Assembly (NCBI RefSeq): GCF_006345805.1
Contig: NC_043005.1
Coordinates: 15,500,001 to 15,564,000, forward strand
Direction: 5' to 3'
DNA length: 64,000 nt
From: Octopus sinensis
Lineage: Eukaryota
Shown here: positions 1-64,000 of the stretch, piece after piece
How positions within the stretch are numbered: the first letter of the stretch is position 1
How the letters are laid out: each line of letters starts with the position of its first letter
Made by a program: the position numbers and the translations under genes
The notes under the pieces: generated by a model
Told to the model about the DNA's origin: nothing
Seen by the model: only the letters and a program-made list of their open reading frames with translations
The model's database searches: none

Positions 1-146
1 ACTGTGGGGTTAATGAAAGTATCTCTGCAGTTAGGGTCATCATCATCATCGGAACTGGAATTATTAGATGTAGGAGTACTTGTGGCCAACTTGACCCCTT
101 CTTCTTTCAGACAGTCAAGGACTTGGTTCAAGCATTCATGAGCGTC
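1..146 (-). CDS. USP37: USP37-like coding exon 8 (QDAHE box), truncated by window edge
   Basis: ttgtAG acceptor at 147-148, phase 0: DAHECLNQVLDCLKEEGVKLATS..., completing MQ|DAHE of the USP Asp/QDE box. Confidence 0.9.
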
Positions 147-1132
147 CTACAATGTTTAGAAAGAGAAAAAGTTATTTTTTAAACAATTTTGGCTTTCTAA
201 AAAAAAAAAATAAATAAATAAATAAAAACAGAAAAAATGCAGTCAATTGTAGTTATGGGTGTGTGTTATTGTTTAGCCCTAGGTTAATCTTGATTGAGCA
301 GATCTATGACCAAAAGCATTCTAGCCAAGATCATCTCATGTAACATCTAGGACCACAGTATTCAATGTGTCATTCTTTTAAGGAAACAGGCTTTGATAGT
401 TGGCAGAGGAAATTTGGCTGCTGTTTCTAGGAAGTCAAGAGTGAGTCTATGCTTGGGTATGGAAACTATATCAAGACAATTACCCCCCCACCATAGGACA
501 ATTTCCCTGACGACAACTACCCCCACTTCGTTAATTACCCCACTCTCCAATATATTAAAAAGTTTTAAATCATCATCTGTTGTCCTAGAGGGTTTATTGT
601 CCATGGAGGGTAATCTAGACTCATGGAAACATAGTAGCTGTTGAGAGAGAGAAAGAGAGGCAGACAGCATTATCTAAAGAAATTCGTATTGAATTCTTAG
701 ATACAAAGCTATAATTCACCCATGCCACTATTTTTTTTAAATATTACCTTAACTATTAAAGGCAGATTTTCTCTGTGGGTATGTATGTTGAAAATTCATA
801 CATTTACACAATTCCAAATTTAATGGAAGAAAAAATTGGAATTAACATTCTAAATACCATAACTTAGGTCTTAGGGGCATTTTTTCAGTCAAAATAACAC
901 CCCAATTACGAAAAAAAAAAAATCGATAAAACTACATACATAACCATTTTCCCCTCTAATACAATCTAATTTCCTCTTTCTACTACCATTACAAATCATT
1001 TCTACTGCTACTGTCTCTTATGAACGTTTACGAACGATCCAAGAAAAAAGACAGAAAGAAAGGAAAGAGAAAGAGTGAGAGTCAAATAAACAGACAGACT
1101 ACCAATCCTACGTAAATACACACACATATATT

Positions 1133-1478
1133 GGCGCAGGAGTGGCTGTGTGGTAAGTAGCTTGCTTACCAACCACATGGTTTCAGGTTCATTCCCACTG
1201 CATGGCACCTTGGGCAAGTGTCTTCTACTATAGCCTTGGGCCGACCAAAGCCTTGTGAGTGGATTTGGTAGATGGAAACTGAAAGAAGCCTGTTGTATGT
1301 GTGTGTGTGTATTTGTCCCCCAGCCACCATCACTTGGCAACTGATGCTGGGGTGTTTACATCCCCATAACTTAGCAGTTCAGCAATAGAGGCTGATAGAA
1401 TAAGTATTGGGGTTGATTTGCTCGACTGAAGGCTGTGCTCCAGCATGGCCACAGTCAAATGACCGAAACAAAAGAGTA
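1133..1478 (+). mobile_element. tRNA-derived SINE, family A (octopus OK/OR-type)
   Basis: Head GGCGCAGGAGTGGCTGTGTGGTAAG...GGTTCAxTCCC (A/B boxes), ccttgggcaag core, microsatellite, tail ...gactgaaacaagtaaaagagt; at least 13 copies in window. Confidence 0.9.
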
Positions 1479-1726
1479 AGGTGGTGATGTAAAATTAGGC
1501 ATGAATTAAGGTCGACTATGCCAGAACAGTCTATCTAGAGGCCTAACACCTACCCAATTTTCATTCGTAAGGTTTATCTCAATCTGAAGCAACAGCGGAG
1601 GAAGCATTTGCTTTATGTGCTGTGCAGTGGGATTGAACCAAGAACTACATGAATGTGAAGTGAATTTCTTGATTACATGGCTATATTTAGCTAGCTGAAT
1701 CACTTAATAGAATATTGTGTTCCTAT

Positions 1727-2320
1727 CTCTTCTACTTGTTTCAGTCATTTGACTGTGGCCATGCTGGAGCACCACCTTTAGTCAAGCAAATTGAACCCAG
1801 GACTTATTCTTTGTAAGCCTAGTACTTATTCTATCGCTCTCTTTTGCCAAACCGCTAAGTTACTGGGACGTAAACACACCAGCATCGGTTGTCAAGCGAT
1901 GTTGGGGGACAAACATAGTCACACAAAACCACTTTCTTTCAGTTTCCGTCTACCAAATCCAATCACAAGGGTTTGGTCAGCCCGAGGCTATAGTAGAAGA
2001 CACTTGCCCAAGGTGCCACGCAGTAGGACTGAACCTGGGACCATGTTGTTGGTAAGCAATCTACTAACCACACAGCCACTCCTGCACCTGTCAGCCCGAG
2101 GCTATAGTAGAAGACACTTGCCCAAGGTGCCACGCAGTGAGACTGAACCCGGGACCATGTTGTTGGTAAGCAATCTACTAACCACACAGCCACTCCTGCA
2201 CCTGTCAGCTTGAGGCTATAGTAGAAGACACTTGCCCAAGGTGCCACGCAGTGGGACTGAACCCGGGACCATGTTGTTGGTAAGCAATCTACTTACCACA
2301 CAGCCACTCCTGCACCTATG
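1727..2320 (-). mobile_element. SINE family A with head triplicated (3 x 114 bp)
   Basis: Reverse-complement copy; units start at 1976, 2090, 2204. Confidence 0.9.
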
Positions 2321-2477
2321 CACTATGTTAAAAGAAAGTAGGAGGTTGAATAGAACTTAACAACTAGGTAAAAACAGGTGAACTGAGAAACTGGGTTGAA
2401 AATATTGTCTTGTTTCAGTGTTGAAATAAATCACTATACAACTGAAAGAAACAAAGTAGAAAAAAATATGAACTTAC

Positions 2478-2604
2478 CTGCATGTCATTACTTAAGAAAT
2501 GTGTACCAACGGTTGATATAGCTTCTCTCACATTACCTAATAAGGTCACTTTACTAACATCAGATTCACTTTTGGTCTGTGAGATTAACAAATTGGCCAT
2601 GGTA
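2478..2604 (-). CDS. USP37: USP37-like coding exon 7
   Basis: ttgcAG acceptor, CAG|GTAAGT donor. 127 nt, phase 2 to 0: (S)TMANLLISQTKSESDVSKVTLLGNVREAISTVGTHFLSNDMQ. Confidence 0.9.
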
Positions 2605-4019
2605 CTGCAACAGGAATTTAAAATTTAATTTCATGTAAACCCAAAAAGGAATTTTTTTTTTGCAAAACATTATACAATGAAAACTGAACATCATTACTCA
2701 TGGATATATATAAAATATGAAATGGAGGGGTCAGGGTGATACACTTTCTAGAACTGCTGAGAGATAAAATTGTCTACTAATCACTTAGTTCCAAGGAATT
2801 GAGTGAATGGTAGTCAAATCTTTGCTTGCAGAAGATACCAATCTAAGACAGGAAAGTACTTTTAGTAAACAGACTAATTGCAATTTTGCAAGCTGTCAAA
2901 ATGAGGATCTAATTTTACAATGTGGCAACTACTTACAGACGAAAATTTTTTTCTATCCTACAGTACCTCAAATGTACAATATTGTACAATCATTTAGCAA
3001 TTCTTGCATTACTACTTCACTGAATGCAGCATCTAGGATGAAGCCAAAATAAGACTTGAAACATCTGGGGTTATTCAACTTCACCACCTAGAAAAATGCA
3101 AATAAATAACCAGAAACTAATATTGGTTTTATCTCACTAAATATATCTAGCTAGCTTCATTTTTAAACTATGGTCTTGTATAATTTCCAGTCAATGAACA
3201 GCAGTCCTGAAGGGCTTTAGTCAAGTGAATTGACTCCAGTTCTATTTTTAAGTCAGGTAGTTACTCTATCAGTTTCTTTCTTCCTGAACTGCTAAATTAC
3301 AGGGACATGAACAGAGTTGCATCAAGTGGTGGTGAGAGACAAATAGAAACATACACAAAGGACTTCTGCATAGTTTCCACTAACCAAATTCACTCTCAAG
3401 GAACAAGCATTGGTTGGCCCAGAGCTAAAAGCAAAAGACACGGGCTCCATGCTGGTGGACTGAATCCCTGCTAAACCTATTTTCCTACACCAATAAATGT
3501 ATAATCATATACACTCCATTCAAACTCCTGCATGGTCTTCCCCCTCCTTTTTTCTGGATGTGGTGTCCACTCTTTTAATTTGCTAAATTCTTCAGCACCC
3601 AAACATGGAAGAGGAAAACATCAGACTGTGGATGGTGGAGAGAACATGAGGAGGCATTTGTCCAGCAGTGGACCATAAGGCGATAACAACACACATCAGG
3701 CACACCTATTTAGTAATTCTTTTATAGCTACTTTGTCAGGAATGGTGAAATTTATACTTAGCTGATGAGGTCAGAATAAAGTTGAAACATGCCTAAAGTA
3801 TATTTCTGTGTTTGTTTCCTACAAAGAAAATATTAACCATTAACTAATATTTCTCCCCTACCTCAATCCTAATTAGCTTTTTAGAGGTCTTATTAAATAT
3901 GTCAACACCAGCTAGGCAATTTGATAGTTATACTATTTTTTGTCATAGACATAATATATTGAGAGGATACAAGCCACAAATTTTTTAACTGGTCAACCAG
4001 TACCTAACCAGCCAACTAG

Positions 4020-4235
4020 TAGCTAGGATGTTGAATTCATGATCCTAAGATTGTGGTTTCAATACCTTGACTGGGCAACACGTTGTGTTCTTGAGCAAAA
4101 CACTTAATTCCACATTGCTCCAGTCCACTCAGCTGGCAAAAATGATTATGGACCAATGTCCCATCCAGGTGGAGAATATTTAAGCCATGGAAACCAGGAA
4201 ACTGGCCCTTACAAGTCAGCAAAACTCAAGAAGGT
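4020..4235 (+). mobile_element. Old CORE-type SINE
   Basis: gttgtgttcttgagcaaaacactt...cactcagctggcaaaaatg core-like block. Confidence 0.55.
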
Positions 4236-4706
4236 AACTAACTTTTTTTTCACCCAGCCAACTCAACATTCTAGGGGAAGGGATTGCCCAAATGACTAAA
4301 CTAACTAAAGTGCATTATCACAAATAGTTCTATTAATCCTGGCCAGATTTGAACTCAGACGAGACAAACGAGAGCTAGAACTCAAAACACCAGAGTACTT
4401 GATCCAGCAGTAAGCTAATGCCAATTCGCCATCGTTAACCGTTTTTTTTACCATTATCTGTTAAAATACCCTGTTTTGTTCCAAATAACTTTAAAAACAA
4501 TGAAGTATTTAGTAAAACAATTTTATCTATATTAAGCAGATGTTTCAAACATAAACATGAAATTTTGTGGGTAGATTTTAATTTGAATCAAGCAAAGAAT
4601 AAGAAATTAATCTGAACAGAATTATCACACCCCAATATCAACAGCACAAATACAAGGGGAAAAGCTTTCAGTGCATTACAGCATGTAACATTTAAATCAA
4701 TCTATA

Positions 4707-5110
4707 GGCGCAGGAGTGGCTGTGTGGTAAGTAGCTTGCTTACCAACCACATGGTTCCGGGTTCAGTCCCACTGCGTGGCATCTTGGGCAAGTGTCTTCT
4801 GCTATAGCCCCGGGACCGACCAATGCCTTGTGAGTGGATTTGGTAGACGGAAACTGAAAGAAGCTCGTCGTATATATGTATATATATATATGTGTGTGTG
4901 GGGGGGTTTCTGTGTCTGTGTTTGTCCCCCTAGCATTGCTTGACAACCGATGCTGGTGTGTTTACGTCCCCGTCACTTAGCGGTTCGGCAAAAGAGACCG
5001 ATAGAATAAGTACTGGGCTTACAAAGAATAAGTCCCGGGGTCGATTTGCTCGACTAAAGGCGGTGCTCCAGCATGGCCGCAGTCAAATGACTGAAACAAG
5101 TAAAAGAGTA
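4707..5110 (+). mobile_element. SINE family A, full length, near consensus
   Basis: Complete head, (TA)/(TG) middle and tail. Confidence 0.92.
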
Positions 5111-5827
5111 AAAGTAAAGAGTACATTAGAAAGCATTAGTACCTTAGATAAAGCAGAAAACATTAATTTGTAGTGTCAACGAATCAGTTGGTACTGGTGA
5201 TCATCTTGATTAAAATAAGGCTGTAGCAGTGAGCATGAGGGTCAAAACTAGCTTATAGGAAGTCCAACATCACATACAGGACCTAGGGTGACTTTTTTGA
5301 GATTTTATCTGGGAGTGGGGGATGTATCATATACCAGAGGTTCTCAATGTAAGTGGTACTATACCCAAAGAGACATTGGGCATGTTGAAGGGAATAGTGA
5401 AGTAATTAACATATATTTTACCTATAGTAGTAATTATATTATACATGATAAAACCAGTAATGGTTATCAAAATGAAATGAAATCTCATCAGGCACAAGGA
5501 AGTCATTATCTTGCAATGTATAAAATAAATTTCAACTTTTGTCTTTACTAATTTTCTCTCGTTTCACTGTTAAAAACTTATACAATCCAATTTTAGAGTA
5601 AAAAATTTTAAATTATCATTCACATTAAGTTAGTCTAGCTGTGATACCTCACTTGTGACTTAGGTGGGTGCTACAAAAAAAAAAAAAAAAAAAAGATTAA
5701 GAACTACTGCCGTGATCATCATCATTTAACATCCGTTTTCCATGCTGGCATGGGTTGGATGGTTTAACAGGAGCTGGCCATATGTGTATACACACACAGG
5801 TTCACAGACAATATTCTTTCTTATTAC

Positions 5828-6263
5828 AAATATATAAAAGTAACCCATGCTAGCATGGAAAACAGACGCTAAATGATGATGATGAGGTTGTGTGGTGTCT
5901 GTCTCCTACGATTTAGATTCCTAACTACTCCCACATTTTGCAGTGCAGTTTAACCAAAAGCGGGTATCTTATAGTCGTGATTCATATCGAGCCCTTCTGG
6001 GTATTAGCGCGCATCTACGATGAGTCAACGATTTAAAAAAAATTTACCATCAATGTTTCCCATTTTTAATGAATTTTTGGCATATATAAGGGAAGTAACT
6101 CTCTAAAAATTTATTATTAAATCTCAGAACGTAAAAAGCTACAGTAACACCCCACCCCTTTGTGGTTAGCCATATTGAGATGGCTATTATACTTTACATC
6201 TCTAAAAATGCTTATATAGTTATTTCCCTTACAAACCCGAGCAACGCCGGGTGATACTGCTAG
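5828..6263 (+). mobile_element. Non-autonomous Helitron-like element
   Basis: 3' hairpin CCCGAGCAACGCCGGG (6236-51) followed by CTAG|T; 5' end interrupted by an RTE tail (5842-5885). Confidence 0.75.
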
Positions 6264-6300
6264 TTACAAATAAAAGGTAGATGCAGAAAAAGTCGGTTAC

Positions 6301-6432
6301 CTGTGCAAAGAACTGGGGTTTACTTTTGATACTTTACAGTTAATAAATAACAACTCTGTGGCAAAAGTCTCTAGACTAAAAAGAGACTGCAGGATTGCAT
6401 TTAAATAACAGGTGTTGCCCATATTGGTGAGT
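6301..6432 (-). CDS. USP37: USP37-like coding exon 6, catalytic Cys box
   Basis: Long polypyrimidine acceptor ...ctccccAG, donor AG|GTAACC. (G)LTNMGNTCYLNAILQSLFSLETFATELL is the USP Cys box with the USP26/29/37-type NAILQSLFSL. Confidence 0.93.
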
Positions 6433-6614
6433 CTGGGGAGAATAAGAGAAAGAAAAAAGAAATGAATGCATGAGAACATGTAAGCATTTACAAAGGCAAA
6501 GGATAAATTAAAATAATTTGAAAGGTGGAACAAAATGTAAATAAATTTATCAGTAAATCGGCTTATCTAAATTCATGGCAATAGTACATTTGGGTTATTT
6601 CCCTTAGCTCATGA

Positions 6615-6717
6615 TTGATAGATATAGATAAATATATATATATATATATAGATATAGATATATATATATATATATACAGATACATATATATATAGATACA
6701 TATAGACAGAAATAGAT

Positions 6718-6750
<33 letters not shown>

Positions 6751-6760
6751 TAGATAGCTA
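6615..6760. repeat. (TA)n/(TAGA)n compound microsatellite
   Basis: Direct reading. Confidence 0.95.
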
Positions 6761-7416
6761 AGTATACCAGTTGAATGACCCTGCATTGCTGGGGTTACTG
6801 CTGTTCTTATTCAGATTAGTAAATAATAAATATAAAGATATGTTCTTAAAATTATTTCCAAATATCTATATTTTATTTTAAAATATCCAAATTGTAATGA
6901 TAATAGAATTTCAAACAGAAAATATGTTGATGTTGAAGTACCTCAGGGTAAACAATATTCATTGAGAAATTTTTTTGTTGGTGTTGAAATGAATAAATTG
7001 TTGCTGCTTCCAAGTCACGGAGAGAAGCATGTAGTAGAGAGAGAGATCAAGTCCAACTACCCTGAGGGATTGGCCCTGAGATTTCTTAATTGAAATATCA
7101 AAACTTAGTCTAACTGGAAACTAAAGCGTCTTAAATTCAAATGGAGCATCTGTAGGTACGAGAGGAATTTTGGGAATAAAGACATTTCCTCCTTTGTGAC
7201 TACCTGTTATGATTGTTGCTTGTAAGACATGAAGCTTCATGGAAGTAACAATTAAGCAAGTTCAATTACACAGGCGAGATGGGTCAAGATTCCTAAGCAA
7301 CATAATGGAAGCATCCAGTTTTAGTGTCAAGTTATGTGGTGTCAGTCACCACAAAAATGTATGTATTCACACACACACATATATCATCACATACATTCAC
7401 ACGTTAAATTTTTGTA

Positions 7417-7740
7417 AGCGTAGGAGTGGCTGTGTGGTAAGTAGCTTGCTTACGAACCACATGGTTCCAGGTTCAGTCCCACTGCGTGGCACCTTGGGCA
7501 AGTGTCTTCTACTATAGTCTCAGGCCGACCAAAGCCTTGTGAGTGGATTTGGTAGACAGAAACTGAAAGAAGCCCATCATATATATATATGTTTGTACCC
7601 CACCAACATCGCTTGACAACCAGAGATCAATAGAATAAGTACTAGGCTTACAAAGAATAAGTCCAGGAGTCGATTTGCTCAACTAAAGTCGGTGTTCCAG
7701 CACGGCCACAGTCAAATGACTGAAACAAGTAAAAGAGTAA
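7417..7740 (+). mobile_element. SINE family A
   Basis: Head and tail match family, internal deletion. Confidence 0.88.
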
Positions 7741-7899
7741 TGCAAATATGCAAATGAAAATAAAGTTTATTTGGTAGCCGAAAGATTACTGAATCTTTTG
7801 ATACCCCATACGTCAAAATCAGCAACTAAGTTTTTAGATGCATAAGGAACATACGTGTGCGCACACACAAACTCTGCTTTATATATTAAGAAAGTACTT

Positions 7900-8142
7900 A
7901 TTATTATTGTCACTTTTGATTTTTTAAAACTTGGTATTTATCTTGTCAGTCTCTTTTTCTGAACTGCTAGGTAACAGGGATGTAAACCCTTCAGCACCAG
8001 CTGTCAAGTGGTGGTGGACAAATACAAAGCCATACACAAGGCTTGGTCACCTTACAGCTATAGTAGGAGACACTTGCCCAAGGCGCCACAGTGGGACTGA
8101 ACCTGGAACCATGGGGTTGGAAAGCAAACTTCTTACCACGCA
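7900..8142 (-). mobile_element. SINE family A, diverged
   Basis: gacacttgcccaagg...gggactgaacc match in reverse orientation. Confidence 0.7.
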
Positions 8143-8389
8143 AGAAAAATTTTTCGAGAGGTGAAGGGATGAATTATACAAGATAATTTCAAATACCTAA
8201 GCCCTTCTCCCACTTGAAATTCTAATAAATATATACATGAAATTCCCTGCAACATTGGCAGAATGATAGTCCCAAATGCAAAAAAGAAGAATTATAAACA
8301 AAAAGAACAAATCTGGAATGAAAATTGCCATCCCTTATTAAGGTAAAGTGAAGGATAAAGTTAAAGAGCAAAATATAAACTTCAATTAC

Positions 8390-8524
8390 CCTCTTAAAGC
8401 AAGTTTTGGCAAGGGGTAAATGGCTGGTGCTGGAGGACTTTCTACCTTCTGTGGTTGAGAATTTGTTGACGAGTCCACCAAAAGCCGTGCTCGTTTAACA
8501 GGTGTTGTTTCACATCTTTTCATC
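8390..8524 (-). CDS. USP37: USP37-like coding exon 5
   Basis: tttttctctgtAG acceptor, GG|GTAATT donor. 135 nt, phase 2 to 2: MKRCETTPVKRARLLVDSS...PKLALR(G), leading in frame into the Cys box. Confidence 0.85.
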
Positions 8525-9490
8525 CTACAGAGAAAAAGAATGGTCAGTCAATAATATAATGTAATACCATTGTAAACACTTTTTTTTTTAAAAGTTAATA
8601 TCTATCTTAAACATCTTGAATATATGAAAAAAATTGTTGAATTAATTAGAGAAACAAAATAGGCAGGTAAACAATTTTTTTAAACCAACATCTGAATTTT
8701 AACAGGCAGAAAATTTCTCCAGTTTTGGTTGGTATTCATGAGAAACATACTTGATTAATGCTTGTTTTAATTAAAAATAAAAAATAAAAAAAGATTCAGG
8801 CTACTGTGGCTGTAAAGAAAGCCCTACACTGTTTTTGCACTGTTATCTAAAGTAAACAAATATAGCTTCTATAATTCCAGCAGTTGAGGACAACAATAAT
8901 AATCCTTTTCTACTAAAGGGACAAGGCCAGAAATTTTGATGGTGTGCTAGTTGATTACATCAGTCCAGAGTTCTACTGGTACTTATTTTATTAACCTCTT
9001 AAGAATGAGAGGCAAAGCCAACCTCAGCTGAAATTGAATTCTTGAGTGACATCAAGTCATAAAACCCTCAAGCAAACACTGCACTGAAAAGTCAACAAGA
9101 TAATTTCTACATGGTCATTCAACTTGTAAGAAATAACACCTAAGTCACCTTCAAATCACACTCAACCATCTTACAAAAGAATGACACATTGAAATGGTGT
9201 AATATGCAAGCATCCAGGCCATGTCATCATCTGAGGCTAGTCTCTTCCCTCCCTCCAATCTATCCAAATCCCTGACAAAGATCATGGATGTTTAATTAAG
9301 CCGGAAGGGTAGTGCCCATGACTTTTCAGATTTCCAAAACTTGTAGGAGGTTAGGAAAGTATCCTCAAAAAGGAGACTGAATGTTTGTAACAGACTGGAC
9401 TCTACTGAAAGTCAGCAGAATTGGGTGTCTTCTCAGGCACATAACACAATGGCAGTAGTAAGATTTGAACTCATGATCATAATATCTATA

Positions 9491-9722
9491 TATTTCTTTA
9501 CTACCCACAAGGGGCTAAACACAGAGGGGACAAACAAGGACAGACAAAGGAATAAAGTCGATTACATCGACCCCAGTGCGAAACTGGTACTTTATTTATC
9601 GACCCCGAAAGGATGAAAGGCAAAGTCAACCTCGGCGGAATTTGAACTCAGAACGTAACGATAGACGAAATACTGCTAGGCATTTTGCCCGGCGTGCTAA
9701 CGATTCTGCCAGTTTGCCGCCT
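9491..9722 (-). mobile_element. tRNA-derived SINE, family B (core gcctttcatcctttcggggtcgataaattaagtacc, Meta/MESC-like by recollection)
   Basis: Head GGCGGCGAGCTGGCAGAA..GAGTTCAAATTCC plus conserved core; several copies in window. Confidence 0.85.
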
Positions 9723-10110
9723 TAATATCTATAACTGAGCATTCCATGCCAAACTGAATATTTCCAATGAACCAAATAAAGAAGAAAGAAAATGACAGTT
9801 ACCCCAGCACTCGTTTTACACTAGCTCCACATGAAGATTTATTCTTGTTATAGAAATTGTTTTTTCCAAGAGATAAAATATTTTGCATTTTCTCATTTGC
9901 ACATGCAAGGAAGTTATCCCCATTGGTTGTTGGTGAAGTTGGGGATCTGGAAAAAAAGTAAAAGAATCTTTAATAACCTATTTTTTCATCTTTACATAAA
10001 ATCTGACATCCTCACCCATTCCATTCTTTTTAAAGGATATTGAGAAAATATCATCTTAACCCTTTTGTTACCAACCCGGCTGAAAGCGGCTCTGGCTCTG
10101 TAGTACAAAT

Positions 10111-10563
10111 TCTTCTTCTTCTTCTTCTTACAGCATTCACCCGGGGTGGGTTGAGCTGGCTTCATTCATCCTCAATGCTGCATCTCTCACATTGGGCAGA
10201 GGAACTCTTGAGAGTCAACGGCCATCCAATAAATGTGTAATTATATATCACCTCATTGTAGTAAGGGGGCGAAACGGGAGTGTCAGAGCTATGCTGTCGG
10301 AGACTACGGTTTCTGGTAGGGCCACCCAAGGCGGATTGTTCTGACACCCAGCGGTATCAGGGCAGCACCCGGCTAACAGGGCTCTGGTGAACAGAAGCGT
10401 CTGATCCGGCAACTGGTGGCTTCAACCCGTCCTGTCCCTGCGTCTGCGGAAAATCTACGGCAAACAAGACGTTCTCCCAACAGGGATATACTTGCGGCTG
10501 GGGACCGCTAGCGAACTTCCTATTCCCAAGATCCTTCAAATATTCCTCACGTATATCGCACCT
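10111..10563. mobile_element. Young GC-rich retroposon insertion (RTE-like) with 14-bp TSD and internal inversion
   Basis: TSD tctgtagtacaaat at 10097-10110 and 10564-10577; (GAA)n tail on minus strand; plus-strand part resembles RTE 5'UTR (agctatg...gggccacccaaggcgga). Confidence 0.7.
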
Positions 10564-10651
10564 TCTGTAGTACAAATGTCTCGTTTTCATAAGTTTTGAA
10601 TTAAAATCTTCCACCAAACCGTAGCCACAATTTATGTTCCTAACACCTAGC

Positions 10652-10879
10652 TTAACCCTTTAGTGTTTAAACCGGCCATATCTGGCCCAGATATTCTACA
10701 TGTTTTATATTCAAACTGGCGATATCTAGCCTCTCACACCTAACCTACAATGTCATTTTAAAAATAAACAATCACATCATTGAAACCTCAAAGCTAGAAG
10801 ATAATGCATGATTAATTCAAAACAATTTGAGTGAAAAAGTACTACATTTAACAGAGTAATCTGAACACTAAAGGGTTAA
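10652..10879. mobile_element. TTAA MITE family 2
   Basis: TIR CCCTTTAGTGTT/AACACTAAAGGG, TTAA TSD. Confidence 0.9.
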
Positions 10880-12246
10880 TGATAACCAAGTTATTTTACT
10901 AAAATCTTTGTTATATTTAAAACAATTGAAAGAAACACAGAGCATCTCAACAGAAATATGGTAACAAAAGGGTTAAAGGATATTGAGAAAATATCATCAC
11001 AAAAAAGATGCATTCCTTATGGAATCAACCCCAGTATATTATTAGTACCTATGGAATCTAACACAGCTTCTAAATTGTTGCTCAAACATCAAGAAATAGT
11101 AGCCAAATCTCCCTCATGAATGATAGACCACAGGTCAACCTGACCCACAGCACTACACTGTGTGGCTATGCTGGAGTGCTATACTACATAACAGACAAGA
11201 AATTGTTATGCTGTGGAGCCATTCTACAATACTACATTGTCTGGCTGTGCATCTGCACTACACCACAGTTGCTGTTTCCCCCCCACCACCACCACCCCAA
11301 CCGCCAATCAAAATTACTGAATGGTAAAGTGAAAGTAACAAATATATTGAAAGTAGAGCCCTGAAATTGGATCCCAATCAATTTTGATATTCAACATACA
11401 TGTGCCACTCTCTCTCTCTCTCCCAACACAAACATGGCCAAATATGCCAACTATTTTGGTTCAATCTCAGTGCATGGCACTTTAAACAAGTATCTACATC
11501 TTAGATTAATCCAGGTTTTCTAAGTGAAATTGAGTCCATGGAAATTGGGTGGAAGCTCATCATTATTGTTACAAGATACAATACTCAGCTAGTAGCACTA
11601 TAATACAAGTTGCACTGTACATATAATTCTAAGATTCATCCATCCTGAGAATAGTGTTGCATTGAGTCTGTCTGAAGGTTACATTAAAGATAAAATGTCT
11701 GTGGAATACTCAACCACTTTAACTAATACAATGAGTAAAGTAGTTCTATGAACTGAATAACTGAAACACTCAAAACTAACAAGGAATCCATTAATTTCAT
11801 AGTTAATACTTATCACAATGAACCAGTCAGTGACTTGTTAAATCTTTCTTTCAGATCAAATGTCCAATAATGCTCATGTTCACTGATCATAATAATGAGA
11901 GATTATTCATAACAGGGTTTTTGTGCTTATCTTTACATGATACCTAGACAAGATAGCTTCATGCAGTCAATGGTTTTCTTAGGGTCACATACAAGTTTGT
12001 CTATGTAGTTTCCAAGATTGATTTCTTTTCTAGATTTTCATTTTTTAAATTTCTCAAAATTGCATTTCCTTTATTACCACCTTATGAATATGCTACTTTT
12101 CCCCCAACCAAAATAAAGGAAATTAGCAAAAATTAAAAAAAAATTTTTTTTAAAAGTTATTCCTAATAATGATTATTTATTTTAAAAAATCAAAATATCT
12201 CTTAATCAAACAATTTCATGCAAAGTATAACCACAAATTTATTTAC

Positions 12247-12357
12247 TTTGAAAGACACACGGGGGATTCTTTAGTTCCTTCTTCAAACTGCTTAACTTCT
12301 TTCTTCCGTACCATTTTGGATTTCAATGTATTATCAAGTTTTGAGTTTTCTTTACCA
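12247..12357 (-). CDS. USP37: USP37-like coding exon 4 (KEN-motif linker)
   Basis: tttgcAG acceptor, AA|GTAAAT donor. 111 nt, phase 2 to 2: GKENSKLDNTLKSKMVRKKEVKQFEEGTKESPVCLS(K). Confidence 0.8.
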
Positions 12358-12453
12358 CTGCAAACAAATAATATCAATATTTCAAAATTTAACAACTCAT
12401 TTTTAGAGGTGAACAAAAGTTCATTGTTTATATCTACATTGATTTGATTTATG

Positions 12454-12767
12454 TATTGGGTCATCCCATAAATAATGCGATTTTTTTTCAATTGCATGAA
12501 CTAAAAGTCGGAGGGAGACGAGATAAACTACCAGTATTAACTTGCTATAAAAGCAAGTAGTAATTTTACCTTGTACTTATTCTTGGCATAAATTTTTAAA
12601 AGTGTAGTTCGATTTAAATCGTTATTTTTTTCAAAGCTACAATGGAAGCGACAAAGGAGCATATTCAACGTACTTTGCTTTATGAGTTCAATAAAGGTAA
12701 CAATGCAACAGAAAGTGTGAGGAATATTAATGCAGTATATGGGGATCGGAAAATAAGCGTAAGCCAG
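12454..12767 (+). mobile_element. Mariner 5' end (same family), truncated by SINE A
   Basis: TIR tattgggtcatcccataaataatgcg; ATG at 12642, MEATKEHIQRTLLYEFNKG... Confidence 0.88.
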
Positions 12768-13320
12768 TAGGAGTGGCTGTGTGGTAAGTAGCTTGCTTAC
12801 CAACCACATGGTTCCAGGTTCAGTCCCACTGCATGACATCTTAGGCAAATGTCTTCTACTATAGCCTCGGGTCGACCAAAGCCTTGAGTGGATTTGATAG
12901 ACAGAAACTGAAAGAAGCCTGTCCTATATATATATCCCTCTCTCTCTTTCGGAGAGGCACTGAGCAGCTATACGCACACATACACACATGGCAGTAACTT
13001 CCACCTACTGAATTCAATCACAAAGCTCCGGTTGGCTCGGGGCTATAGTGGAAGACACCTACCCAAAGTGCCACGCAGTGGGACTGAACCCGAAACCATG
13101 TAGCTAGGAAGCAAGCTCCCTAATGTGTGTGTATGTTTGTCCCCCCAGCATCGCTTGACAACCGATGCTGGTGTGTTTACATCCCCGTTACTTAGCGGTT
13201 CGACAAAAGAGACTGATAGAATAAGTACTAGGCTTACAAAGAACAAGTCCTGGATTTGCTCGACTAAATGCAGTGCTCCAGCATGGCCGCAGTCAAATGA
13301 CTGAAACAAGTAAAAGAGTA
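12768..13320 (+). mobile_element. SINE family A with a second family-A head inserted in inverse orientation (about 12990-13115)
   Basis: Plus head 12768-12925, minus head, then plus tail 13130-13320. Confidence 0.8.
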
Positions 13321-13513
13321 ACAGAGCTGTTGATGTTTGAGAAAATAGAAGCAACATTATTTTGCTTCAAAACTGGTGAACGTTGTTGACAAGAAGAGCA
13401 TCAAACTGCAGGAAATTTGCCTCAATGGATTCCTTGATGCATGCAAACATAGAAAAGGGATGTGAAAGTGATGATATACATTTCAGGAGAAGCAGATAAA
13501 AAATGAGATTTAC

Positions 13514-13607
13514 CCGTAAGCTTGGCGAGTCATCCTTTCAGCAGAGACATTAAATGTCTTGTTCGATAAAGGAGTAGTAGCACTAACTTCTGCTCGGTTG
13601 ATTGGCG
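13514..13607 (-). CDS. USP37: USP37-like coding exon 3 (linker)
   Basis: catttcAG acceptor, GG|GTAAAT donor. 94 nt, phase 1 to 2, open: (T)PINRAEVSATTPLSNKTFNVSAERMTRQAY(G). Confidence 0.8.
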
Positions 13608-13808
13608 CTGAAATGTATAGAAATACCATTAATTGTCTATACAGTTGCATATACACTTACCTTGGTTATATTTCAGATGGAAATCTCAGCAAGCCTTTTA
13701 GTTATGAAAAATTAACTGAAAACATTTGTTTCGTTAACCAATTCATTACCATAATTCTATTGAAATATGGAAACTTTGTTTCAAGTAATTTTGAAAAGAA
13801 TAAGGAAT

Positions 13809-14035
13809 TTAACCCTTTTGTGACCAACCCGGCTGAAACCGGCCCTGGATCTGAGTACAAATGTCTTGTTTTCATAAGTTTTGAATTAAAATCTCCCACC
13901 AAACCTTAGTCACAATTTATGTTCCTAACAGTAGCTAAATGATAAATAAGTTATTTTACTAAATTCTTTGTTATATTTAAAATAATTGGGAGAAACAAAG
14001 AGCATCTCAAAATAAATACAGTAACGAAAGGGTTA
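13809..14035. mobile_element. TTAA MITE family 1, nested in an older related MITE (about 13735-14140)
   Basis: TTAA-CCC...GGG-TTAA ends. Confidence 0.88.
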
Positions 14036-14165
14036 ATAATTATTATTAACTTGGTGTTTGGAACATAAATTTACTTGAAATTTTGGTGGGAAGTTTTAGT
14101 TTAGATCACTTTGAAACAGGAAATTTGTATCATAGCTTTTTTTATTTACTTATTGGTACGGTATT

Positions 14166-14500
14166 CATCATCATCGTTTAACGTCTGCTTTCCATGCTAG
14201 CATGGGTTGGACGGTTTGACTATGGTAATCATCATCATCGTTTAACATCCGCTTTCCATGCTAGCATGGGTTGGACCATTTGACCGAGGTCTGGCAAACC
14301 AGATGGCTGCACCAGACCGATCTGGCAGAGTTTCTACAGCTGGATGCCCTTCCTAATGCCAAACCACTCCAAGAGTGTAGTGGGGGCTTTTATGTGCCAC
14401 TGATAATGGCCATGCTCAAATGGTGCTTTTTATGTGCCACTTGCACAGGTATTGGTTGTTGCTATTTAGAGATGGTCTTTGGAGGACAAAAGTTTCTTAT
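14166..14500 (-). mobile_element. RTE 3'UTR-derived short element (tail duplicated)
   Basis: (CAT)n-gtttaacgtccgctttccatgctagcatgggttgg motif twice, then body. Confidence 0.85.
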
Positions 14501-14744
14501 GTAAGAACTACTCATCTCTCATCCAGGTCGTCCCATAGAACACCCCAAACAGGGATTTCGGTTGCACATTAGGAGTCACAGGGTGCTGCTCCATGTGGTC
14601 CCATAGTTTCCATCTAACTAGGAATATTAGGGTCTCATCCATTGTCTTGTATTCAAGATCCTCTGCTAGTTCAAAGCCAGGAATCAGATCTGTTAGGTCC
14701 TACCAATAACTAAGTCCATGCCCTGCTGCTGACGCTTTGATTTA

Positions 14745-14885
14745 TTGCCATTAAGGTTTTGTCTGTCTCCTACCCTCCGACCTGTCTAGCCAGGTAAGAC
14801 CTGCCTGAAGATTTCTCTCCCTCTAGCATAGCTCTCCGGGTCAACAGAGCACACAGGCAATTCACCGCGACAATGTACTTGTTAA
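14745..14885 (-). mobile_element. RTE-like 5'UTR fragment
   Basis: ttgtcgcggtg...gacccggagagctatgc...ggacaggtc-like motif order typical of RTE leaders (recalled, not searched). Confidence 0.45.
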
Positions 14886-15918
14886 ACTGGCCGTTGACCA
14901 CACAGTAGTTCTACCGCCCTTTGATGGGTCTTATTTTCGTCCCACAGGGAGTCCAACAATCACCCTCCTCACCAAGCAAGCTTGATGGGGTCGCCAGTTT
15001 AGTCGCCAATGACCTGACCATGCGACAGGTTGTACTGGGTTACATGTTACCAGTAGCACTCAAGAGCGACCTGACCAATAGAACTACCGAAGTCGCAAAC
15101 TGACATGAAATGAGATACATTATCTTATATTCAAGAACATAATTTGTGAGTGCTTTTCAAATACTAAGTACTCCTGTGCATCTGCTATACATAAAACCCT
15201 TTCCATCAACCTGGTTGCAATCTTAATGCACCTCTTACAGAACCAGATTTTACACCGAGTTTCACAGTACAGAATTCTTATCTATACTTATTCTTGCACA
15301 TAGAATATAAACATTTCCCAGACAACAACAGTTCTAGATTTTTCTCCTATTAACTAGAATGTTTGTCTTTGCAAAGTCTACTTTAAAATTTAATCATAAT
15401 AGGTATCACCATATTGGTACAGTCAAAGTGCTTGCTTCCTAACCATATGGTCTCAGGTTTGATCCTATTGCATGGCACTACAGGCAATGGTTTTTCTATA
15501 ACCTCAGGCTGACTAATGCCTTTTAAGTGAAATTTAGCAATTCAATTGCTGCATAGACGCCCAGCACGTGGCTAGACATTGTGCTGAAAAATCTTGGTGA
15601 ATTAAAGAAAGTAAGGAAAAACAAATATAAAATTATGAAAACTCAACACGCTAAACTGAAATGTTGACCCTCTGAAATCCCCTTCCTGTATATCTTTTGC
15701 GGTTGTTACTAGCAATCATTTAAGTGAAATGTTAACTGTGTTAATCTAACCCTTCTTGGAGAGCCCCTTCCTCTGGACAAAATCAGTTTAAAAAAAAGGT
15801 AAAAAGATAACATTAACTGCAAAAACAGTATGAAGGAGACATTGCAAGCAAGAAGTGTCATCTCTCTCAACTGACTGAAATGCCAAATACAATTCAGAAG
15901 ACAAAAAAAAATGCTTAC

Positions 15919-16082
15919 TTTTCCCTGCATTGCTATTTTTGTTATATTCTTCAAAGAAATCAGAAATCAGAGATTTTTGGTATTAAATGATCATCCGGAT
16001 TAAAATGCACTAAAAGGCCATCAGCAAATTCCAGAAGAAGCCGTTTCTTAAAAATTAATCGTTTGATGTTTGACCGAATCAA
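15919..16082 (-). CDS. USP37: USP37-like coding exon 2 (PH-like part 2), frameshifted by a 7-bp tandem duplication
   Basis: Acceptor tttctAG, donor AA|GTAAGC. Phase-0 start LIRSNIKRLIFKKRLLLEFADG resembles USP37 LSHNIKNVVL. At 164 nt it hits TGA at 15960-62. Removing one AGAAATC copy gives 157 nt, an open frame and the phase-1 end required by the next exon. Confidence 0.8.
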
Positions 16083-16217
16083 CTAGAAACATAAAAAGCA
16101 AAAGTTTTTAAATTAATTTTAAAAAATAAAAAAATTTATTAGAAGACAAATCAAAGAGTTATGTAAAATAGTGTTTTCTTAATGCATTATGTCAAATTTG
16201 GAAGAAACAATAAGACA

Positions 16218-16365
16218 TTTTTTACTCTAGGCACAAGGCCCGAAATTTTGGGGGAGGGAGCCAGTCGATCAGATCGACCCCAGTATGCAACTGGTACTTA
16301 ATTTATTGACCCCGAAAGGATGAAAGGCAAAGTCGACTTCGGCGGAATTTAAACTCAGAACGTAA
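16218..16365 (-). mobile_element. SINE family B, 5' truncated
   Basis: Core and B-box match. Confidence 0.8.
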
Positions 16366-16800
16366 AAGAAACAATAAGGTATTTGTGGTGCTCACTGTAT
16401 TGAACCCAGTAAATGGATATGAAAAACTTACACTAGTGACAAACTAAAAACCTAAGGATAGTGAAATATTTTAGCCTTGAACTATTTCATTGTATGAACC
16501 ACTTCCATTCATTCAAGTCAATATAATATTTAGACAAGGCACTGTGTGTGCATGCATGTACATGCATGTGTGTATATGCACATAAAATGCTATCATGCAT
16601 AACACATTACCAATAAGTTTTGGGCTCAGTTATCAGTCCTACACTAAACTCTTTTATTGCATTAATAAATCCAGTCATTGCATCTGAGGATAGGCTAAAA
16701 TGCAGAGTTCAAACATGCATAAATATACACACAGACCAGCCTAATTCTCTTCCTGCAGGCAGAGAAATTTAATTATGAACAAAAAAATTCATTTCACACC

Positions 16801-17990
16801 TTAACAGAATGTGATTTTAACCCTTTCGTTACCAACCGGCTCTGGCTTTGAGTACAAATGTCTTGTTTTCATAAACTTTGAATTAAAATCTTCCGCCAAA
16901 CCTTAGTCACAATTTATGTTCCTAACACTAGCTGAATGATAACTAAGTTATTTTACTAAATTCTTTGTTATATTTAAAGTAATTGAAAGAAACACAGAGC
17001 ATCTCAAAATAAATAGTAACTAAAGGGTTAACAGAATGTGATATTAACCCTTCGTTACCAACCCAGCTGAAACTGGCTCTGGCTTTGAGTACAAATGTCT
17101 TGTTTTCATAAACTTTGAATTAAAATCTTCTGCCAAACCTTAGTCACAATTTATGTTCCTAACACTAGCTGAATGATAACTAAGTTATTTTACTAAATTC
17201 TTTGTTATATTTAAAGTAATTGAAAGAAACACAGAGCATCTCAAAATAAATATAGTAACTAAAGGGTTAACAGAATGTGATATTAACCTTTCGTTACCAA
17301 CCCAGCTGAAACTGGCTCTGGCTTTGAGTACAAATGTCTTGTTTTCATAAACTTTGAATTAAAATCTTCTGCCAAACCTTAGTCACAATTTATGTTCCTA
17401 ACACTAGCTGAATGATAACTAAGTTATTTTACTAAATTCTTTGTTATATTTAAAGTAATTGAAAGAAACACAGAGCATCTCAAAATAAATATAGTAACTA
17501 AAGGGTTAACAGAATGTGATATTAACCCTTTCGTTACCAACCCAGCTGAAACCGGCTCTGGCTTTGAGTACAAATGTCTTGTTTTCATAAACTTTGAATT
17601 AAAATCTTCTGCCAAACCTTAGTCACAATTTATGTTCCTAACACTAGCTGAATGATAACTAAGTTATTTTACTAAATTCTTTGTTATATTTAAAGTAATT
17701 GAAAGAAACACAGAGCATCTCAAAATAAATATAGTAACTAAAGGGTTAACAGAATGTGATATTAACCCTTTCGTTACCAACCCAGCTGAAACTGGCTCTG
17801 GCTTTGAGTACAAATGTCTTGTTTTCATAAACTTTGAATTAAAATCTTCTGCCAAACCTTAGTCACAATTTATGTTCCTAACACTAGCTGAATGATAACT
17901 AAGTTATTTTACTAAATTCTTTGTTATATTTAAAGTAATTGAAAGAAACACAGAGCATCTCAAAATATATATAGTAACAAAAGGGATAAC
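16801..17990. repeat. Tandem array of 5 TTAA MITE family 1 copies (about 240-bp unit)
   Basis: Each unit is TTAA-cagaatgtgat(a/t)-TTAA-MITE; MITE TTAA starts at about 16817, 17044, 17283, 17522, 17762. Confidence 0.95.
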
Positions 17991-18836
17991 GGAACCCCAA
18001 TGATTTATATACATACATTTTCATGTATATGTGTAAGTACATATTTTACGTACTTACATCTGTACATGTGTGTACTAATGTATGCACAGATTTCATGTGC
18101 ATGTACATATGTAAGCATTTATAATTTTTAAATTAAAGGTGAACTTACAGCATCTCTGTTGCTTTCTTAACCCCCAATTTTGCATATTATATCCCCCTCC
18201 CCCACTTTTTATCACCTTCTATCTCACTCCACCTCAAAGATATAATGCACAAACTCTCTCTTATTCTGTTTACATTAGTAGAACATTGAATATAGACAAA
18301 CATCTTTGGAAAGAAGACAAAATTCCTCCTCATACCCAACTATCTTCAATGATTCATGGAATTTTAAAACATTTTGTTTTTCTACATACAACCCAAAATT
18401 AATCACCCAAAAAGTTTGTGGGTGTAAATAGAAATATTTTTTTTTATCTATCTTGTCTGAGTGATAAATGCTAAAAATCAAATGTACTGAAAATAAATTT
18501 TTGCTAAATGTAACAAAACAAACACTAGTTAAATTATAAGGTATTGGCTTAAGAAAACCTGGCTTTTTGTGGGCCCTTAACTTTTCTCTATTTTCACAGT
18601 GGAAATATTGCTGGTAAATTTAGCAGCTTGTTTCATTATTTAACTAACATTAATCCAGTCAACTTTACCCTTCTTTCACCTAGGGGTCAATGTAATTTAA
18701 TTGTCCTTTACCCTCAAAATTGCTAACCTTGTGCTAAAATAAAAAAAAAAGTTATTTGAATAAAGAATAAAATACCAAACCTGCTACTAAGGGAGTCTTT
18801 ATAAGCATGACCAAATTGCTAGAAATAGCAGTCAAA

Positions 18837-19068
18837 GGCGGCGAGCTGGCAGAAACGTTAGCATGCCGGACGAAATGCTTAGTGGTATTTCATCTGTCTT
18901 TACGTTCTGAGTTCAAATTCCGCCAAGGTCGACTTTGCCTTTCATCCTTTCGGGGGTCAATTAAATAAGTACCAGTTATGCACTGGGGTCAATATAATCC
19001 ACTTAATCAGTTTGTCTGTCCTTGTTTGTCCCCTTTAAGTTTAGCCCCTTGTGGGCAATAAAGAAATA
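18837..19068 (+). mobile_element. SINE family B
   Basis: Full-length match. Confidence 0.88.
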
Positions 19069-19957
19069 AGAAATAGCAGTCAAATCACCCTCAAATCACA
19101 CAATACCAACTTAAGGATATTTTAAACAATGTAGTCATTAAACCACCCACTATATTTATGGGGAAAATATCTTTTTTTTTAAATGGTCACATTGGGAACA
19201 TCTTCAATCATAGCTCTGCTTCATCAGGCATGACATGAGGGTAGACTGCAGCAAAAGATTCTGTAAGGAGGAATTTAACCAATACTCTGAAGTACATGTA
19301 ACGAGAGAAACTTATTTATCGCAAATAACCAGTTGTTTGGCCATGTATGCTTTCACAATGGACGAGCCCTCTCGCTCCCCATTTTAGCCCAGCTGAATCA
19401 TAATTCGGGAAAATTAAATAAATGTGGATGAGAAACAAATGGGGGATGGTCTGGATATTTGCAATAGAATGGCCCTGAATTCTGCTAAGGGTAACAAAGA
19501 ACCAAGGTTGTGGTTTAACTCCAGGTTAATTCTAAACAAGTAAACCTATGACCAAAGGCAATCCAGCAATGACTGCTCTACCTTTTCCCAATAAACACTA
19601 TCAAATGTGTCCTTTTAAATTTTGACAGTAAGATAGGGTTTTTGGACATTTGGCTGCTACTTCTAAGCACTCAAGCAACCACATATAGGCTGTCTCACTG
19701 GTAGAAATCTTGCTAATAGAACAGTCTAATAGTGTTGGTGTTAAACAGGATGACTGACTGTATCACCAATAAAATCCACTGGTTATTAATGTTTTTATAT
19801 AACTGCATCCCACCATAACGTCTTTCCCCACTAAGCATCAATTTCTAACTAAGGAGACTACATTCTTATACGAAGATGACAAAGATGTGTAGAAGAGATG
19901 TTATAACCTTTAAACGGTTGGGCCCCAACAAGTGGCAATATGTATGGAAAACTATAA

Positions 19958-20180
19958 GTTTAGTGTTTAAATCGGCCAAATCCGGCCCAACATATTCTAC
20001 ATGTTTTATATTCAAACTGGTGATATCTAGCCTCTCACTCCTAACCTACAATATCATTCTGAAAATAAACAATCACATCATTGAAACCTCAAAGCTGTAA
20101 GATAATCCAGGATTAATTCAAAACAATTTGAGTGAAAAAGTATTACAGTTAACAGAGTAATCTGAACACTAAAGGGTTAA
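19958..20180. mobile_element. TTAA MITE family 2, left end damaged
   Basis: Body and right TIR match. Confidence 0.8.
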
Positions 20181-20413
20181 AGCAATAATAATGTTTGTAC
20201 CTTGCCTGAGAGTATGATTTTGTTTTAACTTTTTTGCAACCATATTTCTGTTAAAATAAACTGCTTTTGTCTCAAATAATTTACAAAAAGTTTTTTTTTA
20301 ATTTTAAATTAAAACCAGCAAAATTTTATGTTAATTTATGCTCTAAACATAGATTAATAATGGTGAAGTTATTTTACTAAATACTTTGTATTTAGGAAAA
20401 TAACTGACATTAT

Positions 20414-20640
20414 TAACCCTTTCGTTACCAACCCGGCTGAAACCGGCTCTGGCTCTGAGTACAAATGTCTTGTTTCCTTAAGTTCTGAATTAAAATCTTC
20501 CCCCAAACCTTAGTCACAATTTATGCAACTAACAGTAGCTGAATGATAACTAAGTTATTTTACTAAATTCTTTGTTATATTTAAAGTAATTGAAAGAAAC
20601 ACAGAGCATCTCAAAATAAATACAGTAATGGAAGGGTTAA
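20414..20640. mobile_element. TTAA MITE family 1, nested in an older related MITE (about 20200-20775)
   Basis: TTAA-CCC...GGG-TTAA ends. Confidence 0.88.
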
Positions 20641-20846
20641 GCTATGTTTTATAACATAGATTAGCATGAAATTTTGATGAACGGTTTTAAGTTAGATCAC
20701 TTTAAAACAAGGAAATTTGCGCCATAGAATCAGGGATAGTGGTTTCAGACAGGTTGGTAACAAAAGGGTGTTAATGAGATCCTGAAAGCTTTGAATGGTG
20801 GCATTCATTCAATCTGTTCAGGTAACTTGAAGAATAAATAACTTAC

Positions 20847-21017
20847 CTTAAATGTTATAGCTGGGTAAACCTTATTGGTACTCAACATCACATTACAGCA
20901 CCAAACATTGTTGGTGTTCTTTAGATCAAGGGTTCCACTCTTCCAGCTGACATTGCCAGTCTTTTGAGTATAATACTTAATGGAACCAGACCATTCAAGT
21001 GTATCTGGAAGCTTCAT
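20847..21017 (-). CDS. USP37: USP37-like deubiquitinase, first coding exon (N-terminal PH-like domain, part 1)
   Basis: Acceptor tttcAG at 21049-50, 31 nt of leader, ATG at 21017. Encodes MKLPDTLEWSGSIKYYTQKTGNVSWKSGTLDL...PAITFK, resembling the human USP37 N-terminus as I recall it (LKIHGPIRIRSMQTGITKWKEGSFEI). Phase-0 donor AAG|GTAAGT. Confidence 0.85.
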
Positions 21018-21207
21018 GCTGATGGTGCTAGGTGAATGAGCTGCAATTCTGAAACAAAAAAAGGGCCTATAAAAATAATATGTTAACAAGCAGTACTTGT
21101 AGAAATTACTTGATTATTTCGAGAACTGTAAGATGATCAAAAGTTTATAGAGAACCAGATAATATATAATTGCTTTTGAAATTGATTTTTTTCAAACCTT
21201 TGATGCT

Positions 21208-21649
21208 TTAACTCTTTAGTATTTAAACTGGCCATATCCGGCCAAAATATTTAATCTGTTTTATGTTTGCCAGCTCCGTCTGGCACCTGTGCGGGTGGCA
21301 CCTAAAAAGCACCTACTACACTCACGGTGTGGTTGGCGTTAGGAAGGGCATCCAGCTGTAGAAACACTGCCAGATCAGACTGGGCCTGGTGCAGCCTTCT
21401 GGCTTCACACACCCCAGTTGAACCGTCCAACCCATGCTAGCGCGGAAAGCAGACGCTAAATGATGATGATGATGATGATGTTCAAACTGACCAGATCCAG
21501 GCTCTCACACCCACCCTACAATGTTATTCTACATTAGGTAATTACACCATCAAGATCTTGAAGATATGAGATAATCCATGATTAATTCAAATCAATGTGA
21601 ATCAATAAGCATTATGTTTGATAGAATAATCAGAACACTAAAGGGTTAA
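21208..21649. mobile_element. TTAA MITE family 2 interrupted by RTE 3' element
   Basis: Both TIRs present. Confidence 0.85.
21268..21480 (+). mobile_element. RTE 3'UTR-derived short element inserted in a MITE
   Basis: Family match with (ATG)n tail. Confidence 0.87.
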
Positions 21650-22005
21650 ATGGTGTAAAAGTCCAAATACATAGTATTTAATGGGCAGTCTTAGGAAACA
21701 ACATCTCTGAAAGCTATTGTCCTTGTTATGCATCTGATAATTATCTGGAGTGTTGCTATTGGTTTTCATTTTACATCAAGAAGTAAACGATATTAACTAT
21801 GGAAAGAAATCAAAAACATCTATAATATTCTGCTACTGTATGACTGTGTTAGTAAAGCTTCAACAAACGTTAATATGCTGTATTACATCCTTATTTTCGT
21901 AACAGTGAAAAGTTCATATGGCTAAACTTGAACTATGTGGTCCTAAATCCACAGCACCTCGGGCAAGACTCTTCTACAAAAGCCTCAAGTGAAATTCAGT
22001 CAACA

Positions 22006-22350
22006 GGAGCGTAGGAGTGGCTCTGTGGTAAGTAGCTTGCTTACTAACCACATGGTTCCGGGTTCAGTCCCACTGCGTGACACCTTGGGCAAGTGTCTTC
22101 TACTATAGCCTTGGGCCGACCAAAGCCCTGAGTGAATTTGGTAGATGGAAATTGTGTCTGTGTTTGTCCCCCCAACATCGCTTGACAACCGATGCTGGTG
22201 TGTTTACGTCCCCATAACTTAGTGGTTCAGCAAAAGAGACCGATAGAATAAGTACTAGGCTTACAAAGAACAAGCCCTGGGGCGATTTGCTTGACTAAAG
22301 GTGGTGCTCCAGCATGGCCACAGTCAAATGACTGAAACAAGTAAAAGAGG
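22006..22350 (+). mobile_element. SINE family A
   Basis: Head and tail match. Confidence 0.88.
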
Positions 22351-22578
22351 GGCAGTATGGAAGATCAGTGTGTGTGTGTGTGGTTGTGTGTGTAGAGAGA
22401 GAGAGTTAGAAAGAGAAAGAGTGATTACATTTATGCTGCTTAAAACCAGTATTATCAATAGTAACATTGTGGTTCAACAAATACAAATTGATAAAGCACC
22501 AAACTTTAAAATAATAAGATTGATATGCTTGACCAAACTCTTGAAGGCAGTGCCCCAGCATCACTGCCACCCCATAGC

Positions 22579-23015
22579 CATCGTCATCATCGTTTAATGT
22601 CCGCTTTCCATGCTAGTAGCATGGGTTGGAAGATTTGACTGAGGACTGGTGAACCAGATGGCTGCACCAGGCTCCAATCTGATCTGGCAGAGTTTCTACA
22701 GCTGGATGCTCTTCCTAACACCAACCACTCCGAGAGTGTAGTGGGTGCTTTTATGTGCCACTGGCACGAGGGCCAGTCAGGCAGTACTAGCAACGGCCAT
22801 GCTCAAATGGTGTTTTTTACGTGCCGCCTGCACAGGAGCCAGTCCAGCGGCACTGGCAACAACCTCGCTCGAATGTTTTTTCACGTGTCACTGGCACAAG
22901 TGCTGCTAGTAAGGCGATGCTGGTAACGATCACATTTGAATGGTGCTTTTTACGTGCCACCGGCATGGAAGCCAGTTAACTGTTCTGACAACGATCACGC
23001 TCGGATGGTGTAAAA
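22579..23015 (-). mobile_element. RTE 3'UTR-derived element with VNTR
   Basis: Family match. Confidence 0.85.
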
Positions 23016-23415
23016 GATTAAATGAATAAAAAGATATATAAATACTATAATTTATTAACATTATTATAACTGCAACAATTATATATTTACAAACATACTT
23101 GACGTGACTGTCTTCAGTAACTCCTTGACTCACACTTGGCCCTTACGTATGTATTTGCATTCACACATATTGTGACATATATAAAAATATACAGAAGATT
23201 TTCCCATTCTTGTTGCAAAATAACTATCTTATACACCAAGATACAATTCAAGAATACTTCAAACACAGTGCAACATCTTGATATTCTTCCTATCACTCTT
23301 TCCAGTTTAAACCTCCCATATCACTTTTATCGTTTTCCTCTTGAATGCTTAAACTCAACCCCCTCATTTCTTACAATTTTCTGTTTTACTTTCTCTCCCT
23401 CTCCCTGTCATGTCA

Positions 23416-23704
23416 GTGGAGGCACATGGCCTAGTGGTTAGAGCAGCAGACTCGCGGTCGAGAGGTCGCAAGTTTGAATCTCAGACCAGGTAATGTGTAT
23501 GTTTATGAGCGAAACACCTAAGCTCCACGCAGCTCCGGCAGAAGGAAATGGCGAACTTCAGTTGACTCTTTCGCCACAACTTTCTCTCACTCTTTCCTCC
23601 TGCATCTTGCAGCTCACCTACGACGGACCGGCCTCCCGTCCAGGTGGGGAACCTATACGCCAAGGAAACCGGCCCTTATGAGCCAGGCGTGGCTCAAGAA
23701 GGAA
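23416..23704 (+). mobile_element. tRNA-derived SINE, family C1 (tail with V-domain-like gacggaccggcctcccgtccagg)
   Basis: A box TGGCCTAGTGG, B-box-like GTTTGAATC, unique body. Confidence 0.8.
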
Positions 23705-23947
23705 TGTCAGAGCTTTACACAAAAAGCATGTAAGAACATATTGTATTAATATAACAATTCACAAGACAGAGTTTATAACAGATTGATGACTGTGTATAGC
23801 TTGTGTCATAAATTTGCTTCTTAACCCTATGGTTTTCAGCTTTGTCCTACTGCATAACAGCTAGGGTAGATGTCCTCTATTGTAGCTTCAAAGAAAATGC
23901 TGCTTTCTCAGTGAATTTGGTGGACAGGAACTGTACAAAGCTCATTA

Positions 23948-24165
23948 TACAAAGGAGTACTGGAAAGCTCCTGGCTTTGAGTAAAAGAAAATACAGGAGT
24001 ATCAGTTAATTATGATTTTATTCAACATATTCCTCTCTCAAATTCACACTTATTGAAGTGGCTCTTCAGTTTTTTTTAAGCCCTGTAAAAGAACTTGGAA
24101 ATTTAGGCTTCCAACCAGGCCTTCAGTGATACCCTTAAAGTTTGAAACTTTTCAGCACCTCCTCC
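23948..24165. mobile_element. Old mariner-derived MITE
   Basis: Ends tacaaaggagtactggaaag / aacttttcagcacctcct resemble mariner TIRs. Confidence 0.45.
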
Positions 24166-24811
24166 TGTGTGCATATGTATGTGCCTATGTAACTGTTAGA
24201 ATTCAGGGCATTTTTTATGAAAAACAGCCGAGCAACAAATGGTGAAATTCATCATCATTTCCCATCAGCAAATCATGAGGTGTGTTTGGTTTGCAATTTC
24301 AAAGATTTGTAGAATAAGAGATTTTTTTTTTTTTTTTAAGTTTTAAATATTTTAAAAATGATTGAATGGCCATGACCGGAACATGTTGACCATAAACCTG
24401 CAGAATCAAGAATGTCCTGGAGCAAGCTAACGACAACCTCTGTTGACACAACCCTTAATTAGCTTGTGTGTGCATGCACAAACACACACATGCATTCTGA
24501 CCATTGATCTGTTTGATCTCTGGGTGTGAAGTAAGATAATGTACAATTAACACAAGTTTAAGTAGTTTGATTTATATACATTATAGTTGTCATTCCTCTT
24601 TCAATCATGACTACAACTATTAACTGCCCTCAACTCTATCACCATATCAATTACGATCACCACCACTACTACTACTGACCACCACTCAATATTAAATTTA
24701 CAAAAAGGTTTCTCAGACCAATATTATTACACTGAAGTGGTTTAGACCAATGTAATGTATCCAATCAAAACATGGTTTTTTTTATGCAAACAGCATAGGG
24801 TTAAGAGTGGC

Positions 24812-25195
24812 TGCGTAGGAGTGGCTGTGTGGTAAGTAGCTTGCTTACCAACCACATGGCTCCTGGTTCAGTCCCACTGTGTGGCACCTTGGGCAAGTGT
24901 CTTCTACTATAGCCTCGGACCAACCAAAGCCTTGTGAGTGGATCTGGTAGACGGAAACTGAAAGAAGCTTGTCATATATATGTATATATATGTGTTTGTG
25001 TTTGTCCCCCCCAACATCGCTTGACAACCGATGGTGGTGTGTTCACATCCCCGTAACTTAGCAGTTCGGCAAAAGAGACCGATAGAATAAGTACTAGGCT
25101 TCCAAAGAATAAGTCCTGGGGTCGATTTGCTCGACCAAAGGCAGTGCTCCAGCATGGCCACAGTCACATGACAGAAACAAGTAAAAGAGTAAAAG
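24812..25195 (+). mobile_element. SINE family A
   Basis: Full-length match. Confidence 0.9.
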
Positions 25196-25424
25196 AGAGA
25201 GAGAGCATTTTACAAACAGTAAATCTTCATTAGACCATACAAACAGGAAGAAATATATCTGTTTTAGCTGATCGTCCAAGTTAATACTGCACACATATGT
25301 ATGCTATTAGAAATGTATAGATTCTATGTTGAACTTGATATACATCAAGAAAATTGCAGAAAAGACAGTAAATACAGTTTTACTTTATAAAACAAATTTA
25401 TCATCATCATTTTTATCATATCAG

Positions 25425-25922
25425 AACCAAAATCGAAGTCGATCAACATCAATGGAAATTGCGGCTGTGATACCAGTGCCGGTGACAAGTAAGCGAACCA
25501 TCCGATTGTGGCTGTTGCCAGCGCCGCCCCGACTGGCCTCCGTGCCGGTGACACGTAAAAAGCACCATCCGTTCGTGGCCATTGCCAGCGCCGCCCCGAC
25601 TGGCCTCCGTGCCGGTGGCATGTAAAAGCACCATCCGTTCATGTCCGTTGCCAGCCTCGCCTCGCCCCCGTGCCTGTGGCACATAAAAGCACCATCCATT
25701 CGTAGCCATTTGCCAGCACCGTCTGGCACCTGTGCGGATGGCACGTAAAAAACACCCACTACACTCGCGGAGTGGTTGGCATTAGGAAGGGCATCCAGCT
25801 GTAGAAACACTGCCAGATCAAACTGGGCCTGATGCAGCCTTCTGGCTTCACAGACCCCAGTTGAACCGTCCAACCCATGCTAGCATGGAGGGCGGACGCT
25901 AAATGATGATGATGATGATGGT
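25425..25922 (+). mobile_element. RTE 3'UTR-derived element with about 67-bp VNTR
   Basis: Repeat units start at 25517, 25584, 25650; (ATG)n tail. Confidence 0.9.
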
Positions 25923-26140
25923 GATTTTAACAACCATTTTTCTATGCTAGCATGAGTCAGACAGAGTTCATTGATGCACATTTTCTATGACCAGATGCCT
26001 TTCCTGTCATCAACTGTAAAAATTGGATGAGGTTAAAGGGTGACCAATCATACAGGAGTTAAAAGAGAGAAGAGATGATTGACAGTATAGAAAAAGGGAT
26101 AGGGTTAGATGAAGAGCAGCAGAATAGTGATAATAATAAT

Positions 26141-26485
26141 CATCATCATCATCATCGTTTAACGGCCACTTTCCATGCTAGCATGGGATGGACGGTTCAA
26201 CTGGGGTCTGGGAAGCCAGAAGGCTGCATCAGGCCCAGTCTGATCTGGCAATGTTTCTACGGCTGGATGCCCTTCCTAACGCCAACCACTCTGTGAGTGT
26301 AGTGGGTGCTTTTTACGTGCCACCGGCACAGGTGCCAGACGGGGCTGGCAAACGGCCATGGTCGGATGGTGCTTTTTACGTTGTCACCGGCAAGGTTGGC
26401 AACGGCCACGTTCGGATGGTTCACTTACGTGCCACTGGCACTGGTATCACAGCTGCAATTTCCATAGATGTTGATCGATTTCGAT
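26141..26485 (-). mobile_element. RTE 3'UTR-derived element
   Basis: Family match, inverted relative to 25425-25922. Confidence 0.9.
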
Positions 26486-26779
26486 AATAATAGAAGAGAG
26501 AGGAGTGGGTGAAAGTAAGATGACATGGTGTTGTGTATGTATATATAATTACCGTGGTATGGAAATCAGGTAAAAAAAATGTAAATTCATTTAAATAACC
26601 AATACTCTCCACACTATATACCGAGTGCTCTCTCCCTCTTTCATTTACAAACTGCAACATTTGAATGTATGAATGTGAGCATAATTCAAATTCTGTGCAT
26701 CTGTTGAATTGTTAAACAAATGAGAGTGGGGTGCATTGTGCAAATTGTAGAGAGAGCAGATGGTTGATAGAAACTGAAA

Positions 26780-27357
26780 GGCGGCGAGCTGGGAGAAACG
26801 TTAGCACGCCGGGCGAAATGCGTAGCCGTATTTCATCTGCCGCTACCGACTTTGCCTTTCATCCTTTCGGGGTCGATAAATTAAGTACCAGTTACGCACT
26901 GGGGGGGGGGGGGGGGTCGATGTAATCGGCTTAATCCGTCTGTCTGTCCTTGTTTGTCTCCTGTGTTTAGCCCCTTGTGGGTAGTGAAGAAATAGGTATT
27001 TCGTCTGCTGCTACGTTCTGAGTTCAAATTCCGCCGATGTCGACTTTGCCTTTCATCCTTTCGGGGTCGATAAATTAAGTACCAGTTACGCACTGGGGAT
27101 CGATGTAATCGACTTAATCCGTCTGTCTGTCCTTGTTTGTCTCCTGTGTTTAGCCCCTTGTGGGTAGTAAAGAAATAGGTATTTCGTCTGCCGTTATGTT
27201 CTGAGTTCAAATTCCGCCGAGGTCGACTTGGCCTTTCATCCTCGATAAATTAAGTACCAGTTACGCACTGGGGATCGATGTAATCGACTTAATCCCTTTG
27301 TCTGTCTTTGTTTGTCCCCTCTATGTTTAGCCTCTTGTGGGCAATAAAGAAATAAGA
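26780..27357 (+). mobile_element. SINE family B, three tandem partial copies
   Basis: Units restart at about 26830, 26998 and 27181. Confidence 0.85.
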
Positions 27358-27716
27358 AAAAAGAAACTGAGTGTTTATCCTGTAACTCATGTAATATGCC
27401 ATCATAAAGTTCGAGCAAGAGCTGACAGACAGAGGTGTGAAACTCAAGTTGTGAGATAAGCATTCAGTTTCCGTTGGTTCTATATTATAAAGGGAGTAAG
27501 AGAGAGGAAGGAAACACTTGACTCAACATCTCTATCTTGTAGAAAATAAAACCACAGTCTAAGATGTGAAACATTGTATTGTGCTTAAGCACTTTGTTAC
27601 GTATTTCACCGAAACTAAAAGGAAAGCGTAAAAAACTTAGAAAACCACTTAATCTTCTCTGAACCACAAGAATTGATACTTAATTCAAATTTCTATAGTA
27701 ATAATGCCCTGAGACA

Positions 27717-28122
27717 TAGGTGCAGGAGTGGCTGTGTGGTAAGTAGCTTGTTTACCAACCACATGGCTCCGGGTTCAGTCCCCCTGCGTGGCACCTTGGG
27801 CAAGTGTCTTCTACTATAGCCTCGGGCCGACCAAAGCCTTGTGAGTGGATTTGGTAGACAGAAACTGAAAGAAGCCCGTCGTATATATGTATATATATAT
27901 ATGCGTGTGTGTGTTTGTGTGTCTGTGTTTGTCTGCCTAGCGTTGCTTGACAACCGATGCTGGTGTGTTTATGTCCCTGTTACTTAGCGGTTTGGCAAAA
28001 GAGACTGATAGAATAAGTACTGGGCTTACAAAAGAATAAGTCCCGGGGTCGAGTTGCTCGATTAAAGGCGGTGCTCCAGCATGGCCACAGTCAAATGACT
28101 GAAACAAGTAAAAGAGTAAAGA
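27717..28122 (+). mobile_element. SINE family A
   Basis: Full-length match. Confidence 0.9.
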
Positions 28123-28384
28123 GAGACACACATACACACTGATATAATACCAGTCTTTTGTTGTGAGTTTTCTCCCATAGCTGCAACTAAACTCATCATT
28201 GCAAACCATGCAAATGAGAAAATACCTGTTAATTATATGGTGCTTCACCTCATGGGATATGTTTACAGCTAGGAAGACTGATTCATGGAGAGCAAAGCAT
28301 CTTGAAACACAAGTATTGAAATCTTTACATGTTCATTAGACTTGTTAAAAAAAACAGCCAAATATCCTGCAAATCACAACCATC

Positions 28385-28752
28385 AAGAGTGGCTGTGTGG
28401 TAAGTAGCTTGTTTACCAACCACATGGTTCCGGGTTCAGTCCCACTGCGTGGCCCCTTGGGCAAGTGTCTTCTGCTATAGCCTTGGCCGACCAAAGCCTT
28501 GTGAGTGGATTTGGTGACGGAAACTGAAAGAAGCCTATCGTATATATGTACATATATATATATATGCGTGTGTGTTTGTCCCCCTAGCATTGCATGGTGT
28601 GTTTATGTCCCCGTTACTTAGCAGTTCGGCAAAAGAGACCAATAGAATAAGTACTGGGCTTACAAAAGAACAAGTCCCGGTGTCGAGTTGCTCGATTAAA
28701 GGCAGTGCTCCAGCATGGCCGCAGTCAATTGACTGAAACAAGTAAAAGAGTA
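28385..28752 (+). mobile_element. SINE family A
   Basis: Full-length match. Confidence 0.9.
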
Positions 28753-28959
28753 TCTAAAAACAATGATACATTAAAAAATGTAGTTACTGATATATAAGCA
28801 GATGTAATGGTCACTACCAGAATGTTTTGGATCATAAATTTACTCATTCAAGGCTGACCAGGAGCTTAGCAATAACAAATCTTTCATTCAATACAAAATA
28901 CTTACAAATTTGTCCAACTATACCAGCATGGAAAATGGACATTAAATGATTTTTTTTTA

Positions 28960-29318
28960 TTATTTGTTTTAGACATTTGGCTGCAGCCATGCTGGAGCAC
29001 CACCTTTAGTTGAAATCATACCCAGGACTTATTTTTTGTAAGCCTAGTACTTATACTATGTCTCTTGTCGAACTGCTAAGTTACGGGTTATAAATACACC
29101 AACATCAGTTGTCAAGCTCACACACACACACACACACACACATACATATATACGACGGGATTCTTTCAGTTTCCGTCTATCAAATCCACTCACAAGGCTT
29201 TGGTCAGCCTGAAGCTATAGTAGAAGACACTTGCCCAAGGTGCCATGCAGTGGGATTGAACCCAGAACCATGTGGTTGGTAAGCAAGCTACTTAGCACAC
29301 AGCCATTCCTGAGCCTAT
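28960..29318 (-). mobile_element. SINE family A
   Basis: Reverse-complement match. Confidence 0.87.
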
Positions 29319-30220
29319 GATGAGGAGATCTATCTATTATTACATTGAATTAGTTTTCAATGTTTGTTTATTCATCAATCTAATCAACATCATGATCATT
29401 ACATCCACATTTCCCTTGCTGGCATGGGTTAAGATTTATTGCAGCAGTATTCTATGATCTGATGCCCTTCTTGTAGCTAGCCCATATCCATTTTTCAAGG
29501 AGGTAGGACGGGCTGTGAAAGGGGTCTCAGAGAGTAGCATCCATGCCTTCCTGAGCTACTGTTCCACCACATTTCTTAAAAATCGTGGTAGAGGCCTTGG
29601 TCTCTGGGCCACTTGTGTCTAGAAACTGAAGTTGGGGGTAAGCAAGGGCATGCACCCTGTAGAAATTCCAGCTCCAAAAAAGCCTCACATTAGCAAAGGA
29701 GAATGGGCACCAGCCAGCCTCAAAGGTTGGGATGGACTGCACATACCTACCTCGGTTGCTATGGCAATGAGGTAGATCCAGCCACCCCCGTTAACGGGGA
29801 CAAAACCTGAATTTAAAGCACTGGATGATGATGATGATGAAGTAAGATATTTTTATTCAACTGTTGATGTGTCTTCATACATTAACAAGTAAATATAACA
29901 CTCCATCCCTTAATGTCAATGCAAAGACACAAGGCAAATACTCAGGTACATACTCAGAGGCTTCCATGCAGCTTTTGATAAATTTCACTCAGAAAGCAGT
30001 GGTCAACTCAAGGCTGCTAGAGTAGAAGAGAATATAAAACTCGGCTGTTTCGCTTTATTTCTTTCCTATCATGTTTTCCCTGAAGAAGGACTATCTGACA
30101 CATTAGAATTTTCCACTCCCTATGTCAAGCTCACAGAACTCTTTTTGTCAATCTCACTAGTTAATACAAGTTTTGCCAATACAGACCAACACCAGTCTCT
30201 GAGTTCTGTTTGGTCTCTGC

Positions 30221-31725
30221 ATTGGGTCATACCATAAATAATGTGGATTTTTTACATTTGCATACACTAAATGTCAGAGGGGGACAGGATAAACTACCTG
30301 TATCAACTTGCTATAAAAGCAGGTAGGAATTTTACCTTGTACTTATTCTTAGTGCAAATTTTGAAGAGTGCAGTTCGATTTTAATAGTTTTTTTTTTTTT
30401 CAAAGCTATAATGGAAGTGACAAAGGAGCATATTCAGCATATTTTGGTTTTATGAGTTCAATAAAGGCAACAACGCAACAGAATGTGTGAGAAATATTAA
30501 TGCAGTGTATGGGGATCGGATAATAAGCGCAAGCCAGTGTCAACAGTGGTTCCACAAATTCCAAACTGGAAACTACAACCTAGAAAACAAGCCTCATCCT
30601 GGAAAATCTGTGGAGCTCAATGAGGACGTCCTGCAAACCCTGGTGGGACAAAATCCCATCGTAACTGTTGAGGAACTAGCAGAGAAGCTTGGATTTGGTC
30701 ATTCAACCATTCATTGACATCTGCGTGCCATCGGAAAAGTCAACAAACTCGGTCAACGGGTTCCTTACAAACTTTCCAAGTGTAATTGTGTACAGGGAGT
30801 GAATGTGTGCTCTTCTTTGCTGTCATGTCTAACAAATGAACCTTTTTTGGACTGAATAGTGACTTGGTGACAAGAAATGGGTTCTCTATAAAAATGTCAA
30901 GTGCCAAAGACAGCAGGTAGGGAAAGGAGAAACACTGGCACCCCGGGCTAAAGAAGGTCTTCACCCACATAAGGTGTTGTTATCTGGTGAGACAGAAAGG
31001 GTTTAGTCCACTTTGAACTTTTAACCCTTTAGTGTTCGCATTATTTTGCCAAAACTAATGCTTTTTTATCCACACTGTTTTGAACTAATCATGCATTATC
31101 TTGTAGCTATGAGATTTTGATGAGGTAGCTGTTAATTTTTAAAACGATATTGTAGGGTTGGTGTGAAAAACCAGATCTGGCCAGTTTGAACATAGCACAG
31201 GCAGAATACTTTTGGCCGGATATGGCCGGTTTAATTGCTAAAGGGTTAAACCCAAACCAAATGATAAAGATCTACAGTAAGCAGCTTGAGTGGCTTAGGT
31301 CAGTGCTAGAAGAAAAGCAACCGTCTTTGTTTTCAAGATGAAAGGAATTCTCCCATTAGGATAATGCTTGGCCACATACAACGAGGATGATATTCCAAAG
31401 ACTGGAGCAGTTTGAATGGGAAACAATGCCCCACCCACCATATTTGTTGGACATTGCCTCATCTGATTATCATTCATTCCAGTCTTCAAAATCATTTGGA
31501 CAGAAAAAATATGAATTCTGTAGATAAGGTAAGAGCAGTACTGGAGAAGTAGTTTTCATCATGGACAAGTGAATTTTGAAAGAGGGGCCTTGCAAGTTTA
31601 CCAGATACTTGAAAGAGCATTGTAGAAATTGAAGGAGTATAATTTAGATTAAAAAAGAACTTTGTTTATCTTAATTTTGAAAAAAGTACAAAAATAAAAA
31701 CACATTATTTATAGGATGACCCAAT
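30221..31725 (+). mobile_element. Full-length mariner transposon (degenerate transposase) with nested MITE
   Basis: TIRs attgggtcataccataaataatg / cattatttataggatgacccaat; ATG at 30411; WVP-like, DEKW-like and HPPY...SDYH motifs; about 1.28 kb without the insert. Confidence 0.92.
31021..31249. mobile_element. TTAA MITE family 2 inserted in the mariner transposase ORF
   Basis: TTAA TSD both sides, inverted orientation. Confidence 0.88.
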
Positions 31726-32553
31726 AGAATATGCCTGCTCAAGAGGGAAAGAACCCAAAACTATATGGTTTTGAGTGAACTTCTTAAACAAGCAGCCATA
31801 CCTGTGCCTTTATATAGATATATATAATTTAAGGCTAACTGAAGAGAACTACAACCAGAGTTTGTGTTCATTGGCAATATGACTCACCCAAAGTAGAAAA
31901 TCAGTTTCAAATCAGAATTAATGCAAAATAAATTCAACAACAATTGCATCATCATTTTTATTGTCTACTTTTCTATGCTTGAATGGGTCAGACAAAATTC
32001 ATTGAAACAGACTTTCTATGGTCGACTGCTCCTCTTGTTGAAAATTCTCAACTGTTTCCCAGCTGAGAACTCTAGAGTTCACTAATCACGAAAATGGCTT
32101 TAACCAACCTGTTTTTCATGAAAAACTACAAATGACCACCACCAATTGTAGGACTGAAATTTATCTACAATTAGTCCACAATGACATGACAAGTATATAA
32201 ACACACGATGGACTTCTTCCAGTTACTGTGAAATCAACAGCCTTCAGTCAAGCAAGGTGAGTTTATAAATCAATTTAGTTGTCTTATAAATGTTAATGCC
32301 CAGATAAATGAGAGCAATGTGCGTTTTTCAAACCTCATATTTCTTTGTATAAAATTGTCCAGTTGTCATGGCTACTGGGATGCTTAGATGTAAAATAGCC
32401 ACCAGTATGAGAACACAAGAGAAGTGTTTTATAAAAAGATATGTAAAAGATCATAAACAGACAATCAATGAAATTGTAAATCTAAATGACCTTTTAAACT
32501 CTTAGGGGATTTTAGTTGAGCTCCAGGTCAGCCTAGCAATGATTGCTAAGCTG

Positions 32554-32968
32554 ACCCATAAATAATGTGTTTTTTATTTTTATACTTCTTTTATTTTTCA
32601 AAATTAAGATAAAGTTCTTTTTTAATCTAAATTATACTCTCCTTCAATTTCTACAATGCTCTTCCAACTATCTGGTAAACTTGCAAGGCCCCTCTTTCAA
32701 AGTCCACTTGTCCATGATGAAAACTACTTCTCCAGTACTGCTCTGACCTTATCAACAGAATTCATATTTTTTCCGTCCAAATGATTTTGAAGACTGCAGA
32801 ATGAATGATAATCAGATGAGGCAATGTCCAACAAATATGGTGGGTGGGGCATTGTTTCCCATTCAAACTGCTCCAGTCTTTGGAACATCATCCTCGTATG
32901 TGGCTGAGCATTATCCTGATGAAGAATTCCTTTCATCTTGAAAACGAAGATGGTTGCTTTTCTCCTGG
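32554..32968 (-). mobile_element. Mariner 3' fragment (same family)
   Basis: LHQDNAQPH...HPPYLLDIASSDYH...LQNHL; partial TIR. Confidence 0.88.
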
Positions 32969-33300
32969 AAAGATGACATCATTCCAGATATGACTATCCC
33001 ATCTTTTGAGAGTGTAGCTAAGATTACATTACCCAACATTTTCTATTGAATATGATAGTGTGATTTCAAGATCTGGCTACTATTACTAGCAAAATGATAG
33101 GAGATAGTTTTACCACAGTTATCTCAAAATGCACACCATATGGAGGAAGAAGCAGTAAAAAATTTGATATTGGGTACTGAGGATAAAGGGAGGGGTGGAA
33201 ATGTGACATACAGTTCTTTTTAGTTTTTGTCTATTGAAATAATTTGAATGTCATATTACAAATTAGTCATTTGTGAATAAGCAAATAAACAAAACCAAAA

Positions 33301-33478
33301 ATATTCTATTGTGTCTGGGGAGAGCCATTTTCTTTTTGTGCTTTTTGAAAAGTTTGCAAGACGCAACGAAAATTTTAGGACAATAAAAATAAGAAAAACG
33401 TGGAAATTTTACCGGTGAGTGTGTGTTACATAATAAGACACAAAAAGAATATGTCTCTCCCCAGACACAATAGAATAT
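33301..33478. mobile_element. MITE with about 40-bp TIRs
   Basis: atattctattgtgtctggggagag...tttttgtg vs cacaaaaag...ctctccccagacacaatagaatat. Confidence 0.85.
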
Positions 33479-33639
33479 GCTTCAACACAAGAACTCATAT
33501 GAAGAATATTGCAAACCAAATCCAAAAACAAAAATATACTGTCTTATGCTTATAGCAAGATGGTCACCCATATCAAACTAGAACTCCAGACTGGGGGAAG
33601 GACATTGATGAAGTCTTGATAAAAGTAAAAGGATTATTT

Positions 33640-33874
33640 ACATTTGACGGATATTTGTCCTCATCTTGTTTGTTGTTAACACAACATTTTGGCTGATATA
33701 CCCTCCAGCCTTCTTCGGGTGTCTTGCGAAAATTTTGAACCTGGGTTCTCATAACTAAGGTATTTTTTCGATGATATTATTATTATTATTGTTGTTTTTG
33801 TTCAGGTCACTGCTTGGAATCGAACTTGGAATCTTGGGGTTAGTAGCCCACGTTCTTAACCACTACACCATATG
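33640..33874 (-). mobile_element. tRNA-derived SINE, family D, with hammerhead-containing tail
   Basis: tRNA-like head GGTGTAGTGGTTAAG...AAGTTCGATTCC, (AAT)n linker, then hammerhead-like motif. Confidence 0.7.
33678..33723 (-). ncRNA. Minimal type I hammerhead ribozyme relic (Penelope-type), probably inactive
   Basis: GACAC-CCGAAGA-A-GGCTG(gagggtatat)CAGCC-AAAA-TGTT-GTGTT. Stems I and II pair; the core differs from CTGAAGA/GAAACGTT at 3 positions. Confidence 0.6.
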
Positions 33875-34764
33875 AAAAAGGATGATAATTATAAAAGTTT
33901 GAGAAACACTTTTAAGATATCATAAAGCTAAGTGACAAATCTTCACATCAACAGATAACACATCCAGGTAAGCTGGAACTTATTTTTGACAGCTAAGTGA
34001 ACTGAGACAATGTTATTTACCAACTATATTTTTCAACTATGGCTTTTGAAACCAACGCTATTTGCGATCCTTCCGCAGAATCATTCTAGTCTTACTGGGG
34101 AACGGTTTCATGGTACATGGTACAGAAACAGCAAAATTCCTGCAGTAAATTTGAACTGCTGAGCCATGTACAGCAAATAATCTGATATGTAATGTACTAT
34201 GGGTCATCTTCCCTCAACATTTAAGGATACAACTTGGTCCTCAATCAGGACCAACAGTCTATGGAAGTGAGTGACCAGTTTTCTAAGATTCTCTATTGAA
34301 ATGTTTTTCTAAGGTCATATTTCTAAATTAAAACTATGAAGGCACATTAGCCAGCTATTGGTAATTGGTCGTGTGAGAAGAACATGAAAATAAATTTGAC
34401 ATCTAATTTATTGACAATACAGAGAACTTGCACACCAATGCAGGAGTACAACGTATAAGAAAATGATCATTTTAGTATTAACACAGAAAATGAAGATAAA
34501 TATAGGTCTAAAAAGAACAAAAATCATCCAAAGATTATGAAAATTTTGCATTACAGACATCCCTTTTCAAAGACAAAATATTTTTGACTTGACAAAGTAA
34601 TGAAATCTATAAAGATTACAGAAGATTGAAATAATCGTAGTATATAGTTGCTACTTATTTTACTGACCCCGGATCTACCAACTAGTTTTTACCTCAGAAT
34701 GGAGTGAACAAAGCTAAATTCTATAGAAAATAAAGTTCAACGTTATCATCATTATTATTAATAT

Positions 34765-34985
34765 TCATCTCAATCGAAGGAGAGGGGCTTTCTCCGTCCG
34801 GGTTGCGGATCCGTGGAACAAGCTGCCAGACGAGATGGTGAGGATGCCGACGACCGCTTTGTTCAAAGTCTCCATTGACCTCAAGTGGCCTGAACTCTTT
34901 ACATGAACACCACCCTGTACATAACTCCATGTCCCCCTACATGGCCTTGCTTTTTGCTTTTTGAGCCAAAAATTAACTAATTATT
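34765..34985 (+). mobile_element. CR1 LINE 3' end, short
   Basis: RRGAFSVRVADPWNKLPDEMV...FKVSID matches CR1 ORF2 C-terminus. Confidence 0.75.
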
Positions 34986-36829
34986 ATTCGTCAATGACTG
35001 CTTGTCTTGATATTTGTCACCTGGGTACAAAGGCATTTGTCAAACTACAAAATTATAGCATAATGAATTAACCCAGAGATATTCCGACATACGTATTTAA
35101 TATTTTCTGGGAGAGTGAAGCTAGGAGTCGACTCAAAGCAGAGTTTGACTTCAGAGTATAGAGGGACATAACTGACGTTCATAAAACATGCAATTAGTAA
35201 ACTCGACTAAGGTCGAGCACAGAACCATTTCTTCACCACACCACATGGCTTTTCCATCAATTACTAAATATGATGCGATTCAGTTTCGTGGATCCCTGAT
35301 CATGATCAGTCAAGTTGTTGACAAACAGCAGGTACTTTTATTTACATGTTAAATAGAAAATATTACACACAGCTAAGAAGAACAAACGATTAGCCATTTT
35401 TTGAAGTGTCTTTCGTAAAATCTATTTCTCGTTCTAAATACATAATCAAAATATTCACAATCGCTGAGTTAAACATGAAAAATCGAAAGTATTATGTTGC
35501 TGAATTAGTTTCATTTTAAATTTTCACTTCCTCAAAATTATGATTGACTAATTTTCTTAAGATTTTCTATCGAAATAAGTGTTTTTACAATGTAAAAGAT
35601 CACAGACAATCAATGAAATTGCAAATTATATCTAAATGACCTTTTAAACTCCTAGGGGATTTTTAGTTGAGCTCCAGGTCAGCCTAGCAATCAACATCCA
35701 GATATAACTATACCATCTTTTGAGAGTGTAGCTAAGATTACATTACTTTTGTAAGACTACAACTAAGATACACACACACACATATATACATACCCCATGT
35801 TTTATTATTAACGAAATTATAAATGCAGAAAGAAAAACTACAGTATTTCAGGTCGAATAGTCCAGAATGGATTGTGAAAGCGGATGTAAATATTTTGATA
35901 TTTTATAATTTGTGAAATGAGAAGTACTAATTATCGTAGTATGTGTAATCAAAAAATTGACCTGGTTTAATTAATTTACTAAAGCAAAATTAAATGACCG
36001 AGCATATTTCAAGTGTTTTACAGTGAATATTATGTTAACACGTGGGCAGTTACTGCTGCCAAGATAAAACATTGTTACATAGTATGTGTGTGTGTGGAGT
36101 GTAATATGACAGAGCAAAAAGCTGGCGAGGTCGGTCAGCTGGGTTCAACAGTTCGTTTCCAGTAAGTATCCGTAGTCAAATCTAAACTTTTGACTATGTA
36201 CCCTGTAAACATAAAATGATAGTCCACCTAGTTGTAAACACGAGCAGTTTCTCGACAGCTACAGTACTGAATGAGAGAGAGACTAATATACACAAATGAA
36301 AACCTTTTTCTGAATAAAAGACACTGGTCACAGCTAGAACAGTTTGCCCATCCAAGTCTGATATAGTGTTAGAAAACGACCTACGCAAAAGCTTCTTATG
36401 AAATCGGGAATGCTTTCTGTACATTGCAACAAATTAGTCATATGATCAACAGTATCATGTTTACATTCACTTTTCCAATGTTATGGGCTAGACGGGATAT
36501 TTCGAAGCAACGGGTTAGTGTCAGAAAGATACCAACCCGTTGCCTTTTGCGACACTTTGTTTTGGTCTGTCTTAACGAAGGGAAGCACCCACGACTCTCT
36601 AAGTGCCTTCAAAACAATGTGGCAGAATGTGATCAATTAAATCCTTAGATCTGAGCCTTTTGACCAGCATGTTCACAACAAAATAGACTCCGTTAAAAGA
36701 ACAAAAGAAAAAAAAAAAGAAGCCAAATGGTGGTCTTAAACTAGGCGATGGATTAAGCATACGCTCAAAGAACAGAAACGATCGCTCCTGGCAGATTTTG
36801 TATCAGTTTCTGTATATTCTTTTCTACTT

Positions 36830-36980
36830 TAGGTACTGAAATTTTTAGGGAGAGGGCTAGTAGATTAGATCGATCCCAGTACGCAACTGCTACTTATTTA
36901 TCGACCCCGAAAGGATGAAAGGCGGAATTTGAACTCACAACGTAACGACAGACGAAATACCGCTAATCATTTCGCCCGCC
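36830..36980 (-). mobile_element. SINE family B, deleted copy
   Basis: Core and head fragments match. Confidence 0.75.
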
Positions 36981-37486
36981 CTCAGTTTCTGTATATTAAA
37001 AAAAAAGTTCTAATTGCCCAATGTGGTATCGAACCAGAACCACGTAATTAGTAAGCATAGCTACAATCGCATATCTGCAATTGAATTAGAAAATGACTAC
37101 AACGAATATTAAGTTTACGCCTTTGGTTTTCTAAGAGCGCAAGTAGCATAAGAGAAATGAAATGGCTCCCAACCGAGAATCGAAACCACATTCCTTGGAA
37201 TATTACCTCCTGTTCTAGTCCTCACCACAAAACAGAATTCCCGAAAAAGGCCGAGTCTCCCACGCGGTTTTCAATATCCTCTTCAAATAGTTTATATCAC
37301 TATTATTAACCAGACCTTTATCACAGCTTAATGGTAGAACAAAACCTAGAATTACATTAAAATTTGGTCTGTATTACTCACAAAGCCTTACATCCTGTTA
37401 GTGATTACATATTGACAGTTTTATAAACTATATATTCGCTACAAAATAGATTAGCAGAAAGACAAGAGGACGCCTAGCAGAATTAC

Positions 37487-38100
37487 CTTGTACAATGGCT
37501 AATGAGTATTTTCACAGAGCCATGTACCATGAAACCGTTCCCCAGTTGTTTCAATAGAACTGTAAGACTAGAATGATTCTGCGGAAGGATCGCAAATTGC
37601 GTTGGTTTCAAAAGCCATAGTTGAAAAATATAGTTGGTAAATAACATTGAATAGACAAATCTTTGTTCTGCCGTTCTATCGACAGAGCCCCACCACCACC
37701 AAAGAATAGCACAATTAAGGGACATGGCGTGCAAAAATTTTAAAAAATCCACCTAGTGCTATCCCAAAATAGACAATACCCCTTACTCCAAGGACACGAG
37801 CCTATTCTATCTGTAGTTTTGCTATCAGGACAAAACAAACTGACTGGCTTCAGAAGCGGCAGAACAATTGATTAAAACAAATGCCCGCTTCATTATTCAA
37901 TTTCACTAATGACGCTTGAGAAAAACATGAAAGTCACAACCTCCAAAATCTCCAAACCAAAAGAAAATCGTGAAGTGCCTGCAGACACTTCACTGAGGTT
38001 GTGATATTCATGGAGAGAGCATAAAAGCCACCACATCTCACTTTCTTCTTCGTCTGTGTTAAAGTTTTGAATGGGATATACTAAAAACATTTATAACATT
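37487..38100 (-). other. Candidate upstream (5') exon of the USP37-like gene
   Basis: Unique, relatively CpG-retaining sequence ending in donor AAG|GTAATT at 37486. Its phase-2 end would splice in frame to the 21048 acceptor. The 5' boundary is a guess. Confidence 0.35.
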
Positions 38101-41100
38101 GCTTAAGCAAATTCATAGCGAGCCAGGAGCCTATTTCGCTTCCCGCTTTCGCAAAGGCACTGATCTTAAATTTTCTTAATACGCTGCTTTTTGTTTATTA
38201 TTAGCAGTTACTGGAGTAACAGCGAAAATTATCATTACTGAAATCACCATTATTTTTAAAAATATACTTCTACTTACAATATAAAGCCAATTTAATTTAC
38301 CTAAGTGATGGATATAGGCGATTGAATGTATACTAGTTTACTGGCATCTACGAGCCAACAGGTCTTGTAAGTGGTCGCTTAAGCTTCTAGAAATAGCAGC
38401 AAGATTTCTCAAACCTTATCCTACTGTTTTAAAACAGAAAGAACACGTTTAATGTATCTTTTGACACCCGTAAAAAAGATGGAATATCCACAACTGGAAA
38501 CATTTAATAATGGGACGGCTCAACTAGAGGTGACAAGAGGATGAACAATTAGTTCAAACATTATTTTGATTTTTGTATCGACCCGCCAGAGAATTGCATA
38601 AAACGTAGAGGCGAAATGAAATATTACATAGGTTATCGTCCTGCAATTAGATTTTTACTTAATTACTAAATAACAATGATTACATTATGATAGGATTGCT
38701 CAAAGACTAAACGTAAAAACATGAGAGCGCCAGATCGGTACTTTGACACAATATAAGATAAAAAAAAAAGATAAAGTTTTTTTATATTTAAATGTTATAA
38801 AATTTAAAATGTGACTGTAGAAATAAACATCTTTTCATAATTAATAAATACATTGCAAAAAAAAGATTATGTGAAAGATAACGTGTTACTTGAAATATAT
38901 ATGTCGAGTACCGAATATTAATAAGAAATACAGCAAAGATTTAATAACGATATAATTGGCTCCAACTTCGAAATTTTGGCGATGAAAAAGTTATGGTCAA
39001 GAACAGACAAAACAAACGATAGAATATAATCAATAAAAGAAAAAAAAAAACCCCATCGGCAACCACAATTTTAAAATATCTTTACATAAAAGATTTTATC
39101 TTCCATGAAAAATACTTAGAATTTCCTAGAAATTTAATAACTCAAAAACCTTGTATTCATTCATTACACATTGTAACGTTATTGACTGAGTACTTGAAGT
39201 TTACCGGCATTAAATTGTGCGTATATATATAACTAGTATTTAACAGATTTTGAAATAAATTCTGAAGTAGGTAAAATTCTTTTATATTTAAGAAAAAGTT
39301 GTTAGAACAAGGAGGCCTCAATCTTCCGTTAGACTAAGAAGGAAAAAAAAAACGAAAACAGCAACAACTGAGAAGGAAGTATTTATTGTGCAACTTTAAA
39401 TGAAAAGTCTGACATTAAATTATCGATCTTCCCAAAATGGACAAGGCTAAGTTTGATCGATTTCCACATTAGTATCTCATTAGCAGGAACTTGTTACAGG
39501 AACATTAAAAGACATGAAAGGCGGAAAGAACCCCATGACATTAAGATGAACAAAGCGTGATTAGTAAGTAAATCTTGAAAGAAGCGCCATAATATAGTGT
39601 TTTTTCTATTTTATACAGAGTTCGGATTAAGTCGATAAAATCGACCTATTTATATTAAGGGATATCGAAGACACAAAAGATTAAACTGACCTCAGCGAGA
39701 TTAGAACACAGAATACCGAATGGTAAAACCAAATACCAGAATTCGTTTCAAGACATCCTTTTTGCTTCAACTAACTCCATCGCCATAAACATACACACAC
39801 ACATCATATATATATAAAATGAGCGCGGGAGAGACTATAAATTCAGTTCAGTATTTAGTTTCATCCTTTACAATTCATAGTTACTGACGAAGGTCGACTA
39901 AGGTTGATAAAATCTGTGATAAATGATTATTTGGCATTGTTGAGTCACCAAAGACTTAAGTGCTTGAGTTCATTCGTGTCAATAAACACCTATTCATTCT
40001 CCACATGTTCTCATTAAACTTATAACTTTGTTTATTTAATATTGATTTTTTTATTATTATTTGAGGCCGAAATATGAAGAAATTGCGAGTGAAAAGTTTC
40101 AACTGTCACAACCAAACAGATAAAGTAAGGACCTATAAATATGTACCGGCTATGTAATTATGCCATACACTTTGACTAAACAATCTTCCATAAGGTATCT
40201 AATCAAGAAAAGCAAAATATCTTAAGTAATCAATACTGGTTATAAAGAGATAGACACCTGTTGTTTATATAACTTTATAACAAGAAATATTCCATAGTAA
40301 ATTAAATATATATTAAACACAAAATCAAAAAAGGACGAAAAAAATCATATTTAGAAAATAGATTAGGTTATAAAAATAATTATATTACTTACCATACAAA
40401 ACAAGGTAAGTTAACGAGACATAACACAACAACGTTGGTAAGATCAAGGAATAAATAAAACTGCTAAAAATATACCAAAAAAGAAACACTTATACTACTA
40501 CTACTAATACTATTATTAATAGGACTACTATTACTACCGGTGCAAAGACTATTTCCCGCTAAACAAACGAAGAGAGCGAAAATTCACGTGGTATGGAGCT
40601 TTCGGCCAAACATCGTTGTTAGGTTTCGACCATTCAGAAAGCTCGTTACAAAGATCATTAGGAAGTTACTACATTGAATTTTCAGTGTAGTAAACGAAGA
40701 GGCGACCAATCAGAAAGCTTCGTTCACTGCCTGCCTTCGAATTTGTTGATGGTAGCGGGTCTTTTATACCGGTTAGCAACATTGGGGGTAATTAAATTAA
40801 TGAGCATGATGAGTACTTTTGTTTTCCACGAAGGCAACTTAATTACAAAACCTTTCATTAGATTAGCGAAGACTCAAACATTTGAAGGTGTGTATTAGAA
40901 TTAAATAGATAACACGGAATGTACCCATGTATGTAACGCGTGTGTATATTCCTCTTAATATTGTATATATATATACGTGTGTATGTATGTATACACTCAT
41001 GGCAAGGTTTGATAGATTAAACAATAAGAAAAACTCAGTGCATGCCTAGTATATAGATTACATGTGCATTTAATTATATTCATTTATTGTACAATTTTCT

Positions 41101-41123
41101 CATTTTAATATTCTATACACCAA

Positions 41124-41530
41124 GGGCGGCAAGCTGGCAGAAACGTTAGCACGACGGGCGAAATGCTTAGTAATATTTCGTCTGCCGCTACGTTCTGAGT
41201 TCAAATTCCGCCGAGGTCAACTTTGCCTTTCATCCTTTCGGAGTCGATAAATTAAGTACCAGTTACGCACTGGGATCAATGTAATCGACTTAATCCGTTT
41301 GTCTGTCCTTGTTTGTCCCCTCTGTGTTTAGCCCCTTGTGGGTAGTAAAGAAATATATATTCATTTATTGTACAATTTTCTCAATTTAATATTCTATACA
41401 CCAAGGGCGGCGAGCTGGCAGAAACGTCAGCACGCCGGGCGAAGTGCTTAGCAGTATTTAGTCTGCCGTTACGTTCTGAGTTCAAATTCCACCGACGTCG
41501 ACTTCGCCTTTCAGCCTTTCGGGGTAGATT
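41124..41530 (+). mobile_element. SINE family B, full copy plus second partial copy with duplicated 5' flank
   Basis: Copies start at 41124 and 41405; about 48 bp of flank repeated. Confidence 0.85.
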
Positions 41531-41544
41531 AAATACTCTCTCAA

Positions 41545-41806
41545 AGATTTTTGTTACCAGCGTTGCCTTACTGGCACGTGAAAAAACATTCGAACGAGGT
41601 CGTTGCCAGTACTGCTAAACTGGCCCTTGTGCCAGTGGCACATGAAAGCACCCACTACACTCTCAGAGTGGTTGGCATTAGGAAGGGCATCCAGCTGTAG
41701 AAACTCTGCCAGATCAAGATTGGAGCCATCTAGTTCTCCAGTCCTCGGTCAAATCGTCCAACCCATGCTAGCATGGAAAGCGGACGTTAAATGATGATGA
41801 TGATGA
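41545..41806 (+). mobile_element. RTE 3'UTR-derived element
   Basis: Family match with (ATG)n tail. Confidence 0.85.
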
Positions 41807-42780
41807 ATGTACAAGAGATTACAGTCATTTCTCAGTCTCAAAATACTATCAAATCTCCAATTTGGCTTTAGAGAAAACTTAAGTACTGCTGATGCAATCC
41901 TTGAATTTCTAGATCATGCCAACAGTTCACTAAACATCTCTAAATACTTCCTTGCACTTTACTTAGATATCAGTAAAGCATTCGATTCTGTACATTCAGA
42001 TATATTGTTGGTTTAGATCGTACCTCTCACAGCGCAAACAGTATGTTTCTGTTCAAACATCAAAATCACCATTATCTACTATAAATCTAGGAGTCCCCCA
42101 GGGGTCCGTACTGAGCCCATTACTAATTTATGAAATTTTCTACACTTTGCTGATGACTCTACTATTTTTATTAGTCACCAGGACCTTCCTTCCCTATTCA
42201 ATACAATTAATTCAGAACTGGACAGGGTTTATCAATGGCTTATCGCTAACTGGCTTACCCTTGATATTAAAAAAATGAGCTGTTCCATGCTTTTCTCCAC
42301 AAAGCCCAAACAGCTTCTGACTAATGTCCTCACCACAGGTAAAGCAATTTCACATGTAACATCAACAAAATTTCTCAGCATTCATATTGATGAGTCACTC
42401 AGTTTGAAAACACATATAAGCAATTTATTAAAACAAAATACCCGTACTCTTGGTATGTTAAATAGAATTTCTTACCTCCTTCCTGAAAATGTTAGAATTA
42501 TTCTTTACTGTTCTTTAAAATACTCAAAATTCTGTTACTGCGTTGCTGCCAGACTTAAAGAGATTTACTTTTTATATACATTTATGACCGCCTTGCTTGC
42601 ATGCAAAGGATATGTATTTTTTTGGGTTTTTTTATACAATTATTGACCTTTTTATTTTTTGACCTCCTACCAACTTGCCCAAATCAGCCAAGCTGCCAAA
42701 GTGCTTAATCCGATTTTTTACGCAATTTCTGAAAAAAATTTGTTGTAATCTTTACTTATTGTAATCGATAAAAAAAATAT
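41807..42780 (+). mobile_element. L2/Crack/Daphne-like LINE RT fragment, degenerate
   Basis: [29 protein letters not shown] motifs with frameshifts. Confidence 0.85.
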
Positions 42781-42819
42781 TCAATGTAAATTAGATTAAT
42801 AAATTTAATGAGAATAAAT

Positions 42820-43050
42820 TTAATAATATATTTCTGTGGTTTGCCGTGGAGGGACTGAGTTGCTACTGGGTTCTGAGGTGTCATCCAACCTGTCATCTTG
42901 CATGGGAATAGAGTCCTTACTTTGAGGAGTTGATGTGTAACTATGATTTCTTTTCTAGCGTCTTGAGGTGTTGATGTGTGACTTTGGCTTTCTTTAGAGT
43001 CTCGAGGTGTTGTGTGACTAAAGCTTAAGTTGTTTCTCAGCATCCGGTAC
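42820..43050 (-). pseudogene. Terminal cytoplasmic-tail exon of the same gene, with an internal frameshift
   Basis: Acceptor gtctgttgtAG, phase-2 start (R)YRMLRNNLSF, then about 3 S/T/P repeats (SHTSTPQDSKESQ-like). Repeat register implies a frameshift near 42945-55; the corrected frame ends ...PPRQTTEIYY-TAA at 42820. Confidence 0.55.
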
Positions 43051-43134
43051 CTACAACAGACAATATATATATATATATATATGATGATGATGATGATGAT
43101 GGGTGAGGGTAAGTGTATGTGTGTGTGTGTGTGT

Positions 43135-43560
43135 ACAAAATTCTTGGGTCTAGTCGATAATATCTGTTACCTTGGTAACTAAGTTAGCAATGAAGGAGGA
43201 TGTTCTGAAAGCCTACTTGCTAGAATAAGAATAGGCTGGGCAAAGTTTGGGTAAGTACTACCTTTGTTCGTCACAAGGGGCCTCCCCGTCACTATGAAAG
43301 GCAGAATGTATGATGCCTATGTAAGAAGAACTATGCCTCATGGCAGTGAAGCATGGGTTGTGGCTACAAAGGAGATACGGATGCCTGAAAGGAATGAAAC
43401 CAGCATGCTCCACTGGATGGGTAATGTCAGTGTGTGCATGTATAACCGAGTGTAAGTGATTTGAGAGGAATATTTGGATATGAGTGGCAACAGATGTTGT
43501 GTGCAAGAGAGGAGACTGCACTGGTATGATCATGTGATGTGTATGGACAAGGACAGATGC
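43135..43560 (+). mobile_element. RTE LINE ORF2 3' fragment
   Basis: YLGN..SNEGGCSESLLARIRIGWAK...HGSEAW, similar to the 48-51 kb element. Confidence 0.8.
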
Positions 43561-43689
43561 ATAAGGGAGTACTGATCTGAAACTGGTGGGAAGCTGAAGA
43601 AGGGATACACATACATACATATATTACATACACATTACATACATGCATAGATTACATACATACATACATACAAGCATAGTTGCAATAAG

Positions 43690-44070
43690 CTTCTCATTTC
43701 ACATGGAGCTGGCCAGTTGAGGACCTGTCCAGAATCCAATTACCTGTTGTTGCATGGTTTCTACAGCTAGATGTCGTTCCTAATGCCAACCCTTAACAGA
43801 GGGTACTGGATGCTTTTTACATGCCAACTGCACAGGTATGACTACACAGCACTGGTCCCTGTGAAGGACAAACCTGTTTGTCTTTGCTTGATGTGTCTTC
43901 TCAAGCACAGCAAATCGCCACTCCCTTGTCATTTCCTCAGTGGGGCCTATAATCCACAGATCCTTTCTCCCCATTTCGTCCCACGCATTCTTTGGTCTAC
44001 CCCTTCCACAGATTTCCTCTACAATTAGAGCTCAGCACTTCTTTATGCAGCTGTCCTCATCCATATATGC
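43690..44070 (-). mobile_element. RTE LINE 3' end, diverged
   Basis: ctacagctagatgtcgttcctaatgccaacc tail motif and ORF2 C-terminal similarity. Confidence 0.65.
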
Positions 44071-44489
44071 ATCGCATGCATTAGTGAAATGAACAAAGGA
44101 AAGAAGATATTGAAATACTGATGGGGTTTACCTGTTAATTTTTACACATGTGTGTCACATATATTTATACATAATCAAATGAATAATAACATATAGAGAA
44201 TTGTTAGCTTATTACAGGTATTTCTCACGTAACTTTTTAACAGAAGAATGAGAACATTCCATTATTATAAAAGACCGTGATCTTTAGAAGAGAAGTAATT
44301 TGACAAACAAACAAATATCCCAAGAATATAGCAGGGATGTGGCTGAAGTCTGTTGAGGCCAACTATGAAATGGTGTATGTGTGATGTATGTTTGTACGTA
44401 CGTATGTATTTATTGTAGTCATTTGATAAAAGAGTAGAGTGAACTTGCTGAAAGGGGTGGGAAACCAAACATTTCAGACACAAGGAAAA

Positions 44490-44960
44490 ACGTTCAGTAT
44501 AAACCTGTCGGTGACTGGGTTCCAGGTTCAAATATGAAACGTTGTTGCTTTCTGTTTTCTTGAGAAAGTGGATCCGTGGCGTGTATCAATGCCAGATATT
44601 GATACATACCATGGAATGCCCTGTAGTGTTGGGGTGGTGACAGGTTGTCCCAGCAAATGAAGTACATGGCTTTAAATATGCTCCCAGAAGTGATCAGCAA
44701 GGTGTCAGCCTGTTTCCCCAATGTGCCATAAAGGTGTCACACAATTTGCAGGTGATGCAATATTTAAGGTTAGAAGTTCTGTGTAATAGGATGTTGTCTC
44801 TTAGGCCCAGTGATGGTTGTAGTATTGTTAATATAGAGACAGGAGTTGCATCGCTGGCAAACACATTAATAAGTGCCTTCTTGCCTGGGGCTGGCCAATG
44901 TGGGGCTTCTTACTGGAAGATTTATGGGATGCTCATCTTGGTGTAAGGAAGATAGGTATG
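44490..44960 (-). mobile_element. Penelope-like element GIY-YIG endonuclease relic
   Basis: YCITCKLC..(Y)IGETG..LADHFWEH...QRFIFEPGTQSPTGL across frameshifts. Confidence 0.7.
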
Positions 44961-44963
44961 GTT

Positions 44964-45102
44964 CTGGGATCAGAGAGTAGAATACGGAAGGGTTGCAGTG
45001 GTGTTTATCTGTGAAAAGGAGAAGAGACTGGAAGATTTCTGGGATCAGAGAGTAGAATACGGAAGGGTTGCGGTGGTGTTTATCTGTGAAAGGGAGAAGA
45101 GA
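44964..45102. repeat. 75-bp tandem duplication (about 1.85 copies)
   Basis: ctgggatcagagagtagaatacggaaggg... at 44964 and 45039. Confidence 0.9.
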
Positions 45103-45349
45103 CAGGTGGAAAGTGAGAGAGAGAGTGGAATATAGTTTGTGGCCATGCATAAAGATGGTAGGAGAATATCACATATATCCACACACATACACACACACAC
45201 ACACTTTGGTAATGTCCTCTTTACTATATTTTAGAGAAACACACAGACAAATACAAACACATATAAGCATACAGATTAACACACATAGACACACACACAC
45301 AAGAAAGGAAATAATATGAAAATAAAGATAAATAATATATAAGATTTAC

Positions 45350-45413
45350 CTGATACCGACAACGATGATGATGATGATCAAGAAAAATATGAAGACTGAA
45401 AAGAGGCCAACAA
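45350..45413 (-). pseudogene. Transmembrane-helix exon of a type I membrane protein gene (likely pseudogene)
   Basis: Strong acceptor ttcttttcttctttAG, donor AG|GTAAAT. 64 nt, phase 1 to 2: xVGLFSVFIFFLIIIIIVVGI(R). Phase matches the exon at 43050. Confidence 0.65.
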
Positions 45414-45459
45414 CTAAAGAAGAAAAGAATAAGACATTCAGTGAAACATTATTTATGTA

Positions 45460-46297
45460 CGAGGAGGGTAGAGGGGGTAGCCAAAAGAAACTGGAATTTT
45501 GCAGTATTATTTTATTCATTTAGTTTTACATGTTTACATTTTTATGACCTTCAAAGTATTCTCCATTTCAATCAATGCATCAGTCCAGGGTCGTTTCCCA
45601 CTGTTGGAAGCAGTCCTGGAACTCTTCTAAAGTGATGCCTTTTAATATCTCCATCGTTTTTTTCTTCACCTTTTCAGCATCTGCAAATTCTGTAGCACCA
45701 GCTTTCATCACCAGTGATGAACTTTAAAAAAAAAGTCCACATCAACTTGCAACTCTTCTTTCAGCTGATGACATTCATTCAGTTGTGACTTCTTTTCATC
45801 TTCTCTGAGCAAGTGAGCCACAAATTTTACAGTAACTTTTTTCATTCCTGATTCCTCCCTCAAAATTTGTTGACAGCAGCTCCAGAACAAACCAGTTATA
45901 TCAAAAGTTTGTCAATGTTTTGGTACCTGTCCTCCAAGATCAGTTCATGAATTTTCAGGATGTTTTCATTCGTTCAAGAGGTTGACAGTCACCCTGAACA
46001 AGGTTGCTCTTCAAGTGACGAGTGACCATTCCTAAACCACTTGTAAACTTATGTTTGCTCATGGCAGCCTCTTTGTAAGCTGTTTGAAGCATGACAACTG
46101 TTTCGGCTGCCATTTTCCCCAGTAGAAATCGATGAATAGGAGAGAATTACTGCAAAACAGTACGACCTCACTCAATGACACCAGTTGGCAGACTGATGCC
46201 TGAGGGTCACATTAAGTGGCTTCTATTGGCTGAAGCCTGGACTACAACTGGCTTGTCCTACAGAGAGCGTTTTTAGTTTCTTTTGGGTACCTCCTCG
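45460..46297 (-). mobile_element. Internally deleted mariner of a second family
   Basis: TA flanks, TIR cgaggagg(ta)cccaaaagaaac, ILREESGMKKVTVKFVAHLL (WVP-region). Confidence 0.8.
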
Positions 46298-46559
46298 TAT
46301 ATTTAACTGAAAGCTAATATATTTAATGTAATAATCAAAAACAAATCTATCATCATTAAAATTACTAATGTGATTTTAAAAAATTAATTAGTTTTATGAC
46401 AAATGCTGTCAAAATTGAGAGACATTTCAAGATTAAAATGGATAAAAAAATTGGAGAAATGCCATAGGAAGTGAGTCTGGTCATTGGTAAGTATGGGTGA
46501 TAACTCTAGTTATGTTTTGGTCTTATTAGACCTCTTCATTGCACCATGACACAATATCA

Positions 46560-47000
46560 TGAGAAAATGCACAAACCTTGCTTACGTTCATTTGGAGGGA
46601 AGTGAGGAACTCTCTAAGAAAGAAGGAGAAAACTGTAAGGGGCCTTCTCCCATCATTCACTTGTATTCTATCACAGAATCATTACATGAGTGGACTTTTC
46701 ACTTGGAAATTTTCAAATATGATTTTCAGAGTTTATAATGACAAATTATTTCACTAAATTCTTCATTATTTTCAAAGTAGATTTGAACAAAGAAGATTAT
46801 TTGAATAGAAATATTATAAGATTAGGATTAAACTCTTTCAGACATTCATGGTGCAAATTAAATTTAGACTTGAGTTTTGATAAAAGATTCCTCCCAGTTA
46901 TAAAAATCTTGTTTGAGAGGCATTAGCTAATATCCATAGCTAAAACAGCCATGACAGAACGTGACCCAGGCATTAGGTGGATACCATTCCAGTGATACTC
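46560..47000 (-). pseudogene. Degenerate FN3-like exon relic
   Basis: Motifs SLEWYPP...GY...W...(frameshifted KEFNPN)...SYNISIQ with FN3-like spacing, but multiple stops and frameshifts. Confidence 0.35.
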
Positions 47001-47504
47001 AGAGAATAATTACAAAGTTTTCTGTTCTCCAAATTCACTTGTAGAGTATTGGTTTGTCGTCGGTCCAGGGCTATAGTGAATTCATCAGTTCAGACTATGG
47101 TGTTGTGCAGCTGGACTGAATGTAATACCATGTGGTTGCAAGATGAAAAATTTACAAACGATAAAAATAATTACCTATTTGCATATGGTCAACTCCTGGA
47201 TCAGGTGGAATTTCCCTAAAAAATTTTTTAAAAAGTAATGAAAAAAATAAGTAAAAATTGACAAAAATATCTGTGAAACACTGAAACATTATTATTGACT
47301 TGAAAAGACCGATGCTGTTTCTCAGTCATAAACTCCATGAACTTGGTGGCACCACTCAATCAGGAGGAAATTCTTGGACAAAAGAAATAACAGATGACAA
47401 GATCAAATGATGGATAGATATCATCATCATCATCATCATCATCATCATTTGAATTGAATGTTCCCTTTTTCCACACTTGCATGGGGCAGGTCTCACTGCC
47501 ATTG

Positions 47505-47882
47505 GAAGCACTCCGTCGGTTACGACGACGAGGGTTCTGGTTGATCCGAATCAACGAACAGCCTGCTCGTGAAATTAATGTGTAAGTGGCTGAGCACTCC
47601 ACAGACACGTGTACCCTTAACGTAGTTCTCGGATATTCAGCGTGACACAGAGTGACAAGGCCGGCCCTTTGAAATACAGGTACAACAAACAGGAAGAAAG
47701 AGTGAGAGAAAGTTGTGGTGAAAGAGTACAGCAGGGATCACCACCATCCCCTGCCGGAGCCTCGTGGAGCTTTTTAGCTGTTTTCGCTCAATAAACACTC
47801 ACAACGCCCGGTCTGGGAATCGAAACCGCGATCCTACAACCGCGAGTCCGCTGCCCTAACCACTGGGCCATTGCGCCTCCAC
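47505..47882 (-). mobile_element. tRNA-derived SINE, family C2 (same head as C1, different body), young and CpG-rich
   Basis: A box TGGCCCAGTGG, B-box-like GTTTCGATTCCC; first about 190 nt similar to 23416-23605. Confidence 0.8.
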
Positions 47883-48209
47883 TCACTCCCATTAGACCTA
47901 CCCTCAACAAACTTGCAATAACCACAACAAAAATATAAAACATCATGTGATCTTTATAAGGAAACTATATGAACTTCTACAACTGATTCTTATGAAAGTT
48001 TATCATTTTTTCATCTTTCATTTCATTCCAGTATGAAGAGATCATCTTAAACAGCCAAAACCAGGACATATTTTCTTTCTGTTCCCCATTATAAAGTCCT
48101 TCCAACATTTACTCCTTTTCCTTATATTTTCTTTACATATTTACATGTATGTATCTACTTAGCCTATAGATATATAATTGATATTTACAGAAAACAATAC
48201 ATACATACA

Positions 48210-51060
48210 TATCATCATTATCATCGTTTAATGTCCGTAGCATGGGTTGGACGGTTTGACCAGGGCCTGGGAAGCCAGGAGGCTGCACCAGGCTCCAGTC
48301 TGATCTGGTAGTGTTTCTACAGCTGGATGCCCTTCCTAATGCCAACCACTCCATGAGTGTAGTGGGTGCTTTTTTTTACATCCCACTGGCACAGGTATCC
48401 CAACTACAATTTCCATTTGATTTTTCGATATTGATGTACTTGACTCAATAGGTCTCCTCAAGCACAGCAGGTCGCCCTACAATCCAAGGTAAGCATAGCA
48501 GGCCGTCCTGCGATCCAAGGCACTTTGGAAGGGCTGGGGCTTCTATGTGAAGCTGGTGCAGAAAACAGCCATGAACTTAGGTTATTTGTCAGGTCTTCGC
48601 AGTCACAGTATATCTCCAGAGGTCTCGGTCTTTCGTCATTGCCTCTGTGAGGCCCAATGTTCGAAGGTCATGCTTGACCATATATCCCATGTCTTCCTGG
48701 GTCTACCTCTACCCCGAATTCCTTCAACTGTTTGGGAGTGGCACTTCTTCACACATCTCTCCTCATCCATCCGTAGTACATGACCATACCAGCGCAGACG
48801 TCTCTCTTGCATGCCACATCCAATGCTTCTTATGTCCAGCATTTCTCTCAGGGCACTTACACTCTGTTGTGTGTGCACACTGACATTACACATCCAGCAG
48901 ATCATGCTAGCTTCATTTCTTTCAAGCCTACGCATGTCCTCTGCAGTCACAGCCCATGTTTCACTACCATGAAGCATGGCAATTCGCACACATGCGTTGT
49001 ACAATCTACCTTTCTGAGCAAGAGACCCTTTGTCACCAGTAGGGATAAGCTTTCTAAACTTTGCCCAGGCTATTCATATTCTAGTGGTGACACTCTCTGA
49101 GCATCCACCTCCACTACTAACTTGTCACCCAGGTAGCAGAAGCTATCAACCACTTCTAGTTTCCCCCCTCCCCTGGAGTGTGATGGAATCTGTTTTCTGA
49201 GTATCTGTGGTGTCTATTGCTCCTGTGCATCCGCCACACACGAAAGCTATCTTCTCGGTTAATTTTCCTTTTATGGTGCTGCACCTCTTATGTGTCCATA
49301 GCTTACACTGGGTACATCTTATGGAGTTTCTCCCCTACACCTTTTCTAAAGATTGAGCAGGGCCACCTACCTGAGTGGGGTGTGATGAGTGTGCCTTCCT
49401 ACTTACTATAACTTTGGTCTTTGCTACATTGACTCTATGGCCTTTTGATTCTAAACTTAGCTTCCACAGCCAAAATTTCTTTTCTAGTTCCGGTGGTTAT
49501 TCTGCTATGAGGGCCAGGTCATCAGCATATAGGAGCTCCCAGGGGCAACCCATCTTGAATTCCTGTTATTGCCTGGAGGACTATAATGAATAAAAGGGGA
49601 CTGAGGGCTGAACCTTGGTGGGCCCCTACTTCTACCCAGAATTCTTGACTATACTCATTGTCAATCCTAACCTTGCTAACGGCCCTCTCTGTATAGGGCC
49701 TGTACACCCTTATTAACCATTCATTAATCTCCAGTTTCCACATCGTCCACCAGATAAGGGATCGGGGGACCCTGTCAAAGGCTTTCTCCAAGTCCACGAA
49801 AGTTATGTGGAGGGGTTTGTTTTTAGCTAGGTATTTCTCCTGCAGTTGTCAAACCAGGAATATGGCATCAGTGGTGCTTCTACCCGGCACAAAACGAACT
49901 GCATCTCATCTAAGCAGACTCTCTCCCTAATGAGATGGGCTATGACCCTCTCTGTGACCTTCATCACCTGATCCAACAGCTAATACCCCTGTAGTTATTT
50001 CTATCTAGAGCATCACCCTTACCCTTGTAGCAGTTGACTATGGTGCTGCTATGCCAGTCATTGGGTATGACTCCATTATGAACTGCATGGTTTACAATGC
50101 AGGTGACTAAGCCAAAGCCCACACCACCAGATGTTTTAAAGCATCTCAGCAGTGATTCCTGATGGGCCGGGGGCTTTTCCTGGCTTCATACCCTTAATTG
50201 CTTTATCTACTACAGAGCTATCTATTGGGATATCTGGTCCCTCTACCGAGTCAACATTTGGCAGCCTCTCCTCCTCCCATTCATTCTCCACATCCAGCAG
50301 TCTCTCATAATGGCTTCTTCAAGCCGCTTTCTTTTCAGAAACATTGAAAGCAAGTGCACCATCATCCATGCGGACACATTTCTCTCCTGTGAGATCACAA
50401 TTTTCTCTCACACTGTCTAGCAATCCAAAATACCTCAGTTCTTTGGTCCTCACATCGCTGGACATTGGCAAACTTCTTCTTTTCTGCTTTGCCCTTGGCT
50501 ATGTATACCTACTGCCCAGCCTCCTTTTGGCTACCTGGTACAGTTCCCTGCTACCCCCATCCCTCCAGGCCTTCCAGGCTGTTTCTTTGCTCTAATGGCT
50601 TTGTCTACCACACTATTCCACCACCACGTAACTCTAGGTCTGGAAGGACTTTGCACCATCTGCAGACTTGGTCTGTGGCACTCAGCAAGCTGTCCCATAG
50701 GAATTTCCAGCTATCTTCTATGTCCAACGTCTGTACTCCTCCTCCCTGACCATGTGAAGGGTTCTTCAGCTTCCAAATCCTTCTTTTCTGGATTGGTCTG
50801 CTTCTTGGTATCCTTCTGGCCTTGAGCCTAAAGTCACTAATGACTAGCCTCTGCTGGGGGGTACATTCTTCAACCGGGAGGATCTTTGCATTTAAGAGCA
50901 ACCCTGCGTCCCGCTGTCTGGTGAGTATGAAATCAATCTGGCTAGCAGAGTTCCTGATTGATAGATTATAAGGTGGCTGTCTGGCTTCCTGAAGTTAGTG
51001 TTGCAGATTAAAGGTTACATGCAATACAGAATCCCAGTAGCTTAGTTCCCTCATCGTTTC
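48210..51060 (-). mobile_element. RTE-clade LINE, 5' truncated, degenerate ORF2 (end of APE, RT, PHD-like insert, 3'UTR, (ATG)n tail)
   Basis: DLEKAFDRVP, HQGSALSPLLF, PWELLYADDL (about 49505-45), LHGSETW, RERRLRWYGHV...GRGRPRKTW; frameshifts. Confidence 0.92.
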
Positions 51061-52079
51061 GGGTATAATATATATATATACAAATTGAGATAGGGGTTGT
51101 AAATGCAACCCTCCATGGGATAACATATATCCAATATACTGCTAGTGAAGTACCCCATTTATATTTATATTTACTTATATTTATATTCTCTTATACATAT
51201 TGTACTTATTGTATCACATTACTCCTTTATGTACACTGTTTTTGTTCTACATTATTATGTTTGACGTTAAAGTCTCTTATGTGGTGGTTTAATAAAGTAT
51301 GTGATTGGGTATTATCTGGTAATTGATATTTGATTTGGTTGTATTTCTCCATTTTCTTATTTTGTATATATATATATATATATAACAAATTATTTTATTC
51401 CAAACTGGTAGAAATATAGGAAAAATAGAAGTTGAAAATTGCTGAGAAAAGTTAAAATATTTTTTGTTAATATATTTAAAGCTTTAACTGGTTTCACAGT
51501 TTACAATGATTTACAAAAAAAAATTCTAATGGAAAGATGTGGCTTATGTCGCAGGTGTCTTGCTTCTGACCAATGTTTGAAGTTTGCCCTATTTTTATAG
51601 GGAGTTCATAGCGCAAATTAGTATATGTTTCTATAGAGTATAGTCACATGACTTGTCTGGAAATTTTTGCAGGTTTCCCGCTACGTCTATGTGTTAATAT
51701 CAAGTGACAATGTTTGGTGTCATGAGTTAAGGTTGACCGACATGGTTGACTGAAAAATGTCCAAACAATCAATGCTCTGAAAGTTTTCTGTCAAATGTTT
51801 GTAGAATGAACACATGATTAAGTTTGTAACCTTTTGTATGTTTCCCACTGCACCCGTGTATTAGTGTCATGTGACAGTATATTTTGCACCTTCACAAAAG
51901 AAGGCCAACACGGTTGAGTGAACATGTTTAGTTATAATCAAGGCACTGTTTGGTAGGAGAGTGGACAGGAGTCATTGTGTGTAGTCCAGTGGCTAAAGAT
52001 TAGGTTGATGATAAGTTGCAGAATGAGTTTTGTGCATGAATAGTTATTTGTGGATGTACTCTGTTAAAGTTCGTTAAGT

Positions 52080-52340
52080 ATTGGTTTGTACTTTATTATG
52101 AAAGTATTTTCTTCCTTTATCCGTGCTTCATCTGTGGTATTCATTGAACTCAGGTAGAATGGGAAGACCTGGAATTTGGGAGACTTATTTTTTATACATT
52201 TATTTATGTGTCCACTCAGTGGAATCTGTCTAGTATTGGGAACTTGTATTTGTTATTGGTGTATGGTCAGTTTATTTCTTGTCTTTAGTATTTATTTTGT
52301 TTAAGGGTCAAATATTGTTCCAAGTCATTCCAGAATTGAA
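52080..52340 (-). mobile_element. Penelope-like element GIY-YIG C-terminus relic
   Basis: IHQ*QIQVPNTRQIPLSGHI...FQVFPFY...RIKEENTFIIKYKPILN across frameshifts. Confidence 0.65.
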
Positions 52341-52414
52341 TTTCAATTCTTTGAAATTTGAGATTTTCATAATTGTTACAGAAGATAGAATATTCATAAG
52401 AAGAGAATGTGAAG

Positions 52415-52570
52415 GTGAGTGGCTGAGTGGTTAAGGGTTTCCACTAACAATTATAATGTTGTAGGTTTAATTTCTGAACAGGGCAGTATGTTGTGTCCTT
52501 GAGCAATGCATTCCATTTCTCATTGGATCAGTTTGCTCACCCGCAAATGTGTACCAGCTGAGTGATGGTG
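52415..52570 (+). mobile_element. Old CORE-type SINE
   Basis: tRNA-like head gtggctgagtggttaag and ttgtgtccttgagcaa core. Confidence 0.5.
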
Positions 52571-52788
52571 CAGATTTCTAACTCCAGCTGTCATGTCGAT
52601 GAATCCAAGAGTCAAAAGGAGTCTACATTTTCTTATGACTTCATCAGCTATGAAAATGGTTCATTAATGAAATCATGGTATCTGTTACCAAGACATTTGT
52701 ATATGGGTGACAATTGGCTTGTTAACCATTTACCATCTTTCCTCAGACATATTGTAATGGAATGACTGGAATAAATATTCTCTTCAGT
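52560..52788 (-). pseudogene. Degenerate FN3-like exon relic
   Basis: Good acceptor gtgtttttgttAG at 52789-90 and motif VTHIQMSW; several stops. Confidence 0.25.
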
Positions 52789-52912
52789 CTAACAAAAACA
52801 CAGAACACCAAGAAAACAATTACATGAAGAACTCCAACTTGCTTTAAAGAATTTTTTACCATTTCCTTCCTGAAAAGTGGTTTTCTAAATGAAAAATACC
52901 AGCTCCACCTCT

Positions 52913-53178
52913 CATCATCATCATCATCATCATCATTTAGCGTCCGCTTTCCATGCTAGCATGGGTCTGTGAAGCCGGAAGGCCGCATCAGGCCCAGTCT
53001 TATCTGGCAGTGTTTCTACGCCAACCACTCCGTGAGTGTAGTGGTGCTTTTTACGTGCCACCCGCACAGGTGCCAGACGGAGCTGGCAAACGGCCACAAA
53101 CGGATGGTGCTTTTACGTGCCACTGGCACGGGGCCAGGCGAGGCTGGCAACGGACATGAACAGATGGTGCTTTTACAA
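52913..53178 (-). mobile_element. RTE 3'UTR-derived element
   Basis: Family match, small deletions. Confidence 0.85.
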
Positions 53179-54379
53179 AATATTTTTTCCCCGCCATGAA
53201 AATGAAACAGAGTTTCTATCGCTATAATTCTTCTTTCGTTATAGCACAATTCTTTTACTTGCTTCAATCATTGGACTGCAGCCATGCTGAAGTACTGCTT
53301 TGAAGGCTTAAAATGAAGAAATGAAGCCCAGTTGTGAACACATGGGGCAAGTCAAGGTGTGGGAAAGAAACAGAAGGACACACACACCACAAATGAAAGC
53401 TTAAAGATTTTAATTTTATTAAAAGTGACAGTCTGTTTTTGCCATTCTCCCACCCAATCCCAACCCACACAGCACCCACTATGAGTCTTAAATATTCCAT
53501 CATCTGAAAATCTGCAACCATATGGCTCCAGGTTCAGTCCTTGGGCAAGGACACACACACACACAGACACACACACAGACAGAGACACACACACACACAC
53601 ACAAACCACACACACACACACGCACACAGTTTGTTCTGCCACTCTCCCACCCCACCCCACACACCATCCACTATGAATCTTAAGTATTCCATCACCTGAA
53701 CTCTGTAATGGAAAATCCAAATGATTTTATCCTGCATTCTGGGACGTTACCAAGGAAGTCACTTCCTAACTGGATTTCTTCTGAGTTGCCTGTTCACTAC
53801 ATTATACACCCAACCATTTTATATTTGTGTATATGTGATGAAAATATGTGTGTATGTCTGTCTCTGAATGTGTACATGTGTGCCTTCATTTCTACTGATG
53901 TTGATGTCTAACATTAAAATACACAAAATGTAAACAAGACGTGTTCCCATATACCACATACCTGTTTTTACTACTGGAATATATTCTGTCACTAACTGAT
54001 TCTTAACTTTGCTTTCTTCTTTTACATTGAAATTATGCTCCGCGTAATCATTCTTCACACTTATCTGAAATGATAGATTTGAAATATTATTTACACAACT
54101 CAGCTGTTTTGAGTACTGATTCTGAGTTCCCTCAGTTCTTTGTGAAGTGTTGATCTTATTCGTCCTAGCTCTCTCTATTTCTCTCTACGTTTTGTAGGGG
54201 AGAAACATTAAATTCCGTTCTCCTCTCCCACCTCCCTCCAAGTCAATCAATCAATCAAACAACCAATAATATTTATATCACACAGTCAATATATAGATTC
54301 TACTGTCTGACTATTCTCCTGTCCAGAAATATCCATCAACATGTGATTAGCATTTTTGATCCTAATTAACTCTGAACGT

Positions 54380-54670
54380 CAATCTGTAGTAGACACTCGT
54401 TTGTGAACTGCTTGAAAATGCACCTCATCACTAGGTACACAAACAGTGGCACAGGATATGACCTGTATCATTGAAATCCATCGATTAGATAAAAAGTCAT
54501 TGTGTTCTGAACATACCTACCATTTCTTAGTCCCTTTTATGCCAAATCCTTCTTTGAACAAGGAGTTAAAACACAGAGAACTGTAAATGAGTGCAAGAAT
54601 TAAGAGAATGTCTCTCCATGCAACACTAATGGTAGAACATGGATTTAGTAGTGCAGAGCAATAGAACAGT
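54380..54670 (-). pseudogene. Degenerate FN3-like exon relic
   Basis: About 95 codons with one stop: STISVAW...KKW*...IQVISCATVCVPSDEVHF. FN3-like pieces also appear in adjacent frames. Confidence 0.35.
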
Positions 54671-55099
54671 CAACAATATACACAGCTCCCACTGCATGCA
54701 GTGGTAAGATGTAGCACTTAGGGGTACCTATTTATAGTAAGGGACTAAACTAGTGAGACTTTAACAGCACTGGAGATGAAGTTTTGATTATTCACGTGAA
54801 AAGTGACACTTTGTGAAGGAAGAGTTTACTTTGAAACAAGTGACACCTTAATCGTCAATATCATCATCATTATCCACATCACCATCTCCACCACCACCAT
54901 CATCATCATCATTATCCACATCACCATCTCCACCACCACTATCATCATCATCATCATCAGATGGAAGTTTTGGGGAATAAAGGAGAAAAGAGAGATAAAA
55001 TTAACAAGATTGTGAGAAAAGACAGCACAGACTTGAAAGGTAATAGGATGGGTTATTTAGTGGTGGAGGGGCAGGTCAAGGGCTATATCCATCATCATA

Positions 55100-55472
55100 A
55101 TATTTTCAGAAAAGATTTTCAAGTTGGCTCTACTAGTATTTTGAACCCAGCCATTTTGAAATCTCAAATTCACTAACATAAATTACGCCCTTTGCTTTCT
55201 TATCATCATTAGATATCTTAAAATGGGTGAATAAAATATCATATTACAGCATTGATTCTGATAGGTTTATCCAAAAATTCAGTTTTAAGCCGGTTATTTT
55301 ATCATCTTCATATGTCTTCAAATCGAAATGGTCAACACAGTTATATCCATGTTTACAGAGATTTGCCAAAATAAACCTCTAGAAAAAGAAGATAATGTTC
55401 CTTGAATTATTTCTACATAGAAAGCTTGCATATGTTCTTCTGGAGAAACAATTTCCAGATGCCAATTTGTAC
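55100..55472 (-). pseudogene. Degenerate exon relic (FN3-like)
   Basis: Strong acceptor tttttttctttatttcAG at 55473-74. Phase-1 frame TNWHLEIVSPEEHMQAFYVEIIQG..., later frame ITGLKLNFWINLS; frameshifts and stops. Confidence 0.35.
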
Positions 55473-55581
55473 CTGAAATAAAGAAAAAAATTTAATTACT
55501 CAATATGTGAGTGTGTGTGTGTCTGTGTATATATATATATATATACACACACACATATGTATATGTATATATATATATATA

Positions 55582-55752
55582 CGCTTGAGACCGATAGTGG
55601 TGTGTTTACATTTCTGTAATTAGCGGTTCGGCAAAAGAGACCATTAGAATAAGTACTGGGTTTACAAAGAATAAGTCCTGGGGTCGATTTGCTCAGCTAT
55701 AGGTGGTGCTCCAGCATGGCCACAGTCAAATGACTGAAGCAAGTAAAAGAGT
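55582..55752 (+). mobile_element. SINE family A, 3' half only
   Basis: Tail module; shares private substitutions with the copy at 60263-60650. Confidence 0.85.
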
Positions 55753-55872
55753 ATATATATGCTGTCTGACCTGTGCTAGCACGGAAACAGACGTTAAACA
55801 ATGAATGATGATGATAATATATATATATATATATATATAGATGATATATATATATATATATATATATAGATA

Positions 55873-56296
55873 GGGAGATGTACTCGCATAGCAAGTGATT
55901 TGATCTGAGATCGTGTGCTGAAACGAAATCAATTGCAGCGTGGAAGGTTTTGTAAGCCATTTAAGAAACACACAAAAGCCATTCGATTCACTTCAACATT
56001 AAGTTTAATTTGTCAAATATTTTCGTCGCTAAAATCTGCGACCTGTTCGCTGACAAAAATCCGTGCTGCATCTGAACTAACTGTTACTTTCTCAGATGCA
56101 GCACGGATTTTTGTCAGTGAACAGGTCGCGGATTTTAGCGACAAAAATATTTTGACAAATTAAACTTAAATGTTGAAGTGAATCGAATGGCTTTTGTGTG
56201 TTTCTTAAATGGCTTACAACACCTTCCACGCTGCAATTGATTTCGTTTCAGCACACGATCTCAGATCAAATCACTTGCTATGCGAGTACATCTCCC
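55873..56296. mobile_element. Foldback/palindromic MITE, TA flanks
   Basis: About 203-bp near-perfect inverted arms (55873-56075, 56092-56296) with a 16-nt spacer. Confidence 0.9.
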
Positions 56297-56304
56297 TATA
56301 TATA

Positions 56305-59300
56305 AAACTTAGATAAAACTTAGATATGTTTCGACCAGAGATTGGTCCAGGCCATGTCTAACTTAATAGCACCACCTGATAGGATTATTCGAATCCTGTT
56401 TAAGTCAAGTTTTTTTAAGTAGTGAGTTCTTGTTGGGTGAGTTGTATCCAATTATGGGTGGCTTGTCTGGTATTCTTTGAAGGAATCTATCCAGACTCTG
56501 TTTGAAGTTGATGGGATCCTTTTCCTCTTTGATCTCCCTCGGGACAATGTTAAATAGGGCAGGGCCTGTTGAGGAAAAGAAATTATGTTGCAGTGTACAT
56601 GTATGTTGTGATCTTGAATTTGGCAGGGGACGTATAGCCCGTGGTCCAAGTCTCGGATGAACCTTGAAGCTAATGTTTAGGTCGTTTGGGCAAGTTGGCG
56701 GTATATTTTCCACATCATACAAATGATGTACCGCTCACGCGACGCTGGAGGGAGTAAAGTTTCAAGGCTTTAAGGCGATCCCAATAGTCGAGAGCAGCCA
56801 TGCCTTCAATTTGTTTAGTGAGAGCCCTCTGGGGTGACTCATTCTGGAGATGTTTTGTGTCTGTGTGAGGAGACCAGTTGGCACAGGATTCAAGGTGCCT
56901 ACGAGCTGTATCGACCTTCTTGTTGATGTGTGCGCTCCAACTGAGATCGTCATCAACAATTACACCCAGGTCCTGATATTGTTAGAGGCTGTGAGCGGTT
57001 CCCCTGAAGGAAGAGAGTATGGTTGTTTTAGTGAGAATTTCTTCCAAAATGCATCAGCTCAATTTTCCCCTCGTTCAGTTGCATTTTGTTTCTGTCTGCC
57101 CATTGACTCACAGCATATAGGTCAGACTGGAGTTGAGTTCGGTCTGCTTCTTCATTGACGATTTGCTGGAGCTTAGTGTCATCAGCGAATATTTTCACTT
57201 TGCAGTGATGTCGACACTGGAAAGGTCGTTTACATAAATTATGAAGAGTAGCGGACCCAAAACAGTTCCCTGGGGAACACCGCTGGTGACTTTTGCTGGG
57301 TTTGAGTGGACTCCATCAACTACAACATGTTGTGTTCTATTTGCTAGGAAATACTGAATCCAGTGTAGAACTTTTCCACGGATTCCAAAATTTGCCAATT
57401 TTGAGAGTAGGATGTTATGGTCTACCCTGTCGAACGCTTTACTGAAGTCAAGGTATATGACGTCAGAGTTCGAACCTGTTCCCAAGGCTTTGAGTACATC
57501 TTCAATGTGGTGTAAGAGCTGGTTAGACAGTCCCTGCCACAGCGAAAGCCATGTTGATTTGAATTTAGGAGTTTGTGGTCTCCAGGAAGTCAGCTATCCT
57601 TGATCTTAACACTCTTTCAAACACTTTAATGATGTGGGAGGTGAGTGAGATTGGGCGATAGTTGACTGCGAGGGATCTGTTTCCCTGTTTGAAAACCGGG
57701 ATGACCGACTGGGATAGAACTTTTTCGGTATATAACCTGCGTCTAACGAGTTTCTCCAGAGGTTGGTCAGAGGGACTGCAAGTTGATATCTACATTCCTT
57801 CAGGAGACTGGCGGGAAATCTATCAGGGCCTACAGCGGAGTAATGTTTGACCTCATTTATTGCTGCTACGATGTCGGTGGCAGTGAAGGTTATGTCTGCG
57901 ATTTGTGTTGGGAGTCAGCTTCGTTCGTTTCCCCCTCACATCAATATCAGTGGGAACACTGAAGACAGAGCAATATTGTTTCTGCAGTATTTCTGCCATT
58001 TCTTTAGCATCGTGTTGGGGAATGCCGTTTTCATCAATCAATGGCCCAATAGGTGAGACAGTGGTTCTATGCTTATTTGCATAAGAATAGAACACTTTTG
58101 GTTCTGTTTGATGTTTTTGATTACCCATTGTTCCTCCCAGCTCTTTGATTTTCAATGGAGGTTTTCATGTTAGTCTGCAGATGAAGTTTTTCCAGCTCTA
58201 GTCTTTTCATTGTTGTTGAATGTGGATGTTGCGTGTGGGAATATTTTAATTGGTTGATTTTTTTGTTGAGTCTTTTGATGCGCCTGATGAGTGTTTTTTT
58301 TTCTTTTAGGAGCCGGTTTCTGTTGTGTTAGTAGATTTCTTGGGAGCGTGTTTAGAGCATGTGTCGGTGACAATGGTTTCAAAGTGCTGCCATCGGTCTC
58401 AATATGAGGGGAATTGAGAGTAAAAGACCAGTCGATGGAAGACAGATCCTTTCTGATTGTTCCCCAGTCCGCTTTGTGGAAATTTATGTTGTCAAATGGG
58501 TGCCATGGAGTGGGATTGGCTGGTTTGGTTTTTATACGTCGGGAATTAAGATTGCAGAGTACCATGTCGTGGTCTGAGAGGAGAGTTTTTTTCGACTGAA
58601 ATGCTGTGAACGTAGCTAGAGTGATTGGTCAGTACCAGATCCAAGATCGTTTTATTCTGTCTCGTTGGTTCAAGCACTAGCTGAGTCAGGAAATACTCAT
58701 CCATCAGATTAAAGAGCATTCTGCTGCTGCCCTATCTGATGTAGAGCACTTGCCCAACTTCGGAGTATTTGTGGGCCTTCACATGAGGGAGGTTAAAATC
58801 ACCCATCACTATTATGTTTCCGGAGTGGTACTTCCGAAGGAAGGACTTGACTTTGCTAAGGCACTCTTCAAAGTACTTTAGAGGTGCCTGGGAGGCCTGT
58901 AAAGACCAACAATGGTTATGTCCTTGGCTTTGTTGTATACTGATACCGATTCACAGTAGCCATTGGAAAATGTGTCCTTGGCATCAAGTGAAAAGGAGTC
59001 ATGGATAAAGATGGCTGTCCCTCCCTTATTTTTGGTCTGTGCGATCCGCACGAACAATGGTGAAATCTTTTATTTCACCTCTGCGTCCATATGGGTGTTG
59101 TTCAGGTGAGTCTCGGTAAGGATAAAGAAAGGGAAGCAATGTGCCATTTCGGCAAGCCAACTCTCTATATATGGGATCTTCCATTTTTGGGCAATAATTG
59201 ATGGGTTGATGCCACGTACATTTAACAGGAATGTCGAGGTAAGGGAAGTTGGTAATGGGTGAGTGGTCCTTGTGATTTGCATAGATGGTTGGTGATGGCT

Positions 59301-59480
59301 CGCTGGATCTCCTGGCTTAGGTCGGCCTTCATATTTTCCAGGTATGTCAGTAAAAAAGTTACTGTTTGGTTTGGCCACTTGGTCAGAGGATACATATTTC
59401 AAGTTGGCGTTATTTGGTGTTTTTTCCTGGTTCTGTCTACGGTGTTTTTTCCTGGTTCTGTCTACGGTGTTTTTTCCTGG
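56305..59480 (-). mobile_element. CR1-group LINE (APE + RT), 5' truncated, many frameshifts
   Basis: LLNVRGI and LTETHL (APE); YLDFSKAFDRV, SGVPQGTVLGPLLF, shifted FADD (RT); 3' end with tatctaagtttt x2; (TA)n at both ends. Confidence 0.92.
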
Positions 59481-59481
59481 T
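59416..59481. repeat. 25-bp tandem repeat (about 2.6 copies) at LINE 5' junction
   Basis: ggtgttttttcctggttctgtctac repeated. Confidence 0.9.
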
Positions 59482-60262
59482 TTATATATATATATATATA
59501 AGTATTAGAAATAGTTCTTTAAGTATTAGAAATAGTTTTAAAAAAGTTTTTTTAGCTGCTATTTCTAATGAGTTCAGTATGCGGCAAAGTAATTTATTTT
59601 ACTAAGCCCTTTTATATAATGTAATAATTTGAATTCGCCTTAAATGGTCCCTTTGCATACTGAATACTTGGTGAAATTGATTAATTAATTAATTTTACCC
59701 TCAATTGTTGAAATTATAATTCATCTCTCTCTATTTAATGCCTCGGATTTTACCGAAAAAACATAGTGTTTACTGATTTTAACCCACGCTGGTGGAAAGG
59801 GGAGAACAGAAATTCTTCGCTTGCATATTTGAGTTTGCTGGCACTGTTAGTTTCGAGCAGATCTTCAGAAGCGATAAGAAGCCGAAAGGGTATGCTCCCA
59901 CTTTTCAGTGTTTTCAAATCCAAACCAAGGAGTTCTGAGCTGATGATAGAATGTCGAGTTTGCTAATCTTGAACGTACGTTCTCAAATACCTTTGCATTT
60001 GATTTTTTAATGTTCTCTACCCCCATACTTTCGTGAGTTGAATTGAGCAACACTATATGAGAGAGGTTTCTCTTAAGTATTAGAAATAGTTTTAAAAAAG
60101 TTTTTTAGCTGCTATTTCTAATGAGTTCAGTATCGGGCAAAGTAATTTATTTTACTAAGCCCTTTTATATAATATATATAATATATAATATATTATCATC
60201 ATCATCATCATTGTTTAACGTCCGTTTTCTTGCTAGCACAGTCAGACAGCATATATATATAT

Positions 60263-60650
60263 ACTCTTTTACTTGCTTCAGTCATTTGACTGGGCCAGGC
60301 TGGAGCACCACCTATAGCTGAGCAAATCGACCCCAGGACTTATCTTTGTAAACCCAGTACTTATCTAATGGTCTCTTTTGTCCGAACCGCTAATTACAGA
60401 AATGTAAACACACCACTATCGTTCTCAAAGCGATGTTGGGGGGGGGGGGCAATCACAGACACAACAAACATATAGACACACATATATATATATACATATA
60501 TGCGACGGGCTTCTTTCATTTTCCGTCTACCAAATCCACTCACGAGGCTCTGGTCAGCCCGAGGCTATAGTAGAAGACACTTGCCCAAGGTGCCATGCAG
60601 TGGGACTGAACCCACAGCCATGCAGTTCGTAAGCAAGCTGCTTACCACAA
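60263..60650 (-). mobile_element. SINE family A
   Basis: Reverse-complement, full length. Confidence 0.87.
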
Positions 60651-60699
60651 ACCCAATATATATATGCACAAGTGAGACCATAACCTTGTGGCCTATGCC

Positions 60700-61262
60700 A
60701 AGGGTGTAACCAGTTCACTTATGCGTGCCTTTTCTTCATTGGATGCTAAATTCTGCTTGTGAAGACCTGTTGAGACAAGCGAAATCAAAATCAAATTCAA
60801 TGACTGGCATCTGTGCTAGTAGAGCGCTAAGAGTACCATATGAGTGAGATCGTTACCAGAGCAACAAGCTGGCATCCGTGCTGATGGCACGTTACAAACA
60901 CCATTCAAGTGTGATCATTACCTGCGTCGCCTTACTAGCACTTGTACTGGTGGTATGTGAAAAAACATTCAAACAAGGTCGTTGCCAGTACCGCTGGTCT
61001 GGCTCCTGTGCAGGTGGCACATAAAAAGTACCATTTGAGCGTGGCTGTTGCCAGTACCGCCTAACTGACCTCACGCCAGTGGCACGTAAAAGCATCCACT
61101 ACACTCTTGGAGTGGTTGGCGTTAGGAAGGGCATCCAGCTGTAGAAACTCTGCCAGATCAGATTGGAGTCTGGTGCAGCCATCTGGTTTGCCAGACCTCA
61201 GTCAAATCGTCCAACCCATGCTAGTATGGAAAGTGGATGTTAAACGATGATGATGATGATGA
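60700..61262 (+). mobile_element. RTE 3'UTR-derived element with diverged VNTR
   Basis: Family match. Confidence 0.82.
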
Positions 61263-61299
61263 TAGATAGATAGATAGATATACACTTATATATATATAC

Positions 61300-61852
61300 A
61301 TATATATATAATAAAGCTCAATATGTGTGTGCCTGTACATCTATAGGATGAATGGGAACAGAAGATACAAACAAAGTGTTCTCCGGTAAAATTTTACAAG
61401 AGAGACAATGAGCTACATAAAATTTACTTTCCATTGAGATTAGGGGGTTTAAAGTGGGGCAAACACCCCCTGTGAAATTTCAAATACTTCCGATTTCAGT
61501 GAAAATAACAACATAACTTCTAGGTAGTAAATAAAGGCAATTTCCAAAATTTCACCATCTTACAATATTATTTGACCCTACTAAAGGGGTTTATAACATG
61601 GGACAGAGCCCCTTTGAAAGTGCAAATACATCAACTTTTCATGGAAGGTACATAAAGTTTCAGTATGTGTTCTTGGAATAAGTTAAAAGTTCAACAATGC
61701 ATATCTTATTCTAGACTTTGCAACATAATTTTATGCATTAGAAAAAGAATATTTTAATAAGCAAAACATACTTCGTTTACAATATCACGGTCAGTCCAAA
61801 CACCTGACTCATCAGTTGAGCGTATACCAATACAACGATCAACAGTGACTAG
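61300..61852 (+). mobile_element. Older Helitron-like element
   Basis: 5' tatatatataataaagct...gtgtgtg start and degenerate ...caacg...CTAG end. Confidence 0.4.
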
Positions 61853-61871
61853 CTTTGTGTCTAAAGAATAT

Positions 61872-62370
61872 ATCATCATCATCATCATCATCGTTTAGTG
61901 TCCGCTTTCCATGCTAGCATGGGTTGGACGGTTCAACTGGGGTCTGTGAAGCCAGAAGGCTTCATCAGGCCCAGTCAGATCTGGCAGTGTTTCTACAGCT
62001 GGATGCCTTTCCTAACGCCAACCACTCCATGAGTGTAGTGGGTGCTTTTTACGTGCCACCCGCACAGGTGCCAGACGGAGCTGGCAAACGGCCATGAACG
62101 GATGGTGCTTTTATGTGCCACCGGCACGGGGGCCAGGCGAGGCTGGCAACGGACACGAACGGATGGTGCTTTTTACGTGCCACCGGCACGAGGCCAGTTG
62201 GGGCGGCGCTGGCAACGGTCACGAACGGATGGTTCTCTTACGTGCCACCGGCACTGGTAACTCATCTGCAATTTCCATTGATCGATTTCGATTCTGATCC
62301 TCACTTGCCTCAACACGTCTTCACAAGTAGAGTTTTGTGTCCCAAGAAGGGAAGGTATGCATACGTAGGC
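61872..62370 (-). mobile_element. RTE 3'UTR-derived element with VNTR
   Basis: Family match. Confidence 0.88.
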
Positions 62371-63118
62371 TGGCTCTATCCCATGTAGCTGTTTTTTATC
62401 CATGTTTGACTTTTGTCATGTTTCACTTACATGTTAGCAAAAAAGATACACACACACACACACACACCACACACACGAGAGTGGACTGAGTGCTTTTACA
62501 TGGCACAAGCACAGGTGAGGTCAGTTTTGGCAGGTTTTTACAGCTGGATGCCCTTCCAAATGCCAACCACTTTACAGTGTAGACTGGATGCTTTTTTTGT
62601 AGCACCTGCATTGACATTTCACCATGTACCTTGCAAGACAAAATCTTTGGTGGGATAGTGATGTGCATGGAGATAGTTAGATGACTAATGTGTCAGATGA
62701 TGAAAGGTTATAGTGAGAGAGAAAAACGGGAAGGAAAACCTGTGTTGGTTAGAAGAGGACAAGGTTACCCTGCCAGAGAGAGAAGAGATCCAGATGAGTA
62801 CAGAAACAGGTGTGCTGCTGTAAAGGAGATACATGGTTACCCAACCGGGGGAAGACAGGAGAGAGAGAGAGTGGGAGACCATAAGATAGAGGTGGTGGCA
62901 AAGTTCCAGGCATACTCACAAGGGACGGGAATCAGAATATAAATGGAATGGTCAAGTAAAGAAAGAGAGAGATATAGATGGTGGCAAGTGACATGGTGAA
63001 TTCTTGAGGTTTGAGTGTCATGTTATAAGTGGGCAGGACATTGCCAAAGAAGTGTGATTAGAGGGGAATGCAGTGAGTGGTGAAAACCTGGGTATATAGA
63101 GTGGGGGTGGGCTACCGA

Positions 63119-63448
63119 TAGCAATGATACAGAGAAACAAGGGCCAAGAGGACAGGAGTGAGAGGTAACATAGTGCATGAAAGAGCAAATGTGAGAAAGA
63201 GAAGAGATGTAGTTTGGTTTGTTGTGTAGGTATGTGAAAAGTTTTTCTTGTTACATGTGGATGGAATACACAGATCAGGGGCTAGCAGAGAGCAATGATA
63301 CAGGGAAAACAGAGCTAAGAGGACAGGATGGGGAGTGAGAGGTAAGCATAGTGCATAAAGAGCAAATAGAAAAGAAGAGATGTAGTTTTGTTTGTTGGGG
63401 TAGGGTGAGGGAAAAGTTTTCTTGTTATGTGTGGATGGACACAGCACT
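63119..63448. repeat. Diverged about 170-bp tandem duplication
   Basis: gcaatgatacag...aagaggacagg...gagatgtagttt...gtggatgga at about 63119 and 63289. Confidence 0.8.
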
Positions 63449-64000
63449 TCTAGAACTCAAGAAACTTCATAAGTGTGCCCTGTCAGTCACACTTGAAGGA
63501 AATAATAAAACAACAGAGTGGGAGTGGGTGACAGTCAAGATGCTAAACCGGTGACAGTATTTAAAGGCTTTACTCCAAAGACGGTAGTTAATCAGAATAA
63601 AACTGCAAATTTTTTTTTTCATAGTTGTATTTACTTTATCAAATACTGGTGTTCCTCTTTCAGGTGAGAAAATACTTCCAACTCCCAACAGTTTTTATTA
63701 ACTCTCTACAAAACTCAGATGAAGCCCCCAATAGAATACTATGTGGACAATGTTGATGCCATACAATGCTAATGTCGGGTGGCCATTCTGGGGATGCAGC
63801 TATGAGGTCTGCATCCCCAAAATGGCTGCCCTGACTATTATCATACAATCACTCATCAATACACTTACACTCCAAACTCTGATCCACAGACAATGTTGTC
63901 TTACCACTCTGCTTCTACAACTTGTACAGTGGTCTGATTCTTGTAGCAGGCTGATCTTATACTACTTCTACTCAGATTCATCCAACTTACTCTGCTCTCC

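Follow-up and report, generated by a model that had tools for sequence, protein, structure and literature searches.

Why should a gene for a conserved cell-cycle deubiquitinase, USP37, carry a frameshift in its second coding exon in Octopus sinensis, and does the animal really lack the enzyme? The question comes from a window of 64,000 nucleotides (C9:15500001-15564000), which is the whole stretch of DNA analyzed here and from whose first nucleotide all positions given without C9 are counted. A sequence-only reading of the window had claimed that a 7-bp tandem duplication shifts the frame of a USP37-like gene and stops it after about 97 residues, and the sequence itself, Tandem Repeats Finder and the spliced frame all agree on this point. 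The plus strand reads AGAAATC-AGAAATC-AGA at 15955-15971, which Tandem Repeats Finder describes as a repeat of period 7 with 2.4 copies and 100% matches, and the spliced frame that starts at ATG 21017 on the minus strand yields 97 aa before it meets TGA at 15962-15960. From shuffles one expects 0.12 perfect period-7 runs of 17 nt or more in the 64-kb window; four are present, and of the three besides this one, two are low-complexity runs made only of A and T. Taking out one heptamer leaves an open frame of 405 aa, from exon 1 into exon 9 as far as the window edge, and gives exon 2 a phase-1 end that fits exon 3; the earlier statement that removal of one unit restores the exon is thereby borne out. 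The truncated 97-aa product itself was looked up in public assemblies and is not on record there.

Exons were placed with cephalopod homologues as guides, and in the window eight coding exons are complete and a ninth is partly included (Table 1). All of the window exons have AG/GT splice borders, just as the canonical splice sites read from the sequence had implied, and in-frame Met codons, which had been noticed before for exons 3-5, are present in exons 3, 4, 5 and 6.

Table 1. Features of the USP37-like locus in the window and of its second copy. Positions are those of the window unless they are preceded by C9.
Feature	Position	Strand	Remark
Block 1, copy A	C9:15485133-15562476 (window -14867 to 62476)		77 kb; 1..62476 inside the window
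Block 1, copy B	C9:14762788-14851390		inverted relative to copy A
Coding exon 9, partial	1..146	-	cut by the window edge; the gene extends left of the window
Coding exon 8	2478..2604	-	
Coding exon 7	6301..6432	-	Cys box, GNTCYLNAILQSLF
Coding exon 6	8390..8524	-	
Coding exon 5	9803..9946	-	
Coding exon 4	12247..12357	-	
Coding exon 3	13514..13607	-	holds the Met that starts the public copy B model
Alternative terminal exon, intron 2	15741..15772	-	in frame only with intact exon 2
Coding exon 2	15919..16082	-	164 nt here, 157 nt ancestral; second half of the PH domain including the C-terminal helix
7-nt tandem duplication	15955..15971	-	minus strand TCTGATT-TCTGATT-TCT; in coding exon 2
Premature TGA from the frameshift	15960..15962	-	product of 97 aa with C-terminal end ...HLIPKISDF
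Coding exon 1	20847..21017	-	57 codons; encodes the first half of the PH domain; undamaged in copy A
(CA)n/(TG)n microsatellite	62448..62476	.	end of block 1, start of block 2
Block 2 start	62470..64000	.	direct orientation; twin from C9:14660924 onward; block of at least 44 kb

Is the window, then, the only place of USP37 in this genome? When the genome was searched with exon 2, a second match appeared at C9:14808435-14808628, on the opposite strand and 7 nt shorter. A second USP37 locus, whose existence had been raised as a possibility, thus exists 0.7 Mb away, and it is the full-length orthologous locus with an intact exon 2. For a comparison of the two sites, 134 kb around the window (C9:15450001-15584000) were set against 130 kb at the second one (C9:14740001-14870000). 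Both share block 1, which consists of 41 kb of upstream DNA and USP37 exons 1-20; we call the block in the window copy A and its counterpart copy B. They are about 99% identical overall, and 97-99.4% piece by piece, and lie 634 kb apart. Beyond block 1 the flanks are not colinear between the copies, and neither of the two compared regions contains a run of N. The 3′ junction is sharp: homology ends inside exon 20, and copy A then enters a SINE that is absent from copy B. Young transposable elements (TEs) lie beyond this junction of copy A, and about 30 kb farther out than the SINE its left flank has single-copy DNA. The other junction is also sharp and falls at a (TG)n run of about 30-45 nt, where block 2 begins. 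Near copy B the two segments are separated by 60-100 kb; around copy A they stand side by side as a mosaic, and one of the two is flipped. Neither junction is a long repeat common to both copies, such as would cause an overlap misjoin. It is to be noted that the genome-wide searches for duplications rest on shorter, TE-poor queries, as 10-kb queries were swamped by TE copies.

Where does the heptamer stand in this pair? It is single in copy B (C9:14808530), in Octopus vulgaris and in Octopus bimaculoides, and must therefore be a derived duplication in copy A; a comparison with other octopod genomes had been proposed, and the two congeners both have an intact exon 2. When 2.3 kb of exon and introns were compared, the copies were near-identical and the heptamer was the only difference inside exon 2. 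A perfect 7-nt unit has been doubled and the rest of the exon is unchanged, which is the likeness to a frameshift by slipped-strand tandem duplication; in an assembled sequence, from which alone it is seen here, real slippage and an artefact of consensus or polishing look alike. The sequence of copy A around the heptamer is moderately noisy, and for this reason the heptamer may be a consensus error.

What would the broken exon have encoded? The best database relatives of the gene are USP37-like, namely a full-length protein of 912 aa in Argonauta hians, a 918-aa cephalopod protein which comes from a public read assembly, and vertebrate USP37, and Pfam finds the UCH domain (PF00443, peptidase C19) in the USP37-like proteins. 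A Pfam scan of the product of exons 1-2 gave no match, the USP37 N-terminal family PF16674 included, and a profile-profile comparison of this N-terminus with those of vertebrate USP37 gave a weak match with 30% probability. The fold was examined on the O. vulgaris protein P0014, which is identical to exon 1 of copy A joined with exon 2 of copy B and whose C-terminus corresponds to the alternative terminal exon in intron 2. Its AlphaFold model (pLDDT 82.7) has seven strands and a C-terminal helix, and its best match in the PDB is 3U12, the PH domain of human USP37 (E 5.5e-5, TM 0.72). Intact exons 1-2 are thus predicted by this model to encode a PH fold of the USP37 type, and together with the UCH domain this upholds the USP37-like identity proposed from the sequence. 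The heptamer hits the C-terminal helix of the PH domain, and the frameshift in copy A cuts the helix after residue 97. The cephalopod protein has the same domain order as human USP37, a PH domain followed by the USP/UCH catalytic domain, and the Cys box and His box of the human enzyme are conserved in copy B and in other cephalopods. Human USP37 has a UIM region inserted in the catalytic domain. In the cephalopod proteins the Pfam families PF16674 and UIM are undetected; Pfam UIM (PF02809) is listed for the vertebrate matches and not for the cephalopod ones, and it is a short motif that is easily missed. Compared with human USP37, copy A in the window lacks the His box and has an incomplete PH domain.

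The lack of the His box brings us to the state of the whole gene in the two copies. None of the 23 coding exons is missing from copy B (14.80-14.86 Mb), which reaches the stop codon, and its UCH profile coverage is complete (1-254). In copy A, by contrast with copy B, exons 21-23, which encode the His box, were not found in 35 kb of its flank, and genome-wide these exons occur only at copy B. Four lesions are seen in it: exon 2 has the 7-nt duplication, exon 18 a deletion and exon 20 an insertion of 1 nt each, and exons 21-23 are missing. Which of the two is the old locus? Colinearity of copy B with O. vulgaris extends past the 3′ end of USP37 and into a downstream Methyltransf_16 gene, which also lies downstream of USP37 in O. 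bimaculoides; homology of copy A to O. vulgaris ends at exon 20, and copy A is not at the orthologous position marked by that gene. Because copy B is colinear with O. vulgaris, neighbor included, it is taken as the orthologous locus and copy A as derived. The heptamer therefore seems to sit in a redundant, 3′-truncated duplicate of the 5′ two-thirds of USP37, as the alignment of the copies tells us. Truncated and with two more frameshifts, copy A is unable to encode an active deubiquitinase, whether the heptamer is duplicated or not.

Could copy A be rescued all the same? It had been supposed that different splice sites might keep the frame, or that re-initiation at a downstream Met might give an active enzyme without its PH domain. 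As for splicing, no GT lies between the heptamer duplication and the stop codon, and with the sole candidate donor upstream, TTA|GTGCAT, the splice is in phase 0 and a stop follows in exon 3. Downstream of the duplication each of the three frames is accounted for. Since there is no usable donor before the stop and the candidate is in the wrong phase, alternative splicing is unable to restore the frame. In favor of re-initiation one can cite the in-frame Mets of exons 3-6 and the fact that public models without PH are placed on copy A (P0012) and on copy B (P0002). Any product of copy A would nevertheless lack the His box and end early at the exon-18 frameshift, and the copy A model P0012 covers only positions 1-188 of the 254 of the UCH profile (E 2.9e-28), so that the catalytic domain is truncated. 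The chance of a rescue of either kind is close to nil in our eyes, and as a catalytically active enzyme made from copy A it is already refuted by the missing exons.

Copy B, too, is damaged, though in another exon. Within 170 nt of its exon 1 (C9:14804325-14804496) there are seven derived changes, G>T making a nonsense codon, +CT, -A, A>T, G>T, -G and A>T, three of which are frameshifting indels. Exon 1 of copy A agrees with the outgroups O. vulgaris and O. bimaculoides, and its protein is identical to this part of P0014. The outgroups support exon 1 of copy A and exon 2 of copy B as the ancestral states, and exons 3-10 are identical between the copies; in exon 14 an S-to-Y change is specific to copy A. 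The garbled exon 1 of copy B is most likely a local consensus error.

How good, in general, is the consensus of the two copies? Between them 587 differences were counted, 214 substitutions and 373 indels. Almost half of all differences (290 of the 587) are 1-nt indels, and half of these 1-nt indels are in homopolymers; about 28 indels are of at least 4 nt, many of them tandem, and these look like real variants. The distribution is patchy, with 113 of the 587 differences in window 18-22 kb, a 4-kb patch within which exon 1 of copy B falls, with only 15 mismatches in window 24-41 kb (about 0.1% diverged), and with none in several whole kilobases. When polarized with O. vulgaris, derived changes are about equally numerous in each copy, fall in complementary patches and are dominated by 1-nt deletions. 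We read this pattern as a poorly polished long-read consensus, and in places neither copy's sequence can be relied on. Poor polishing is expected where short reads map to two places.

The damage in both copies explains a curious state of the public annotations. None of the three Octopus annotations has the PH domain attached to its USP37 model. In O. sinensis this is because each copy is damaged in a different PH exon, and the two-copy damage thus accounts for the defect in the public annotation of USP37. The 784-aa model P0002, which matches copy B, takes as its start a Met in exon 3 because exon 1 of copy B is garbled, and P0012 (677 aa), the model of copy A, begins in the intron that precedes exon 3 and is closed by the exon-18 frameshift. 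In O. bimaculoides (CM046610.1) USP37 is split by an N gap that lies in exon 5, and the models are an 'uncharacterized' protein of 178 aa, which is the PH part, and USP37 models of 640/713 aa. In O. vulgaris the exons are all intact and in phase, and the annotation has PH-only models which end in intron 2, P0014 (119 aa) and P0015 (153 aa), and a separate 784-aa model without PH; this split may be inherited from earlier octopus protein sets. The genomes of O. vulgaris and O. bimaculoides nonetheless encode an intact USP37 with its PH domain, and the full-length protein is found in Argonauta and another cephalopod. As a separate observation, P0012 swaps the end of exon 7 for an extra stretch of 36 residues from intron 7 (window 2980-3087, minus strand), despite exon 7 and its donor being identical in both copies.

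How, then, did a second and truncated copy come to be placed on the same scaffold? We give about an even chance to the reading that copy A is a very young inverted partial segmental duplication, as the arrangement of the sequences suggests. A very recent complex duplication would have set block 1 (inverted) beside block 2 (direct), next to unrelated single-copy DNA. Copy A would be an unprocessed pseudogene-like fragment with an age of about 0.2 My, if its approximately 0.3% substitutions are scaled to the approximately 4% intron divergence and the 2.5-My split from O. vulgaris. The heptamer in copy A would be either a real slippage mutation or a consensus/polishing error, copy B would be the functional USP37 gene, and USP37 of the organism would be unaffected either way. 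Because there are 214 substitutions and about 28 indels of at least 4 nt between the copies, they represent two distinct molecules and not the same reads used twice. Copy A resembles known unprocessed duplicated pseudogenes in that it keeps its introns, shares a chromosome with a near-identical parent locus, is cut short where the duplication breaks off and has frameshifts; it is unusual in being extremely young (about 0.3% diverged), inverted and a two-block mosaic with a 634-kb spacer, and it is known here from the assembly sequence only. Against a real duplication, the records of O. vulgaris and O. bimaculoides show a single USP37 locus each, although a single locus in the congeners is also expected if the duplication is younger than the species split. 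It is also hard to see how noisy long reads could resolve two 77-kb copies at 99.7% identity. The comparison with O. vulgaris upstream of the gene reached the equivalent of window 42.7 kb, which is 20 kb short of the junction, and in the copy flanks examined no conserved genes that could serve as anchors were found, only TEs.

The objection from read accuracy leads to the reading that we think falls short of probable and still has to be taken seriously, namely that the assembly contains a false duplication. There would be a single USP37 locus, and the copies would be alternative haplotypes or leftover reads, produced by misjoins at the SINE or young TEs and at the microsatellite and then poorly polished, as short reads map twice; the heptamer would be an indel for which the sequenced animal is heterozygous, or else an error of the consensus. 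Duplicated BUSCO genes amount to 5.2% in the O. sinensis assembly GCA_006345805.1 against 0.5% and 0.4% in two congeners (PMC10700109). As this is ten times more than in the congeners, false duplications are common in this assembly, and the excess throughout the assembly speaks for one here. Heterozygosity of 1.22% is reported for the sister species O. vulgaris (PMC10700109), and the divergence of 0.1-0.45% between the copies lies below this value, which is compatible with two haplotypes. The differences are dominated by indels, patchy and complementary, and the copies jointly rebuild the exact N-terminal protein of O. vulgaris. An assembler could have kept two paths owing to a minisatellite of 3 versus 105 units and other structural differences, the left flank of copy A is full of young TEs with 99%-identical copies genome-wide, a classic site for chimeric joins, and it is copy A, not copy B, that has the strand and approximate chromosomal position of O. 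vulgaris USP37. On the other side, no gaps bound either copy, both being in N-free sequence with non-homologous flanks, and there is single-copy DNA in the left flank of copy A. The exon 20 junction is not at a repeat common to copy B, the (TG)n run is too short for an overlap misjoin, and two or more independent misjoins are needed. Haplotypes as similar as copies A and B are normally collapsed by assemblers, not split, and a divergence of about 0.1% is judged to be too little for noisy long-read assemblers to separate two haplotypes. Compared with false duplications described from long-read plus Hi-C assemblies, the case is alike in its near-identical second copy, its BUSCO excess and its indel-dominated differences; typical false duplicates, however, are on a small unplaced scaffold or bounded by gaps, while copies A and B, each with unique flanks, are embedded in long parts of a chromosome scaffold that are free of gaps. 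The sequence-only reading had itself allowed for an assembly error, and for the heptamer, possibly for the whole of copy A, this is a live option.

It had also been suggested that the frameshift is a recent null allele of a functional USP37, either heterozygous or homozygous, and this would include the case that copy A is the other haplotype. The doubled heptamer is of the replication-slippage type and sits in an otherwise clean exon, and multi-nucleotide tandem indels that look real are found elsewhere between the copies. The copy that carries the heptamer, however, also lacks exons 21-23 and has two more frameshifts, so that copy A cannot be regarded as a functional allele broken by the heptamer alone, and an intact exon 2 is present at the orthologous locus. 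As a claim of gene loss the idea is thus unsupported, and as a null allele of any kind we hold it to be quite improbable; even when it is pooled with the rescue of copy A, the two jointly are improbable. More speculative is a scenario in which copies A and B are real inverted repeats younger than 0.3 My, recombination between them inverted the 634-kb segment, copy A, for which there is a public gene model, is transcribed, and its fragment with the Cys box and without the His box could act as a decoy for partners of USP37. An inversion of the segment in O. sinensis was proposed because the full gene is on opposite strands in O. sinensis and O. vulgaris, and the scenario as a whole is a long shot.

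Whether copy A is a very young segmental duplication or a product of assembly, the finding is an ordinary one, a lesion in a dead or spurious duplicate, because no active enzyme can come from copy A and the orthologous locus has its exon 2 intact. It gives a caution: the apparent loss of a conserved cell-cycle deubiquitinase proved to be damage to a redundant and truncated copy, which lies in a duplicated part of the reference that is badly polished. If the duplication is true, it would be a very young inverted-repeat pair able to mediate inversion, which is of modest interest for octopus genome evolution.

Several observations were made on the side. In O. sinensis the full gene (copy B, at 14.8 Mb) is encoded on the plus strand, whereas O. 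vulgaris has it on the minus strand at a comparable relative place (OX597823.1:16748585-16806234); either an inversion between the two inverted copies or a contig set in the wrong orientation could account for the difference. A TE segment of at least 3.4 kb to the left of block 1 (C9:15466364-15469796) has at least 40 copies in the genome with 96-99% identity, and as these are mostly 99% identical, the family is very young and probably active. An ORF of a mariner-type transposase is within block 2. A model of a simple inversion haplotype, in which block 2 reaches block 1, was considered and rejected: it expects a twin of C9:14752877-14755278 near 15.654 Mb, which is absent. This segment has two more copies at 96%, C9:14701459-14703879 and C9:15603674-15606085, both inverted, and many relatives of 70-73% clustered on scaffold C12, and together these indicate an older layer of duplication in the region. 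Intron 8 contains a minisatellite derived from a SINE, with a unit of about 114 bp, which has 3 units in copy A (window 1960..2320) and about 105 units over 12 kb in copy B (C9:14822181-14834128); intron 8 of O. vulgaris is short, as in copy A. Finally, a third fragment of USP37 lies between the copies at C9:14928396-14928720. In this fragment exons 8 and 9 are joined exactly, with intron 8 gone, and about 320 nt into intron 9 are included; it is 98.8% identical to the gene and has a SINE immediately upstream, and its structure suggests a retro-copy made from an incompletely spliced transcript.
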